Assembly: GCA_963666835.2 (NCBI GenBank) | Contig: CAXXGO010000001.1 | Coordinates: forward strand, 1,440,001 to 1,504,000 | Origin: Phycisphaerae bacterium | GTDB taxonomy: Bacteria > Planctomycetota > Phycisphaerae > UBA1845 | DNA: 64,000 nt | Reading direction: 5' to 3' | Shown here: piece by piece, positions 1 to 64,000 of the stretch | Layout of the letters: each line of letters begins with the position of its first letter | How positions within the stretch are numbered: the first letter of the stretch is position 1 | Notes under the pieces: model-generated | The model's input: the letters and a program-made list of their open reading frames with translations, nothing else | What the model was told of the DNA's origin: nothing | The model's database searches: none | Made by a program: the position numbers and the translations under genes

Positions 1-1302
1 TCCGAAACGGCCATACTCGGCGGGCTTGCCCGCGCCGATCAGAACGAACTGTAGAAAGAACAGAAGAGCGGATACGGTTAGGGGGGCTGCGGTCGTTTTC
101 TTCTTCGCCAACGCGATACCCAATCCCAGCAAGCCGAGCAGGACGATGGGCAGGGTGGCCCCCTCGATGCATAGCTCGGCTACCCGGACCAGGCCCTCGC
201 CGAGCCGATCGACGCGGTACATTGCCAGCGAATTCCCGAAGTTGCTACTGAGAACCTCTCGGTTGGATATGGCGTTGATGACGATGTAGGGGTTCGTGGC
301 CAGATACGTGCCGATTCCGATAGCGGTACCTCCCGCAACCCGCAACAACACCGCCCCCCACTTGAAGCTTTGTCCCCGGCGGGTGTCGGGTTCCGGATCG
401 ACGGGTCCCCCGCCCGGATTCTCTCTTCTCCCTTGCCTGAGCAAGGCCCCCAGCGGGATTAGGATGAAGATCGGCCATGAAGACAGGACCGTGCCGAACG
501 ACGCTCCACAGCACAGGCACATGCCCCGCCAACTGCACCTAGTACCGCTCGACACGAAACGCATCGCAACGTACACGGCCAGAAGCATCAAGGCTGCCCC
601 GGGTAGGTGCGGCTTGGCTTCGTGGGACATGGAGATCACCACGGGCAGCAGGGTGAACAGCAGCGCGGCCAGCACTCCGGCTGCGGGCCCCGCCAGCCTT
701 CTTCCGATGGCGAAGACCGTGATCGTGCCGACCAATCCCCACAAGGCGGCGTACGCCCGGGCCGCGACGTAAAACTTGGCGAAATCGTCCGGATGGTCGA
801 GGTAGTAGACGACGTTACTTCTGACGTCGATCAATCCGAGAACGTCACAGAGCCCGATCAAAGCACCCACCGGATAGATGAACAACCCGCCGTACTGGTA
901 GAGCCGGGGGTCGAGGTCCAGTTGGGCCGGGTTCATGCCGGCCAGGGCCATCATGGTGATCATCTCGTCAGGTTGATGCGTGAACAGCCGGTAGCGCAGA
1001 TATATGCGGGCGAGGTCAGCTTCTGTGGCGGTCAGCGGGACGGCGGCATCGGGCGGGCGCGCCAGCGGGTCTGCGTCGACGTCAGCTCCTCGCACGCGAG
1101 AGAACTTGTCGGTCGCCCCGGCCAGGCGGTGGATTTTCTCTCCCGTCCAAGGCGGTCTCCCGCCGAAAAGAGACTCGTCAATCGCCCGGCTGGGCAGGCC
1201 CCAGGCCATGCCCAGAGCTGATAGTGTTGTGAAGAGCAGGAGGATTCCCCCCAGGGCGACGTGCTCAATGCGAACCGGCGATTTCGGCGTCTCGTCCGTC
1301 AT
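1..1302 (-). CDS. GT39/ArnT-like integral membrane glycosyltransferase (3' end runs off window)
   Basis: Read manually and absent from the ORF track. ATG at 1302 gives MTDETPKSPVRIEHVALGGILLLF...LFTHQPDEMITMMA...SHEAKPHLPG, with many TM segments. The PDE motif and H-x-x-K-P loop are typical of GT-C/GT39. The frame is open to base 1. Confidence 0.7.
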   Translation of the reverse strand, partial: MTDETPKSPVRIEHVALGGILLLFTTLSALGMAWGLPSRAIDESLFGGRPPWTGEKIHRLAGATDKFSRVRGADVDADPLARPPDAAVPLTATEADLARIYLRYRLFTHQPDEMITMMALAGMNPAQLDLDPRLYQYGGLFIYPVGALIGLCDVLGLIDVRSNVVYYLDHPDDFAKFYVAARAYAALWGLVGTITVFAIGRRLAGPAAGVLAALLFTLLPVVISMSHEAKPHLPGAALMLLAVYVAMRFVSSGTRCSWRGMCLCCGASFGTVLSSWPIFILIPLGALLRQGRRENPGGGPVDPEPDTRRGQSFKWGAVLLRVAGGTAIGIGTYLATNPYIVINAISNREVLSSNFGNSLAMYRVDRLGEGLVRVAELCIEGATLPIVLLGLLGLGIALAKKKTTAAPLTVSALLFFLQFVLIGAGKPAEYGRFG

Positions 1303-1761
1303 GGCTTTGTTGCGCGATCGAGCCGGGAGCGGCTGGTCCCGCAGAGTATTGGGTACGTGTAAGCGGTCGATGGTGGGTGTGTCAAACGGGAGAGCGGTCG
1401 CCGGCGTCAGCCGGCTCGAGTAGTTTGTGGGGAAGATCAACGCGATCGAGTTGTTTGGACCGGTTCTTGCCAGGAAATCTTGGATGTCGACCGGCCGTTA
1501 TTCCATGCGTTTAAGGGCTCGCTCGATGGTGGAGATTGCCCGGCGAACGGGATCCTCATGGTCGTGGGTCTTGGTCCGAGGGGCGAGTGTTTCGGGGTGA
1601 CGCGGGAGATCATCACCGGTCATGTGCGGTTCCGCCGAAGGGCCGAGTATTGGCGACCGAGGGGCAAGGTCGGTGGTTCCCCGTCGGCTCGTCCGAGGAC
1701 GCGTGGTTGCGTTGGATCGGGTTTCCACATACCTCCGTTCTAATAGACAGGACATGTTCAG

Positions 1762-2229
1762 ATGAGTCTTCGCGAGAATCTCCCCCGGGATGCTGTTGCG
1801 GAGTTGCGTACGCACGAGCCGATCACCATCGGTTCCGACGCGGCGGTGGGGGACGCTGTCGAGTTGATGAAGAAGAATAACTCCGGATGCTTGTTCGTGA
1901 CCCAGCACGGTTGCGCGATGGGCGTATTCACGGAGCGCGATGTGTTGACGAAGGTCATTGCCGGTGACCTTCCTTTGACGACGCCGATCGTTGACGTGAT
2001 GACGCCTAATCCACGGGTGGTACACGAGGGCGACTCCGTAGCGGATGTGATCCGCGAGATGCACGGCGGGGGTTTTCGGCACATGCCCGTGGTCGACGGC
2101 GACGGATGTCTCAAGAGCGTAATCTCGGTTAAGCGGGTGGTCAGATATTTGGTTGAGCACTTTCCTTCGGCGGTGTTCACTCTGCCCCCGGAGTCGGGAC
2201 AGGAACCACTTACTCGCGAGGGAGCCTAA
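1762..2229 (+). CDS. CBS-pair domain protein
   Basis: Two CBS motifs (GVFTERDVL; GGFRHMPVVD), directly upstream of the OFOR alpha gene. Confidence 0.9.
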   Translation: MSLRENLPRDAVAELRTHEPITIGSDAAVGDAVELMKKNNSGCLFVTQHGCAMGVFTERDVLTKVIAGDLPLTTPIVDVMTPNPRVVHEGDSVADVIREMHGGGFRHMPVVDGDGCLKSVISVKRVVRYLVEHFPSAVFTLPPESGQEPLTREGA

Positions 2230-2286
2230 GGTGCCGGTACGTGCGGTGTCTCTCTGTTTGAGTTTCATTGAGGAGCGTTGGTAGTC

Positions 2287-4161
2287 ATGGTCGTTTCGAC
2301 CCAGCCTGACCAATCCGGAAAAGGGGCCCAGCAGGTCATTGAAGTTGAGGAGATTGCGGTTCGCTTCTGCGGCGACTCCGGTGATGGAATGCAATTAGCC
2401 GGTACCCAGATGACCAATACCTCTGCAGTCTTCGGCAACGATGTCAGCACGTTTCCCGATTATCCATCGGAGATTCGTGCTCCGCTCGGTACGCTGGCCG
2501 GGGTTAGTGGCTTTCAATTGAACTTCGGATCGCACCGCTTGCGCACGCCGGGAGATCAGGTTAATGCCCTGATCGCGATGAACCCGGCTGCTCTGCGGGC
2601 GAATGTTGCCGATCTGGAACATGGCGGCGTGCTCATCGTCAACTCGGATGCGTTTACGCAGACCAATCTGGACAAAGCCGGGTATACCGAGAACCCCCTG
2701 GACGGCGATGGCCTGAACGCCTTCAAGCTCTACAAGGTTCCCGTTGATACGCTGAACGCAGAGGCTTGTGCGGGGTCGGGGCTGAGCGGTCGGGCGGTCG
2801 CCCGGTGCAAGAACTTCTTCGCCCTGGGGCTGTCTTATTGGCTTTACGGTCGCCCGATGGATCCGACGCTGAACTGGATCGAAGGAAAGTTCGGAACCAA
2901 GCCCGCTGTTGCGGATACGAACGCGAAAGCTCTCAAGGCCGGGTACTACTACGGTGAGACCGCCGAGATCTTCACGCATCGCTATGTCGTTGCTCCGGCG
3001 AAGATCGCGCCGGGCAAGTACCGCAAAGTAAGCGGTAACGAGGCGACGGCCCTTGGGTTGATTGCTGCGGCCCGCCTGGCGAAAAAGACCTTGTTCTACG
3101 GCACTTATCCGATTACGCCGGCGAGCGACATCCTGCACGATCTCTCGCGGCACAAGAACTACGATGTGCGAACCTTCCAGGCGGAGGACGAGATTGCGGC
3201 AATGACTTCGGTGGTTGGCGCGGCCTTCGCCGGGGCTTTTGCGGCTACCGGTACGAGTGGGCCGGGCTTGGCGCTTAAGAGCGAGGCGATCGGTTTGGCG
3301 GTTATGACCGAATTGCCCATGGTTATCGTCAACGTGCAGCGAGGCGGTCCGAGCACGGGGATGCCGACCAAGACGGAGCAATCTGACTTGCTGCAGTCGC
3401 TCTGTGGGCGACACGGCGAGGCGCCCTTGTGCATCCTGGCGGCTGCCACACCGGCAGACTGCTTTGCGATGAGCATTGAGGCGTTTCGGATTGCGGTTGA
3501 GTTCATGACGCCTGTGATTCTGCTGACCGATGGTTATCTGGCCAACGGTGCGGAACCCTGGCGGATTCCGGATGTCGCTTCTTTGCCGAAATTCGACATC
3601 AAGCACCCGACAACCGGCGATGACTTCAAGCCGTATCTGCGTAACGAGAAGTTGGCTCGCCAATGGGTCTTACCGGGCACAAAGGGTCTTGAGCATCGTG
3701 TCGGCGGGCTGGAGAAGCGCGACGTTACCGGTGAGGTTTGCTACGAGCCGGAGAACCACCACCGAATGGTGGAGCTTCGACAGCAGAAGATCGCCGGCAT
3801 TGCCGACACGCTTCCGCCCTTGGAAGTACTTGGGGACGAGAGCGGCAAACTGCTGGTAGTCGGCTGGGGGAGTACGTACGGGGCCATCACCACTGCCGTA
3901 GAACGATGTCGCAAGAAGGGCCTACCGGTTTCCAGTGTCCATCTTCGGTACATTGACCCGCTGCAGAAGGAACTGGGCGGTATTCTCGAGCGATACGAGC
4001 AGGTCTTGGTTCCGGAGATGAACCGCGGACAGCTTGTGTCTGTGCTGCGGAATCACTTTCTCCGCGACGTGACCGGGTTCTACAAAGTGCAGGGCAAGCC
4101 CTTCTTGATCAAAGAGATCGAGGCCAAGATCGAGGAAATGTTGAACGGAAAGGAATCATGA
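2287..4161 (+). CDS. korA: 2-oxoacid:ferredoxin oxidoreductase alpha subunit (gamma-alpha fusion)
   Basis: GDSGDGMQLAG, YPITPAS, QAEDEIAA, TSGPG and QRGGPSTG motifs. ATG at 2287 follows GAGGAG. Confidence 0.93.
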   Translation: MVVSTQPDQSGKGAQQVIEVEEIAVRFCGDSGDGMQLAGTQMTNTSAVFGNDVSTFPDYPSEIRAPLGTLAGVSGFQLNFGSHRLRTPGDQVNALIAMNPAALRANVADLEHGGVLIVNSDAFTQTNLDKAGYTENPLDGDGLNAFKLYKVPVDTLNAEACAGSGLSGRAVARCKNFFALGLSYWLYGRPMDPTLNWIEGKFGTKPAVADTNAKALKAGYYYGETAEIFTHRYVVAPAKIAPGKYRKVSGNEATALGLIAAARLAKKTLFYGTYPITPASDILHDLSRHKNYDVRTFQAEDEIAAMTSVVGAAFAGAFAATGTSGPGLALKSEAIGLAVMTELPMVIVNVQRGGPSTGMPTKTEQSDLLQSLCGRHGEAPLCILAAATPADCFAMSIEAFRIAVEFMTPVILLTDGYLANGAEPWRIPDVASLPKFDIKHPTTGDDFKPYLRNEKLARQWVLPGTKGLEHRVGGLEKRDVTGEVCYEPENHHRMVELRQQKIAGIADTLPPLEVLGDESGKLLVVGWGSTYGAITTAVERCRKKGLPVSSVHLRYIDPLQKELGGILERYEQVLVPEMNRGQLVSVLRNHFLRDVTGFYKVQGKPFLIKEIEAKIEEMLNGKES

Positions 4162-5180
4162 CTACCGATGCCGCACAGGCCAAGCTGACTCCCAGGGACT
4201 TCGCCAGCACGCAAGATGTTCGATGGTGTCCCGGCTGTGGTGATTACTCGATTCTCGCGCAGACCAAAAAGGTCCTGGCGAACGTTGGGATCCCACGGGA
4301 GAAGGTCGTATTCGTTTCCGGCATCGGGTGTTCCAGCCGGTTTCCCTACTATGTGAGCACGTACGGCTTCCATGGTGTCCATGGCCGGGCTCTGAGTACT
4401 GCCACAGGGATCAGGGTGAGCCGCCCGGATCTGTCCGTGTGGGTCACGACCGGTGACGGAGACGCCCTCAGTATCGGTGGTAATCATCTGATCCATGCGA
4501 TCCGCCGGAACGTGGATATCAACGTGCTTCTGTTCAACAACCGGATCTACGGCTTGACGAAGGGGCAATACTCTCCGACGTCTCCGCCGGGCAAACGCAC
4601 GAAGTCGACTCCGCAGGGAGTCATCGACTTCCCCCTCCACCCACTGTCAGTTGCGATCGGGGCGGAGGCGACGTTTGTGGCTCGCGCCGTTGACGTGAAT
4701 GTCAAGCATCTGGCCCACGTGCTGGAACGGGCGGCGCGGCATAAGGGTACTTCTTTTGTGGAGATCTATCAGAACTGTGCGATCTTCAATGAAGGGGCCT
4801 TCGAGTACGCGACCGGTAAGGACACGAAGGAGGATACTACGCTCTACCTGGAGCACAATCACCCGCTCATCTTCGGCAAGCATCGCAACAAGGGTATCCG
4901 GCTGGCCGGTATGGACCCCGAGGTCGTGACTCTGGAGGGGGACGTGGCCGAAGACGACCTGCTGTTTCATGATGAGACTCAGGCAGAACCCAGCCTCGCC
5001 TACCTGCTGAGCAGGATGCACTACCCGGAGTTTCCCGAGCCCATGGGGGTCTTCAGGTGCGTGGAAAGACCAACCTACGAAGATCTGCTGATGGAACAGA
5101 TCAACGGGGCCGTTGAGAAGCAAGGCGAAGGGGATCTGAAGGACCTGTTCGAGGCCGGTGACACGTGGGTCGTTGAGTAG
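4158..5180 (+). CDS. korB: 2-oxoacid:ferredoxin oxidoreductase beta subunit (TPP-binding)
   Basis: WCPGCGD, SGIGCSSR, GDGD...NN TPP motif and YGLTKGQYSPT. ATGA overlap with the alpha subunit. Confidence 0.93.
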   Translation: MTTDAAQAKLTPRDFASTQDVRWCPGCGDYSILAQTKKVLANVGIPREKVVFVSGIGCSSRFPYYVSTYGFHGVHGRALSTATGIRVSRPDLSVWVTTGDGDALSIGGNHLIHAIRRNVDINVLLFNNRIYGLTKGQYSPTSPPGKRTKSTPQGVIDFPLHPLSVAIGAEATFVARAVDVNVKHLAHVLERAARHKGTSFVEIYQNCAIFNEGAFEYATGKDTKEDTTLYLEHNHPLIFGKHRNKGIRLAGMDPEVVTLEGDVAEDDLLFHDETQAEPSLAYLLSRMHYPEFPEPMGVFRCVERPTYEDLLMEQINGAVEKQGEGDLKDLFEAGDTWVVE

Positions 5181-5275
5181 AAGGCCGGCTCAGCGGCGGG
5201 GTAGTCGCACGCGCGACTGTGGCCCGTCTCTTGGGCGGCAGAACGTCCTGGGAAATAGACTGTGTGGGTAACGGC

Positions 5276-5815
5276 ATGATTTGTCCCTTCTGTGATTTTG
5301 AGAATATCGAAGGCGTGGATCAGTGCGAGCGGTGTCAGGCTGATCTGGCCCACCTGCAAGGCGGAGAGAACCTCTGCTATATTGAGCACGATCTTCTGCA
5401 TCGTCCCCTGGGCGAGCTGGCGGTCCGCGATTACCTGGAAGTCACGCCTGAAACGTCCGTGGCGGATACCGTCCGGCGAATGAACGAGGGCGGCCATCAT
5501 TGTGCGCTGATCGTGTCAGACAAGCGGCTGGCCGGGATCTTCACCGAGCGGGATGTCCTTATTAAGCTGGCCGGGTGTGGCGAGCTGCCCTCGGACCGGC
5601 CAATCAGTGATCTGATGGTCGAGCAGCCGACCACGCTTTCCAGGACTGATACGGTGGCTCTCGCCCTGAACCGGATGATGGTTCGCGGTTACCGCCATAT
5701 TCCGGTGGTGGACGGCGATGGCAATCTGGCAGGAGTGGTGAGCGTACGGGACATCCTTCGGTATCTGGTCGAGAGGCACGGCCGGGATCTGAACGTCGCA
5801 AGCGCCGGCTCCTGA
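5276..5815 (+). CDS. Zn-ribbon + CBS-pair protein
   Basis: N-terminal CPFC-x10-CERC, then CBS motifs GIFTERDVL and GYRHIPVVD. Confidence 0.85.
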   Translation: MICPFCDFENIEGVDQCERCQADLAHLQGGENLCYIEHDLLHRPLGELAVRDYLEVTPETSVADTVRRMNEGGHHCALIVSDKRLAGIFTERDVLIKLAGCGELPSDRPISDLMVEQPTTLSRTDTVALALNRMMVRGYRHIPVVDGDGNLAGVVSVRDILRYLVERHGRDLNVASAGS

Positions 5816-6006
5816 TAGGATCCGGTTTTGGCGAGAATCGCAGGCCCTTCGCTGAATCTGGGATCTTCCGCTAAGAAGCCTCGCGGGCTGGTGTGGGAAT
5901 CGCGCAAGTTTGCGGTATGCGCAAACAAAAACCACTTCAAAACAGCCCGGAGCCGACTCGCGTACTCCGGGCGGTTTGAACGTCCGATATCGATGCCGGT
6001 GCCGGC

Positions 6007-6177
6007 CTACTCGGACGGTTCCTCGGTCTTGTTCAGTTTCCGCCGCTTCGCGTGCAGTTCCTTGATCCCCGCGGCGGCTTTCTCCCAAAGCTTGTAAGCC
6101 TCCTCGCGTTCGCCCCGCTTGTATGCGAGGGCGGCGTTGATCTTCTGACGGCGAAACGTCTTGTTTGGTCTGGGCAT
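6007..6177 (-). CDS. small basic protein (56 aa)
   Basis: MPRPNKTFRRQKINAALAYKRGEREEAYKLWEKA... with AAGAGG upstream of the ATG. Co-oriented downstream of selA. Confidence 0.65.
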   Translation of the reverse strand: MPRPNKTFRRQKINAALAYKRGEREEAYKLWEKAAAGIKELHAKRRKLNKTEEPSE

Positions 6178-6340
6178 CCTGGTCCTCTTATCGATCGAAA
6201 AACCCACCGCGACCGCCACGTGGTCGCAAGAGCCCCGTATAATACCAAGCTGCCCGGGAAACGCCAGAGGGTGCCGGCAGTTCTTTGGCGGCCGGACTCG
6301 GCGGAGCTCGGCAATCACTCAGCAGGGTCGCAACGGGCGA

Positions 6341-7756
6341 TTACTCGTCCTCTTCGCTATCCCAGACTGCTGCGGTGACCGCGGCGATCAGCTCGTCAAA
6401 GTCCGGCTCGCGGAGCGTGCGAAGATCAAAGCAGATCGCACCGTCCCGTATCCGGGCAACCACCGGTGTGTCGCCCGTTCGCAGGGCGGCAACTAACTCG
6501 TCCACCGCGGCACCGGACGATGGCCGCCACTGCACGACCACAGTCTGGATTTCCCGGCCCGGCATCGAGCCGCCGCCAACGAATCCTACGTCCGAGCACA
6601 CGAAAAACTGCTCCTCCGGCAGGGCGGCCGCCAATTGCTCACTGAGCCGCCGGGCGCGATCGGCCAGGTCGTCGGTGGACGCAACCATCATCGACAAATT
6701 CGGGATACACTCGATCGCTTCCTCCGGGTCTGCGTATAGCCGCAGGGTTGCTTCCAAAGCCAGCAGGGTCAGTTTGCCGAGGCGGTAGGTCCGCATAAGC
6801 GGGTTCGCCTCGATCCGCTCGATGAGGTCTTTTCTGCCGAGGATGACCCCGCATTGCGGCCCGCCCAGCAGCTTGTCGCCCGAGAAGCAGACCAGATCGG
6901 CGCCCGCCGCCAGGGAATCGCGCACGCACGGCTCCGGCGGCAGGCAATAGCCGACCATTTCGGTTATCAGACCGCTACCGAGATCGTCGACCGCGATCAG
7001 CCCGTACCGATGGGCGATTTCGGTGACGACCTGAATGCTCGGTTCGGATGTGAATCCCACCACGCGGTAGTTGCTCGGATGCACCCGCATGAGGATGGCG
7101 GTGTCATCGTTGATGGCCTGCTCGTAATCCCGGGGATGCGTCCGGTTGGTCGTGCCCACTTCGTGCAGGCGGGCACCGCTGGCGTGCATTATGTCGGGCA
7201 GCCGGTAACTGCCGCCGATTTCGATAAGCTGCCCTCGCGATACGATAACCTCCCGCTCGCTCGCCAAGCTCTGCAGGATCAGCAGAGTAGCGGCGGCGTT
7301 GTTATTCACCACCGTAGCGGCCTCGGCCCCGGTGATCGAGACCAGCAGCTCGCTTATGTGGGTATTCCGCCGGCCGCGTCGTCCGGTCTCCAGGTCGTAT
7401 TCCAGATTGCAGTATCCGGAAGCTCCGTCGACTATCGCCTCGATGGCCGCTTCGCAGAGGGGGGCCCGGCCGAGTCCGGTATGCAGGACGATGCCGGTTG
7501 CATTAATCACTCGTCGAATGGACGGGCGGGCGTGGTCCAGCAGCTCCTCCTCCGCCTCGGCGAGGATCTCCTGTACATCAACGGGCTCGTCGGTCTCTCC
7601 TGCTATGATCGCCTCGCGAGCCGAGTCGATCGCCTTCTGCAATGCCGCTACCACGGCAGGACGTGGTACCGCCGAAAGCCACTCGACGACATCCTCATGT
7701 TCGAGCAAACGAGACACGGATGGGAGTGACCGGAGCAGTTTGTTAGAGTCGGACAT
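6341..7756 (-). CDS. selA: L-seryl-tRNA(Sec) selenium transferase
   Basis: VINATGIVLHT.LGRA, VNNNAAA, EIGGSYR and the FSGDKLLGGPQ PLP-lysine motif. Confidence 0.96.
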   Translation of the reverse strand: MSDSNKLLRSLPSVSRLLEHEDVVEWLSAVPRPAVVAALQKAIDSAREAIIAGETDEPVDVQEILAEAEEELLDHARPSIRRVINATGIVLHTGLGRAPLCEAAIEAIVDGASGYCNLEYDLETGRRGRRNTHISELLVSITGAEAATVVNNNAAATLLILQSLASEREVIVSRGQLIEIGGSYRLPDIMHASGARLHEVGTTNRTHPRDYEQAINDDTAILMRVHPSNYRVVGFTSEPSIQVVTEIAHRYGLIAVDDLGSGLITEMVGYCLPPEPCVRDSLAAGADLVCFSGDKLLGGPQCGVILGRKDLIERIEANPLMRTYRLGKLTLLALEATLRLYADPEEAIECIPNLSMMVASTDDLADRARRLSEQLAAALPEEQFFVCSDVGFVGGGSMPGREIQTVVVQWRPSSGAAVDELVAALRTGDTPVVARIRDGAICFDLRTLREPDFDELIAAVTAAVWDSEEDE

Positions 7757-7779
7757 GGGTGATCCTCAGGTGAAGGCTG

Positions 7780-9753
7780 TCAGGACTGCTCATTCTCCGA
7801 TGGCGTATCGGCCAGGATCCTAAGGTCGTCGAGGCGCTTAGTGAAACCGATGCGATCGAGGTACTCCATGAACGGAATAACGTACTTCCTGGACGAATCC
7901 AGGGTCTCCCGCACCAGGGAAACAGAGACTCCCCCATGTTGCCCAATCATCTGGGTTACTCTCTTGCGGAGGTCCCGTTCCACTTCGGCGTGAAGGTACA
8001 GTTTCGGAGCCACCTGGATTAGTTCGCCGAGAGCTACGGCAAGGGTCGCCAGCCGCTCCATCCGCTTGCGATCCCCTTTGGGGGCGTTCTTAATTGCCTC
8101 CAAGGCGGGAGGCTGGAAACCTCCGGCCCGAATCTCCTCAACCATCTCCGCCAGGAGTTTCTCGTCAGCGTTGCTCAATTCCGGTGCAAAAGCCGGTAGG
8201 CAGGCGAATTTCCCGATGAGTTTGAGCGTCTTGGATTCGACGAAGGTCTCGAACAGAGATTTCGCCAAGGGGCGATTGGTCATGCGCTCCAGCCAGCCGA
8301 GCACTGAGTCGACGTGCCTTCCAGGTAGCTCGGGATGTCCCCGGTGATACCGTTCCAGCCATGCGCGCAGTCGTTGGGCTAGGTCGTCGGCGGCCTGAGG
8401 GACGGCGAACACATCCGTCCCTTTCATCCGGATCCAGCGTTTCTCGTCTTTAAGTTGCGCGATGATCTTGGGGATAGTGTCCAATTCAACACCTGCCCGG
8501 GCGCAGACTTGCAGGTCTGACACGGGAATGAACCCCGCTGCTCGCAGAACCTGCTCCACCCGGTCAATCGGGGCACCGGATTCCAGTATTTGCAGGCTTT
8601 CAAGTTCGGATTCCAGCCGCCGGCGCTTCCGCCGCGCCACCGGACGCAGTACGAAGCCGCCTCCGATCGTCCGGACGGCCGTCTCGTCCCGGATGATGAA
8701 CGGCTGCCGGTACGTGGTTGTGAGCGGAGTTCCGCTGCGGAATTGGGCGAACGCGGTTTCTCCCGGGTCGAGCCGGGAAGCCCCATCCAGCAGCACGACC
8801 CGGACCGGCAGTTCCACCGTGCCAATCCCCAGGCGGATGATGCTTGCGGATTTCAATGGGCGCCCGCACGACGGCAGGCAGCGTAACCGCACGTCGATCA
8901 TTGGCGACGGCTGCAGGTATCCCGGCGTAACCAGCTCCGAACCTCGTTGAATATTCGCGCGGTCGACATTGCTGACGTTGATCGCGCAGCGCTGCCCGCG
9001 ACCAAGCGAGTTGTGCTCGGCGCCGTGGGTTTGAAGCGTGCGGACCCGGCAAGTTGCAGCCGCCGGCCAGACCTCCAGGGTTTCCCCGACCTCAACGCTT
9101 CCGCGCAGGGCGGAGCCCGTGACCACGGTGCCTCTGCCCGGGACGGTGAATACGCGGTCGACGTCCATGCGGAAAGGACGGGCACTGGGGCGCGGTTGGA
9201 GGCTCGCCGCGGTCGTGGTTATCGTCTGGCGGAGCTCATCCACCCCGGCACCACTGACCGCCGACACCGGGCAGATTGGAGCGGCTGCCAACGCAGTTCC
9301 CGCCAGCAGCTCCTTCACCTCCTCCACGACCAATTCGACCATCTCGTCGTCCACCAGATCGATCTTGGTGACGGCTACCACCGCATGCCGGATTCCCAGC
9401 AGATTGAGAATGTCCACATGCTCGCGAGTCTGCGGCATCACCGAATCGTCGGCCGCTACGATGATAAGGGCCAGGTCGATACCGCTGGCTCCGGCCACCA
9501 TCGTCCGGACGAAACGTTCGTGCCCGGGAACGTCAACGACCCCGAAACAGATGTTCCCGATGACCAACTCGGCGAAACCGAGTTCGATGGTCATTCCGCG
9601 GCGTTTCTCCTCCGGGAGCCGGTCCGTATTGGTGCCGGTGAGCGCCTCGACGAGCAGAGTCTTGCCATGATCGATGTGTCCGGCGGTGCCCAGGATGAAG
9701 TGCTCCGTTATTGCACGGTGGTCGTTGGGTTGTGCTGGGTCCGTTGTCGACAT
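7780..9753 (-). CDS. selB: selenocysteine-specific elongation factor
   Basis: GTAGHIDHGKT, DVPGHERF, TKID and a C-terminal winged helix (SRKYVIPFMEYLD). True start is probably MSTTD at 9753; the track's extension to 10428 overlaps ggt. Confidence 0.95.
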   Translation of the reverse strand: MSTTDPAQPNDHRAITEHFILGTAGHIDHGKTLLVEALTGTNTDRLPEEKRRGMTIELGFAELVIGNICFGVVDVPGHERFVRTMVAGASGIDLALIIVAADDSVMPQTREHVDILNLLGIRHAVVAVTKIDLVDDEMVELVVEEVKELLAGTALAAAPICPVSAVSGAGVDELRQTITTTAASLQPRPSARPFRMDVDRVFTVPGRGTVVTGSALRGSVEVGETLEVWPAAATCRVRTLQTHGAEHNSLGRGQRCAINVSNVDRANIQRGSELVTPGYLQPSPMIDVRLRCLPSCGRPLKSASIIRLGIGTVELPVRVVLLDGASRLDPGETAFAQFRSGTPLTTTYRQPFIIRDETAVRTIGGGFVLRPVARRKRRRLESELESLQILESGAPIDRVEQVLRAAGFIPVSDLQVCARAGVELDTIPKIIAQLKDEKRWIRMKGTDVFAVPQAADDLAQRLRAWLERYHRGHPELPGRHVDSVLGWLERMTNRPLAKSLFETFVESKTLKLIGKFACLPAFAPELSNADEKLLAEMVEEIRAGGFQPPALEAIKNAPKGDRKRMERLATLAVALGELIQVAPKLYLHAEVERDLRKRVTQMIGQHGGVSVSLVRETLDSSRKYVIPFMEYLDRIGFTKRLDDLRILADTPSENEQS

Positions 9754-9909
9754 GGGGGCGATTATCGAAGCCCGACGCACCTGTGCAAGTGTTGGGGGTC
9801 GGGCACTCCAGAGTGTATAAGAAACGTTGGGCAGACTGACGGAGTTGGCCCGTTGGAAAGAAAAGGGCGGTGTTAACGTACCAAGCGGCCCTTTGCTAAG
9901 GACAACTTG

Positions 9910-11622
9910 ATGCAGCGGCGAGTCCTCCTGTGGGTGTTGTGGGCGGCATGTTCGGCAGCGCCCGGTGTGCTTGCAACGGAGCCGGCCTGGATTGCGAAGG
10001 GGCGGCAGGGCATGGTGGCGAGCGACTCGCCCCATGCTTCGCGGGCGGGGCTCGAGATTCTCCAAGCGGGAGGCAACGCGATTGATGCGTCCGTGGCGGT
10101 GTCGTTTGCCCTGGGGGTGACGCGCCCGTACAGCACCGGACTCGGCGGCGGTGGGTTTCTGATAGCCCGATTCGCCGATGGGCGGATTCTGGTTCGGGAT
10201 AGTCGCGAGACGGCCCCGGCAGCCGCGATGGCTGACATGTTCATTGTGCAAGAGGACGCAGCGTCCGGTGGTCCGCCTCCCAGCCGCTACGGGCATCTGG
10301 CAGTTGCGGTGCCGGGCTTGTTGGCCGGTCGGTGTCGGACCTTGGCGGAGCATGGCACGATGCCTCTTGCTAAGGTGATGGCTCCGGCGATTCGGCTGGC
10401 GAAGGAGGGGTTTCCCGTTGACGAGCACTACGTCAAGCAGACTGTCGATGTGTTGAAGCGATATCAGCGTTATCCGGAGTTGATCCGGTCATGTTCCTAC
10501 GTTCATCGCGTCCATTTGCGAGACGGCCGCCTGCGGAGCATCGGGGACACGCTGGCCCAACCGGAGTTGGGGCGCCTGCTGGAAGAGATCAGTCGCGAGG
10601 GTCCGGACTTCTTCTACCGCGGTCCCGTTGCCAGCGCGTTGGCGAAAGAGATGCGGTGTCATGGCGGAATAATCACGGAGAACGATCTGGCGGAATACAC
10701 GGTTTGCGATCGTAAGCCCGTGTCTGCCAGTTACCGCGGCTATCAGGTTATCTCGATGCCTCCTCCGTCTTCGGGCGGGATTGCCCTTATCGAGTCGTTG
10801 AACATTCTGGAGACTGTCGATCTGGCAGCAATTGCGCAGAGTGACTCGGGGTTGTCACTTCATTATCGAATCGAGGCAATGAAGAATGCCTTCGCCGATC
10901 GGGCGCGGTGGCTGGGAGACACGGACTTTGTATCGGTTCCGGTGGGGCATTTGACGTCGAAGGGCTACGCGCGGTCGTTGGCGGACCGGATCGACCCTCT
11001 GGCCGTGGGGAGTGTTGGCGGGTACGGTTCGGTCAACCTTCCGGACGACTCCGGAACCTCGCATTTCTGTGTGGCGGATCGGTGGGGTAATGTGGTCAGC
11101 AGCACCGAGACCATTAATACCTTCTTCGGATCGCTCGCCGCAGTAGACGAATGGGGGTTGATACTAAACAACGAAATGGACGACTTCGTCGCCCGCCCGG
11201 GCAGCCCGAACGCCTACGGGTTGATTCAGTCCGTCAACAACGCGATTGCGCCGCGCAAGCGGCCTCTTTCCAGCATGGCCCCGACCATTGTGCTGAGCGA
11301 CGGCGCGCCGCACATGCTTCTTGGGGCTTCGGGCGGTCCGCGAATCATCAGCGCGGTTTTGAACGTTATGGTTGCGGTGACGGATCATGCGATGTCGCTG
11401 GAAGAGGCTATGCGGGTCCAACGTCCTCATCACCAATGGGCTCCCGATCTGTTGTTCTTCGATGCCGCGCCGCCTCCGGAAATCGAGGCGACCCTGGCAG
11501 CGCGAGGGCACCAGATAGCCGAGGAACACAAGACGGGCATCGTCCAGGCGATTCTCCGCGTTAATGACGGTTGGGTCGGTGCCAGTGACCCTCGCAAAGG
11601 CGGCCGACCGGCCGGGTACTGA
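9910..11622 (+). CDS. ggt: gamma-glutamyltransferase (exported)
   Basis: Signal peptide, GGNAIDA, PPPSSGG, catalytic GTSHF, LNNEMDDF, RPLSSMAP and GASDPRK. Confidence 0.95.
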   Translation: MQRRVLLWVLWAACSAAPGVLATEPAWIAKGRQGMVASDSPHASRAGLEILQAGGNAIDASVAVSFALGVTRPYSTGLGGGGFLIARFADGRILVRDSRETAPAAAMADMFIVQEDAASGGPPPSRYGHLAVAVPGLLAGRCRTLAEHGTMPLAKVMAPAIRLAKEGFPVDEHYVKQTVDVLKRYQRYPELIRSCSYVHRVHLRDGRLRSIGDTLAQPELGRLLEEISREGPDFFYRGPVASALAKEMRCHGGIITENDLAEYTVCDRKPVSASYRGYQVISMPPPSSGGIALIESLNILETVDLAAIAQSDSGLSLHYRIEAMKNAFADRARWLGDTDFVSVPVGHLTSKGYARSLADRIDPLAVGSVGGYGSVNLPDDSGTSHFCVADRWGNVVSSTETINTFFGSLAAVDEWGLILNNEMDDFVARPGSPNAYGLIQSVNNAIAPRKRPLSSMAPTIVLSDGAPHMLLGASGGPRIISAVLNVMVAVTDHAMSLEEAMRVQRPHHQWAPDLLFFDAAPPPEIEATLAARGHQIAEEHKTGIVQAILRVNDGWVGASDPRKGGRPAGY

Positions 11623-11707
11623 CGGGACATTGTCATCTCTGCAGTGTCGCGCCCTTTCTTCCTTCTTTCGCCCCTGTCGGGATTAGTCGACATCTGCGGC
11701 ATCCTCC

Positions 11708-12327
11708 CCAGGGGCGCAAGCCCTCGTTGTTCTACACATCATTCGACGTATTCACCAACTGCAACCGTTCGATCTCTGATCTCGATTCTCCAACCCGAAG
11801 GGCTCAGATGAAGTAGCCGGGGGCAAGTCCGCCATCGGCGGACGCCGCCCCCGGACCCGATCCCCGCAACCAGCGTCACCCCGGTAGGGGTCAAATGCCT
11901 TGGGCGAATGCGTCTCGCGAGTCGGCCATGTCTGTCGACGCATTCTCAATAACGCCGGATAGCGGAAACAGACGCGCGGTTCATCGACGCCGCCTCTTTG
12001 ACCCTTTCAGGGTAATTGGGGTTGTTGGGCTTCCACCCGGGGGCGGCGGCCGCTACGCGGCCTTGCCCCCGGCTACTATCTTGCAGGCTTTCAGCCTGAA
12101 CACGTAGTCGGCTTGACGCCTTTCGCTGAGAAAGAAGCCGCGGCCTGTAGCTTGCCACGCTGGGGAATGGGGCGCCGGCGAGTCGGACGGATACGCTCGG
12201 CTCGCCCGGCAAAGATGTGTAGAACAGCGAGGGCTCACGCCCCTGGCTACACACCTGTGCCCCTTCGTGGTAGGAGCCTCATTCATTGACCATAATCCCA
12301 GGGTAGCCGCTGCGCGGCAACCCTGGG
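11708..12327. repeat. nested GTAG-tagged inverted repeats (REP/REPIN- or MITE-like cluster)
   Basis: Outer pair 11708-11740 / 12214-12246 has 3 mismatches in 33 bp. Inner pairs are 11813-11854 / 12037-12076 and 11877-11895 / 11997-12013. An extra palindrome lies at 12297-12327. Confidence 0.75.
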
Positions 12328-13117
12328 CTGGGGGACGGAATGCCGTTGGCGTACTCGAACGGGACGCAGTCCGCATATCAGAGAGGGCTCTCTCGTCTCG
12401 TCTGCCAAGGTTAGTACTATTGAGCTCCGCCCGGCGTTCTGCCTGCCGGATGCGCGACTCGCGGTGCGCCGCCCTAACGCCATCGAACGCGATTCAGCGT
12501 ACAACAAGCGTGTTGTCGGGTGGAGCCCTATCTTGGTTTGCCGAAGCCGCGTTTCGGGTTATCGGTCGCGCCGCGAACCCTCCTGTTCTCCGCGGAGACT
12601 CTGCAACGCCGCGATGACGCTGAGGTCAGAAGGCGAGCGTGCGTTCGACCTGCGGCACTGTTCTGATTACGCGTGGAACCGATCGAGCCTCGGGATGCTG
12701 CTGACGGTCGATTACCGGTCATCGTGGTTCGGGAGAATCCTGTTGGCTGGCGTTGTCGTCGTATCTTAGAGTTGGGTGTTCGACGCGTGCCCGGTTGCCT
12801 GGCGAAGCCCTTCGGAGGCGACTACGGTCCGCCGCATCCTGTTGGTCTATGAGGACTGGCGTGTAGGGTGCAGGGCCGAGGCTGTTGGAGCGGGGACGTG
12901 GTGAATGGACAGCATCTTTCGGGGTGATTAGGGAGGCGTGGTCTGGGGGGGCTCGACGTACCGAACAGCCCCGAAAAGAGAACTGTCTTGGAAGTTGAGG
13001 TGCTTCCCAGAGGGGGAAGAGGGTTGAGGCCGGCCGGGCTTGCGATGAACGATCGCTAGTCTGGCCGGCGTTGTTCTTGCGCTCCCTCCGGTCCGTCGGC
13101 CGGAGGTTGCCCGTGGC

Positions 13118-13913
13118 TCAACCTTGTCGCCGGCGCGAATCAGGGCCCGACAGGTGCGTGGTGAACCGGGGTGACGAGGGCCGCCCCACGGAGCGCGCCG
13201 GGGTGCGGGTTCGGGTGCCGCTTCTTCCGTTCCGGGTGCGTCTGTTGTCCCTCAAAGCCAACGCGGCATACCGCTGGTGCCGGGTGAGTCTGCGGACCAG
13301 GAGTTCGTCAACCGTGACGAGTTGCGCGCCTTTGGCCTCCATTTGTCGAATGGCAAGATCGGCGGCCGCCGGGTTCCAGAAACCGCAGGCATCCTGCACG
13401 ACGGTGACGACCTTGTCACGGGCGAGCAACCCGAGTACTAGGGCTTTCACCGAGTACTCGAGGGCATTCCCGTAGACGACAAACTCCTTCACTGGAAGCT
13501 GCGTGACGAAGCGGTCCGCTTTCGGATTGTTGAGCAGGTCGTCCGTACGGATTCGGAAGAGCACCTGCTGGAACCGGCGAAACAGATCCAGCGGAATCGA
13601 CAGCGTATTGTCGACTTCGATGCGGGCGCATTGCGGGAACCGCGTAAACGGCATCTTCTGCTGCCCGGTCGAGCCATCGACGCAGTGGACGGGGGCGCTC
13701 GTCACACACGACCTCGCACGGGCGATGGGAGTCGAGCGACGAGATAACCGGCGCACAATTCCACTTAGTCCAGGCGACGACCCGTCTTAGCGCCGGAATC
13801 AGTTCGTCAATGTTGAGTACGGGGCACGCCCCGTTACGTTCGCAGTAGTCGCGCTGCGTGTTCAGATCGATCGTGATGCACTCAAATGCCTGACCGTTTC
13901 TACGACTGACCAT
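13118..13913 (-). CDS. isochorismatase/nicotinamidase-family cysteine hydrolase-like protein, split by one frameshift
   Basis: N part (TIDLNTQRDYC...DSH) and C part (HCVDGSTG...YGNALEYSVKA...VVQDAC) join if one G of the G5 run at 13691-13695 is removed. Confidence 0.75.
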
Positions 13914-14550
13914 GCCGCTTTCCCCTCGCTGCACCCATGGAAATGCCCACGTGTCCGTCGGTTTCGATCTCCTGGGATATGCCGTCGGCGCGGTCTGAAG
14001 TTCCCCGATCCGGTCGGCCTCCCTCCTCCTCCTTCGTCCCGCAAGGTCAGAGATGCTCGACCCCGGGTATGCCACAGTCTAGCAGCGAAACAAGCCACTG
14101 GCGACCATCCTGTCAATTTTTTTGAACCTCCTTAATGGTAACGACTTACAGTGCGATAGGATTTGTCGCCGGCCTCTCGTTGCTCCGTTTAGGGGCTTTG
14201 CCTTCCGTTGGGCTGGGTACGGCGGACGAGGGGGGCCGCGCGATGCGGACGTTTCCATTCGTGGGTGAAGACCGGCAGAGTTTGCGCTTTCTCTGCGCAG
14301 AAGAAGCAAGGGCGCCGTGGTGGAGTTGCCGCCCCGAGCTGGTCGATATGTTCAATGGTTATCGGACAAAGGCGCCCTCCTCGATGGAGTATCTGCGGTC
14401 CTGAGTAACTGATTTTTGCACGGGCGGGAGCCGATGATTCGAAAGAGGATGTAACGAAGGGGGCTGCAGCCGAGAGCTTGGCGGAAGCCGGGGTCGGCGG
14501 CGGCTCATTCTGTCTGGGAAGAGACTCCTCATTCCGGAAACTAGCCGCCA

Positions 14551-15650
14551 ATGATGATGGTACGCCGTGGAATAACGAGACGGTTCTGCCTATGGACAGC
14601 GGGGGGTGTAGTAATCACGTCGATCGCCGGGTGCGCGCTCCTTGAGCAGAAAACGACCCGCGAAGATCGGAGCGGTCCGCATCCGATGCTCGCTGCGGTT
14701 CGAGCGCGCGAGATCAGCATGTTCGGTGACGTCAGTGATGGGCGAGGCCGGGATTATTTCACCCGGGCCGCCGGATCGATGCGGCAGCATACGTTCACCG
14801 AGCTCGGTGCCGATACCGATGCCGACATCGACGCGGATGGTCGGAGGATGGTCTTCTCGTCGACCAGGCACAACATCTACGCAGACCTGTATATCAAGTC
14901 GATTGACGGCGTAGCGGTGACGCAACTTACGAGCGATCCTTCATCGGACATCCAGCCGTCGTTCAGCCCGAGTGGGGAGCACGTGGCATTTGCGAGTGAT
15001 CGAAGCGGGAATTGGGACATTTGGATTATCAGTGCAGAGGGCGGACAACCGGTTCAGATCACGGATAGCCCGGCTCATGAGGCGCATCCGAGCTGGTCGG
15101 TGGATGGTTCACAACTGGTCTTCTGCAGCTTGCCGGATAACGGGGATCAATGGGAACTGTGGATCACCGATGCAGTGCGAGGTCCTGCTAAGAGGTTCAT
15201 TGGTTACGGGCTCTTTCCCGAGTGGTCTCCGGTCGGCGATACGATTCTCTCTTCCAGAGAGCGCGCGAGCGCGGAAGTAACCTGTTTAGCATTTGGACGT
15301 TGTCTTTGATCGATGGCGAACCTCGCTATCCGACGGAGCTGGCTTCGAGTGCGCATCAGGCCTTGATTATGCCGACTTGGAGTCCGGACGGGCTTCGCGT
15401 CGCTTTCGCGGGAGTCGAGAGTCTGCCTCCGAGCGAGACGGGTCCATCGGCCACCCGTGAGGTCGCCGACATCTGGCTCGTGGGCGTGGATGGGCGCGGC
15501 AAGATTCGCCTGACCGACGGACACACGGCTAATTACTCACCGGTGTTTTCTCCGAGTGGGAGAGTGTTTTTCACGACCCGACGAAGCGGGTTGGATACGA
15601 TCTGGTCGCTGCTGCCGGCCGGTCCCCTGGAGGGGGCGGCGCGCAACTGA
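14551..15650 (+). CDS. TolB-like PD40 beta-propeller lipoprotein, split by one frameshift
   Basis: Lipobox IAGC and repeats PSFSPSG, PSWSVDG, PEWSPVG, PTWSPDG, PVFSPSG. The frames join by removing one TC at about 15246-15253. Confidence 0.8.
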
Positions 15651-15866
15651 CCGGTGACCTGCGCAGGACGCCGCGGTTGCCGGAAACTAAAAGCGGTTTG
15701 AACGGCCCACAGGGACGTTAAGGCGGCAGCTTATGGGATGTTGGGAAATCGCTCGTTTCAGACGCAAGCAGGTCTGAGATTTGGACGATGAACCCAGTAC
15801 TCCAGGTTCCTGAATCCTGATGCCAGGAACACTCGCCGCGCGGATGGCGGTGAAAAGGGGATAAGC

Positions 15867-16640
15867 ATGGAGGCGGCGACGACACGAGTGCCGACCTGTG
15901 TTTGTTTGGCACGACGGGGATGGATCCCGGCGGGATTGGCTCTTTGCCTTGGATTGGCGGGAGGCTGCATCCTGCAGGAGAAGACGGTTGGCCCGGTGGT
16001 CGTGGCTAACCGGGACTTCGGGGCGATGACGATTGCGGTTGCCCCGGCGCTCAACCTGAGCGGTGCGGCGGATTTCGATCCCGATCGATTCGCCGACCTG
16101 ATGGCGAGCGAACTGAGTTACGTTGAGGGAGTTTCAGTCGTCCCGGTCAGTCGGGTCCTCGGCGTTCTCGCGACCCAGGGGGTTGACGGCGTAGAGTCGC
16201 CGACCCACGCGTTAGAGCTTGCTAGGGTGCTCAACGCGGATGCGATTCTTGTTTTTGCGGTAATGGAATATGACCCGTACGACCCGCCCAGCATTGGTAT
16301 CTCCGCTCAACTGTACGGAGTTCGGCCTGGGCCGGGTGTCGGCACGGTCGATCCGGTTGCTTTGTCGCGGCAAGCGAGTCTTGCGTCCGCGACGGGATCG
16401 GCAAGAACTCGCGGAATCCTCGCGCAGACCCAGCGAGTCTTCGACGCATCGCACGCCTCGGTGGTCGAGGAGATTCGTGAGTTCGCACGGTATCGTGATG
16501 CCGGCGGCAGCCCTTACGGCTGGCGGAAGTTCGTGGTGAGCCAGCAGGAGTACATCCGGTTCTGCTGCCATGCCACGATTCGGGAGTTAGTAGATGGGGG
16601 GAAAGGGCCTGTGCTCGCGGAGGCAAGACGCGAGAGGTAG
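15867..16640 (+). CDS. putative lipoprotein (alpha/beta, TolB-N/CsgG-like fold suspected)
   Basis: LGLAGGC lipobox-like sequence and LNADAILVFAVMEYDPYDPP. Co-oriented cluster. Confidence 0.6.
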   Translation: MEAATTRVPTCVCLARRGWIPAGLALCLGLAGGCILQEKTVGPVVVANRDFGAMTIAVAPALNLSGAADFDPDRFADLMASELSYVEGVSVVPVSRVLGVLATQGVDGVESPTHALELARVLNADAILVFAVMEYDPYDPPSIGISAQLYGVRPGPGVGTVDPVALSRQASLASATGSARTRGILAQTQRVFDASHASVVEEIREFARYRDAGGSPYGWRKFVVSQQEYIRFCCHATIRELVDGGKGPVLAEARRER

Positions 16641-16647
16641 GGATACC

Positions 16648-16854
16648 ATGAACGTCATTCGGCAACTGTCACTGGTGAAAGGTGAGGAACGATTCGTGTT
16701 CCGTTACCAAGCCGGGCAGGAGGCAGAGGTGATCGACGCATTTGCGTCAATGGCCTCGGATCAGTCCAGCGAATTCGACTGGTTTGATGCTGCCGTGCTC
16801 AGCTACCAGATGGGCCGAAGACTAGAGACGGAGCTCGATCAGATCGCCACATAG
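16648..16854 (+). CDS. small conserved-looking hypothetical protein (68 aa)
   Basis: MNVIRQLSLVKGEERFVFRY...FDWFDAAVLS with GAGG upstream. Fills the gap before xerC. Confidence 0.65.
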   Translation: MNVIRQLSLVKGEERFVFRYQAGQEAEVIDAFASMASDQSSEFDWFDAAVLSYQMGRRLETELDQIAT

Positions 16855-16941
16855 ATTGGAAGGGTTCGGGCGGTGGCCGCCTCCTGGTCTGGGACTCGGA
16901 CCAGGGCGAAGTGGTATTTTTCGCCGGCGTGTAGAGCGATC

Positions 16942-17961
16942 ATGAGAGAGAATTCATTGATTGACGAGTTCCTAAACTACCTGAAGTTCGAGCGGCACTT
17001 CTCGCCGCACACGGCCAAATGCTATGCTGCCGATCTCGCACAGTTCTGTGCGTTTCTCGGGGGTGGGCAGGCGAGCGGTGGAACCGGGGGTGGGTCCGGC
17101 GGAGCGCCGTTCGGATCACCCAGGCCTGTGGCCCGACCAGGGTCCGGGGACTCCGAGACGGAGACCGCGGTTCTGGTTGAGTCCGACGTCCAACAGAAAC
17201 TCCGCGATGTCGACGCGGAACGAGTGAAGGCGTTTCTCGTCTTTTCTGGGAGACCAGAACTACTCGAAGTCGACCATCGCGCGGAAGCTTGCCACGTTGC
17301 GGAGCTTCTACAAGTTCTGTTTGCGACGCGGGCATGTGAAGGTCCATCCGCTGGCTTCCATTCGCACTCCGAAGCAGGAGAAGCGTTTTGCCGAAGTTCC
17401 TCGAACTCGAGCAGATTAACAAGCTCCTCGGCACACCCCGACGACAACACGCTGTTGGGGGCGCGCGACCGGGCCATGCTGGAGGTGCTGTTCTCCACCG
17501 GCGTTCGGGTAAGCGAGCTGGTCGATCTGAATTTCACTGATGTCGATTTCACCGGTGGGACGATTCGCGTTCGCGGCAAAGGCAAGAAGCAGCGAACCAC
17601 GCCGATCGGTCCGACGGCAATAACCGCTATCCAGAGATACCTGGAGCTGCGGCGCGCCGATGCCCGGTCAGCCCGGTTCGACCAGGAGGCTTTGTTCGTC
17701 AACAAGCACGGACAGCGGCTCAGTACCCGCAGCGTCCGCCGGAAGCTGGACAAGTACCTCGCGGAGTGCGGGCTGGATCCTACGATCAGTCCTCACACTC
17801 TTCGCCACAGTTTCGCCACGCACATGCTCAACAACGGGGCGGACCTGCGGAGCGTGCAGGAGCTTCTAGGGCATCAGTCGCTTTCCACTACGCAGGTGTA
17901 CACGCACTTGACGACGCCGAGACTGAAGGCCGTCTACGACGAGGCTCATCCGCGGTCGTGA
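16942..17961 (+). CDS. xerC: XerC/D-type tyrosine recombinase (three compensating +1 indels in the middle)
   Basis: SPHTAKCY..DL, RDRAMLE..GVRVSEL, GKGKKQR, HTLRHSFATH and LGHQSLSTTQVYTH. The canonical STIARKLATLRSFYKF..PKQEKRLPKFL is found in alternate frames at 17242-17439. Confidence 0.88.
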   Translation: MRENSLIDEFLNYLKFERHFSPHTAKCYAADLAQFCAFLGGGQASGGTGGGSGGAPFGSPRPVARPGSGDSETETAVLVESDVQQKLRDVDAERVKAFLVFSGRPELLEVDHRAEACHVAELLQVLFATRACEGPSAGFHSHSEAGEAFCRSSSNSSRLTSSSAHPDDNTLLGARDRAMLEVLFSTGVRVSELVDLNFTDVDFTGGTIRVRGKGKKQRTTPIGPTAITAIQRYLELRRADARSARFDQEALFVNKHGQRLSTRSVRRKLDKYLAECGLDPTISPHTLRHSFATHMLNNGADLRSVQELLGHQSLSTTQVYTHLTTPRLKAVYDEAHPRS

Positions 17962-18056
17962 CGAGACCCTGACATAAGAGTTGACCAGGACCCCATCGGC
18001 TGGGACGCTTGCTGAAAGCGGTCCGGCCGATGTTTTTTGCGCAGAGCCGTCCACGG

Positions 18057-19751
18057 TCAGCGGGGGACTCGCTTTCTGATCTCCATTATCAACAGACGCT
18101 CGTCGACCGGGTAGGCTTGATAGCCGGCCGACTTCACTGCTTCCAGCAGTTGCTCGTGAATCGGGGCGCGCGGTCCGTTGCGTTGCCGGTCCAGAGAATC
18201 CTCCAGCAGCCAGACTCTGCCACCGCGCGTTATCGTTTCGGTGATCAGCTCGATTCGCCCGCGGGCGTCGCGTACTACTGCGGCAGCCTGCGCGGGGTCG
18301 GTATCCGCCGCAGTGTCGACCCAGCCTATCTGGCGGTCCAGCCACGAGGGGAAGCTGACAATCCGGGCTGCAAAGCCTGCGCGGTGCAGATAGTAAAGCA
18401 GGTAATCGCGATCGTACGACAACGCGATGACGAGGTCGGTGGGGGCGGTGATCTCCGCGAGACGTTGAGCGCGAACATTGGGGAACGTCGGCGGGGGGCG
18501 AAGCTGGAGCATCCGGGCGATCGGCATGACGCTGCATGCCGCCAGAGCGACGGGCATCGCCCACCCAAGCCGGAGGCCTCTGCGGCTTTGTGAACAGCGA
18601 ATCATCTGCGCTAACGTGAACGACATCCAGACGACACTTGCGGGCCAGGCGATCATATCGTATCGGCCGACAAGGTAATTCGGCCGAACCAACACGGAAT
18701 AGAGCCACGCGAGTACCAAAGGACCGAGCGCTGTCGCGGCAAGAAAGACGTGAGACGCGGACGATTTACTCGCGGTCCGCGTCTGATCATTCAGCGACCG
18801 GCGGCTCCGCACTACCGAGACGACCGCGCCGAGAAGAAGAACCGCCGGAAGGGCGCGGGCGACCCCGTTGGCGGTGACCAGCCAGGTATTCTCAAAGCGG
18901 ACAGTATCCGGCGATAGCAGAGATAAGCCGCGAAGATGGGCCGGGTAGGCCCCGGCGGGCAGGAATGCCCATAGAGAACGGGGGATGGCCGTGACCGGGT
19001 CCCAGTGGTGGGCGACCCAGGCGCCGCCACCACCTTGGGCGGCGGGCCAGACTGCCAGGACGAAGTATGGGGAAAACGCTACGCCGCCGACCGCTACGGT
19101 CACGAGCCAACGCCGCAGCGCGCGCGGGCGGTTGTCCGCAAGCAGTATTGCCGCCACGGAACACGGGACAAGGTAGAGCGTGAAGTAGTGCAGATGCAGG
19201 CATGCCAGTAGTGCGACCCCGAAGATTCCCCACCAGAACCACCCCCGGCGGCGGGACGCCTCCACCAGGGCCGCTAGCACGACCGTGACGTTGAGTAGCC
19301 AGAGAGCGTAGGCGCGGGCCTCGTGGGCGTAATGAATATGCAGGGGGTGAAGAGCGGCGATGATCGCGCAGACGATACCGGCGATCGGTCCACCCACCTG
19401 ACATGCCAGCAAGCTCAGTACGAGGACGGTCAAGACGGCCGCCACGGCGGACATCGATCGATACGCCGCCTCAGATTCGCCGAAGATGCTGCTCCAGCCG
19501 CGCAGGAGAACGTAGTAGGGGAGGTTCGTACTTTCTGCCAGGAGGTTGGAGTCCTCCGGCCAGTCGAACAGGTTATGCACGTAGATGAACGTGCAGCTTT
19601 CGTCAAACCAGAAATCACGGTTGCCGAGTCCGCTGAATCGCAGCCACCCGCCGAGCGAACCGGCGAGGACCAGGACCGCGACGAACGATCGTCGGCGCAG
19701 TGCGTCCCGGGTCACGTGATCCCCGGATATTTCCTGGGGGGGGTCAGCCAT
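18057..19751 (-). CDS. GT39/ArnT-like membrane glycosyltransferase
   Basis: FWFDES motif, PYYVLLRGW, HYAHEARAYAL and many TM helices. Confidence 0.8.
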   Translation of the reverse strand: MADPPQEISGDHVTRDALRRRSFVAVLVLAGSLGGWLRFSGLGNRDFWFDESCTFIYVHNLFDWPEDSNLLAESTNLPYYVLLRGWSSIFGESEAAYRSMSAVAAVLTVLVLSLLACQVGGPIAGIVCAIIAALHPLHIHYAHEARAYALWLLNVTVVLAALVEASRRRGWFWWGIFGVALLACLHLHYFTLYLVPCSVAAILLADNRPRALRRWLVTVAVGGVAFSPYFVLAVWPAAQGGGGAWVAHHWDPVTAIPRSLWAFLPAGAYPAHLRGLSLLSPDTVRFENTWLVTANGVARALPAVLLLGAVVSVVRSRRSLNDQTRTASKSSASHVFLAATALGPLVLAWLYSVLVRPNYLVGRYDMIAWPASVVWMSFTLAQMIRCSQSRRGLRLGWAMPVALAACSVMPIARMLQLRPPPTFPNVRAQRLAEITAPTDLVIALSYDRDYLLYYLHRAGFAARIVSFPSWLDRQIGWVDTAADTDPAQAAAVVRDARGRIELITETITRGGRVWLLEDSLDRQRNGPRAPIHEQLLEAVKSAGYQAYPVDERLLIMEIRKRVPR

Positions 19752-19814
19752 GTTCGAGCTCGGGCCGAATACGGTTGGGCCTCAATGACGAATCCTCTGC
19801 CGCCGGGCGGCGTC

Positions 19815-20816
19815 TTACGGCTGGGATGCCACCGGAATCGGCTCGGCTTCCGCAATGTCGGGCGCAAAGACGTAAACGCGTCGGTACGCGTCCAGATCGA
19901 CACCACTCTCGACGGTCAGGATACACAGCAGGGGGTTATTGCGATCGGGATCAATCCGGACGACCCTGCCGATCACCATCGGGGCCGGCAGCGTTGGATT
20001 CTCGCTGTCCGACAGGACCAGGTCGCCGACCTGGATGAACCCGGCCTGGGCGTTGCGGCGGTCGACATCGCGAATCTCCATCACTCCCTGACCTCGTCCC
20101 TTGAGCCAGTAGTATTGGTCGAGAATGACGAGTTCTTCGTCTTCGGCGAGGGCGCCGATGTGGACTTTCTGCTGAACGCTGACATCGCTGAGGAGTTTCA
20201 CGCGGGCGGTGTGTGTTCCAAGGTCCTGGGCAATAGTCCCGATCAGCACTTCGCCCAGCAGAATTGCCATGCCGTCCTGTATCTCGCGCGACTCGCCCGG
20301 CTCTACCGTGAACAGGCGAGAAGTAACAGCGTTGCCCCGATGGACGCCTTGCAGGCTTCCCGCCGTTATCAGGTGTGACGACCGCCACGGGAGCATGTCA
20401 GAGCTGACCACGCGGGCGGGGATGAGTCGACCACGGGCTCCGATCTGCCGATCTGCGGTGCCCCATAAACGGGTGGCCGTCAGGACGTCCACTTCTTCCT
20501 CAAGGTAATCAGCTCGAGCAGTCAGCGCCGCCAGACGGTGTTCCAGGGCGGCCTTTTGCTGGGCAAGCGCGGTGTACGCTTCGGCGGAAACCACGTTCCC
20601 GTCCGCCGCGACAGCGCCTGCGGCGGAATCAATCGCGGTGGCAGCGGCGTCCTGCAGGGGGGCGACGACTTGTATAAGGCTCACGAGTCCGCCGGTCCAC
20701 GCGCGCGGCAACAACAGACCTCCAACGGCCATGATCGCCAGGACGATCAATAAGTTTCGTTTTGATGAAGTCCGGTGATGTCGCGTCATACCAATGTCAC
20801 CGTGGCTCGAACCCAA
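19815..20816 (-). CDS. mreC: rod shape-determining protein MreC (divergent)
   Basis: N-terminal TM, coiled coil, ARVV..D, GDLVLS...P.P..IGRV. Immediately downstream of mreB. Start uncertain. Confidence 0.75.
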   Translation of the reverse strand: MGSSHGDIGMTRHHRTSSKRNLLIVLAIMAVGGLLLPRAWTGGLVSLIQVVAPLQDAAATAIDSAAGAVAADGNVVSAEAYTALAQQKAALEHRLAALTARADYLEEEVDVLTATRLWGTADRQIGARGRLIPARVVSSDMLPWRSSHLITAGSLQGVHRGNAVTSRLFTVEPGESREIQDGMAILLGEVLIGTIAQDLGTHTARVKLLSDVSVQQKVHIGALAEDEELVILDQYYWLKGRGQGVMEIRDVDRRNAQAGFIQVGDLVLSDSENPTLPAPMVIGRVVRIDPDRNNPLLCILTVESGVDLDAYRRVYVFAPDIAEAEPIPVASQP

Positions 20817-20878
20817 GCAGCGATTTCCGGCGGATGGCTCGGGGCGAAGGACCTTGGACTACTTCTTTGGGATCGGCG

Positions 20879-21931
20879 CTAGTAATCGTCGGCGTCCGAT
20901 TCCATCGTGTCCTTCCACGTCGGAAGGTTTTCCAGGTAGACACTGGTTCCCCGGGCTACGCAACTGAGCGGATCATCGACCGTGTGCACATCGAGCCCGG
21001 TTGCCTCGGCAAGATATTGGCCAAGCCCGCGCAGAAGAGATCCGCCCCCGGCCAGGTGTATCCCGTTTTCGATAAGATCGGCCGCAAGTTCCGGCTCGGC
21101 GTTCTCCAGCGTGCGGGTGACGCACTCCACAATCTGGCCGACCGGCTCAGTCAAAGCCTCACGGATTTCCGAACTGGTGACGGTACATTCCCGCGGCAGG
21201 CCGCCAACGACATCGCGCCCCCGCACGGGCTTAGCGAGTTCCTCATCCAATTCCACAATGGAGCCGATTTCGATCTTGATGGACTCGGCAGTCTGAAGAC
21301 CGACCATCAGGTCGTACTTGCGTCGCATGTAAGCGATGATCGCCGCATCCATTTCGTCCCCGGCTACCCTGATACTATTGCACACGGCGATGTCGGCCAG
21401 GGACATGATGGCGACCTCGGTCGTCCCACCGCCGATGTCGACGATCAGCGAGGCGGTCGGCTCAGCGATCGGCAATCCGGCTCCGATACCGGCGGCCATC
21501 GGTTCTTCCACCAGGAAAACGCGTCGAGCTCCCGCGCGCTCGGCGGAGTTGTATACAGCGCGTTTTTCCACCGCGGTGATCCCTGACGGAACGGCAATCA
21601 CAACCCGCGGTTTGACAAAACGGCTTCGTCCGTGGACTTTGCGAATGAAGTAACCGAGCATCGCCTCGGTGATGTCGAAGTCGGCGATGACACCGTCCTT
21701 CAGCGGTCTGATTGCGCTAATCGACCCGGGAGTTTTTCCCAGCATCTCCTTGGCAACTAAGCCGACGGCGTTACCGTCACGCAAGACATGATTGGTGCCG
21801 CGGCGGACCGCAACAACGGAAGGCTCATTGAGGATCACACCCTCGCCCTTGACGCACACCAGCGTATTACAGGTGCCCAGGTCGATTCCCATATCGACGC
21901 TGAACATCCCGAGCAGCGAGTCAAAGATCAC
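20879..21931 (-). CDS. mreB: actin-like rod shape-determining protein MreB
   Basis: GIDLGTCNT, EPSVVA, RPLKDGVIADF, EEPMAA, DIGGGTTE and GGGSLL. Confidence 0.96.
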   Translation of the reverse strand: MIFDSLLGMFSVDMGIDLGTCNTLVCVKGEGVILNEPSVVAVRRGTNHVLRDGNAVGLVAKEMLGKTPGSISAIRPLKDGVIADFDITEAMLGYFIRKVHGRSRFVKPRVVIAVPSGITAVEKRAVYNSAERAGARRVFLVEEPMAAGIGAGLPIAEPTASLIVDIGGGTTEVAIMSLADIAVCNSIRVAGDEMDAAIIAYMRRKYDLMVGLQTAESIKIEIGSIVELDEELAKPVRGRDVVGGLPRECTVTSSEIREALTEPVGQIVECVTRTLENAEPELAADLIENGIHLAGGGSLLRGLGQYLAEATGLDVHTVDDPLSCVARGTSVYLENLPTWKDTMESDADDY

Positions 21932-22121
21932 GCGAGTTTCCTTTTTCGCATCCCGTCCACACCGGGATGCCCTCCCGGTGCTCTGCGCCGAGGTGATCCT
22001 TCTCCAGATGCCCTCTTAGTAAGGGATGGCCGGACCTAGGATCCTCCTTCGGTCTATGCCATTGAGGTACATCGAACCCACCGAACACGCCATCCTCGGT
22101 GCCCGGTGAGGCGAAGTCTGG

Positions 22122-22274
22122 CTAGGCTCCGCTAAACGGATACCAGCTACCAAACAACTGCTGGCTGCGCACCACCAAGTAGACCGTTGCTCCGGCTACC
22201 AAGAGCGTAGACAGCATAAGCAGGACGGTATACACGTTGTGGTCAGGTTTGGCGTCGGCTGGATTATCGCTCAT
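22122..22274 (-). CDS. 50-aa single-pass membrane protein (not in ORF track)
   Basis: Manual translation MSDNPADAKPDHNVYTVLLMLSTLLVAGATVYLVVRSQQLFGSWYPFSGA*. Purine-rich GAGAGG upstream; fills the gap between co-oriented genes. Confidence 0.7.
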   Translation of the reverse strand: MSDNPADAKPDHNVYTVLLMLSTLLVAGATVYLVVRSQQLFGSWYPFSGA

Positions 22275-22361
22275 CTCTCTTTGACCTCTCTCACCTTTGG
22301 TTATTGCTGACGGCTCTACCCAAACCCGAGAAGCTGTCCCCTAAGGTCCGCTCCCAATTGG

Positions 22362-23252
22362 TTAGCCGCGCGAGGCGCCCAGCGTCAACGCGTCCGTTAC
22401 TTGATCACCCGCCTGGGGGACGAATCCCGATGAAACGGTGCGTCCCGCAGCTTCATCCGACTCCACTAGTGTGACCTTCAAGTCGCCGAGATACTGGTCA
22501 CCGCGGTGAACCACGAAGACCATGTCTTTCTTGACGCCGTCCGAGGCCCCAACGCTAATCGTGACAATGTTCCCCGACACCTCCAGGATCTGCCCGCGAA
22601 TGGGGGAAGACGCCACCGGCGTGATCGCGGAAACATGAGGCATAACCCCGCTGCCGTCACCCGAGGATACGGATGTCGAGGGCCTGCGAGACGCGCGGGC
22701 GATCTTCTCGTTCTCGGCGCGGAGGATATTGACCTGCTGCTCGGCTTGCCGTTTCTGCTCCAGCAGCACCATGGTTCGCGCAGTCAATTCGTTGACGCGG
22801 TCATCCAGGTCGATATTGCGCCGCTCCAGCTCGATGTTGCGAGTTTCGAGAGCGTCCCGCTGATCGCGATACTCCTTGCGCGCGGCTTCGGCGCCTTGAA
22901 GCTGCGCTAAGAGCGCACGGTTCATAGCCTCGGAATTGCTCTTCTCCGAGGCGGCCCGGGTCAGCTCGGAGCGCAACTGCGCGATAGTGTGCCCGCGCTC
23001 CTCGAGCTTGACATTCAGGTCGTCAACCTCGTCTCGGTAACCGGCGATCACCTCGTTCGCGCCGACGAGCTGCGCGGCGTCCGCCGCGATCATGTGCCGC
23101 AGATTCGTATCTGCGACCACGGCATGTTGATCGAAATCCTCGGCAAGTTGCCGCCAGTTCGCGGTCCGAGCGACGATCGACACGGTCATCGTCGTAAACG
23201 CGATACTGAACACGACCAGCAGAACAATGAAAACCTTCGTCAGAGTGCTCAA
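22362..23252 (-). CDS. membrane-anchored coiled-coil protein with C-terminal beta domain (FlgT-C-like)
   Basis: N-terminal TM, long heptad region, then GQILEV..VTISVGASDGVKKDMVFVVHRG. Confidence 0.65.
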   Translation of the reverse strand: MSTLTKVFIVLLVVFSIAFTTMTVSIVARTANWRQLAEDFDQHAVVADTNLRHMIAADAAQLVGANEVIAGYRDEVDDLNVKLEERGHTIAQLRSELTRAASEKSNSEAMNRALLAQLQGAEAARKEYRDQRDALETRNIELERRNIDLDDRVNELTARTMVLLEQKRQAEQQVNILRAENEKIARASRRPSTSVSSGDGSGVMPHVSAITPVASSPIRGQILEVSGNIVTISVGASDGVKKDMVFVVHRGDQYLGDLKVTLVESDEAAGRTVSSGFVPQAGDQVTDALTLGASRG

Positions 23253-23541
23253 CGGAAATCTCCTGTGGAAATCTCCCCGTGGAAGTTGTCCAACACCACG
23301 AAACCCCAGCGGTAGACAGCGCGATAACGCAACACTATCGGACCCCGCTACAACCTAGCAGCTACTGTGAGGATGCACCGCACAGCAGACCTGAGCAACC
23401 TATATCGCAGGTGGGCGTTCGTTTCAACCCCGATTCGGCGATTTGGTCGATTTTGGCCGACTGGAATCGCCTCGTGAACCTGTGATATCCGCCACAGATC
23501 ACCTGGCCCGGCACTTCGAGCGCGCCGGCCGCCAGGGCGGG

Positions 23542-24555
23542 CTACTCTTCCTTGCTCTCCGGCGCCGAGGATCCGAGTTCGCCCGTGCTCGGCGCAGCCT
23601 CCTTTTTGTCGGTGGTCGCCGGGGCCGCCTTCCCGAGCTCTGCACGCGTCTCCGGTGTCGGGCTCGAATCGGGGAGTTTCGCCTGAGCCGCCGCCGCTTG
23701 CGCATCTGCCTGCTTGATCAGCTCCCTCAATATCTTCCCCTGTTCCGGGGGGAGTTTCTTCAGAAGTTCGGCGGTGACCATCTTGGCGAGTTCTTCCGGA
23801 CCAATCGCCCCCTTCTCCTCCTTCGGCGTGTCGTGCAGCACCTGACGGATTAACCCGGGGATGGCCTCGCGTTGCTCTTCGGTGAGACCCAGTTTGGGGT
23901 CCTGGATGATCGCCAGGAGCCGCTGTAGGCCGTTCGGAAACTCGCGCTGGCGTACAAGTTGGAGATCCACGATCATCTTGTGGAAGGCCTCCAATTGGGT
24001 GGGAGTCAATTGGTCCTGGAGCTTCACGACGAGCTCGGGAGTGTCTTGACCGATCATGGGGCCGGGTTGCCTGGTCAAGGCGAGCATCTGCTTCTGGATT
24101 CTCCTGATGTTCTCTCCGTCGCCGGCTTCCCTGGCCTTGGCCAGCTCCCCACGAAGCCTCATTATTGCCTTCGTATCGATCTTTGGCATGTCCTTGGCCA
24201 TCTCCTCGGCGAGCTGCTTCTTCACGTGCTCGACGTAGATGTCACAAAGTACCCCGACCGCCTTGGCCTGCTTCTCTGAGAGATTGAGTTCTCGCTTCAT
24301 CTTCGTCTGGAGTTGACCGATGCGACCGATCAGTTCCCGGGTCGCGATTCCCAGCCTCTCGCGGGACATCTCCCATTTCTGGCGGGGGGTCAGTCGGGGC
24401 TTGGGCTGCTCCGTTGCGGGCTTAGGCTCGCTTGCGGTGTCTGCGGGTTGGCCTTTCGGCTCTGCCTTCTCAGGTTGCTGGCCGATTGCGGACGAAGGAA
24501 CCCAGAGTCCTCCAATCACGAATAAAAGGGTATAGGCAAAGCACGCTCTTCTCAT
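23542..24555 (-). CDS. exported helical protein with LTxxQ repeats (Spy/CpxP-like)
   Basis: Signal peptide MRRACFAYTLLFV and LSEKQ, LTPTQ, LTEEQ, LPPEQ motifs. Confidence 0.6.
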   Translation of the reverse strand: MRRACFAYTLLFVIGGLWVPSSAIGQQPEKAEPKGQPADTASEPKPATEQPKPRLTPRQKWEMSRERLGIATRELIGRIGQLQTKMKRELNLSEKQAKAVGVLCDIYVEHVKKQLAEEMAKDMPKIDTKAIMRLRGELAKAREAGDGENIRRIQKQMLALTRQPGPMIGQDTPELVVKLQDQLTPTQLEAFHKMIVDLQLVRQREFPNGLQRLLAIIQDPKLGLTEEQREAIPGLIRQVLHDTPKEEKGAIGPEELAKMVTAELLKKLPPEQGKILRELIKQADAQAAAAQAKLPDSSPTPETRAELGKAAPATTDKKEAAPSTGELGSSAPESKEE

Positions 24556-24780
24556 CGGTTCTGTCTCCTGGTAAACAACGTCCGATCCGGGAGTCTCGTT
24601 CCCACCCGGGCTTAGCATGGGTGGCACGGCTTGCCCCGGAACACCGGCCCGCAAGAACATCCGCCGCAAAGCGAACGCGTTGCACTTGGGACAGGGATGA
24701 CTATGGTAATCCCTCTCGCCGAGTTGTTACAGTCCCAATCCTGTCACAAGCGGCGGGAGCGAGTTAAGCTGTTGTAGAAC

Positions 24781-26307
24781 ATGCATCTATTGACGATTCT
24801 CGCCTTTGCGTTGGTATTTTGGCAGGCCGAGGCGCCGGGGCGGCTCGTTCTGGTAGCGCCGGATGACTGCCTCATAACTCCGGCTGTTGTGGTCGGTCAT
24901 CTGCTGGTTATAGGACTCACCGCACTGTGGAGTGTTAAGCGGGCCGCCAAGCTGCTCGCGGCAGACCCCGACTCTCCGGAACGAGCTCAGGCATCTTATC
25001 ATCGAAGTGTGCTGGCGATCCGAGCTCTGGCGATTGTCGGTTTTGGCGCGGCGGTCTTTTTGACTCGTTGGCCCGAGTGGTTCGCCTTTGGCCGCGTGAC
25101 GCCGGTGCTGCAGATTCTGGGTGACCTGATTGTTCTGTCGCCGTTCTTCGCGGCTATGGTGATCGTGTGGACGATCGGCTATCCGTTGGAGCGCGCTCTG
25201 CGTGGAGAGGGCGAGCATTCAGGTCTAGAGCCGGTCAAGGCGAGTCGAGGGTGGCGGTTCTCGTCCTATCTGGATTTCCACGTTCGGCACTACCTTCTGG
25301 TTGTCGCCGTGCCGATGACGGTGATTCTGTTCGCGGCGGATCTCACTCGCGGATATCGCGAGGTTCTGCAGGGCTGGGGTGGATGGGTCTGGGCGCCGGA
25401 TCTTGTTCTGGGAGTGGCGGCGGCGGCCGTGTTCGTGACGTCGCCGCTGTTGCTGCGGCGGATCTGGCGTACGGCTCCGCTGGCGGCGAGTCCGGTCCGA
25501 GAGAGGTTGGACGCGTTGTGTAGGCGGATCGGGCTGCGTTGTCGTGATATCCTGGTCTGGGACAGTGGCGGTCTGATGATCAACGCGGCGGTGATGGGGA
25601 TCTTCGCGCCGGTTCGTTACGTCATTCTGTCCGATGCCCTGCTTTCGACGATGAGCCCCCGGCAGATCGAGGCGGTTTTCGGTCACGAGGCGGGTCATAT
25701 TCGGCATCACCACATGCAGTATTTCCTGGTGTTCGCCCTGGTAGGTTGGCTGGCGGTAGTAGGCATAATGGAGCTGCTGGCCTGCATGATGATGTCATCT
25801 GATTCGGTAACGGAGCTGTCGTTGATCGTGGTGGAGGCGGTGGGAGTGTTAGCCACCGTGGTCATCTGGGGCGTAGGTTTCGGCTGGCTGTCACGGCGAT
25901 TCGAGCGTCAGGCGGACCTGTTTGCCGCGCGGTGCGCCACGCCCTCGGCAGGGGAATGTCGGGCGCCGTGCGGGGTTCATCCCGACGAGGATAAGGTGGA
26001 AGCGGTGGACCGGCGAGTGTGTGCGGCCGGGGCGGCGGTCTTTGCTTCGGCGCTGGATCGGGTGGCGGTGCTCAATGGGATTCCGCACGAGGAGCGTAGC
26101 TGGCGCCACTCATCGATCGGAAGCCGGATTCGGTTTCTGATGGCCTTGTCCGGCGATGCCTCGCTGATCGCAGGTTTCGAGCGGGCGGTTCGGCGCGCGA
26201 GGTTGATTCTGGTCGCGCTGGCGGTCGTGGGTGGGGCCGCGTGCGTCGGGTACTGGATTATCGTGCGGGAACCGGCGATACTCCGTCTTCAGGTCGGGGG
26301 ACCGTAA
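24781..26307 (+). CDS. M48-family integral membrane zinc metalloprotease
   Basis: NAAVMG, HEAGH zinc motif, SRRFERQAD and H.SI.SRI, with multiple TMs. Confidence 0.88.
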   Translation: MHLLTILAFALVFWQAEAPGRLVLVAPDDCLITPAVVVGHLLVIGLTALWSVKRAAKLLAADPDSPERAQASYHRSVLAIRALAIVGFGAAVFLTRWPEWFAFGRVTPVLQILGDLIVLSPFFAAMVIVWTIGYPLERALRGEGEHSGLEPVKASRGWRFSSYLDFHVRHYLLVVAVPMTVILFAADLTRGYREVLQGWGGWVWAPDLVLGVAAAAVFVTSPLLLRRIWRTAPLAASPVRERLDALCRRIGLRCRDILVWDSGGLMINAAVMGIFAPVRYVILSDALLSTMSPRQIEAVFGHEAGHIRHHHMQYFLVFALVGWLAVVGIMELLACMMMSSDSVTELSLIVVEAVGVLATVVIWGVGFGWLSRRFERQADLFAARCATPSAGECRAPCGVHPDEDKVEAVDRRVCAAGAAVFASALDRVAVLNGIPHEERSWRHSSIGSRIRFLMALSGDASLIAGFERAVRRARLILVALAVVGGAACVGYWIIVREPAILRLQVGGP

Positions 26308-26343
26308 CAGAGTTATCTTCGTTCAAGGCGGTTAGGACGACCC

Positions 26344-27270
26344 ATGACGAAACCTGCTTCACGCGAGATTGAGCCCGGGATGGCGACGGCGGCGCGGACC
26401 ATAGACGGCAGAGTTCTCGGGCAGCGCATCAAGGACGAAGCCGCGGCGCAGGTACGCGAACTTGCGGCTCAAGGGGTGCGGGTCAGTCTGGATGCGGTGA
26501 TGGTGGGGGATCCGGATGCCGGTGAGATCTACGCCCGTTCCCAACGCAAGAGATGCCATGATGTTGGCATTGAATATCGCCTTCATACTTTGGGAGTCAG
26601 GGCGCGTGAGGCGGACATCCGCGGACTGCTGCGCGACCTGAACGAGGATTCCGGCGTTACCGGGATCGTTCTGAACTTGCCGCTCCCCCCCGGAATAGAC
26701 ACGCCGGCGATGCAGTACGGAATAGACCCCTACAAGGATGTTGAAGGGGTGAACCCGGCCAACATCGGTCTGTTGTTCTACGACGATCCGATCATCGCGC
26801 CGTGTACGGCGTTGGCGGTCATGGAGGTATTGAAAGAAGCCCAAGTGGATCCGCGCGGCCTGAATGCGGTGGTGGTCGGGCAGGGGGATATTGCCGGTAA
26901 GCCGGTTTCGTTGTTCCTGCTACACAAGATGGCGACGGTGACCAGTTGCCATATCGCCACACGCGATCTGGCGGAGCACACCCGGAATGCGGATTTGCTT
27001 GTGGTGGCCGTGGGCAAGCCCGGGCTCATCGGTGCGGAGCATGTCAAGCCGGGGGCGGTTGTTATTGACGTTGGGATCAACAGCGTAGTGGATGCCGCGG
27101 GGCAGCGCTGCATCGTCGGAGACGTCGCTTCTGATGAAGTCCGGGATATTGCGGGGGTGATTACCCCGGTTCCGGGCGGAGTGGGACCGGTGACGGTCGC
27201 GATCCTCTTGCGCAGTGCCGCCGAAGCCGCCCGCAAGCAGTTGGTCATGCCGCGTCGTCTGGATTCGTAA
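26344..27270 (+). CDS. folD: methylenetetrahydrofolate dehydrogenase/cyclohydrolase
   Basis: KDVEG, PCT, GKP, VIDVGIN, GDV and TPVPGGVGPVT. Confidence 0.93.
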   Translation: MTKPASREIEPGMATAARTIDGRVLGQRIKDEAAAQVRELAAQGVRVSLDAVMVGDPDAGEIYARSQRKRCHDVGIEYRLHTLGVRAREADIRGLLRDLNEDSGVTGIVLNLPLPPGIDTPAMQYGIDPYKDVEGVNPANIGLLFYDDPIIAPCTALAVMEVLKEAQVDPRGLNAVVVGQGDIAGKPVSLFLLHKMATVTSCHIATRDLAEHTRNADLLVVAVGKPGLIGAEHVKPGAVVIDVGINSVVDAAGQRCIVGDVASDEVRDIAGVITPVPGGVGPVTVAILLRSAAEAARKQLVMPRRLDS

Positions 27271-27411
27271 GTTGATGCCCGGAGCGGTCATCAGCCGTTG
27301 ACCGCGAAGCGATTCGGCCGTAGCGTTTTTGGTGCCACGCGGCATCATGCCGCAGTGGTCCGGGCGCCGCGCGGCGGTCGGCGTAAGGCGAGGGCACGGG
27401 AGACCTGCCGA

Positions 27412-29157
27412 ATGAACCGTGCGAGAGTCGCTTGTTTCCTTCTCGTTGTCGGCTTTTGCCGGCTGCTGAGCCCGACGTGCGCCCAGGAGACGCGGGCTTT
27501 AGATGCGGCGGGGGCAGATTCCGACTTAGGCGGCTCGGTCTGGGCGGTTGTTCCGGATAATGCCTGTGTCGTGGCAGCAGTCCGCGATATGGCAGGTTTG
27601 GATTCGAAGTTTGCGAAGTTGGCCGGGCGTATGGGGACCGAGTTCCAAGGCCTTACGGCGATCGAATCTGCAATCGAGATCGTCGCGGGGATCGACGATC
27701 ACGGAGAGGCGGCCGTACTGCTTATGCCGCCGTCGGAGGCCGGTCCGATTGCGGACTCTCTGATTCTCTTGCTGCCTACAACCGATCGGGCCGCGCTGCT
27801 TATGTTCCTCAATCCCCAGCCGTTGGAGGACGGGTATGTTAAGGTGCGGCTCGGCGGGCGGGAGAGCTTCGCGGGGACGAAGGGAGCGTTTACGGTCTTC
27901 GGTCCGGACCTCGCCACGGTGAAGTCCGTAGTAACCGCCAAGAGCGGGCTGATCACTCGTTGTCAGGACTTCCACCTTCGCCAGATGGCGGCAAACGATG
28001 TGTCGGTTTACGCGGATTCGTCCGCGGAGGGATCCGGCCGGCTCGTCGAGATGTTGAAAGGAGGATTCCCGCGAATCTCCGGTTTTTTGAAGGGCGCATT
28101 GGAGGATCAGGACCGTCTGTTCGGTTCGGCTCGGCTGGACTCCACCGGGGTGGCGCTTTCGTTGAGTGTGGATCGAGACAATGGACCGACGAGCTCAGCA
28201 GGTGCGGACGTGGCCGGTACTCTGCTGGCGGGTTTGCCGGATGAGCCGGTTGTGTTCGCGGCTGGTTCGGCCGAGGGGGCTTCCCTTCAGCAAGCCCATG
28301 TGATCTTTGAGGACATTGTAACGTCACTGACGCGGAAAGGTGTCATCCTGGCGGATCGGGCGGCTGATTTGCGGGCGGTCTATCGGTCCGCCATCGCCCG
28401 GGTTGCGCGCGGCGCAGTCAGCATGTCGATGTTGCCGAACGGGGCCGGTAGTCCCGTTGGTTCCGTTATGGTGGCTCAGGCCCGCGGGAGCGGGGCGTTA
28501 TTGCTGCGCGACGTGGAGACGGCCGTAAGCGTGGTAAGGAGCGGGGTCTTTGCTGACGCGCGGTTGGCACGGTTAGTGGAACGGCTCGAAGTGCGGCGTG
28601 CGGCGGAGACCCTTGCAGGGGTGCCGGTTGACCACATTGTTGTGGAACTGAGTGGCCTCGAGGGAGTAGACGAGGCTGCCGTTCGGAGTGTTTTGGGAGA
28701 TGAGGGCCTTCTCTGTCGAATAGCAGTGGTGGACGAGTCCTTCGTGGTGGCGACTCTCGGCGGCGGCGCGGCTCGATTCAGCGAGGTTATGGAGATAGTC
28801 CGTTCGGGCGGGGCGCCCCTGGCGGCTGATGTGGCGATTCAGATGTCGGCTATGGGTGTTGCCCGCGAGCGTTGTCTCGAAGCGTATTTCGCTTTGGATC
28901 GGTGGGCCAAGCTGGCCAATATGGTCTGCCGGGCGTTTGGCTCGGCGGTTCCATATCGGCGGGTGCCGGAGGTGAATGCCCCGGTAGCGCTAACCGTACG
29001 TTCGGTGGCGGGGGGCGCGCAGACTGAGGTGTTCATTCCCGTTGAGGTGCTCGATGCAGCTCGGTGGATTATGACGGATGCCGTGCCAAACGGGGCGACT
29101 GGTGACGGCGTTGGGATTGCTCCGGAGGCAGACGCGAGGGGGGTAAATGATCATTAA
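27412..29157 (+). CDS. exported hypothetical protein
   Basis: Long ORF with signal-peptide-like MNRARVACFLLVVGF. Overlaps the next gene's start. Confidence 0.6.
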   Translation: MNRARVACFLLVVGFCRLLSPTCAQETRALDAAGADSDLGGSVWAVVPDNACVVAAVRDMAGLDSKFAKLAGRMGTEFQGLTAIESAIEIVAGIDDHGEAAVLLMPPSEAGPIADSLILLLPTTDRAALLMFLNPQPLEDGYVKVRLGGRESFAGTKGAFTVFGPDLATVKSVVTAKSGLITRCQDFHLRQMAANDVSVYADSSAEGSGRLVEMLKGGFPRISGFLKGALEDQDRLFGSARLDSTGVALSLSVDRDNGPTSSAGADVAGTLLAGLPDEPVVFAAGSAEGASLQQAHVIFEDIVTSLTRKGVILADRAADLRAVYRSAIARVARGAVSMSMLPNGAGSPVGSVMVAQARGSGALLLRDVETAVSVVRSGVFADARLARLVERLEVRRAAETLAGVPVDHIVVELSGLEGVDEAAVRSVLGDEGLLCRIAVVDESFVVATLGGGAARFSEVMEIVRSGGAPLAADVAIQMSAMGVARERCLEAYFALDRWAKLANMVCRAFGSAVPYRRVPEVNAPVALTVRSVAGGAQTEVFIPVEVLDAARWIMTDAVPNGATGDGVGIAPEADARGVNDH

Positions 29158-29890
29158 GCTCGACAAGGTGGAAGTGCGGGTACTCGGCGTGTTGATCGAG
29201 AAGTCGCTGTCTCAATCGGGAAGCTATCCTCTGACTCTCAATGCCGTTGTGCTCGGTGCGAATCAGAAGCAGAACCGTGAACCCGTGTTGTCACTGAGCG
29301 AGACGGAGGTCGGACGGGTTCTGCACAGCTTGGAGCGGAAGAAGCTGGTCGGGTATGCTTCGGTGGGGGCGGGCGCGCGGGCCAACCGGTTCGAGCATCA
29401 CGTGGCCGAGCAGCTCAAGTGGGATCGACGTGAACAGGCGGTTATGGCAGAGCTTATGCTGCGCGACCGGCAGACGATTGGTGAATTGCGCACCCGGGCG
29501 AGTCGGATGACGCCTTTTCCTGATCTCCCGGCGGTTGCTGCGGTTCTCGATAGCCTGGCGGCCTACGATCCGCCCTGCGTCGAAGAGCTTCCCCGCGAGC
29601 CGGGCCGGTCGGCGTCACGATATCGTCATCTTATCGGCGAAGATTCGACCGTCGGAGAACCCGCCGCCCCGGCCCCCTCCGCTGCCGCGATCCCCGCGGT
29701 CTCAAGCGGAGACGAATCGCCTACGTCGCTGCCGGCCGGTATCGAATCTGCGCCTTCGTCGGCAACCGCAAACGACCCGGCCGCCGCGGCAGGAACCGCG
29801 ACGATTGCGTCTCTCACCGCCCGCGTCGCCGAGCTCGAAGAACGAGTCACCCGCCTGGCGGAAGAGGTGGCCGAGCTTAGGCGAGTTTGA
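29147..29890 (+). CDS. YceH/DUF480-family protein
   Basis: EVRVLGVLIEK..YPLTLNA...NQKQNREPV and LMLR..QT.GELRTRASRM, with a C-terminal coiled coil. Confidence 0.88.
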   Translation: MIIKLDKVEVRVLGVLIEKSLSQSGSYPLTLNAVVLGANQKQNREPVLSLSETEVGRVLHSLERKKLVGYASVGAGARANRFEHHVAEQLKWDRREQAVMAELMLRDRQTIGELRTRASRMTPFPDLPAVAAVLDSLAAYDPPCVEELPREPGRSASRYRHLIGEDSTVGEPAAPAPSAAAIPAVSSGDESPTSLPAGIESAPSSATANDPAAAAGTATIASLTARVAELEERVTRLAEEVAELRRV

Positions 29891-30089
29891 TTTTACAGGC
29901 GGGCGTCTTGTCCCGCGCCTGTGCAACTGTGAGAAAGGCGAGGGGGACAAAGAGCATGCGCCCATTAGTTCTCTTCCCTGCGTTATTCGCCTAACCGCTT
30001 CTCTTTGCTTCTGTCCATTCGTCAGCCGAGGCGTAGTATTTCTGCCTCGGTTTCCTCGGTCAGAGGCCCCATGCACGGCTTTGAGAGAC

Positions 30090-30572
30090 TCACCCCTCCG
30101 GTCTCTCAGCTTCGTCATACTGGGATAACACTAGCTCCTCAAGAAGGTCGAGTCGGCTCTCGAGCATGTCGGCATATTCTCTGGTGGCCGGCGCGTTGAC
30201 CGGGATTATTTCATCGTCAATGGACCGCCCTTCATGGACCGCCTCGACCCACCGCCGCATCTCGCGGATGTAACTTCTGAGCGCCGATGGCGGATCGGGA
30301 CTCAAGTCGCAGACCAGGTATGCCGGCGGCAAATCACCCGTAACCACCCACAGCCAATCATCGACGTCAGGATGCCCCGGTGAGATTTCGAAGAGAAAGA
30401 CTCCGAGAATCCCCTCGTTGCCCAAGCCGAAGTACCCGTTCCTTATCGACTTGCACCATCGCTTCGAAAGAAGAAACTGCTCCGCCCGGTCGGCGAATTG
30501 ACCAAGGCTATAGTCATCTTCCGGATCTCCCCTGTCCATGGCAGAGATGGGTGTAAGTACTTCGATGTTCAT
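30090..30572 (-). CDS. putative immunity protein (DUF4826-like)
   Basis: WLWVVTGDLPPAYL motif. Last gene of the toxin/immunity string, overlapping the upstream stop. Confidence 0.55.
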   Translation of the reverse strand: MNIEVLTPISAMDRGDPEDDYSLGQFADRAEQFLLSKRWCKSIRNGYFGLGNEGILGVFLFEISPGHPDVDDWLWVVTGDLPPAYLVCDLSPDPPSALRSYIREMRRWVEAVHEGRSIDDEIIPVNAPATREYADMLESRLDLLEELVLSQYDEAERPEG

Positions 30573-31210
30573 GGTCTGTGCCTGTTCCTACCCTTGTCTG
30601 CGTCCGCAGCTTCTTTGAACAACGAGGTGAGGTGGTCGGCAAGAAACCTCAAGCTGCTTCTAGCGTCTGCGATCTCCGGCTCGAACTCGTCTGCGACAAT
30701 GACCTCGTGGATATACTCCATCATCCTGCGTTCGCCCACAACGCATTCGACGGCTATCTCGGTTGCCAGTTGCGTGCCGTCCTCGTCGGCAGTCAGGCTC
30801 GGAGTCCGAACGACGATGTCGAAGGCGCCGCCAGGGAGCTCAAGCAGCATATACTGCCAGCCTGACGCATCAACATCAACAGGTCTACCATGGCGGTCCT
30901 CAAACGTAAACCGAAGATCGAAGTCCTTCGGAGGTTTGGCGGGATGAAACTCCCAGCCATCGCAATCCGGCGCGGCGTTAACGATGGCAGTCGTCACCGC
31001 CAACCACTCCGGGCGGCCACTCGGAGAGATAGTCAGGGCGTTACTCTCGACGATCCCTGGCCCGACTTCCCACACGAGATCTCCGAGAGACCGCACTCTT
31101 GCGTCGAGCTCCGCCAGTATCTTCGCATCTTCGAGGTTCGCTCCCAATTCCGCCGCGACCGACGCGAACCAATCCCAGAAGGCCCGAAGCCGGGTTTGTG
31201 AGATACTCAT
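30569..31210 (-). CDS. putative immunity protein
   Basis: FWDWF...WEVGPG...LTISPSG...AAP..GWEF.P.KPP. AGGAGG upstream; context in the Rhs locus. Confidence 0.55.
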   Translation of the reverse strand: MSISQTRLRAFWDWFASVAAELGANLEDAKILAELDARVRSLGDLVWEVGPGIVESNALTISPSGRPEWLAVTTAIVNAAPDCDGWEFHPAKPPKDFDLRFTFEDRHGRPVDVDASGWQYMLLELPGGAFDIVVRTPSLTADEDGTQLATEIAVECVVGERRMMEYIHEVIVADEFEPEIADARSSLRFLADHLTSLFKEAADADKGRNRHRP

Positions 31211-31423
31211 GACGGCTACCTGACGCCTCCTGTCACGCGGCAAGTGAATCCCAGTTCGCCGGGATCGCACTCGTTTGTGTCCTCAAGCGGATATTCCGTT
31301 GAATCATTGCCTCGCTGTTACGTCGCCAACGAGGTTTGAGGCGGACATACTTGCTGAACAGCCACCGCAAAGCGAGACCCCAGATGCCGGCTCCAAGGCA
31401 GCGTTTTTGAGCGAATGGCCCCG

Positions 31424-31903
31424 TTACGGAGCCACACTGAGTTTCAGCGATGGGATATCTTCATACTCCTTGATCTTCGATATTACCACCGATGCGAGCT
31501 CACCGGATCTGATTTGTATCTCCTCGAACTCCGTATCATATCCTTCTGTCAAGAACAGCAAGATCGCTTCGACGCCGGGTTGCCGGAGCACCCGCGAAAT
31601 CCACCCCTCAATCCTCCGAAAGTTGTCGAATATGACCGCAGGAGCATTATTATATGGAGAGATAAGGGTGTCCGAAGTGTCCTCCATTGGAGACGCCGTA
31701 ATCAGGAATGGGGTGGCTGTCGTGTTCGTGATACCGAACTTGAGGAGCATTTCAGCCACGTTGTCCTGTTTGATGTTATAAGACAACATGACATGAACTC
31801 CGAGATCCAAGCCAGTCCTTGTCGAGCGCCAGCAGGCGCTTTCGAGGACGGAATCGGTGGTGTTGCCGGAGTATAGTATCTGTCCGAAAGCGAAGTAACT
31901 CAT
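31424..31903 (-). CDS. cognate immunity candidate for orphan toxin 31900-32723
   Basis: ATGA overlap with the toxin stop; visibly AT-richer than the backbone. Confidence 0.7.
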   Translation of the reverse strand: MSYFAFGQILYSGNTTDSVLESACWRSTRTGLDLGVHVMLSYNIKQDNVAEMLLKFGITNTTATPFLITASPMEDTSDTLISPYNNAPAVIFDNFRRIEGWISRVLRQPGVEAILLFLTEGYDTEFEEIQIRSGELASVVISKIKEYEDIPSLKLSVAP

Positions 31904-32723
31904 GCCGGGTATCCATTTGAAGTTGTTGGGGAATCGTCATACCCCGAAGAAAGTGGGGTTGTTTCCTCCGGGGTTATTGGGCGGCCTTGATCGTCGAATC
32001 TCCTGTTATGTTCATGTGGCCGAATTCTGTTGTGTGTATGGTCGAAGTCCTGTCTACTGAATGGATGACCGTTCTCATCGTAGAAGGTCCTGGATCTTAC
32101 TCTCCCTTGGTCGTCCACTCGCTCATAGATCGAGTTGGGGAGCGATTTCTTCTTCGCACGTTTCGTTCCTTGCTCGACGGTGGTCTCTGCCGCCTTTGCC
32201 GCCTTCGCGGCGTCGGTTGCGTCATCCGCCAGGTCACCGACACGGGCGGCGATTGGCTTGCCGGTGGCCTTGTCCGCCCAGACGGTGATCTTGGTTCCGG
32301 CTTTGATGCCGAGTTTGGTCGCCACCTTCGCGGTGGCCTTTATCACCGAAACCGTTATCAGATCCGACGGGTCCGGGATATTGACTTCGATCAGCAGCAG
32401 CATCGCCGCGGCCGCGGGAGCCGAGTAGATCTTGACCTGCTCGCCGGCGGCCTGGACTTTGTCGAGACCCTGTATCTTCCTCCAACGGTATCCCTCTGCC
32501 GCGGCGAACGCGTCATCGTCAGTTGCACCGAACCCCAGCGGATCCAGCATCACCCACGGGTCGTTTCCGACGTACGAGTAGCCGTTGCCCAGTTCGAGCG
32601 GGTCGGTCCAGATTCCGATTCGGTCGCGGACGGTGAACCGACCGGCGATGGGGTCGACGTATCTCGTACGGTAATAGTATAACCCGGTCTCGGGGTCGAT
32701 GCGACGACCGGTGAACAAATACG
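31900..32723 (-). pseudogene. orphan Rhs core fragment + C-terminal toxin (Ntox24-like His-rich nuclease candidate)
   Basis: Similarity to the main Rhs starts at YLFTGRRIDPETG. PWVMLDPLG cleavage motif. CT is PNSIYER...TFYDENG..SRQDFDH.H...PHEH. Confidence 0.75.
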
Positions 32724-32752
32724 TTTCGGCCAGATGCTCTTCGTTTAGCGGG

Positions 32753-33352
32753 TCACACAACTGAGCCCCGGCGTTCATCTACGACCGGATTGAGTTCTTT
32801 CTGCGAAAGCAGTTCCTCCAATGCCTGCCCACCGTAATCCAACTTGTATTGAAGCTCCGAATCGGTTATTGGAATCATCCACAGAATATCGCTCTTATCT
32901 CCCAGGACCTCGAGCGTATCGAAGTCCTCTTCCTCGAAGTAGGGCGGTAAGAAGAAGGCACTCGTTAGAAGCGATCGTTCGGGGATCATGGACATCCCGT
33001 AAGGCACGGTATGCCACCAGTGCAGGAACGTATCATCTGCAAACGGCATATCCGCTAACAACTTCAGGAGGCGAAACATCCACGGTTGCGGTTCTCGTAC
33101 ATACATCACGAGCTCTGTGCGAGCTGATACATAGTCAGGCGCTTCTGCCGGGACAGACTGCCTGAGATCGCTCATGCCACCTGTTATCAACACCCAATGA
33201 TCGCGACTACCAGAAGGTGGAAACTGATAAACATCAATATGAGGGATCTTGTCATCAGTTGAGTGCATGATCGGCTCAGAGATTGAGCCAAAATGCTCTA
33301 CGTAGTGAGCCTCCCGGACAGCTATAGGGTGTTTGTTAGATACGGACATCAT
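32753..33352 (-). CDS. suppressor-of-fused (SUFU) domain immunity protein
   Basis: HY.EHFG...HIDVYQFPP...WVLITGGMS...RTELVM...WHT...IPIT.SEL. Confidence 0.8.
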   Translation of the reverse strand: MMSVSNKHPIAVREAHYVEHFGSISEPIMHSTDDKIPHIDVYQFPPSGSRDHWVLITGGMSDLRQSVPAEAPDYVSARTELVMYVREPQPWMFRLLKLLADMPFADDTFLHWWHTVPYGMSMIPERSLLTSAFFLPPYFEEEDFDTLEVLGDKSDILWMIPITDSELQYKLDYGGQALEELLSQKELNPVVDERRGSVV

Positions 33353-33368
33353 GCCGCGTATTGCCCTA

Positions 33369-33740
33369 TCATAGATCACCGGCACCGGACACCAGACGTA
33401 CCCTATCCAGCAAGTATGCTTCGATGCCGTCGGCCTCTACCGCCTTCTCGCCAATTGCAAGAAGCTGCAATTGGATACGTTCGCGAGATGATTCGATCTT
33501 GGGATCCAAATCATAGCAGAAGCTCAATCTGAAATTATGCACGCCGAAGCACCTCAAGAGGACAAGAGGGTGCTTCGGATCCAGTGTCTCCAGACTTATT
33601 TCGAGGTTACCCGGGCAGTTCCACGCATCGACCCCATGGCCGCACACGGATGCAGGCGACTCGAAGCGCGTGTACTTCACAAACGCGCGGTCCCAGTCGA
33701 CGCTGTCAAAAAGAGCTTGGACTTCCTTGGGGTCATGCAC
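33369..33740 (-). CDS. immunity paralog 3 (DW..A.VKY.RFESP family)
   Basis: Homologous to 33994-34419 and 34622-34990. GGAGG-7nt-GTG start. Confidence 0.7.
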   Translation of the reverse strand: MHDPKEVQALFDSVDWDRAFVKYTRFESPASVCGHGVDAWNCPGNLEISLETLDPKHPLVLLRCFGVHNFRLSFCYDLDPKIESSRERIQLQLLAIGEKAVEADGIEAYLLDRVRLVSGAGDL

Positions 33741-33993
33741 TGTCAATCCTCCGATAAGCGGCACTCGTGTTGTTGCCGGGGTCCAATCGGTCTGTCTCAT
33801 CTCGGTTAACGCGACCGTGACAAGCGACGGCTTGTCCTGCTCCGCGTCTCGTAAACTCTAAGCACCGTGCCCCCGACCGTCGCCTCTGCCTACCCGACCA
33901 AGCCGGTGTTCCCAATATGCGAAGGTGATGACCCGAGACCCGGAACGCCGGCATTGCGTAACCTCCGCAACCAGCTCGATTAGCAGGCTTGGG

Positions 33994-34419
33994 CTATCCG
34001 GCCTCAGGACGTTTCGTTGTCGGTCCGTACGGCTTTCGGTTCGACCATCGCAGATTACCGGTGGCTGATTCAAGATGCCTTTCACTCAGCGCATACACCT
34101 CGACGGCTTCAGCCTCTATCACCGTGTTGCCGGCCCCTAGAAGCCACAAACGGATACGTCCTCCAGTGGACTCAATCCTCGGATGCAAATCGTGGAGGAG
34201 GCTCAAGCCGCACTCATATACGTCACGGCACCTCAGCAGAAGAAGCGGGGTCTTCGAATCCGTCGTTTCGAGAGCTACTTCCAAGTTGCCGAGGCATTCG
34301 AATGCGAAGATCCCAGAGTCATGCACCGCCGTGGGCGACTCGAATCGCATGTACTTCACGATTGCGTTTCTCCAGTCGATGCGGTTAAGAAGAGCTCGAA
34401 CTTCGTCGATGTCACGCAC
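33994..34419 (-). CDS. immunity paralog 2 (DW..A.VKY.RFESP family)
   Basis: IDWRNAIVKYMRFESP...LLLLRC...PRIESTGGR. Same RBS/GTG context as paralog 3. Confidence 0.7.
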   Translation of the reverse strand: MRDIDEVRALLNRIDWRNAIVKYMRFESPTAVHDSGIFAFECLGNLEVALETTDSKTPLLLLRCRDVYECGLSLLHDLHPRIESTGGRIRLWLLGAGNTVIEAEAVEVYALSERHLESATGNLRWSNRKPYGPTTKRPEAG

Positions 34420-34621
34420 AGTCAACTCTCCAAACATCCTTTCCCGAAGTATTGCCCAACTCCACTGGGGCGGTACGGGTCCCAGGCCGGTCGCGGATGG
34501 CGAGCCACCCGGTAACCGAAGGCAACCATCGTATACGCACTTCATACGCTGCCCCGGCCGCCTTGGCAAGGCTGTAGAGCGTCTTCAGCCCGCTGGCGGG
34601 TGCCTTCGACGGGTCGCCCGA

Positions 34622-34990
34622 TTATCGCGAATCACCGGATTCAGAAGGCGCTTCCCGGGGGGCGTATACTTCGACTTCTTCAGCCTCTACCGTCATTCCT
34701 CCACCCTCGACAAGGCATAAACGGACACGTCCTCCGGATGACTCAATCCTAGGTTCCAGATCAAGGCATGGCGACACGCTGAATTCGTACACTCGCAAGC
34801 ACCTCAATAGAAGAAGCCGGTGCTCGGGATACAGTATCTCCAAGGCGATCTCCAGGTCGCCGGTACGATCGGGCGCGTCAATCATGTGCCCGTACAGTGA
34901 CGTAGGCGACTCAAACCGTACATACTTCACAAACGCATCGTCCCAGTCGATGCCGTCAAAAAGAGCTTGGACTTCCGTGAGGTTCAGCAT
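34622..34990 (-). CDS. immunity paralog 1, cognate candidate for toxin 34984-37077
   Basis: Start overlaps the toxin stop. IDWDDAFVKYVRFESP...LLLLRC...PRIESSGGR. Confidence 0.75.
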   Translation of the reverse strand: MLNLTEVQALFDGIDWDDAFVKYVRFESPTSLYGHMIDAPDRTGDLEIALEILYPEHRLLLLRCLRVYEFSVSPCLDLEPRIESSGGRVRLCLVEGGGMTVEAEEVEVYAPREAPSESGDSR

Positions 34991-37077
34991 GGCCAATTAA
35001 TCGTCCCAATAGGGTCATGATTACCACTGCGCTGTGCGTCTGGACGAGGATGCTGGGAGTCGTAGTCCGAGTCATGTTGGTGCGGGTGCCTGCGCCCAGT
35101 ACCATGTAAGTCGTCATACTGTTTATGTCTGTTTCCATGTTTGTCGTAGGTCGTAACCTGTTTCGTTCGGCCATCTTTCGTGTACCGGCGGCGAGTGGAA
35201 TAGGGCGAGCTTTGATCCGGAGCACGTTTTTTCCAATACTTCTCGTATCTCTTCGCCTCGTCAGGCGACATATCATCCACAAACGTTCTCACCCGTTTAC
35301 TTGCGTTCTCAACACCCTCCTCTGCTCCTTCCTTGGCGCCCTTAATAAACGTCTTGACGCCCTGCTTGCTGATCGCTTTGGCAGCACCGGCGACGCCGAT
35401 GGCCGTTCCGGCGGCGGTTATGATCCCGCCGGCTGTTGACGCGGCTGCGTCACGGTTGTCGGAGTCGAAGGTCGTTCCGCCGACGGAATCAATCAACCCG
35501 GCGGTGACCTCGCTGGCGATCGCGTCCGCCGTGCCGTGGGTGCGGTCCGAGTTGCTTCTGGCGAACTCGTCCAGGGCCGCGTCGTAAACGCCCTCCGGCG
35601 GATCCCAGTAGCCGGTTATAAACCAGTCGAGCGGCCCGAGCCCGTACGGATCCAGCATCACCCACGGGTCGTTTCCGACGTACGAGTAGCCGTTGCCCAG
35701 TTCCAGTGGGTCGGTCCAGATTCCGATTCGGTCGCGGGTTGTGAACCGCCCGGCGATGGGGTCGAGGTACCTCGTACGGTAATAGTATAACCCGGTTTCA
35801 GGGTCGATGCGACGACCCGTGAACAGATACGGGTTGCCGATCGCCGAGACTTGCTGGTGCGTGGGCTGACCGTTGTGGTCGAGATACTCCGGACTGCCAA
35901 AGTCGCCGTATTCGTAACGTTCGACCACCACGCCGCTTGCGTCGGTCACGGCCACGACGTTGTACATGTCGTCGGTGTGGAAGAAGTAGTCCTCGGGCGT
36001 GCCGTCGCCGTTGACGTCCCGACGCATACTCAACACTTCATCGATGTAATCCCCGTAGACGTACGTAGCCAGGGTTGCCCCGGTCTCGTCCTGCTCTTCG
36101 ATAACCCGCCAGCCGTCGTAGAAGTAGCGGACCTCCTTCCGATGCGCTCCGAGCGCGTCGGTGATCTTCGCAATCCTCCGGCCGAGAGCGTCGTAGAGGT
36201 ACCGGTGCGTCTGCCCGGTGCGGAGGTCCTCGTACCGCACCATCTGATTGTGGAAATCGTACGTCAGTAAGGCGCGCATGCTCGGGCAGGTTGCCCCGGC
36301 GGATGACGAAGCGGCGGCTGCCTCTCCGCACGGTGCCGCGGGCGTGCCGGGGTCGTAAGGGTACGGCTCGCCGCCGAAGGCCTGGACGAGGAGCAGAACG
36401 TCGGACATGTTGACGACGCGGTTGGGCCCCTCGTTATGCACATCCACCCATTCATCCGGCGGGGCGATGGGGTCGTTTGCGAACGCCTGCATACAGGCCA
36501 TCAGGTCGTTCATGCTCAGGTTGCCCTCGGGTGCCATCCATTGGCCCTCGACGAACGACCCGACGCAGTCACCCCAGAACTTCACTCCGGGCCTGGCACA
36601 GGTGTTGACTTCGAACGGCTCAGAGATGCTGATCTCGTTGTACGCCCGGATCTCGAAGGTCGATTCCGGACCGATCGCGCAGTCGTAAACGTGAATGACC
36701 GGCTCATCCCAGACGCGGATCACCGGCGTCGAGCCCAGCGGGTAATAGCCGTCGACGGCCCCGTCGTCGCCGTCGTTGCCGACCCACTTGACCATCCCGA
36801 CGGCGTCGGGGAAGTAGGTGTTCGCGGTCATCTCGACCCGAAACGCCACCGGCTCATCCGCGTTCTGCGGATCGAACGACAGATACCGGTTCTTCGGCGC
36901 ATCATCCGGCGGGGCCGGCGAAGCAGGCGGCTCGACCGTCGGCGCAATCATGGCCGTGAGGTTGCCGTGCAGATCATAGATCCGCGCATCAAACGGCGTG
37001 AGCGTATACTGATTACTCTGACAATCACCCGGCTCGGGTAGCGTGGGGTCACAGGAATAGGACCCCCCGCACGCGTC
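34984..37077 (-). pseudogene. orphan Rhs module: dockerin-like insert + Rhs core + alternative toxin (Ntox24-like)
   Basis: 35375-37077 duplicates 42796-44498 (offset 7421). Unique CT is QVTTYDKHGNRHKQYD..H....HPHQH. In-frame ATG at 36951. Confidence 0.85.
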
Positions 37078-37080
37078 GCG

Positions 37081-37178
37081 CGGTATGGGTCAACTTGTTG
37101 ACCCGTGCTGTGCCATGACGCGGGCACTATCGCGCATCATCGTCTCCCCCACCTCCATAGGAGGTGGGCCACCCGTCC
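37081..37178. repeat. two REP-like palindromes at the orphan-module junction
   Basis: GGTATGGGTCAACTTGTTGACCCGTGC (37082-37108) and CCCACCTCC-ATA-GGAGGTGGG-CCACCC (37148-37174). Confidence 0.6.
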
Positions 37179-37264
37179 GTTGCCCCACCAGTTCCCCGAG
37201 GCGAGCGTTGCCTGGACTGCCCCGAGTACAACGTAGCATCCATGCACGCGGCGAGCTCGCGCTG

Positions 37265-37861
37265 CTATTCCAATGGGGCCTTCAACCACAGCAGATAAGT
37301 GTCCTCCTCAAGACTCGAGACGAAGAGGCCGACGGTTTCCTCCACAATGATCCGCACGTGTTGCTCCGTGAGAATGTCGGCAATCGGCGGAAAGTCCGAG
37401 CGCCCCAGAGCAAGGGTGAGTATTCCGACCTCGATAACGGCGCGACCGGCCTCGTTCAGGACGGTCTCTATTCGAGGGACTCCGCAGTCGTCATTGCGGA
37501 GCAGATGACATACTTCGTTCCGGTATGTTACCGTTCGGCTGGTGTAAGTTAATACGCCAGGGTCATTCGCGCGCGCCGCCAAGTTCTCTACGACAACCAA
37601 TCGTGTGTCATCCTTGACAAGAAAGGCGTGAAGGTGGCATGCCAAGCAGGTCCGGTATGTGGCTGTAAACTCGGGCAGATCGCCAATGATGAGCTTCATG
37701 GCCCGATCATCCGGATGTCCGGTGGGAATCGTTGTGAGCACACCGTTGCGCAAATCAACCATGTCGCGCACGGCGTGGGTTAGCGAATGGCCCCAATCCA
37801 GCCATCGACCCAACGAGAAATCCGGATCAGTGCTGTCAAGATCGCCGTGATAGCCATCCAT
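37265..37861 (-). CDS. putative immunity protein, paralog of 37937-38548
   Basis: Shared pattern DL..G, RLV, EV, FPP...I.T..H.R.I.E.T..F.....YL.W. Confidence 0.65.
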   Translation of the reverse strand: MDGYHGDLDSTDPDFSLGRWLDWGHSLTHAVRDMVDLRNGVLTTIPTGHPDDRAMKLIIGDLPEFTATYRTCLACHLHAFLVKDDTRLVVVENLAARANDPGVLTYTSRTVTYRNEVCHLLRNDDCGVPRIETVLNEAGRAVIEVGILTLALGRSDFPPIADILTEQHVRIIVEETVGLFVSSLEEDTYLLWLKAPLE

Positions 37862-37936
37862 GTTAATGGCGTTCCTCCAATTGCAGTGTCGGCTCAGCCT
37901 TTCAAGCGTGCGACGCCGACGCGAGCGGGCGATATG

Positions 37937-38548
37937 TCAACCGCGACGCCAAATCAGGTAACCCTCCCCGTCGTACGCGCGGGCGAAAACACACTCGGTC
38001 TTCTCTGCTATCAACCGCAAATGCTCACGTGTCATAATCCTGTCAGGCGGTGGAAACCCGGGAACTCCGGGCTGATTCGTCATAACGCCAACCAGCCCTG
38101 CCCCGGCATCAGCATCCGCCAGGATTACCTGGACTCGCAGTTCGTCATGTTCCTCTCCGAGCATCGCGTCGTCGCGCGATATTACCCGGTATACTTCGTC
38201 TTGGAACGTCAGAACCTGACCCAGCAACCGGCATAGATCTGATTCAGTAGCCGTGAGCATGATGTCACTAATAAGCACGAGCCTCTGCTCGTCAACTTCA
38301 AGGTATTCACAGATTGCGTCGACCATGGCATTCTGGCTCCCACCCAGCGACTTCGGCAACCCGCACTTAATCCCATCGACCAACACGTCGTCGGCTGTGT
38401 CGGGTAGAGCTGTGCCGATTCGCCCCGCCGATAGATCGTTGGACTTGAGGACTTCGTGCCCCAGCGCCCCACCAGGCCGACCCGTCAGCGCTTCCCGCAC
38501 GAAGTCCAAGGCCTGCGCCGCCAGGGGCTGCTCGGGTTCATGTTCCAT
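37937..38548 (-). CDS. putative immunity protein (C-terminal AYDGEGYLIW)
   Basis: AAGGAGG RBS; paralog of 37265-37861; Rhs locus context. Confidence 0.7.
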   Translation of the reverse strand: MEHEPEQPLAAQALDFVREALTGRPGGALGHEVLKSNDLSAGRIGTALPDTADDVLVDGIKCGLPKSLGGSQNAMVDAICEYLEVDEQRLVLISDIMLTATESDLCRLLGQVLTFQDEVYRVISRDDAMLGEEHDELRVQVILADADAGAGLVGVMTNQPGVPGFPPPDRIMTREHLRLIAEKTECVFARAYDGEGYLIWRRG

Positions 38549-39029
38549 GGGATTAGCCTCCTTGTCGTACCCTTACAGTGATTTCGTCACCCGTCAACAT
38601 TGCCATACCCGAGTGTACTCAAGAGGCAAACCAGTCGAGACAAGTATCGACCCCGTTGCCCGCCGTGTGGGCCCGGCCATCCATGGGCAGACGTTCGCGC
38701 ACGCTCATCCGCCGATCGGGGCAACCGCCGCCTTTGGGCTCGGAATGCCGCACCCAATTCTAGTGCCAAAACACAACACGCGCTTTGGTCCTCCTGAAAG
38801 AAGGTGTTTCTGACATCAGAAGCTCAGGCCCGTTCGCTCCCAAGGTGAAGCAGCGTCAGAGTACGAGGATACTCCTCCGGGCACGGAAACTCAAGCCTGT
38901 TGCAGAGGGTTGCGAGCACACTATCGGCCAGCAAGCGGAATCGTTGCGATCGATGCCCTTGTCCGTCGCCGCCCTCGTTGCACGCCCCGCACGGCGCAGC
39001 TCGGCAAGATGATGCAACCGAACTTCTTG

Positions 39030-40135
39030 TCAGGCCCGGGGCATGGGCATCGGCGGGATCACCGCCGAGCCCCGTTTTCTGCTCCCGCCCTTCTTCCGTT
39101 TCTTGTATCCGCGCCGCCAGTCCTTCTTCGGCTTAACCTCCTGCTCACCATCGTCGCTCGGGTAGATGCGCCATTCCTTCCCTTTAGGGTCTTTATAATC
39201 ATAGTGGGGAGGGTCCCCGGGGTGGTTGAAGTCTGGATGGAGGTGCTCCTTCGTGTCCTTGTTGTACCACGCACCTTGCGAACTGCCCGGCTTGGTGCCT
39301 GGAGGGCGCCATTCCCAGTCAGGCCCAGGTGGTTCCGTCGGATCTGTAGGACATTTTGGCGCTTCGACCGGTTGATTCGGTTTCTCCGGTTTTTCTGGAT
39401 CGACCGGGATCGGCGGCGGCTTCGGCAGATCCGGGGGTGGCGGTTCGGGTGTATCCTGCGGTTTGTTGAGCTGTTGCTCCACGAGCTTCTTTGCGACGGC
39501 GGCATCAATACCAGCGGCTATCAGCCCACCTATTAATTCCGCCGCCGACTTTCCCATCGAGGCCTCAACCTCAACCCAGGCGATAATCCCCTCAGGATGC
39601 ATCGAGGATGAGAACAACCCGTACGGATCGAGAATGTCCCACGGTGCGTTACCGACGTACGAGTAGCCGTTGCCCAGTTCGAGCGGGTCGGTCCAGATTC
39701 CGATTCGGTCGCGGGTTGTGAACCGACCGGCGATGGGGTCGAGGTATCTCGTACGGTAATAGTATAACCCGGTTTCAGGGTCGATGCGACGACCCGTGAA
39801 CAGGTACGGGTTGCCGATCGCCGAGACTTGCTGGTACGTGGGCTGACCGTTGTGGTCGAGATACTCCGGACTGCCGAAGTCGCCGTATTCGTAGCGTTCG
39901 ACCACCACGCCGCTTGCGTTGGTCACGGCCACGACGTTGTACATGTCGTCGGTGTGGAAGAAGTAGTCCTCGGGCGTGCCGTCGCCGTCGACGTCCCGGC
40001 GCATACTCAACACTTCATCGATGTAATCCCCGTAGACGTACGTGGCCAGGGTCGCCCCGGTCTCGTCTTGTTCCTCGATAACCCGCCAGCCGTCGTAGAA
40101 GTAGCGGACCTCTTTGCGATGCACCCCGAGCGCGT
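39030..40135 (-). pseudogene. orphan Rhs core + Ntox37-like predicted RNase toxin
   Basis: Core is near-identical to the main Rhs from HRKEVRYFYDGW. PWDILDPYGL. CT is PPGPDWEWR..G..GS.QGAWYN....E.LHPD.NH....PHYDY, matching my recollection of the Ntox37 signature. Confidence 0.8.
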
Positions 40136-40207
40136 TCTAAAGGAGATGGCATACCCGCCCAAGAACGGCGAGGTTGGACCCTCGAAGGACGAAACGGCGC
40201 GGCGGTG

Positions 40208-40708
40208 CTACGCGTTCTTCTTACTTAGAATTCCCGACAGATCCGCCATTTCGCCGTGGTAGTAGTATGCGAGCGATTCTGGCAGGCAGACTACGAGGCT
40301 GCTTCCGACTTCCTCATCGGGCAAGACTCGAATAACCTCCTCCAAGGACCCGAATCGTCCGTCCCAAGCGCGAGACTCTGATAACACATAGCAATCCTCG
40401 GGCGCTCCGAGACCTGACAATGCCGTCAGCAACTCTTCGCCGGGCTCGCTCGCGCGATACTCTACGTTCTCTTGGCCCAACGCAAGCCAGTGCTCCAGAC
40501 CGGCGAGCATGGAACGGAACTTCCCCCGGCGCTTCATACTCTTCCGGTCGAGCTTCGGAGGCAACTGGCGATCGGCGGCCAGACTAATGAACCTGTCGCG
40601 TCTCTCCGGCAGAATGAAGGACCTGGCGAACCGCTCTTCATAGTCCCTCTGGCTGGCGGCAACGTCGCTCACTCTCGAATCTCGCGGCTGATGCGCTTCG
40701 CTATTCAC
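40208..40708 (-). CDS. orphan immunity-like protein
   Basis: GTG start overlaps the TGA of a short basic remnant (...RGRWEKKKRK*). EERF..SFI...RRDRF...PEDCYVLS...LAYY.GE. Confidence 0.6.
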   Translation of the reverse strand: MNSEAHQPRDSRVSDVAASQRDYEERFARSFILPERRDRFISLAADRQLPPKLDRKSMKRRGKFRSMLAGLEHWLALGQENVEYRASEPGEELLTALSGLGAPEDCYVLSESRAWDGRFGSLEEVIRVLPDEEVGSSLVVCLPESLAYYYHGEMADLSGILSKKNA

Positions 40709-40798
40709 TTCCTCTTTTTCTTCTCCCATCTGCCTCGGCATTTGCGGGGCCGTCGCGCCCGACGCGCGCCCGGGCTTCTGGACGCAAGATAGAGAGGC

Positions 40799-41260
40799 TC
40801 AAGTTTCGGGTATCGCCAGCGCTGTTCTCAGTTTCAGGCTGACCAATGCACCGCGCGACTCGGGCGACCGCACGTACTTTGCGACGCCGTCCAACGTGGC
40901 GAAGAGCTGGATTAGCGGCTCAACCGAATCGGCGAAGACGATACCGACGATTCGCCGGCGATCCTCATCAGTTAGTTGGTCGTTCTCTAAATCGAAGCAT
41001 GTTTGAAACACCTCCGCATCACCGCGAACCTCATCGATTCGTACGCGAACATCGCACTGATGTTCCTTCGGCGATTCCGGCGGGTCGAGCAGTTTCGGCG
41101 CAACCGCTACGTTCAGGTAATACTGCTCGCCCCACTGGGATCTCTGAAGGTCGACGACTATGATCGTGTCGTCGGTCTTTCTTCGCCAACATAGCCGTTT
41201 CTTGGAGAAGCTCTGTGCCTTCAGCGACGCGGCCAACGTACTCTCTAGGATGTTATGCAT
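40799..41260 (-). CDS. DUF4304-like immunity protein
   Basis: LK..SF.KK...W.R......VV.LQRSQWG..YY.NV. Starts 2 nt after the toxin stop. Confidence 0.75.
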   Translation of the reverse strand: MHNILESTLAASLKAQSFSKKRLCWRRKTDDTIIVVDLQRSQWGEQYYLNVAVAPKLLDPPESPKEHQCDVRVRIDEVRGDAEVFQTCFDLENDQLTDEDRRRIVGIVFADSVEPLIQLFATLDGVAKYVRSPESRGALVSLKLRTALAIPET

Positions 41261-41262
41261 GG

Positions 41263-42033
41263 TCAGGCGCCCAGGTCGTAGGTTTCGACTTCCCATGTCC
41301 ACACCCCGCCGTGTTCTTGCTGGAATTCCTCTGCGTAACCCTGCGCTTGTTTCTCGCCACGCCTGATGGCTCGTGGGTTATTTGGTTTGAGCTCTTTGAC
41401 ATGACGCCTGCGCAGATTGGCTGCATCGGCTCGTTTGCCGCTTGGTGTACGCGCCTCTTTCGTATATCCAGGACCTGGTCGGTAGTTCTTGTGCTCATGT
41501 TGTCCCCTCTTGAGAGCTTCCTTTACTTTGGGGATCCTGGCGCCTTTTAACGCCTTTGCCGCCTTCGCCGCGTCTCCTGCGTCGATGGCGCCGGCGGCTG
41601 CCTTGGCGGTGCCTTTTATGAGGCCTCCGCCCACCTTGGCGATTCCGCCGGCGATGGCCTTGCCGCCGCCGGTTATGGCAAAATCGGCGGCGGTTATGAT
41701 CCCGCCGGCTGTTGACGCGGCTGCGTCACGGTTGCCGGAGTCGAACGCCGTTCCGCCGACGGAATCGATCAGGCCGCCGGTGACCTCGCTGACGATCGCG
41801 TCCGCCGTGCCGTGGGTGCGGTCCGAGTTGCTTCTGGCGAACTCGTCCAAGGCCGCATCGTAAACGCCCTCCGGCGGATCCCAGTAGCCGGTTATAAGCC
41901 AGTCGAGCGGCCCGAGCCCGTACGGATCCAGCATCACCCACGGGTCGTTTCCGACGTACGAGTAGCCGTTGCCCAGTTCGAGCGGGTCGGTCCAGATTCC
42001 GATTCGGTCGCGGACGGTGAACCGGCCGGCGAT
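41263..42033 (-). pseudogene. orphan Rhs core tip + PD-(D/E)xK nuclease toxin (Tox-REase-9-like)
   Basis: No upstream start. Begins IAGRFTVRDRIG 3 nt after the immunity stop. CT is H..Y...KE...PSGKRADA.....VKELKPNN..AI..G.KQ..GY. Confidence 0.8.
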
Positions 42034-42036
42034 AGT

Positions 42037-42375
42037 TCAGGATACGTTTAGGTCTCCGAAATAGACTCCGTAGAAATCGTTTTCCGAGTCATCGATGATT
42101 TTCATCACGCGCCAATCCACTTCATCGCCTTCGTAACCCTTGTTTCGCGATGATGTATATCCTTTCGGAAGAAGCGAAGAATCGCCGAACACAATCTTCC
42201 CCAGCATCATCTCAGGCGGCATGTCGATATGGATAGGAGACTCAAGAAGTATTTGGTGCTCCTCGCCGTTAAGTACATCGATGCGTACGGATAGGACAAG
42301 CCTATTGTTATTGTATTCAACGACTCGAAGAAGTGAGTCGTCGGCGTCATCCGCAAGCACGTCTGTCAGGTCCAT
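42037..42375 (-). CDS. cognate immunity candidate of the full-length Rhs
   Basis: 112 aa, acidic. Overlaps the Rhs stop; AGGAGG RBS lies inside the Rhs 3' end. Confidence 0.8.
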   Translation of the reverse strand: MDLTDVLADDADDSLLRVVEYNNNRLVLSVRIDVLNGEEHQILLESPIHIDMPPEMMLGKIVFGDSSLLPKGYTSSRNKGYEGDEVDWRVMKIIDDSENDFYGVYFGDLNVS

Positions 42376-45300
42376 GTCTGTCCTCCTAGTAATAGGTCGG
42401 AGCCCGGAGGTAAGTGTGGATCCCCGCCTCCAGGTGGAGGCACATGTCGGTCAATGTCTCTATTGCCGGGGCCGTGTGGCCTGTTGTGATGATAATGGGG
42501 ACCCTCTCGGTAGGGATTGCGTGGGAAGTTGGGATTGGTGTGCGGATGACCGGGGTGATACTCATATATTTTCTTTCCGTAGATCGGCCTGCCCTTTGGG
42601 TCGAGACCTTTGAATTCGCGCCATGTGTGCTTCCCATTGGAGCCTTTCACTCGCTGCAGGCCTCGTGGTTTGAAGTTCTTCGGATTGTGAGGAAATGTCT
42701 TATGTCTCCGGGTTTTCTTCGTTGCCGTTTTTGCTGCCTTTTTTGTTTCTTCCTTCGCACCTTTAATGAACGCCTTCGCGCCCTGTTTGCCAATTGCTTT
42801 GGCAGCACCGGCGACGCCGATGGCCGTTCCGGCGGCGGTTATGATCCCGCCGGCTGTTGACGCGGCTGCGTCACGGTTGTCGGAGTCGAAGGTCGTTCCG
42901 CCGACGGAATCAATCAACCCGGCGGTGACCTCGCTGGCGATCGCGTCCGCCGTGCCGTGGGTGCGGTCCGAGTTGCTTCTGGCGAACTCGTCCAGGGCCG
43001 CGTCGTAAACGCCCTCCGGCGGATCCCAGTAGCCGGTTATAAACCAGTCGAGCGGCCCGAGCCCGTACGGATCCAGCATCACCCACGGGTCGTTTCCGAC
43101 GTACGAGTAGCCGTTGCCCAGTTCCAGTGGGTCGGTCCAGATTCCGATTCGGTCGCGGGTTGTGAACCGCCCGGCGATGGGGTCGAGGTACCTCGTACGG
43201 TAATAGTATAACCCGGTTTCAGGGTCGATGCGACGACCCGTGAACAGATACGGGTTGCCGATCGCCGAGACTTGCTGGTGCGTGGGCTGACCGTTGTGGT
43301 CGAGATACTCCGGACTGCCAAAGTCGCCGTATTCGTAACGTTCGACCACCACGCCGCTTGCGTCGGTCACGGCCACGACGTTGTACATGTCGTCGGTGTG
43401 GAAGAAGTAGTCCTCGGGCGTGCCGTCGCCGTTGACGTCCCGACGCATACTCAACACTTCATCGATGTAATCCCCGTAGACGTACGTAGCCAGGGTTGCC
43501 CCGGTCTCGTCCTGCTCTTCGATAACCCGCCAGCCGTCGTAGAAGTAGCGGACCTCCTTCCGATGCGCTCCGAGCGCGTCGGTGATCTTCGCAATCCTCC
43601 GGCCGAGAGCGTCGTAGAGGTACCGGTGCGTCTGCCCGGTGCGGAGGTCCTCGTACCGCACCATCTGATTGTGGAAATCGTACGTCAGTAAGGCGCGCAT
43701 GCTCGGGCAGGTTGCCCCGGCGGATGACGAAGCGGCGGCTGCCTCTCCGCACGGTGCCGCGGGCGTGCCGGGGTCGTAAGGGTACGGCTCGCCGCCGAAG
43801 GCCTGGACGAGGAGCAGAACGTCGGACATGTTGACGACGCGGTTGGGCCCCTCGTTATGCACATCCACCCATTCATCCGGCGGGGCGATGGGGTCGTTTG
43901 CGAACGCCTGCATACAGGCCATCAGGTCGTTCATGCTCATGTTGCCCTCGGGTGCCATCCACTGGCCCTCGACGAACGACCCGACGCAGTCACCCCAGAA
44001 CTTCACTCCGGGCCTGGCACAGGTGTTGACTTCAAACGGCTCGGAGATGCTGATCTCGTTGTACGCCCGGATCTCGAAGGTCGACTCCGGACCGATCGCG
44101 CAGTCGTAGACGTGAATGACCGGCTCATCCCAGACGCGGATCACCGGCGTCGAGCCCAGCGGGTAATAGCCGTCGACGGCCCCGTCGTCGCCGTCGTTGC
44201 CGACCCACTTGACCATCCCGACGGCGTCGGGGAAGTAGGTGTTCGCGGTCATCTCGACCCGAAACGCCACCGGCTCACCCGCGTTCTGCGGATCGAACGA
44301 CAGATACCGGTTCTTCGGCGCATCATCCGGCGCGGCCGGCGAGGCAGGCGGCTCGACAGTCGGCGCGATTATAGCCGTGAGGTTGCCGTGGAGATCGTAG
44401 AACCGCGCGTCAAGCGGCGTGAGCGTATACTGATTACTCTGACAATCACCCGGCTCGGGTAGCGTAGGGTCACAGGAATAGGCCCCGCCGCACGCGTCCC
44501 CGGTAACGGCCGACCGATTACCCACCCCGTCAAGAGAGAACTCGGTCTCCCGAACGACGCTGGGCAGGGGGGTACTTACGTCAACACCTCGCAGGCGATC
44601 GAGGGCATCGTAGGCGAGATCGTGCGTATACTGACGACCGCCGGACCGGACGTCTTTCCGCTGCCTTTTGTTGCCGGCCTGATCCCACGTGAACGTCCGC
44701 TCATCGACGATCCCCCCGGTCGGCGTCCACGAGTGCTTGGCGCGGACGATCTGCTTGACGCCGAAGTCGTCGGCCGGATTGGGTACTCCGATTATGCCGT
44801 CGTACTCGAAGTCGCTCTGCGTGCCGTTTCGGAAGGTCCGGCGCTCGAGCCGGTCGAAGCCTATGTAGTCGTGAACGGCAAGTTCTCCGAACTCGTCCGC
44901 AACGCTATTCAGGCGGTCGAGTTCGTCGAACGTAGCCGTGATGGTCCTCCCGCCGGGGTATACGATCGACTGCCGGTTACGCATCCCGTCGTGGGTCGCG
45001 GTGCGCGTTCCGCTGGTCTGGAACCCACCCGCATCAATTGTCAGGGTTTCGTCGACGACGTTCCCAAGCGAGTCAAACGTCCGGGTGACAACGGAATCGT
45101 CATCCTCGGCGTGAACGAGTCGGGAAAGCCCGTCGTAACGGTAAACCTCTACCGTGGTATCGTCCGACACCCCCGGCCCGGGAGTGATTTCGGCGCGGAC
45201 GAGTCGGTTAACCAGGTCGCGCGTAAGAGCCACCGTACTGCCGGAGGCGTACGTGCGAAGGACCGTTCTGCTGAAGACGTCGTATCCGGGGGTGAAGGAA

Positions 45301-48300
45301 CTTAAGTCCGGCTCGGCTTGCCCCAAAGGCCAGACCGCTCCGGAGCCGATCTGGTGAACCGTGCCGTCGGCCATCTGTACGGCGAACTGGCGGTTGAGCG
45401 CGTCAAACGCATAACGGGTGGTGTTCCCGGCGTCATCGGTTCTGGCCGTCAGGCGTGACGAGTCGTCCCAGGTCTGGCCGATGACGATGTCGTCGCCGTT
45501 CCCGTCGGCTCCGTCGCCGTCGAGGTCGTGAATCATCTCCACGAGGCGATCCAACCCATCGAACCGGTAGCGCGACTCATGATCCAGGCCGTCGACCAGC
45601 CGGGTCAGGTTGTAGCGCGAATCGTAGAACTCGTGAATCGTGCTGCCGGATTCGTCAGTGACGCCGGTCAGCCGATCGAGATTGTCGTAGCTGTATGTGG
45701 TCAGGAACGGCTGGTCACTCTCGCCGAGATCAGACTTATCCAACTCGGTGAGACTCGTGACGTTAGAGTTGGCGTCGTAACCGAAGGTGGTTGTGCTTCC
45801 CTTGGCGTCGGTGATGACCTCCAGGCGGCCGGCGGTGTCGTAGCCGGCCTGGCCGATGTGCCCGTTGTCATCCTCGACCGCGATGAGGTTCCAGTCTTCG
45901 TCATAGCAGAACAACCGCGTCGCGAGTCCGTCGCCGATGTCGTCCCCTTCGGGATCGAAGAAGTCGGTGTTGATGCGGACCAGCCGGTCCACCTCGTCGT
46001 AAACGAACGACCTGCTCAGGAGCAGGGAGTTGCTGCCGGAGACACCCTCGATTCGTTCGCCGTAGACCCTCGCCGAGGTTGGGTTACCGTTATCGTCGTA
46101 GACTATCTCCGCAGTGTTGCCCTCGGGGTCGCTGATGTCGGTGAGGCGACCGTACGGGTCGTACGAGAAGTCGTGAACGTGCGGGACGCCCTCCAAACCG
46201 GTGATGACGCGGATCGGGTCTTTGTCGACGTTGAAGTCGATTCGGGCGCTGGATTGCTCCGAATCGCCCTCGGCCCGCACGAAGCGAAGCGGTAGCCCGC
46301 GCTCGTCGTGGTAAAGCCGCAGGGTGTTGTTCGGCTGACGCCCTTCGACCGCTTCGCCCAGGCGGACAAGCGTTTTTTGGCCGTTCTTGTTGTATTCATA
46401 CTCCGTAAAGACGAACTCGGATTCCGGCAGGCCGTCGCACGACGGCTGGTCCGGCGTTCCCGGAATCGCCCCGGTGTAGCTGCCGGTTTCTCCGCACACC
46501 CGCGTTACACGATCGAGGGCGTTATGTTCGAAGATCGTCGTGAAGTGCGTGTTCGGTTGGATAACGCCTTCGTCATCGATGTTCTGCACGTCGATGCGCA
46601 CAAGGTTGTTGTTCGCATCGTAGAACACGTCGGTTTGGTAGTAGACGCCGCTTCCGTCGGAGACTTCGGCAGAGATCTCCCGAACCACCTGGTCCAACTC
46701 GTTGACGATATACTCGGTGCTGTGCTGACGCGGGTCCGTCACTCGGGTGACGTTGCCGGCGCCATCGTATTCATAGCACGTAGCCAACCCCAGATTGTCC
46801 GCGTCGACCGTAACGCAGTGCAGATACCCGTTCATGGGGCCGCTGTCGTGATAGGTCAAGGTATCGACGCGACCGGTCGGGCCCACATAGCGCTGAAGTT
46901 GCCCGAAGCTGTTGTACTCCCATGAGTGCTCGATAGTCTGGGTGCCGCCGCCGCAAACTCCGACTGTAACCGGGGGAAGCGTAGTGTGCGTGCGGTCTCC
47001 CGTTGCCGGATCGTAATCGTGCGTGGTCAGGTTCCCCCGGCGATCCCAGTAATGGGTGACGAATTGCGAGCCGCCACCTCGACCGCCGCCGAATCCGTCC
47101 AAGTACTCGAAGCGTTCAACGATCGGATCGTCAGTGATCACGGGTTCATACGTTCGGCTCAGTACGTTGCCCCGGGCACGGGGGTTCTCGTTGTCCTGAT
47201 CGAATTCGGTAAGAACGGAGCTGCCCTCCGAATGGCGAGTGTAGGGGGCTTGCGAGTGGGCGTTCCAGACGTTCCAAGTGTCGTAGTACGAGAGATCGGT
47301 GTCGCGCAGCCGGATGCCCGGGCGGTTGTCAGTCAGCGTGGTCGGTAGGGTGGGATCTGCCCGGCCGGTATACTCACGCCTAAGGGTCATCCGGTGCCCC
47401 GCGTCGAAATACTGATGCTCGACGTTGCCCATCCGGTCGTTGATGATCGTGAGCGTCGAGGCCAGCCCGTTGGTGTAATCCGGGGTCTGGGGTATGTAGA
47501 CGTAGCTGATGATGTCTCCGTCGAGGTTCTCTTGAATCACGCGGTCGACGCTCGAACTGCCCGTGTCGTTGTCGTAGGTCGTTATCGAGTATTCCTGCCC
47601 CTTCCCGTCGAAGATCGAGATCAGGTTGTGGTTAAGCCGGTCGTCGGCGAAGCCAGTCGAGTAGGTGTAGCCGACGATCTTGCCGATCGGGAAGTCGTTC
47701 CCGGTCGGTGTTCCGGTAACGGTGGGCGAGATGACCGCGGCCAGATCCCCGTAGGAGCCGCTGGCATGCCCGTCCGGGTAGTATTCGTATTGCACCTGGC
47801 GGCCGAGGAAGTCCGTTACACTCTGCAGAAACCCGTTGCAGTTGTAGGCGAACGTGATCTGCCGACCGAGAGTATCGAGCACGGAAACCAGCCGTCCCGT
47901 TGCGGGGTCGTACGTGAAGGTCATCTCATTGCCGTGGCGGTCCGCCATCGCGATGATCTTCCCCGCGGTCGGTGATCCGTTTAACGGAGCGAACGTCCAT
48001 AGATCGCCGTCGTCGTGATGCATGACGAAAGTACCGTTCGTCTCGTGTACGATTATCGCGAAGTACTCATTGCGTTCGTACCAGTCTTTGACGTGATTGA
48101 GTTGAAAGACGTCGCGACGATGATCGCCGGCGTAGAAAGTCAGCTCGCTGCCGCCTTCTATCGCCACGCGCATGTTGTACGACATATCCCAGTTGTTGCC
48201 TTGCACAGTCTGGGTCTCGGCGCGGCTTCGATAGGTCCGGCGCAGGACGAAATCGAGCCCCCGTCCTGGGATGTACAGGTCCTCTACCTCCTCGACCCGC

Positions 48301-49133
48301 TCTCCGGAGGAATGATATACACCCGAGATCTGCTCGTTTCCGCGCGGGGGGTCGCCGTCACAATCCTCTCGCTGACTGCAGTCAACCGGAGCGGGGCAGG
48401 CCATCGTGTCGCAAGATGATCCATCCCCTTGGTAGTTTCCGCCGTTTGCATCGCACCACGAGCCTGACGCGCTCTCGCAAGTGCCGTCCGGCATGCAGCA
48501 CGCGCCTCCGCAGGGCGAGTCGAGACATGTGACATAGGGGTGATACTCGCCGCCTCCTTCCTCGCAGGCCACTTCGGGGACCCCGCTTCTGCACTCCGTC
48601 GGGTAGCAGCAAGAGCCCTGGCTGCACGGCGTTGCGGCGCAACTTGGCACTGGGTTGTCTCCGACACCAAGCCAACGACCTCCTTCTTCCTCGCAAAGGG
48701 GGCGGTTCATTTGCACGCATGTCTTTCGACAGCCGCGATACCCGGCGCAGGGCTCATCGGTCTGTTGGTCACAAGACTGGGACAGGTCCGACACGCATCG
48801 ATCCACGCAACAAGCCATCGGAAAGCACGCCGCCAGGGCATCGCCTTCGCAGAAGGTGTTGTCGCCCAGGTACGCTCCGGCCGCGGCGCAGTCGGCTTCG
48901 CTCATCTCCGCACAACTGTAGTCCGGCAGGCAGCAGGCTCCCGTGACCTCTCGTGTGCCGGCGACGTTCGTGTCCGCCGGGGCGGCTACGGCCGGGTCGA
49001 TCTTACCGCCGGCCTCTGCTGTCGATTCAGAGATAATGCCGCCGGTCTCGCCCGGCGAGACCACGGCCTGCCCGAACCACGTTGAGCCACAGAACCACAG
49101 GAACATAAGCAGACAGGTGCTTTGAAATGCCAT
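42366..49133 (-). CDS. Rhs/YD-repeat polymorphic toxin with signal peptide, Cys-rich repeats, DUF6531-like segment, dockerin-like insert and His-rich CT
   Basis: 2255 aa, AAGGAG RBS. Hydrophobic N-terminus ending GQA, four GACC-type repeats, EDLYIPGRGLDFVLRRTYRS and many YD repeats. Core is NPYLFTGRRIDPETGLYYYRTRYLDP...PWVMLDPYGL. Confidence 0.95.
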   Translation of the reverse strand: MAFQSTCLLMFLWFCGSTWFGQAVVSPGETGGIISESTAEAGGKIDPAVAAPADTNVAGTREVTGACCLPDYSCAEMSEADCAAAGAYLGDNTFCEGDALAACFPMACCVDRCVSDLSQSCDQQTDEPCAGYRGCRKTCVQMNRPLCEEEGGRWLGVGDNPVPSCAATPCSQGSCCYPTECRSGVPEVACEEGGGEYHPYVTCLDSPCGGACCMPDGTCESASGSWCDANGGNYQGDGSSCDTMACPAPVDCSQREDCDGDPPRGNEQISGVYHSSGERVEEVEDLYIPGRGLDFVLRRTYRSRAETQTVQGNNWDMSYNMRVAIEGGSELTFYAGDHRRDVFQLNHVKDWYERNEYFAIIVHETNGTFVMHHDDGDLWTFAPLNGSPTAGKIIAMADRHGNEMTFTYDPATGRLVSVLDTLGRQITFAYNCNGFLQSVTDFLGRQVQYEYYPDGHASGSYGDLAAVISPTVTGTPTGNDFPIGKIVGYTYSTGFADDRLNHNLISIFDGKGQEYSITTYDNDTGSSSVDRVIQENLDGDIISYVYIPQTPDYTNGLASTLTIINDRMGNVEHQYFDAGHRMTLRREYTGRADPTLPTTLTDNRPGIRLRDTDLSYYDTWNVWNAHSQAPYTRHSEGSSVLTEFDQDNENPRARGNVLSRTYEPVITDDPIVERFEYLDGFGGGRGGGSQFVTHYWDRRGNLTTHDYDPATGDRTHTTLPPVTVGVCGGGTQTIEHSWEYNSFGQLQRYVGPTGRVDTLTYHDSGPMNGYLHCVTVDADNLGLATCYEYDGAGNVTRVTDPRQHSTEYIVNELDQVVREISAEVSDGSGVYYQTDVFYDANNNLVRIDVQNIDDEGVIQPNTHFTTIFEHNALDRVTRVCGETGSYTGAIPGTPDQPSCDGLPESEFVFTEYEYNKNGQKTLVRLGEAVEGRQPNNTLRLYHDERGLPLRFVRAEGDSEQSSARIDFNVDKDPIRVITGLEGVPHVHDFSYDPYGRLTDISDPEGNTAEIVYDDNGNPTSARVYGERIEGVSGSNSLLLSRSFVYDEVDRLVRINTDFFDPEGDDIGDGLATRLFCYDEDWNLIAVEDDNGHIGQAGYDTAGRLEVITDAKGSTTTFGYDANSNVTSLTELDKSDLGESDQPFLTTYSYDNLDRLTGVTDESGSTIHEFYDSRYNLTRLVDGLDHESRYRFDGLDRLVEMIHDLDGDGADGNGDDIVIGQTWDDSSRLTARTDDAGNTTRYAFDALNRQFAVQMADGTVHQIGSGAVWPLGQAEPDLSSFTPGYDVFSRTVLRTYASGSTVALTRDLVNRLVRAEITPGPGVSDDTTVEVYRYDGLSRLVHAEDDDSVVTRTFDSLGNVVDETLTIDAGGFQTSGTRTATHDGMRNRQSIVYPGGRTITATFDELDRLNSVADEFGELAVHDYIGFDRLERRTFRNGTQSDFEYDGIIGVPNPADDFGVKQIVRAKHSWTPTGGIVDERTFTWDQAGNKRQRKDVRSGGRQYTHDLAYDALDRLRGVDVSTPLPSVVRETEFSLDGVGNRSAVTGDACGGAYSCDPTLPEPGDCQSNQYTLTPLDARFYDLHGNLTAIIAPTVEPPASPAAPDDAPKNRYLSFDPQNAGEPVAFRVEMTANTYFPDAVGMVKWVGNDGDDGAVDGYYPLGSTPVIRVWDEPVIHVYDCAIGPESTFEIRAYNEISISEPFEVNTCARPGVKFWGDCVGSFVEGQWMAPEGNMSMNDLMACMQAFANDPIAPPDEWVDVHNEGPNRVVNMSDVLLLVQAFGGEPYPYDPGTPAAPCGEAAAASSSAGATCPSMRALLTYDFHNQMVRYEDLRTGQTHRYLYDALGRRIAKITDALGAHRKEVRYFYDGWRVIEEQDETGATLATYVYGDYIDEVLSMRRDVNGDGTPEDYFFHTDDMYNVVAVTDASGVVVERYEYGDFGSPEYLDHNGQPTHQQVSAIGNPYLFTGRRIDPETGLYYYRTRYLDPIAGRFTTRDRIGIWTDPLELGNGYSYVGNDPWVMLDPYGLGPLDWFITGYWDPPEGVYDAALDEFARSNSDRTHGTADAIASEVTAGLIDSVGGTTFDSDNRDAAASTAGGIITAAGTAIGVAGAAKAIGKQGAKAFIKGAKEETKKAAKTATKKTRRHKTFPHNPKNFKPRGLQRVKGSNGKHTWREFKGLDPKGRPIYGKKIYEYHPGHPHTNPNFPRNPYREGPHYHHNRPHGPGNRDIDRHVPPPGGGDPHLPPGSDLLLGGQTWT

Positions 49134-49640
49134 CGATCACTTCTCCTTTCCGCGGCGCGGGGCGTATCCCGCCCCGGCGCATCCGTTCGACCGAAACTGA
49201 AATGTCCATTGCGAAAGGCCGGCTGCCTGAAGTGCTTTGCATCTTCCAGCGTCCCGACCCTCCACATTGGAAGTGTGTCGAATCCTACTGCACTAGCCGA
49301 TAGCCTGTCAAGTGCCTCTTATGTCACCTACTTGGGTGATACTGCACGGAGGATGTGTTCCATGTGTAGGACATTGTTGGAGGTTTTGTAGGCTATTGAG
49401 GTGAATGGGCGAGGGTGGAGGCTATTCGGGTAAGTGGCAGCGATGGCAGGCTACACAGTTGAATGGGGAAGGGTGTGGTACCGGTGCCGGACGGCGCGCC
49501 GCAGCCCTGCGAGTCGGCGTCGGATGCCACTATCGTGACATAGGAAGAGCTGCTCCCATGACACGTGATGCGGTGCCTGCAGGTTCTGTCGCTCAGCTCG
49601 TAGACGTGGGGCAATGTCTGCAGGTCTTGTTGCTCAGTTC

Positions 49641-49935
49641 GTAGGGCAGGTCGAGGTACGAGACCGGCCGCAACGACGATTGCCGCGCAAAGACCCGCCG
49701 CTATGGCGCCCGCTACGCAAGGACCCGCCCACATGTCGGCATCATGCGATGCCACGGGCCGACAAGTTGGCCAATGCCACCCGTGTGGCCCCCTTCGCAG
49801 GGCAGGTCGATGACCTGTGCTTCTGCGGACCTTGTCGCTCAGAGCGATTGGGAATCGTCAGTCGCCCGAAGGAAGAAGCGTATCCGTGCCGATCCTGCGC
49901 CGGGCACGGCCACACAAGTGTGGGCCATGGCACCC
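49641..49935. repeat. REP-like elements at left end of array
   Basis: GTAGGGCAGGTCGAGGTACGAGACCGGCCG (49641-49670). Palindromes at 49751-49782 and 49903-49935 are related to 56236-56268 and 57544-57576. Confidence 0.65.
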
Positions 49936-50146
49936 GCGCGTCAAGGAGCTGCGACGGAATACGGTGCGTGGCCGGGCGAGTTCCGGCTTGGAATGTGCGG
50001 GCCGCGAAGGTACAATGGGCGCGTGGTCGGCCATAGCGAGCGGTGGGTGACACCGGCCGGGGCGGTAAGGACCGGTTCGGACATCTCGAAGAACCTGCCC
50101 CCGCAAGCCGTGACATGTTCGAGCAAATGGAGGCGTGGGAGCTAAC

Positions 50147-51166
50147 ATGACGAGCCGGGATTGCGCATTTCGAGGCGTAACGGTTCTTCTGGCGCTGTTC
50201 GGCTTGGATGCTAAGGCCGGGGCGGGTGTGAAGACGGCGACAATGTGCCCGCGCTGGGTGTCGGGGGAAACCGTGTACGTGGAGTGGCGTTGGCAAAACG
50301 TCTTGAACTTCAGTGGCGATGGGGTGCCGCAGGGCGGTCAGCGGCAGCGCCAGGACACAACGGTGGGCTACTTGCTGGACGTTGACGACGTGCCCGGCGC
50401 TGGGATGGCCTCGATAACTCTGACGATCGATCGGGTTGCCGTTGCGGCCGAGGGTTCGGCGGGCGAGAGCATGTCTTTTGATACTGATGTGGATACACGG
50501 GTCGGTGCGGCCGGGGGCCTTGATGGTGTGACCGCCGCTATGTTGGGGATGAAGCTGCGCATGGAGGTTGCTGATAATGGCCGGAAGATCGTCGTATCAG
50601 GGATGGAGGCGGTGCGGAAGAGAGTCGAGGCTCTGGACCCGGACAAGGAGGTATACGATCAAATCCGTGGCTTCCTGGATAATGAGGCGGAGCGTTTGTC
50701 CTGGGAGTACTTCTATGGGCCGTTTCCATGTACGGAGGTCGGTGAGAGCACTGTTTGGCGCAGAGACATCCGGTCGCGCAGAAAGCTGCACCGGCTGGAG
50801 TATTCGATAGATGACGTTGAAGACGCGGACGGCAAGTGTGTAGTCGATGTAGAATACTCGGGGACAAGTCGCCCACTGCCGGGTTTCGATCCGGAGCGTT
50901 GGGCAAATGGAGATGTGTTCGACTACGGGACCGCGACAATCAACGGTAATGCGATGATCGACGCAACACGGGGACAATTGGTTGCCATGTCTGATACACT
51001 GAGGGTCGTCAGCCACGCAACGCGCGTTCATCCGGAGGGCGGTCCGCCGCTCAGGACCAGCATTGCCAAGACCCGCCGGCGGACGGTATCCGTGCTAACG
51101 GAGGCCGAGCGCCGGGAGCAGAAGGCCGGCCGAAGGAACGCTAGATCGAAGAAGGCGTCAGGATGA
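50147..51166 (+). CDS. exported beta-rich protein (DUF6263-like)
   Basis: Signal-like N-terminus; LTIDRV....SFDTD....AMLG......V...G....VSG.E pattern. Confidence 0.55.
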   Translation: MTSRDCAFRGVTVLLALFGLDAKAGAGVKTATMCPRWVSGETVYVEWRWQNVLNFSGDGVPQGGQRQRQDTTVGYLLDVDDVPGAGMASITLTIDRVAVAAEGSAGESMSFDTDVDTRVGAAGGLDGVTAAMLGMKLRMEVADNGRKIVVSGMEAVRKRVEALDPDKEVYDQIRGFLDNEAERLSWEYFYGPFPCTEVGESTVWRRDIRSRRKLHRLEYSIDDVEDADGKCVVDVEYSGTSRPLPGFDPERWANGDVFDYGTATINGNAMIDATRGQLVAMSDTLRVVSHATRVHPEGGPPLRTSIAKTRRRTVSVLTEAERREQKAGRRNARSKKASG

Positions 51167-51242
51167 TTCGGCGGGCGGGCGGGCGTGGCGGTATCTGCGG
51201 GATGTGGGGGGGCAAGAAGAACGTGCTGAGGTCGGTGTGCTC

Positions 51243-51785
51243 ATGAAAGCGTTCTGGAGCGTAATAAGCGCAGGGCTGCGCCGTGAGAATCGGTGGCGAT
51301 TCGGTTCGGAGTCAATCACTCCGTACCATCTGATCACCGGGAGAGCTCCGCGGAACACGCCGAGGGCATTTTGGGTGTCCATCGGGAAGCTGAAGATGCT
51401 TCTTAGAGTGACGAGTTTACTTCTGATCCTGTGCGCCTTGGTCTTCTTTGGTGGGCTTGTACTCAAGCAAACGGCTGCGGTCGGGACCGTCCAGCCATAT
51501 GCGATTCTACCTCTTGTTCTCGTCAGCGTGGTTCACGGCTGTGCCGGGAGTTTCGGCTTGCGTATTGCATACGGGCGGTTCAAACGGTTCCTTACCGATC
51601 ACTCTTGGTGTGTTTGTCTGCGTTGTGGATATATTCTGGAAGGACTACCGTCGCCCCATCGATGCCCCGAGTGCAGTCTGGCCTACGATCGCAGGCAATT
51701 GGAAGCAACGTGGCGGGCGTGGATCAGCGAACGCATCGTGTACGGGCCGGATGACCGGGAGTCCGCTGCCGGTGGCGCCGGGTAG
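51243..51785 (+). CDS. 2-TM protein with C-terminal Zn ribbon
   Basis: CLRCGYILEGL....RCPEC. The TAG stop is contributed by the following repeat. Confidence 0.75.
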   Translation: MKAFWSVISAGLRRENRWRFGSESITPYHLITGRAPRNTPRAFWVSIGKLKMLLRVTSLLLILCALVFFGGLVLKQTAAVGTVQPYAILPLVLVSVVHGCAGSFGLRIAYGRFKRFLTDHSWCVCLRCGYILEGLPSPHRCPECSLAYDRRQLEATWRAWISERIVYGPDDRESAAGGAG

Positions 51786-51879
51786 GGCAGCTTGTCGACC
51801 TGCCTTTACCATTTGGGTTGACTTGGGCGTCGTCACCGCGTGAATATTGCGGTGAAGGCAGGTGGATCACCTGCCGCAC
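51782..51879 (+). repeat. 98-bp REPIN-like unit, copy 1
   Basis: GTAGGGCAG..GTCGACCTGCCTT-spacer-AAGGCAGGTG.ATCACCTG; two inverted REP hairpins. Confidence 0.85.
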
Positions 51880-51894
51880 TGCCGAGGAGCGGGT

Positions 51895-52509
51895 ATGTTA
51901 TTGAAAGCCGCATTGGCTATCGCGATCCTCGTGGCGGTGTTGTTGACCGTTGCATGGGTAGTGTCGGCGAATCAGCCGCGTGTTTTTATATGCAGTGATT
52001 CACTGAAGGCGGATACTGAGCTGTTATGCCGTCTTTGGACGATCGGCGATGGGTGGCTGCGAACGCCGCAGCAGGCGTCCACGACAATGCGGATAAGCGA
52101 GGATGAAGTGCCTGACGTTCCGTTTCGGCTGCCAGGTGCGAGTATGGTGCTGGCCGCTACGGAGGGCTCGCTGATCTTCGGGCGGGTGGAGCGGACCAGC
52201 AAGCGGACCCTTGCGGATTGGAGCTGCCGGGTTGCCGGTGACCCTATCGTGGTACTGCCGCTTTGGCTACTGCTTGCCATGTCGTTGGGAGTGTCGGCTT
52301 TAATAGCGGGCCTGTTTGGAGTGCGCCGCCACCGCCGCTCGCACCGGCGCGACGAGAACACATGTACTGAATGCGGGTATTTGTTGATAGGGCTAACGTC
52401 GTCGCGTTGTCCGGAATGTGGGACGTCGTTCGAAGATACCCCGGGCCGCTGCGGCGGATTGCCCGCCGGGATGACGGCAGATGGTGATTGTATTCGGCAC
52501 AGCGAGTAG
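51895..52509 (+). CDS. membrane protein with C-terminal Zn ribbon
   Basis: GAGGAG RBS; TM-loop-TM, Arg-rich linker, CTECGYLLIGL...RCPECG. Confidence 0.78.
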   Translation: MLLKAALAIAILVAVLLTVAWVVSANQPRVFICSDSLKADTELLCRLWTIGDGWLRTPQQASTTMRISEDEVPDVPFRLPGASMVLAATEGSLIFGRVERTSKRTLADWSCRVAGDPIVVLPLWLLLAMSLGVSALIAGLFGVRRHRRSHRRDENTCTECGYLLIGLTSSRCPECGTSFEDTPGRCGGLPAGMTADGDCIRHSE

Positions 52510-52529
52510 CACAACCGCGGGAGGATCGA

Positions 52530-53387
52530 ATGTTCGCCGAGCCGGCGCAAGACATCACGGATGCGACGGCGTCCGAGTCGAGTGCCTCCGAAGTGGTCCG
52601 CCTCGAGCCCCTGCGCTCGGCCCGGCGATGCCGTGAGCTAAGCACCAGTCAACAGACGATCGAGGGTCTGTACTTTCCCGGGGGGGTGTTGTTTCTGATG
52701 ATCCTTGAATACGCAGGCCCCACGTCCGTTCGGTTGGGGCTGATGGCTGTTGCGGCGGTTGTTTTGATGGGCGTGTGGAATGCTGTAAAACATCGACCAG
52801 ACGAGGAGGATGGGAATGGCGCATCCCAGAATGTTGAGGAGGGCACCAGGCAACGGCCGAAGAGACTCGTGTGCCGCGGACATCCGTACGACCTGGGCTT
52901 CTTCCGAAGGCCTTGCAGAGAGATGTTTGAACCGTACATTGTCTCCGCGCGTTCCGGATGGTGGGACCGGCACCCGGGTTGGCGATCTCTGTGCGGTATG
53001 GTTGTTCTCAGCGTGGGCTTCCGCGTCACGTCGTCGGTCTGGGGGCCCGTTGCATTGGCGGGAGCCTTCCAATACGCGGTTGATGTGGGCCGTTTTCTGT
53101 GGCCGCGCTATTATCGCGTTGTTCCGGGACGCGTAGAGGTCGTGCAATATCGTTTTCTCAATCGGGGCGACCCCATAATTGAAACGGTTCCGGTAAAGGG
53201 TGCGAGGATCATCTGTGATTTTCAGGATCAGGCTATTGAGATTGTGCAAACGGGCGATGATGCGGAGTGCTTTGTGATTCCCCTCGCGGGACTCGCGCAG
53301 CCCCGCATGCTCGCGCAGATGGTGTTCCGAGCGGCGGTTTGCAGGGCATCCGCCCCGGCCCTGCCGGCGACGGAACTGCTGGGTTAG
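52530..53387 (+). CDS. membrane hypothetical protein
   Basis: GGAGG RBS; about 4 hydrophobic segments and a soluble C-terminal domain. Confidence 0.65.
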   Translation: MFAEPAQDITDATASESSASEVVRLEPLRSARRCRELSTSQQTIEGLYFPGGVLFLMILEYAGPTSVRLGLMAVAAVVLMGVWNAVKHRPDEEDGNGASQNVEEGTRQRPKRLVCRGHPYDLGFFRRPCREMFEPYIVSARSGWWDRHPGWRSLCGMVVLSVGFRVTSSVWGPVALAGAFQYAVDVGRFLWPRYYRVVPGRVEVVQYRFLNRGDPIIETVPVKGARIICDFQDQAIEIVQTGDDAECFVIPLAGLAQPRMLAQMVFRAAVCRASAPALPATELLG

Positions 53388-53459
53388 ACTGTTTGGAGAC
53401 GCCACCGCCCTCGGGTGGGTCTCTGCTCACGGAACCAAGAGACGCTTTCGATGAGCCGG

Positions 53460-53539
53460 GTAGGGCAGGTCGTCGACCTGCCTTCACGATTTGGGTGGAT
53501 GTGGGCGTCGTGACCGCAGGAAAACTGTGGTGAAGGCAG
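53460..53539 (+). repeat. REPIN-like unit, copy 2 (right arm truncated)
   Basis: GTAGGGCAGGTCGTCGACCTGCCTTCAC...GTGAAGGCAG. Confidence 0.85.
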
Positions 53540-53553
53540 CGGAGGTGGCGTGA

Positions 53554-53994
53554 ATGGGTGCGATGGATCGGACGTTTAACGATCGTTTCTGGCCGGTCTT
53601 CGTTGGGTGCTTGGCGATCGGCATCGCAGAGCTCGCGGCCGTTGCGTGCGTCTGCCTCGGGCGAGAGGAGCTGGCCGGGGACCTTAACTCGTACTGGTTG
53701 TGGGGATCCCTTTTGTCACTATGGTTGTGGCCTCGTGTCGAGTCGTCGGCCGATGGCAAAGCCGGCGGGATTCTCAGCCGAACGCCGGCAAACACATCAC
53801 TGCTTGGCTGGCTGGTCATATGTGGAATACTGTCGGTGGTTGCGATCGTATACTGGGCGGAGAGCTTCTTCCCCGCTCCCTGGCCGGTTGTCGTACAGGG
53901 GGCTGCGGTGGGGCCTTATCTCGTTATGGTCTGCTGGATTGCGTGGAAAGCGGACGTGACGACCGATCAGGCAGGCTCGGCAGACGGAGTTTGA
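53554..53994 (+). CDS. 4-TM membrane hypothetical protein
   Basis: GGAGG upstream (in sequence replacing the repeat's right arm); four hydrophobic segments. Confidence 0.65.
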   Translation: MGAMDRTFNDRFWPVFVGCLAIGIAELAAVACVCLGREELAGDLNSYWLWGSLLSLWLWPRVESSADGKAGGILSRTPANTSLLGWLVICGILSVVAIVYWAESFFPAPWPVVVQGAAVGPYLVMVCWIAWKADVTTDQAGSADGV

Positions 53995-54053
53995 CGGCGT
54001 GGCGTGCGAGCCCGCGCTTGCCGGGCGGCAGTCGAGATTGTGTGGATGGGCAG

Positions 54054-54605
54054 ATGTCGATGAAGACCTTGCTTTGCATATGGGTCCCTGCATTTGTGGC
54101 GTCCAGTTTCGTATCGGGCGCCGTCGCGAAGCAGTTATGCAAACGGTATGCCGGTACACTGTTTTCAACGGAGCTGGTCCACTTCGACGGTGCGGCAGCC
54201 AGGAAAGAGGCGGTTGATCGAGCGCACCCGTTCAGGCAAAGGTTCTGGTGGTGGGGGCCCTTGCCGCTGATACAGGGGGTTGCTGCCGCGTGCCTGTGGC
54301 ACTTTCTGCCCTTTCCGAGGTCTGTTCCAGATGCTTATGGTATGGCGGTGATTGTGGGCGTTGTCTCTGTTGCGACGGCTGTCGGCGAGGTTTGGATAGC
54401 TAAGCGGGCGATTACGTGGGCGTTGCGCGAGCGCCTGATTGCGGAGGGGACGGTTGTTTGCCGAGGGTGCGGCTACGACCTGCGAGGGCAGGTAGAGCCG
54501 CGGTGCCCGGAATGCGCGAAGCCCTTTGAGCGTGCCGCTAAGAGTGAGTCGGCCGGAGAGCAACGCGAGGTGATTTTGGGAGAGAGCCCCGCGCCCGATG
54601 CATGA
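54054..54605 (+). CDS. membrane protein with C-terminal Zn ribbon
   Basis: 3 TMs, then CRGCGYDLRGQVEPRCPEC. Confidence 0.78.
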   Translation: MSMKTLLCIWVPAFVASSFVSGAVAKQLCKRYAGTLFSTELVHFDGAAARKEAVDRAHPFRQRFWWWGPLPLIQGVAAACLWHFLPFPRSVPDAYGMAVIVGVVSVATAVGEVWIAKRAITWALRERLIAEGTVVCRGCGYDLRGQVEPRCPECAKPFERAAKSESAGEQREVILGESPAPDA

Positions 54606-54623
54606 CACTCTGGCCGCTTGGTG

Positions 54624-54721
54624 GTAAGACAGGTCGTCGACCTGCCTTTGCCATTTGGGTCAATGTGAGCGTCGTGATCGCATGAAGATCGCGGTGAAGG
54701 CAGGTGAATTGCCTGCTCTAC
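54624..54721 (+). repeat. 98-bp REPIN-like unit, copy 3
   Basis: GTAAGACAGGTCGTCGACCTGCC...GGCAGGTGAATTGCCTGCTCTAC. Confidence 0.85.
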
Positions 54722-54738
54722 CGCACTGGAGGTAACAC

Positions 54739-54957
54739 GTGGCGGATGAGGATCGACGACGGTTCATTTGGCGCAAGGGGGTGCTTGGGTGCGGACTGCC
54801 CATGGGCCTGTTCTGGGCAGTTGCGATGCCGTGGCTCAATCCGTTTGAGAATCGGTCACTCGGAGGATTCTGGATCTACCTTGCGACGCTGCCAATCTGG
54901 TTCGTAGCAGGGTACTTGTTCGGGATGTTCATGTGGCCAGGCCCGCGGCGCAGGTGA
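54739..54957 (+). CDS. small 2-TM protein
   Basis: GGAGG-GTG start; RFIWRKGVLG.GLP.G and GYLFG...W. Confidence 0.65.
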   Translation: MADEDRRRFIWRKGVLGCGLPMGLFWAVAMPWLNPFENRSLGGFWIYLATLPIWFVAGYLFGMFMWPGPRRR

Positions 54958-54972
54958 TTCCGGGAGGTGCGG

Positions 54973-55404
54973 ATGGAAAAGGGAATGCGAGAACGCGTGA
55001 ATAGTGACAGGAACGAACTCGGGGTAGTGGCGTGTCCCGTTTGTGACAGTAGGGCGGTTCGCAAGATCAGATGGGCAAAGCGCCGGAGTATATGGTTGAC
55101 CATTCGCACGCCGCGCGAGTGTACGAGTTGTGGAACGTGGTTTGTGCCGCGGGGGAACATGCTTCTGAGGTCCGTGGCGGTAGTTTTCGGCGTATGCATG
55201 TTCCTCGGCCTTTTCGGCGTTCCGATGATCGAGGCGGCTCGGTACCTCTTTGGCGGTCACGGCAACGAGCCCGATTGGGTAGAGATCCTCGCGTGTGGGT
55301 TGCCCGCCGCTTTGACCTCCTTGTACGTTGCCGAGATAGGCATCAGGGGTGGAAGGGCGCGAATCCTGACCGACGAACAGGATGTGGATGACGCGACGGT
55401 TTGA
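54973..55404 (+). CDS. N-terminal Zn-ribbon, 2-TM protein
   Basis: CPVC...CTSCG, then two TMs; GGAGG RBS. Confidence 0.68.
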   Translation: MEKGMRERVNSDRNELGVVACPVCDSRAVRKIRWAKRRSIWLTIRTPRECTSCGTWFVPRGNMLLRSVAVVFGVCMFLGLFGVPMIEAARYLFGGHGNEPDWVEILACGLPAALTSLYVAEIGIRGGRARILTDEQDVDDATV

Positions 55405-55420
55405 GTAAAGTGTAAAGGCG

Positions 55421-55518
55421 GTAGGGCAGGTCGTCGACCTGCCTTCACCATTTGGGTTGACGTGGGCGTTGTGACTGCATGACGATTGCGGTGAAGGCAG
55501 GTGAATCACCTGGTCTAC
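55421..55518 (+). repeat. 98-bp REPIN-like unit, copy 4
   Basis: GTAGGGCAGGTCGTCGACCTGCC...GGCAGGTGAATCACCTGGTCTAC, with GTAG/CTAC at both ends. Confidence 0.9.
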
Positions 55519-55576
55519 TCCGCGACGGTCTGAGTAACGTGTAAAGAACAGGTATGCGTTCGCGGAGGATGAACGG

Positions 55577-56128
55577 ATGGACGGGACGATATACCGGCGG
55601 GTACACACGGAGGGGCTGCACGCCGTTGTGTGGGATGTGATGCGGCGTCACCGGGCGGTGGCCGCGGTGTTGGTGGGGCTGTTAATCGTCCTCGTCCGGG
55701 TCGCATGTGAGTGGCTGGCCGTTCCAGTATCGGAGCTGGTCAAATCTGCAGTGGCGTTAGGTTTGTACGTCCTGGCACTTGTCGCGCTGGATTGGCCTTG
55801 GATGAGCTACGCCCTGGCACGCCGGTTGTCGTTGGCCGCGGCCGCGACGCTCGCTTGCGTGGGTTCAGTCAACGCCCTTGTGAGGGACCCTCGTGGTTGG
55901 GATATCGTACCGTGGATCTTCCCGGTCGGGCTCGTTCTGACGTCTATGGTGTTCGGTGCGGTGGTGCTCGGGATTCTTTTCGCATTCACCTTCGTTCGGA
56001 AGCGTTATTGGCCGGTCTATCCTCCCGGGCATTGCCGGCGGTGCGGGTACGACCTGCGCGGACAGATCGAACTACGCTGTCCGGAATGTGGGACGTCGTT
56101 CGAACGCGCGGAGTCCGAACCCAAGTGA
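55577..56128 (+). CDS. 4-TM protein with C-terminal Zn ribbon
   Basis: PPGHCRRCGYDLRGQIELRCPECG. Confidence 0.8.
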   Translation: MDGTIYRRVHTEGLHAVVWDVMRRHRAVAAVLVGLLIVLVRVACEWLAVPVSELVKSAVALGLYVLALVALDWPWMSYALARRLSLAAAATLACVGSVNALVRDPRGWDIVPWIFPVGLVLTSMVFGAVVLGILFAFTFVRKRYWPVYPPGHCRRCGYDLRGQIELRCPECGTSFERAESEPK

Positions 56129-56284
56129 CGGCCGGGGGGGGGCGCATTATGCCCGACGCAAATGGGAAGATCGAGACGGCGCGCGTCGCGCGGAGGTTGC
56201 GGCAGGTCTCGTGCCTCGACCATGCCCTACCAAGCGGCATGGCCACGCAAGTGTGGACCATGGCGCCCGGCAGGTGGTAGGGCA
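56041..56284 (+). repeat. ~240-bp direct repeat (Zn-ribbon tail + REPs), copy A
   Basis: Near-identical to 57352-57592; the coding part is identical. Confidence 0.9.
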
Positions 56285-56374
56285 GGTCGTCGACGTGCCT
56301 TTACCATTTGTGTTGACGTGGGCATTGTGACCCCATGAAGGTTGCGGTAAAGGCAGGTGAATCACCTGGTCTGA
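56277..56374 (+). repeat. 98-bp REPIN-like unit, copy 5
   Basis: GTAGGGCAGGTCGTCGACGTGCC...GGCAGGTGAATCACCTGGTCT. Confidence 0.85.
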
Positions 56375-56453
56375 GCCTGTTGACAAGACGACGTGTCGAA
56401 GGCGATGTAGCGGGTTTTGACTTCTGGTTCGGTGAAGTAGGAAAGACAGCCGA

Positions 56454-56870
56454 ATGCACGGTCTTTTCGGAATGGACGACCCTGATCTTGAAGCGGGCAT
56501 ACGCAGGGAAGCCGGACGCCGTGCGGACAAGGGCGCCGCTGTATTATGCGTGGTTGTCGGGGCCGGCGTCGGCGCTGCTGGGGCGATTGTCACGGCCAAG
56601 CTGTTCGGTTGTAGTGCTTCGGCGACGTATTGTTTGATAGCGGGGGGCGCGTTGTCGGCTGTGGTCGTATTCGGTTGGCGCCAACGATCGCGCGAGCGGC
56701 GGGCGTTGCGGTCGGTTCTTGCCGAAATGCCGCACCGCTGCGCCAAGTGCGGTTATGATGTAAGAGGTAGCGCGATAGGAACGTGTTCCGAATGCGGGTG
56801 CGCCGTCGATGACCGCAAGGCGGAACAAGACACTGATGCGGTACGCATGGATGAAGGGCGTTCCGAATGA
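56454..56870 (+). CDS. 2-TM protein with C-terminal Zn ribbon
   Basis: CAKCGYDVRGS....CSECG; ATGA overlap with the next gene. Confidence 0.75.
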   Translation: MHGLFGMDDPDLEAGIRREAGRRADKGAAVLCVVVGAGVGAAGAIVTAKLFGCSASATYCLIAGGALSAVVVFGWRQRSRERRALRSVLAEMPHRCAKCGYDVRGSAIGTCSECGCAVDDRKAEQDTDAVRMDEGRSE

Positions 56871-57439
56871 GCCACAAGAGACTGACTGCGGTCTCGGTCG
56901 TAGGGCTGGTCGCGAGCATGATTCTGTGGATGTGTGCCGCGATCGTCGGTCCTGACACTCTGTACATGAACAGTGGGCTACGCCAGTTCCTCACGGAATC
57001 GGCACGGGTCGCCCTCGGGGAGTCATTCGCCCAGACGCGGGAGCAAACGAGCGGCTCAACGGGCGTACTGACGTTAGTGCGTGAATGGCCTCGCGGCGAA
57101 CGCTGGGCACCCAGCGGTAGACATCTTCTTGTCGGGCTCGCCCATGGACGCCTACTCTTCACGATGTTGAGAGTAACACCGGCGATGCGGTACTCTGAGG
57201 ACGGGATTACGAAGGAGCAACAGACGTTCTACGTGGGAGGGCAGGTCAGCTTATCCGTGCCGCTCCTCGCGTGCGTGTTCGCGCTGCTGCCGGCGTATTC
57301 TGTCCTGAGCCGCTTCCGGCCAAAGCCGTGGCCGGAGGGCTGTTGCGTTGCGTGCGGGTACGACCTGCGCGGACAGATCGAACTACGCTGTCCGGAATGT
57401 GGGACGTCGTTCGAACGCGCGGAGTCCGAACCCAAGTGA
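56867..57439 (+). CDS. membrane protein with C-terminal Zn ribbon
   Basis: TM-loop-TM, then CVACGYDLRGQIELRCPECG. Confidence 0.8.
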   Translation: MSHKRLTAVSVVGLVASMILWMCAAIVGPDTLYMNSGLRQFLTESARVALGESFAQTREQTSGSTGVLTLVREWPRGERWAPSGRHLLVGLAHGRLLFTMLRVTPAMRYSEDGITKEQQTFYVGGQVSLSVPLLACVFALLPAYSVLSRFRPKPWPEGCCVACGYDLRGQIELRCPECGTSFERAESEPK

Positions 57440-57615
57440 CGGCCGGGGGGGGCATTATGCCCGACGCAAATGGGAAGATTGAGACGGCGCGCGTCGCGCG
57501 GAGGTTGCGGCAGGTCTCGTGCCTCGACCATGCCCTACCAAGCGGCATGGCCGCGCAAGCGTGGACCATGGGACCCAGCAGGTGGTAGGGCATGGTCGAG
57601 GCACGAGACCTGCCG
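57352..57615 (+). repeat. direct repeat copy B plus perfect 31-bp inverted REP pair
   Basis: 57508-57538 and 57585-57615 are exact reverse complements (GTAGGGCATGGTCGAGGCACGAGACCTGCCG). Confidence 0.88.
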
Positions 57616-57956
57616 TCGATCGTTGCAGGAGCAAGGGTGTCCCGTCCATCCCGGCGTTTTCCGGGCTGGATGGGGCACACGTGCACCCGTGCCGGAATGG
57701 ATGCCCCCCATGCTAACCGATGCCCTCACCACAGAGTCTATTTACCGGGGGAGTTTCGCCCCGAGGAGCAGGATCCACGGAACGCGTTCTCGGTCTCCGG
57801 CCGTCTGTAAGTCGCGCTTGACCAAGACGTTCCGTTGACCACAATCAGGCTGCCGGCCTGCGATGGGCACCCGGCACGGACGGCCGGAGCGGAAGCCGTC
57901 GATCAAGTGGGCCGATCAGCTCCAAGTAGTCCGGCTACTTAAAGAGGAGAGAAACA

Positions 57957-59111
57957 ATGCTGCTTAGCCGACCATTGACCAACATGCCCCTGGCTCTGAT
58001 GTTCTGCCTCCTGGCCGCCCCCCTCGCAATCGCCGAGGAGGACGTGGTCGTGGTTACGGTCACGGGACAGGGGATTACCGAGGACGAGGCTTGTCGGGAC
58101 GCGCTCCGCAAGGCCTTGGAGCAAGGCGGGCGTAACGAGATCTCCTCGCACAGCCAAGTGGAGAACTTCGAGCTTATTCGGGACACCATCTACGCCCGGG
58201 CGGACGGCATCGTCACGGACTACAAGATTCTGCGCAAAGGCGACGGCGCCGGCGGGGTCAAGTACTGCGAGATCCAGGCGAAGGTGAGCAAAAACTCCGT
58301 CGCGTCCACTTGGGGCGAGGTTCAGAACGTGCTGGACCAGATCGGGCAACCGGGAGTCGCCGTGTATATCCTCGAGCGGATCGACGGGGTCAAACAGGAC
58401 AGCAGCATCCTGGAATCCAACATCGAGAACAGGCTGCTGGCCAAAGGTTTCACCGTATTCGCGAGTGAGCAGCTTCGGGCAATCGCCGAAAAGGAGTCGG
58501 CCGACGCTGAATCGGAAGGCAACGTCCAGAAGATGTTGGCCCAGGCGAAGGATTTCGGGACCCAGATCTTCATCACTGGTACGGCTCAAGCCAACGCGGC
58601 CGGGGTGCGGAATCTGTATGGTCAGGACACCGCCATGTACAACGGTGATGCCATGATCAAGATGTACTACACCGATACGGGCCAGCTCATGGCCAGCGAA
58701 CCGCTGCCGACTTGGCGCGGTGGGGCTCGAGGGTACTTCACGCACTCCCCGCAGGCCGGCAAGAAAGCCCTGGACGGCGCGGGCCAGGAGATCGTCGAGC
58801 GCTGCTATCAGAACGTGATGCGCGAGTGGGCAACGCGGATTAGTTACGGCGGCCTTCTGACTCTGGAAATCGAGGGCATGAACGTCGGCGAGGCCCTCAA
58901 ACTCAAGAAGAAGATAGCGGCGATCAACCCCGATAAGATCATTAATGTCAACGGCCCGAAGGCCACGAAGGGCGTGATGGTCTTTAGGATAAAGGCGAAG
59001 ATGACCGCCGAGGATCTGGCAATGTATCTGGTCGAAGATGATTGGGCCGCGATCATTGAAGTGGTGGACCTTAAACCCAATCGGATTCAGGCTAAGAAGG
59101 TCGGACCGTAG
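57957..59111 (+). CDS. exported protein, FlgT-N/LPP20-like N-terminal domain
   Basis: GAGGAG RBS, signal peptide, VTGQG..EDEA.RDALRKALEQ...I.S.SQVENF. Confidence 0.6.
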   Translation: MLLSRPLTNMPLALMFCLLAAPLAIAEEDVVVVTVTGQGITEDEACRDALRKALEQGGRNEISSHSQVENFELIRDTIYARADGIVTDYKILRKGDGAGGVKYCEIQAKVSKNSVASTWGEVQNVLDQIGQPGVAVYILERIDGVKQDSSILESNIENRLLAKGFTVFASEQLRAIAEKESADAESEGNVQKMLAQAKDFGTQIFITGTAQANAAGVRNLYGQDTAMYNGDAMIKMYYTDTGQLMASEPLPTWRGGARGYFTHSPQAGKKALDGAGQEIVERCYQNVMREWATRISYGGLLTLEIEGMNVGEALKLKKKIAAINPDKIINVNGPKATKGVMVFRIKAKMTAEDLAMYLVEDDWAAIIEVVDLKPNRIQAKKVGP

Positions 59112-59201
59112 AGAAAACGAGCCCGGCCGGTCTTCGGTCAGGCGGCGAGAGAATCGGTTCCTTCGATAGGATCCGACTGATTGCGAAAGGACGGTAGTAC
59201 A

Positions 59202-59693
59202 ATGCCTCGGGAACTACACGGACAGCTTACGGTCGACGAACAGCAGTTTGCGATCGTGATAAGCCGGTTTAATGAGTTCATTACCGGCAAGCTTCTGACC
59301 GGAGCAATCGATACGTTGAAACGGCACGGCTGTCCGGAGGATAACATAACCTCGGTGTTCGTACCCGGTGCGTTCGAGTTGCCTTTCATGGCCCAGAAAC
59401 TCGCGGAGAGCGAGCAGTTCGACGCGATTATCTGTCTGGGATGCGTGATTCGCGGACAGACGCCACATTTCGAATTCGTGGCCAGTGAAGCCGCCAAGGG
59501 CATCGCCCAGGTCGGGTTGACTACCGGCGTGCCGACGACCTTCGGCGTGATAACTTCGGACACGCTGGAGCAAGCCGTGGAGCGCGCCGGGTCGAAGGCG
59601 GGCAACAAGGGTGCGGACGCCGCTCTCAGTGCCATAGAGCTGACCAACCTCGCCTCCCAGATCGAGGACTCCGTCGCAAACGATCATGAATAG
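59202..59693 (+). CDS. ribH: 6,7-dimethyl-8-ribityllumazine synthase
   Basis: SRFNEFIT, VPGAFELP, LGCVIRG.TPHF and AG.K.GNKG. Confidence 0.96.
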   Translation: MPRELHGQLTVDEQQFAIVISRFNEFITGKLLTGAIDTLKRHGCPEDNITSVFVPGAFELPFMAQKLAESEQFDAIICLGCVIRGQTPHFEFVASEAAKGIAQVGLTTGVPTTFGVITSDTLEQAVERAGSKAGNKGADAALSAIELTNLASQIEDSVANDHE

Positions 59694-60111
59694 CCCTCGC
59701 CGCCACGCTCGGACCCTCGCAATGCAGGCCTTGTGTCAGTGGGATGTCCAACAGGATCAATCGTCGACCGCCCTGGGCGAGTTTCTGGCCGAGCAGGACG
59801 CCCCCGCCGCGGCAACTACCTACGCCACTGAGCTGGTCGAGTCCTTCTGGCGACAACGCCAGTTCGTAGATGATCTGATCGGCGCTGCCGCGGAGAAATG
59901 GGAACTGGCGCGGATTTCCGCGGTGGAGCGGAACATCATGCGCGTTGCGGTGGTTGAATTGCTCGACAACGACGTACCGCCTAAGGTAGCTTTGGACGAA
60001 GCCATCGAACTGGGCAAGGAGTTCGGCGGAGCCGAGTCGCCGCGTTTCGTCAACGGAGTGTTGGACAAGGTCTTAAGAAGTATGCCGCAAGGCGATCAAG
60101 GAAGCAGTTGA
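59686..60111 (+). CDS. nusB: transcription antitermination factor NusB
   Basis: RR.AR..AMQAL, W.L.R...VER.I.R, EAIEL.K.FG and FVNGVLD. Follows ribH. Confidence 0.93.
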   Translation: MNSPRRHARTLAMQALCQWDVQQDQSSTALGEFLAEQDAPAAATTYATELVESFWRQRQFVDDLIGAAAEKWELARISAVERNIMRVAVVELLDNDVPPKVALDEAIELGKEFGGAESPRFVNGVLDKVLRSMPQGDQGSS

Positions 60112-61025
60112 TGGGACTTTTTGACCGTTTTAAGAAGGGCCTGACGCGGACCCGCGAGAAGATTGCCACCGGATTCCGTGCGGCCGTGCGCATCGGACGG
60201 AAGATCGACCAGGAAAGCCTCAACCGCCTGGAGGACACGATGCTCGCGGCGGATTTCGGCCCGACCACCACGGCCAAGCTGATGGATGTCATCCACAGAG
60301 GCTGGAAAGGCGGACAGATCGTCGAAGAACAGGAAGTCACCGCCTTCCTCCGGCAGCACATCATCGAGATGTGGCCCGACGCCGACCGGAGAATCCAGCC
60401 CGCCGAATCCGGGCCCACCGTCGTACTGGTCACGGGCATCAACGGATCGGGAAAAACCACCAGCGTGGCCAAGCTGGGGCATTACTTCGTTGACCAAGGC
60501 AAGAAGGTGATCCTGGGAGCGTGCGACACGTACCGGGCAGCCGCCGTCGAGCAATTGACGATTTGGTCCAATCGCATCGGGGTGGAGATCGTCAAGCACG
60601 ACCAAGGGGCAGACCCCGGCGCAGTGGCGTATGATGCCTGCGAGGCGGCAGTAGCCCGCAAAGCAGACATTCTTCTCATCGACACCGCCGGCCGGCTGCA
60701 CACTCAAGACCACCTGATGCGCGAGCTGGGCAAGATCCAGAAGGTCGTGCAAAGGAAGATCCCCGGCGCTCCGCACGAGGTGCTGTTGGTCCTCGACGCC
60801 ACGGTCGGCCAGAACGCTGTTAGTCAGGCCCAACAGTTCGCGGAACACGTGGCCCTTACGGGCATATTCCTGGCCAAGCTCGACGGCAGTGCCAAGGGCG
60901 GAATCGTCGTCGGCATCCGAGACCTTCTGAACGTTCCGGTGAAGTTCGTCGGCCTAGGTGAAACCCCCCAGGACATCGAGCTGTTCGATCCAAGCACGTT
61001 CTTGGAGGCGATGCTGACGAATTGA
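60111..61025 (+). CDS. ftsY: SRP receptor FtsY
   Basis: GINGSGKTT, DTYRAAA, DTAGR and KLDGSAKGG. Confidence 0.95.
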   Translation: MGLFDRFKKGLTRTREKIATGFRAAVRIGRKIDQESLNRLEDTMLAADFGPTTTAKLMDVIHRGWKGGQIVEEQEVTAFLRQHIIEMWPDADRRIQPAESGPTVVLVTGINGSGKTTSVAKLGHYFVDQGKKVILGACDTYRAAAVEQLTIWSNRIGVEIVKHDQGADPGAVAYDACEAAVARKADILLIDTAGRLHTQDHLMRELGKIQKVVQRKIPGAPHEVLLVLDATVGQNAVSQAQQFAEHVALTGIFLAKLDGSAKGGIVVGIRDLLNVPVKFVGLGETPQDIELFDPSTFLEAMLTN

Positions 61026-61056
61026 CCAAACGGACCCCAACCGCGGAGTTCCACGT

Positions 61057-61470
61057 ATGCGATATGAAGAGAAAGAGCGCAATCGCATCGCGGAAGACAT
61101 CCTGCTGGACCGCCGGATACGTACGTCGATGTACTGCGCCAAATGCGGGTACAACCTCCGATCTCTCCCGCGGGCCTACCACTGTCCCGAATGCGGCCAC
61201 GAATACAGCACACGAGGAACAACGCACGGCATCTTTCTGCCCCACGGCGTAGATCCCCCCATCCCGTTAATAGTGGCCACGTTGGGCAGCGGATTGATGG
61301 CGGGCTTTCTCATAGCCGGGGGCATCCAGGTCGCAAACGAGAATGAAATCGTCCTGGGCTGCGTCTTCGCATTGATCACCCTCGGAACGGGCTGCATGGC
61401 TGTTTCCCGAATGGCCGGCTTCCTTAACCACCGCCGTATTGCCCGCCGGATCGAGGAGGATGAGGACTGA
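61057..61470 (+). CDS. N-terminal CxxCGY Zn-ribbon, 2-TM protein
   Basis: CAKCGYNLRSL....HCPECG followed by two TMs. Confidence 0.75.
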   Translation: MRYEEKERNRIAEDILLDRRIRTSMYCAKCGYNLRSLPRAYHCPECGHEYSTRGTTHGIFLPHGVDPPIPLIVATLGSGLMAGFLIAGGIQVANENEIVLGCVFALITLGTGCMAVSRMAGFLNHRRIARRIEEDED

Positions 61471-61665
61471 CGCGTTTTGCGCGTGACCGAGCCCGTCTTT
61501 GCGGCCGCAGTTGGGCATCCGCGGTCATCGTGCGGGTTATCGGCTGGTTTGCGACCCGTCGGGAATCGCCGGACCGTCTCCCGATATCAATAGCAGGAGG
61601 CGGAATCCGAAGAAACATCCGGCTCTCATGACAGGCATGGTACGCCCTCCGCGTCTTCTTTTTCG

Positions 61666-62241
61666 ATGACAGCGATGAAACCTGCGGAAGAATTCGACCC
61701 GGAAGAACCTCTTGTCGAGGCGATTCGCAACGGTGACCGGTTTGCCTTCGGCGAATTCGTGCGTCGGCAGACGCCGTGGGTCCGTGGCGTCATCTTCGGG
61801 GTGCTGGGCGATCCGGACAGGGGCGACGACGTCGCCCAGCAGGTGTGGACTGCTGTTTGGCAGAGGATCGGAGAACTTCGCGATGTTCGACGGTGGCGAC
61901 CATGGCTGTATCGGATGGCACGTAATGCCGCAGTTGACGCCGGGCGGGACGTCACCCGCCGAAGGCGTCACGGACAGGTGCTGGCCGCCGAGTCAGGGGT
62001 CCAGGCGATCTCGGGGTATGCCGAGGACAACCTGGCCCGCCGCGAGCAACACCAGGAGGTTCTGTCCGCGATCCAAGCCCTTCCGGCGTTGTATAGGGAA
62101 CCGTTTGTGATGCGTCACCTGAACGACTGGAGTTATAGGAAGATCGCAGAGGTAATGGGTATGCCGGTGGACTCGGTGGAAACGCGTTTGGTCCGTGCCC
62201 GCCGGTTCCTGCGAGAGTCTCTCAAGAGCAAGCTGGACTAA
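61666..62241 (+). CDS. ECF sigma factor
   Basis: Region 2 (DDVAQQVW..VW..WLYRMARN) and region 4 (LP..YRE.F..R...SY..IA..MG....VE.RL.RAR). Confidence 0.92.
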   Translation: MTAMKPAEEFDPEEPLVEAIRNGDRFAFGEFVRRQTPWVRGVIFGVLGDPDRGDDVAQQVWTAVWQRIGELRDVRRWRPWLYRMARNAAVDAGRDVTRRRRHGQVLAAESGVQAISGYAEDNLARREQHQEVLSAIQALPALYREPFVMRHLNDWSYRKIAEVMGMPVDSVETRLVRARRFLRESLKSKLD

Positions 62242-62246
62242 AGACA

Positions 62247-62840
62247 ATGTCAGACACCGACTATGACATCGAAAAGCTGATTACCCGCCGACTGGACGGC
62301 GAGCTCGACGAGGACGGGCAGCTCGAAGTCAACCGGGCGCTGATCCGAGATCCGCAAGCTCGTAGCCTCATGGAGGACTGTCAGCGGATTGACGAGCTGG
62401 CAAAGCAGGCGCTGCGGGAGACGCTGATGACCGGGGAGATCTCTTTCGATCCGGAATCGCTGACTACCAGCGTCCCCAAACGGCGAATCAATCGTGTGCC
62501 AAGGAGCTGGTGGCTCATTCCCGGAGCGATCGCCGCCGCCGTGTTGGCGCTGGTGATTCCGTATCCGTCCGTTGCACCGCCCCCAGGACCTTCCACGGCC
62601 GTCTTGAACGGCGGTTCGGTTAGTCCGAATCCAACGATACGGGATACGAGGCCGAGTCCGTGGGGCACCATGCGGACGGTAGGTACGGGTTCACCGCAGA
62701 TTCAGCGAAACACCGGACGGGAGGTCTTCGGCGTTGTCGGCGACGACGGCAACATCTATTGGATAGAGGTTGACCGGACACGGACCCTGAGACGGGCGGG
62801 ACAACATTCGACGAAGCCCACAATTAACGAGACTTTCTAG
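62247..62840 (+). CDS. putative transmembrane anti-sigma factor
   Basis: LI...LDGEL N-terminal domain and a single TM; directly after the ECF gene. Confidence 0.75.
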   Translation: MSDTDYDIEKLITRRLDGELDEDGQLEVNRALIRDPQARSLMEDCQRIDELAKQALRETLMTGEISFDPESLTTSVPKRRINRVPRSWWLIPGAIAAAVLALVIPYPSVAPPPGPSTAVLNGGSVSPNPTIRDTRPSPWGTMRTVGTGSPQIQRNTGREVFGVVGDDGNIYWIEVDRTRTLRRAGQHSTKPTINETF

Positions 62841-62916
62841 GCGTATCCGCGGAATCCGAGATTCCGCCGCCTTGAGAACGAACTGGCTGAGAACCAATCA
62901 ACGAAGGAGTGAAGCG

Positions 62917-64000
62917 ATGAAATGGATAGTGGTTTGCATGGTGTTCTCCGCGGCACCGCATTGGATGGCTGCCGCGTTGGCGGCACCTGCCGACGACGCC
63001 CCCACAGTGCATGCTCAGGTTTATGTAGTGTCAGACGACGGCACCGTGGACCTCCGCACCGTGGGCGAGGACTGTGATGCTGCAGTCCAAACCCTGAACG
63101 TCGTGCTCAGCGATGACGGGACTGCAAACACAATCAAACAGGTGGATCGCCTCGTAACAGTGCGTGCAGCGGCAAGTGACGAAGAGCAGGCGTGGCTCGG
63201 CGTATCAATCGGTCCGGTCCCGCCGGCGGTGGCGGCCCAAACCGGCACAAGAGATCGCGGGGCGATAATCCTGAACGTCGTCAAGGACAGTCCCGCCGAC
63301 GTGGCCGGCTTGAAGGAACATGACATCATCGTGTCGATTGAAAGCCAGGATGCCGATGGCGACATCAACAATCTGGTGCGGTTGATCAGCGGCCACCAGC
63401 CGGGCGATCAGGTGCCGATCGTCGTCCTGAGAAACGGCAAGGAGCACACCTTCCAGGCCAAGCTCAGTTCGCGCACCGAGCTGACCGGCGATGTTGAGTG
63501 GAAGTTCGCAACGCCGTCCCTGGCCGAGGTCGAAGAGGAGATTCGGACTCGAGGCAAGATCGTCCGCCGGGGTCCGGGAGACGAGTGGATTGTCGAGGAT
63601 CTCGGAGAGCTCGACGTCCTGTCGGACCTCCCGGCGAGTATCCGGACTCTGATCCCCCAAAGCGGCACGAAGACCATTCAGATGTTCCTCGACGATGACC
63701 ACCACACGGTCACTACCAGGGTGGAGCAGGATGGAACCGCCTTGGAGATTACTCGCGAAGGCGAGGGTGAGATTGTGGTCAAGCGGGTCGATCAGAACGG
63801 CAATGAGACCAGCGCTACCTACGCCGACGAAGACGAGCTGCGCGAGGCCGACGAGGAGGCCTTCGAGGCCTTCAAGGGAGTGATCGGGGCCGAGCTGATC
63901 AAGATTGACGTGGACGGCTGGGCGGATCTCGACGACTTCGATTTCGATTTTGACATCGACTTCGACGTGAATTCCGAAGATTGGCAAGACCACCTCGACA
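62917..64000 (+). CDS. exported PDZ-domain protein (runs off window)
   Basis: Manual translation: AAGGAG RBS, MKWIVVCMVFSAA, AWLGVSI...VVKDSPADVAGLKEHDIIVSI...VLRNGK. Confidence 0.8.
   Translation, partial: MKWIVVCMVFSAAPHWMAAALAAPADDAPTVHAQVYVVSDDGTVDLRTVGEDCDAAVQTLNVVLSDDGTANTIKQVDRLVTVRAAASDEEQAWLGVSIGPVPPAVAAQTGTRDRGAIILNVVKDSPADVAGLKEHDIIVSIESQDADGDINNLVRLISGHQPGDQVPIVVLRNGKEHTFQAKLSSRTELTGDVEWKFATPSLAEVEEEIRTRGKIVRRGPGDEWIVEDLGELDVLSDLPASIRTLIPQSGTKTIQMFLDDDHHTVTTRVEQDGTALEITREGEGEIVVKRVDQNGNETSATYADEDELREADEEAFEAFKGVIGAELIKIDVDGWADLDDFDFDFDIDFDVNSEDWQDHLD

Follow-up and report, generated by a model that had tools for sequence, protein, structure and literature searches.

An Rhs toxin gene of a Phycisphaerae bacterium encodes a native module with a predicted dockerin fold inside a turn of the toxin shell

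How diderm bacteria display and deliver Rhs toxins that lack T6SS or Tc components is a question raised by one gene in a 64,000-nucleotide stretch of a Phycisphaerae genome (the window). The initial annotation described this gene as an exported toxin with a Cys-rich head and a foreign insert. The translation of 42366–49133 on the reverse strand, 2,255 aa long, bears out the reading frame and the N-terminus as first given; the frame is real, and an AAGGAG ribosome-binding site lies directly upstream of the ATG. The protein runs from a signal-peptide-like start through Cys-rich repeats, DUF6531, a YD shell, the insert and the Rhs core to a mobile tip (Table 1), so that DUF6531, YD repeats and the Rhs-associated core (Rhs_assc_core, aa 1955–2025 by profile match), the signature of Rhs polymorphic toxins, are all present. 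Contigs from two studies span the unique parts of the locus; none of the listed contig pieces bridges the junction of shell and insert, which is repeated in a 98%-identical orphan copy. No RNA data sets holding the locus are listed.

Table 1. Coordinates of the Rhs gene's parts and of the array behind it, in window positions
Feature	Position	Strand	Basis
Signal-peptide-like segment, aa 1–23	49065..49133	-	Hydrophobicity proxy
Ala/Gly/Thr-rich linker, aa 24–62	48948..49064	-	Translation
Four Cys-rich GACC-type repeats	48384..48947	-	No Pfam family
DUF6531, aa 275–343, start of Rhs shell	48105..48311	-	Pfam, E 2e-12
YD/RHS repeat shell	44373..48104	-	Pfam / family profiles
Insert part 1, FN3/Ig-like beta-sandwich (X-module-like), predicted	44016..44339	-	AF2 + VIA
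Insert part 2, predicted dockerin-fold paired loop-helix repeats	43773..44000	-	VIA + profile match
Rhs core with putative Asp dyad and PxxxxDPxGL	43059..43688	-	Profile + motif
Pre-toxin region with Gly/Ala-rich hydrophobic helix	42705..43058	-	First part common to two orphans
His-rich mobile tip domain	42369..42704	-	No Pfam family
Putative cognate immunity gene, 112 aa, GC 0.48, overlaps Rhs stop	42037..42375	-	Position only
Orphan 1: core end, pre-toxin region, Tox-REase-9	41263..42036	-	Pfam + self-comparison
DUF4304 gene	40799–41302	-	Pfam
Small gene after DUF4304 gene	40208–40741	-	ORF
Orphan 2: core and Ntox37-like tip	39030..40136	-	E 0.007, below cut-off
Two genes in immunity position	37265..38548	-	ORF list, position
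Orphan 3: last shell repeats, whole insert, core, different tip	34984..37089	-	Self-comparison
Three paralogous small genes	34622–34996, 33994–34569, 33369–33800	-	Paralogy
SUFU immunity-type gene	32753–33385	-	Pfam
Orphan 4: core end and Ntox24-like tip	31900..32778	-	E 1e-4, below cut-off
Last three small genes of the array, in immunity position	30090..31903	-	Position

The first step is export. The N-terminal segment has a hydrophobic core at aa 7–16 and Gly or Ala at positions -3/-1, and lacks a basic n-region. Among 123 related Rhs proteins from PVC bacteria and Acidobacteriota, 94 start with a hydrophobic segment, compared with 12 of 2,460 internal windows; signal-peptide calls here are a hydrophobicity proxy, which 481 of the genome's 1,212 long ORFs also pass. 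This proxy and the ribosome-binding site are the observations that bear, in this gene, on the WapA trait of a Sec signal peptide ahead of an Rhs shell. A lipoprotein signal was rejected, as a near-identical protein (P0013) carries Gly at the position of Cys15. Pfam and NCBIfam searches detected no PAAR or VgrG fusion in the N-terminus, the head being fully accounted for; a hidden domain of this kind is what the initial annotation had named as evidence against itself. Its statement that no PAAR, VgrG, EagR, TcA/TcB or WXG100 gene is recognisable in the window also stands, with no Pfam match to PAAR, VgrG, EagR/DcrB, Tc or WXG100 families among the 58 window ORFs scanned. PAAR was likewise unmatched in the 123 relatives and in the flanks of 80 loci, and VgrG matches in four relatives were rejected as N-terminal domains, being short snippets in tips. 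Sec-type export without PAAR or VgrG, as first proposed, is supported.

The head following this segment holds 30 Cys within aa 63–260. Its repeats start at aa 65 (GACC), 106 (MACC), 173 (GSCC) and 210 (GACC), in agreement with the four Cys-rich repeats first placed at 48396–48941, with the literal motif in only two of them. The head does not, as had been supposed, distinguish the toxin: the GACC-type repeat is a general module of the genome's secreted proteins, with 171 copies in 45 ORFs, many of which end in the FN3-like/dockerin module described below or in IPTL-CTERM, and the heads of the Rhs relatives are unrelated to it. No Pfam family matched it, and the ESM Atlas neighbours of the Cys repeats are all unnamed, with a low recognition score. 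The cell-wall-binding N-terminal domain of WapA was not found in this head.

The supposedly foreign insert of about 225 aa occupies aa 1588–1815 (228 aa) of a shell turn. Its module is found in 67 ORFs of the genome and at full length in 59, and is therefore native to the organism. It belongs to a family of 4,072 clusters at 50% identity for which we found no Pfam model; the insert falls below the cut-offs of Pfam Dockerin_1 and NCBIfam dockerin_GC (E 0.069 for the latter), and Foldseek returned zero matches at E ≤ 0.001. In the AF2 model the FN3-like part reaches a pLDDT of 91 and resembles FN3 domains with a middling VIA Z of about 6, while aa 115–188 of the model superpose on dockerins and the dockerin part aligns with 5nrk_B (VIA Z 6.2, rmsd 2.3 over 60 aa). 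The module profile matches cellulosomal X-dockerins and dockerins, including the X-dockerin 4wi0_B (E 9e-4). Asp residues D117, D138 and D173 are invariant and D159 nearly so (alignment A1), and the putative Ca loops are non-canonical. The model thus agrees with a beta-sandwich followed by a paired loop-helix dockerin fold; the Z-scores are middling and the sequence profile supports the assignment. Such a plug-like module, common to dozens of secreted proteins, suggests that the toxin docks on matching socket proteins at a cell surface and is not injected, and the tethering by a lineage-specific module proposed in the initial annotation gains support, with the insert, as modelled, in that role.

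The place of the module in its other carriers allows a different use. In 52 of the 59 full-length copies it ends no more than 16 aa from the stop, with an end conserved among C-terminal copies, as in sorting domains; with a T2SS encoded in the genome (gspD/E/F/G/L), it might be a recognition tag for that or another outer-membrane secretion machine and no anchor at all. We think this improbable, since the module is also seen at N-termini, at internal sites and as tandem copies, has a predicted dockerin fold, and is found in genomes that encode cohesin-fold proteins.

A profile built from 16 turn inserts detected dockerin-type modules in 46 of the 123 relatives, with 0 in the reversed control; those 16 count by construction, and the number is a lower bound, the Pfam dockerin of P0030 having been missed. 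The modules lie in the head in 24 proteins, in the same turn in 20, at other shell sites in 3, and in both head and turn in 1. Two turn inserts pass curated cut-offs (P0106, Dockerin_1; P0076, dockerin_GC). The turn itself measures at most 15 aa in 95 of 119 measurable relatives, 60–80 aa in 18 and more than 200 aa in 4; negative-gap measurements (2 of the 119 proteins; L136, L161, L189) were left out, as was an apparent 644-aa insert in L138, an anchor error. One Rhs shell turn thus accepts inserts of 60–290 aa.

An abundant domain and a permissive turn might also yield a mere passenger, acquired by recombination and tolerated with no role in the toxin, and 77 of the 123 relatives have no detected dockerin, which means that the tag is not required family-wide. 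We hold this reading to be very unlikely: where this turn holds an insert of some size, that insert is of dockerin type (20 proteins), the window's insert has stayed as complete as the C-terminal copies (E 5e-75), and 13 of the 16 full-length Phycisphaerae-labelled members carry a dockerin-type module. The same-turn inserts, moreover, have several origins by sequence. A single clade of the five full modules was rejected (AU p 1e-7), and the insert of the window clusters with five C-terminal copies from its own genome (support 100/99). The dockerin of one relative (G017) has at least 150 matches in its own genome and 0 in four others, and that of a second (G120) 22 at home versus 0–11 elsewhere, while a third (G233) matches three genomes about equally (26, 33, 23); where compared, the dockerin type thus appears mostly to be the host's own.

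A docking module calls for a socket. The best candidate in the genome (G000:C1:2000520-2002022) has tandem cohesins, scores above cut-off for Pfam Cohesin and for IPTL-CTERM, and finds only cohesins among its top structural matches; it so combines the two marks of an anchoring cohesin, a cohesin domain and a membrane-sorting tail, here of exosortase type, and exosortase-family genes are present in the genome. The remaining cohesin-like proteins have no membrane tail. Tandem cohesins with an IPTL-like tail were seen in this genome and two others (G209, G203), one of which (G203) nonetheless has zero module matches, and were not seen in the loci of G056, G092 and G127, although the module is present there.

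The T2SS and cohesin-like genes that the initial annotation had proposed to look for are thus present. So are those of a T6SS, on contig C6 (TssB/C/F/G/K/M, VgrG and PAAR), against its claim of T6SS independence at the level of the genome. The toxin might accordingly be a PAAR-less cargo effector of this system, of the kind exemplified by TseI (mentioned in the available part of PMC8765631), and its signal peptide spurious. This is extremely unlikely in our judgement: signal-peptide-like starts are family-wide, the head holds many Cys residues, no vgrG, adaptor or EagR/DcrB chaperone was found at the Rhs locus, and of the 5 carrier genomes examined, which are 96–100% complete, 3 gave no TssC match. 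In the source genome, which is 92% complete, PAAR and VgrG are confined to C6, and neither DcrB nor SpvB was found, nor with the latter a TcB (SpvB-domain) partner for a C subunit of a Tc complex. No secretion gene linked to the Rhs locus was seen.

The downstream end of the gene resembles known toxin loci. The core retains an intact cleavage motif, PxxxxDPxGL at aa 2016–2025, whose role in Rhs shells is described in the available part of PMC8765631, and a putative Asp dyad, D1994/D2021. The tip has no Pfam family and only unnamed ESM Atlas neighbours (best 0.89); we call it mobile as it is found again at the end of a PT-HINT protein and of a second Rhs protein. Behind the gene follows an array of the usual kind, in which orphan tips stand among immunity-type genes, with four orphans, variable tips and REase-9, DUF4304 and SUFU among the families, and orphan 3 is 98% DNA-identical to 42749–44505 over 1,758 bp. 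No well-supported tip-swap joint was found in four contig sets. Most family members are unlike polymorphic-toxin loci: of 41 closed relatives, only 9 are followed by a small gene, and an orphan core was seen in 1. Mosaic tips were seen in relatives.

An immunity array implies attack by kin, and with a dockerin type that tracks the host lineage and a module adjoining core and tip, the dockerin could be an address label for the victim: a released toxin would bind free cohesins on siblings or close relatives, limiting killing to kin with the same dockerin type. We consider this unlikely, as the released toxin would first meet the producer's own cohesins, and as many more of the producer's signal-peptide proteins terminate in the module, which for them would more simply serve self-display.

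We therefore lean, somewhat beyond an even balance, towards a WapA-like, Sec-exported polymorphic Rhs toxin that docks through the host's cohesin–dockerin system in place of wall-binding repeats. The putative signal peptide would very probably send the toxin through Sec. Folding would follow in the periplasm, where the shell would enclose the tip and, by analogy with RhsA, cut after L2025. For the outer membrane the T2SS is the likeliest route, held tentatively. The module would occupy a permissive turn, facing outward to judge by its size, because the toxin takes the C-terminus, the module's place in most other carriers; it would dock, as we somewhat favour, on a cohesin such as the candidate above. 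The tip, probably a nuclease, would enter a related cell once the two are in contact. Tips would be exchanged by recombination with the four orphan cassettes, and the genes seen downstream of each tip would give immunity. A wider reading, which we regard as doubtful, is a PVC cohesin–dockerin route for Rhs proteins, in which lineage after lineage would have grafted its own dockerin, time and again, onto Sec-exported Rhs shells, at the head or at one permissive turn, and cohesins serve both for display and as receptors on kin. If so, the dockerin type would set the target range, and the same shells might also bear cargo other than toxins, the mosaic tips of relatives being an example.

Sec-exported Rhs toxins are not the poorly described or undescribed route first supposed. 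Zhang et al. 2012 (PMC3482391), in the available text, list export by signal peptide or T2SS for toxins that have RHS repeats, and put forward lineage-specific domains as anchors; their MafB-N/MafA-type toxins share with the present one, whose signal peptide is putative, a signal peptide, RHS repeats and a lineage-specific domain proposed for a surface-anchored partner. That domain is N-terminal and toxin-specific, unlike the genome-wide tag found here in a shell turn, and the term dockerin is absent from the same available text. WapA/Rhs of Bacillus subtilis and Streptococcus suis, as covered by the accessible part of PMC12704120, has the same layout of signal peptide (putative in the present protein), surface-binding part, DUF6531–Rhs shell, pre-toxin, variable tip and immunity genes. 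The recurrent in-shell dockerin we did not find in print, in a literature search whose IPTL-CTERM/cohesin results were dominated by eukaryotic cohesin. Unlike WapA, the present toxin has an outer membrane to cross in its diderm host, and wall-binding repeats and a sortase/SecF partner are not seen; its anchor candidate is the in-shell dockerin.

Clostridial anchoring cohesins are anchored to the S-layer. The candidate partner resembles them in joining a cohesin fold to a membrane-sorting tail, and differs in that its tail is of exosortase type. The insert, in turn, shares its pairing of beta-sandwich and dockerin with the X-module/type II dockerin of clostridial scaffoldins (PDB 4wi0, 4u3s, 2b59, 5g5d), and is set apart by scores below curated cut-offs, an extended first loop, no Pfam family and a toxin as cargo. 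With T6SS PAAR–Rhs effectors such as RhsA (7q97; PMC8765631, as far as available) the protein has shell, core, Asp dyad and PxxxxDPxGL in common, a signal-peptide-like segment being present while PAAR and EagR are absent. Pandoomain (PMC13483458) mentions, in one sentence of the part available, PT-TG polymorphic toxins whose architectures include cohesin or dockerin domains, and gives there neither the insertion into an Rhs shell seen here nor a mechanism. A further parallel is the 'Planctosome' of Nemodlikiaceae (Andrei et al. 2019, PMC6461901), a proposed non-cellulosomal cohesin–dockerin surface complex in Planctomycetes whose cargo is peptidases and whose anchor is a lamin-tail; the available part of that report names no Rhs toxin. 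The locus now offers a candidate pair, an in-shell dockerin and an IPTL-CTERM cohesin, that would widen the non-cellulosomal role of cohesin–dockerin pairs in Planctomycetota, so far one for enzymes, to include interbacterial toxins.

The open reading frame at 42366–49133 on the minus strand, with a ribosome-binding site immediately 5′ of its ATG, encodes a 2,255-aa Rhs protein. Its domain order, from signal-like start through Cys repeats, DUF6531, RHS repeats, insert and core to tip, bears out the architecture claimed by the initial annotation, whose wider interpretation held only in part. The core retains the cleavage motif PxxxxDPxGL at aa 2016–2025, and D1994 and D2021 occupy the aligned positions of the Asp dyad required for toxin release in RhsA, according to the accessible text of PMC8765631. 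The unique parts of the locus are covered by contigs of two studies, which end at the locus repeats.

Features of the Rhs protein encoded at 42366–49133, from N to C terminus
Feature	Position	Context
Hydrophobic segment	aa 1–23	N-terminal; followed by a linker
Four Cys-rich repeats		Between linker and DUF6531
DUF6531	aa 275–343	Followed by RHS repeats
Insert, 228 aa	aa 1588–1815	Between RHS repeats and core
Rhs-associated core, then 230-aa tip		C-terminal end

Upstream of the gene, five copies of a ~100-bp imperfect palindrome (51777–56372, 81–90% alike) lie between small genes, some with terminal zinc ribbons, in a cassette-like layout; about five more near-full copies occur elsewhere on the same contig, C1. 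Close to a transposase-like gene, that contig also holds a decayed sequence resembling the Rhs signal peptide plus linker (785323–785511).

Downstream, on the same strand, follow a 112-aa gene overlapping the Rhs stop, four orphan cassettes that start within shell-end or core sequence, and about 12 small genes, with DUF4304 and SUFU among the orphans' neighbours. The alternative tips comprise a Tox-REase-9 domain above cut-off, Ntox37-like and Ntox24-like domains both below cut-off, and a fourth without assignment; across 1,758 bp that take in the entire insert, orphan 3 and the main gene share 98% identity. The main tip matched no known family, and its domain also forms the C terminus of a PT-HINT protein (70% identity) and of a further Rhs protein (55%). 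Its His-rich motifs, which we take to resemble those of nucleases, together with the accompanying genes make it a probable nuclease. This toxin role is clear for the locus and not for the family, because a small downstream gene accompanies only 9 of 41 closed relatives and an orphan core only 1 (ORFs below 80 aa uncounted).

The insert, previously called foreign, is native to the genome: the module profile matches 67 of its ORFs, 59 at full length. Most carriers have a hydrophobic stretch close to the start, and 52 of the 59 modules end within 16 aa of the stop, an arrangement that recalls a secretion tag, although we judge that role quite unlikely. An AlphaFold2 model from the 59-sequence alignment (pLDDT 91) matches FN3 domains over residues 1–109 and dockerins over residues 115–188 (5nrk_B, Z 6.2, rmsd 2.3; 2ccl_B, Z 6.0; middling Z-scores). 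Independently of the model, the sequence profile finds cellulosomal X-dockerins (4wi0_B, E 9e-4), 7 of its 8 matches being cellulosomal or dockerin chains; the insert scores below curated dockerin cut-offs. The module has 4,072 matches among 50%-identity clusters and is present in 5 genomes of a 251-genome class sample, all in the window's family, five further matches there covering the Rhs flank only. The window's genome also contains 23 matches to a second dockerin type, a bare one, so that two dockerin systems may coexist there.

To place the protein among its relatives, we examined the best 120 of 584 homologues of the shell's first half (E ≤ 1e-30); the analysed set of 123 comprises the window's protein, four from another search and 118 new ones, one being an almost identical piece of the window's protein. 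Eighty genome loci, kept from 200 and partly overlapping this set, carry mostly Planctomycetota, Verrucomicrobiota and Acidobacteriota labels; records labelled Phycisphaerae occur within the window's family, and this Rhs was found in 9 of the 251 class genomes. Heads are highly diverse (~30 to 2,000 aa). A hydrophobic start is found in 94 of 123 relatives versus 12 of 2,460 internal windows, by a hydrophobicity proxy rather than SignalP that 481 of the genome's 1,212 long ORFs also pass.

Some relatives have mosaic tips that contain in-frame pieces of conserved proteins (EF-Tu, HU, GroES, an RRM protein, VgrG, Hcp), often several connected by Gly/Ser linkers and some recurring across independent assemblies (P0058, P0060, P0067, P0081, P0088, P0107, P0114, P0117, P0122, P0128; loci L145:2144-8314 and L174:2345-15355). 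BLAST against the window's genome detected 9 among 114 tips, and Pfam added P0117; our literature search found nothing on such tips. Another relative's tip terminates in a long Trp-rich run (L124:4739-11182).

The shell turn that holds the insert has captured dockerins repeatedly. Among 119 measurable proteins it spans at most 15 aa in 95, 60–80 aa in 18 and more than 200 aa in 4, with 2 mis-anchored. Sixteen of the 18 intermediate inserts are bare dockerin-like pairs and two have one slightly upstream; those of P0106 and P0076 exceed curated dockerin cut-offs. A dockerin-type module was detected in 46 of 123 proteins, 24 times in the head, 20 in the turn and 3 at other shell sites (one protein double-counted), and in none of the reversed controls. 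The detecting HMM was derived from the 16 bare inserts, which count by construction, and it overlooked at least one Pfam dockerin (P0030). In the 45 complete genes from the loci, 13 of 16 labelled Phycisphaerae carry one versus 4 of 16 labelled Verrucomicrobiota. In P0053 and P0124 the same module sits at a second shell site, ~200 aa past the DUF6531 start.

On the shell tree (FastTree, midpoint root) the turn state requires 13 changes, at least five on starred branches, and the sister of the window's Rhs carries a different dockerin type at the same turn. A single clade for five same-turn full modules is rejected (AU p 1e-7, from 35 selected rows that include one long branch). The window's insert clusters with C-terminal copies from its own genome (support 100/99). 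In genome G017 the Rhs dockerin has at least 150 matches in its own genome and 0 in four others, and in G120 22 versus 0–11; that of G233 is a common type, matched alike in three genomes. Beside the recurrence at this turn, a dockerin that is simply a passenger seems very doubtful.

The initial annotation had proposed T6SS-independent delivery with a Cys-rich head. Independence fails at genome level, as a T6SS lies on contig C6, and is favoured by the family: the genome's PAAR matched none of the 123 proteins or the flanks of the 80 loci, and TssC is present in only 2 of 5 carrier genomes tested. That the Rhs is T6SS cargo is thus highly improbable. The head does not survive as a delivery feature, since its repeat recurs in 171 copies across 45 ORFs, many of which have the module or IPTL-CTERM at their end, and so is a general part of secreted proteins. 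The suggested search for T2SS genes recovered a gspD/E/F/G/L cluster; the genome also has five secretins and no match to DcrB or SpvB. We found no link between the Rhs gene and the T6SS, secretins or gsp cluster. The last of these immediately precedes another protein, of 3,514 aa, at the head of an array of Rhs-core orphans. This protein belongs to a second giant family (3,263 and 3,514 aa; C6:364000-406000, C5:41900-58400), of which each member heads Rhs-core orphan cassettes and is preceded by a 1,000–1,300-aa gene, the C6 copy directly downstream of a T2SS cluster. Just past the window, ORF content and one family match point to a Tad-pilus-like cluster with a secretin at C1:1505500-1518600.

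The search for cohesins gave seven weak matches in the genome. One protein, C1:2000520-2002022 (L075:496-1998), starts with a hydrophobic segment, has two cohesin-like domains, ends in an IPTL-CTERM tail and exceeds both Pfam cut-offs. Its alignment matched 28 PDB sequences, 27 of them cohesin-containing chains, and every top fold match of its model is a cohesin. Exosortase-family genes are present, and 47 ORFs have an IPTL-type tail pattern. Comparable proteins occur in G209, with three cohesins, and in G203, with two. The pairing with the insert is a candidate only, because the examined loci from three further genomes that have the module showed no tandem cohesin and the module has no match in G203. 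A dockerin that instead binds a receptor on the target cell we consider unlikely. Separately, a family of proteins of ~900 aa, each combining a single cohesin with dockerin-like tails (C6:1291682-1294396, C1:736352-742063, C6:1713641-1716406, C1:278905-281484), may represent adaptor scaffoldins; one lies directly 3′ of a module-bearing gene from the subfamily nearest the Rhs insert.

On balance, we lean towards a chain in which the Rhs would be exported by Sec and fold with its tip enclosed by the shell. The insert would face outward, because the ~15–30 kDa held by known cocoons (PMC8765631, accessible text) is too small for tip plus insert. The T2SS would then carry the protein across, the insert would dock on a cohesin, and kin would be killed on contact.

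A recurrent, host-matched dockerin graft in Rhs may be new: the mostly non-subscription main texts on dockerins, Rhs toxins and Phycisphaerae or Planctomycetes contained no description of a dockerin inside an Rhs shell, although the supplements to Zhang 2012, Pandoomain and Andrei 2019 could be relevant here. In the portions available, dockerin- or cohesin-bearing toxins are noted in Pandoomain (PMC13483458), Andrei et al. 2019 put forward a cohesin–dockerin 'planctosome' for peptidases (PMC6461901), and the dockerin-type giant proteins of Omnitrophota are of a different class (10.1101/2023.11.21.568195). Zhang et al. 2012 already record export by signal peptide together with RHS repeats, and suggest anchors that are lineage-specific (PMC3482391, main text). 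The window's gene encodes an Rhs polymorphic toxin that probably acts in the manner of WapA from Gram-positives, with which it shares its plan as described in the accessible part of PMC12704120.
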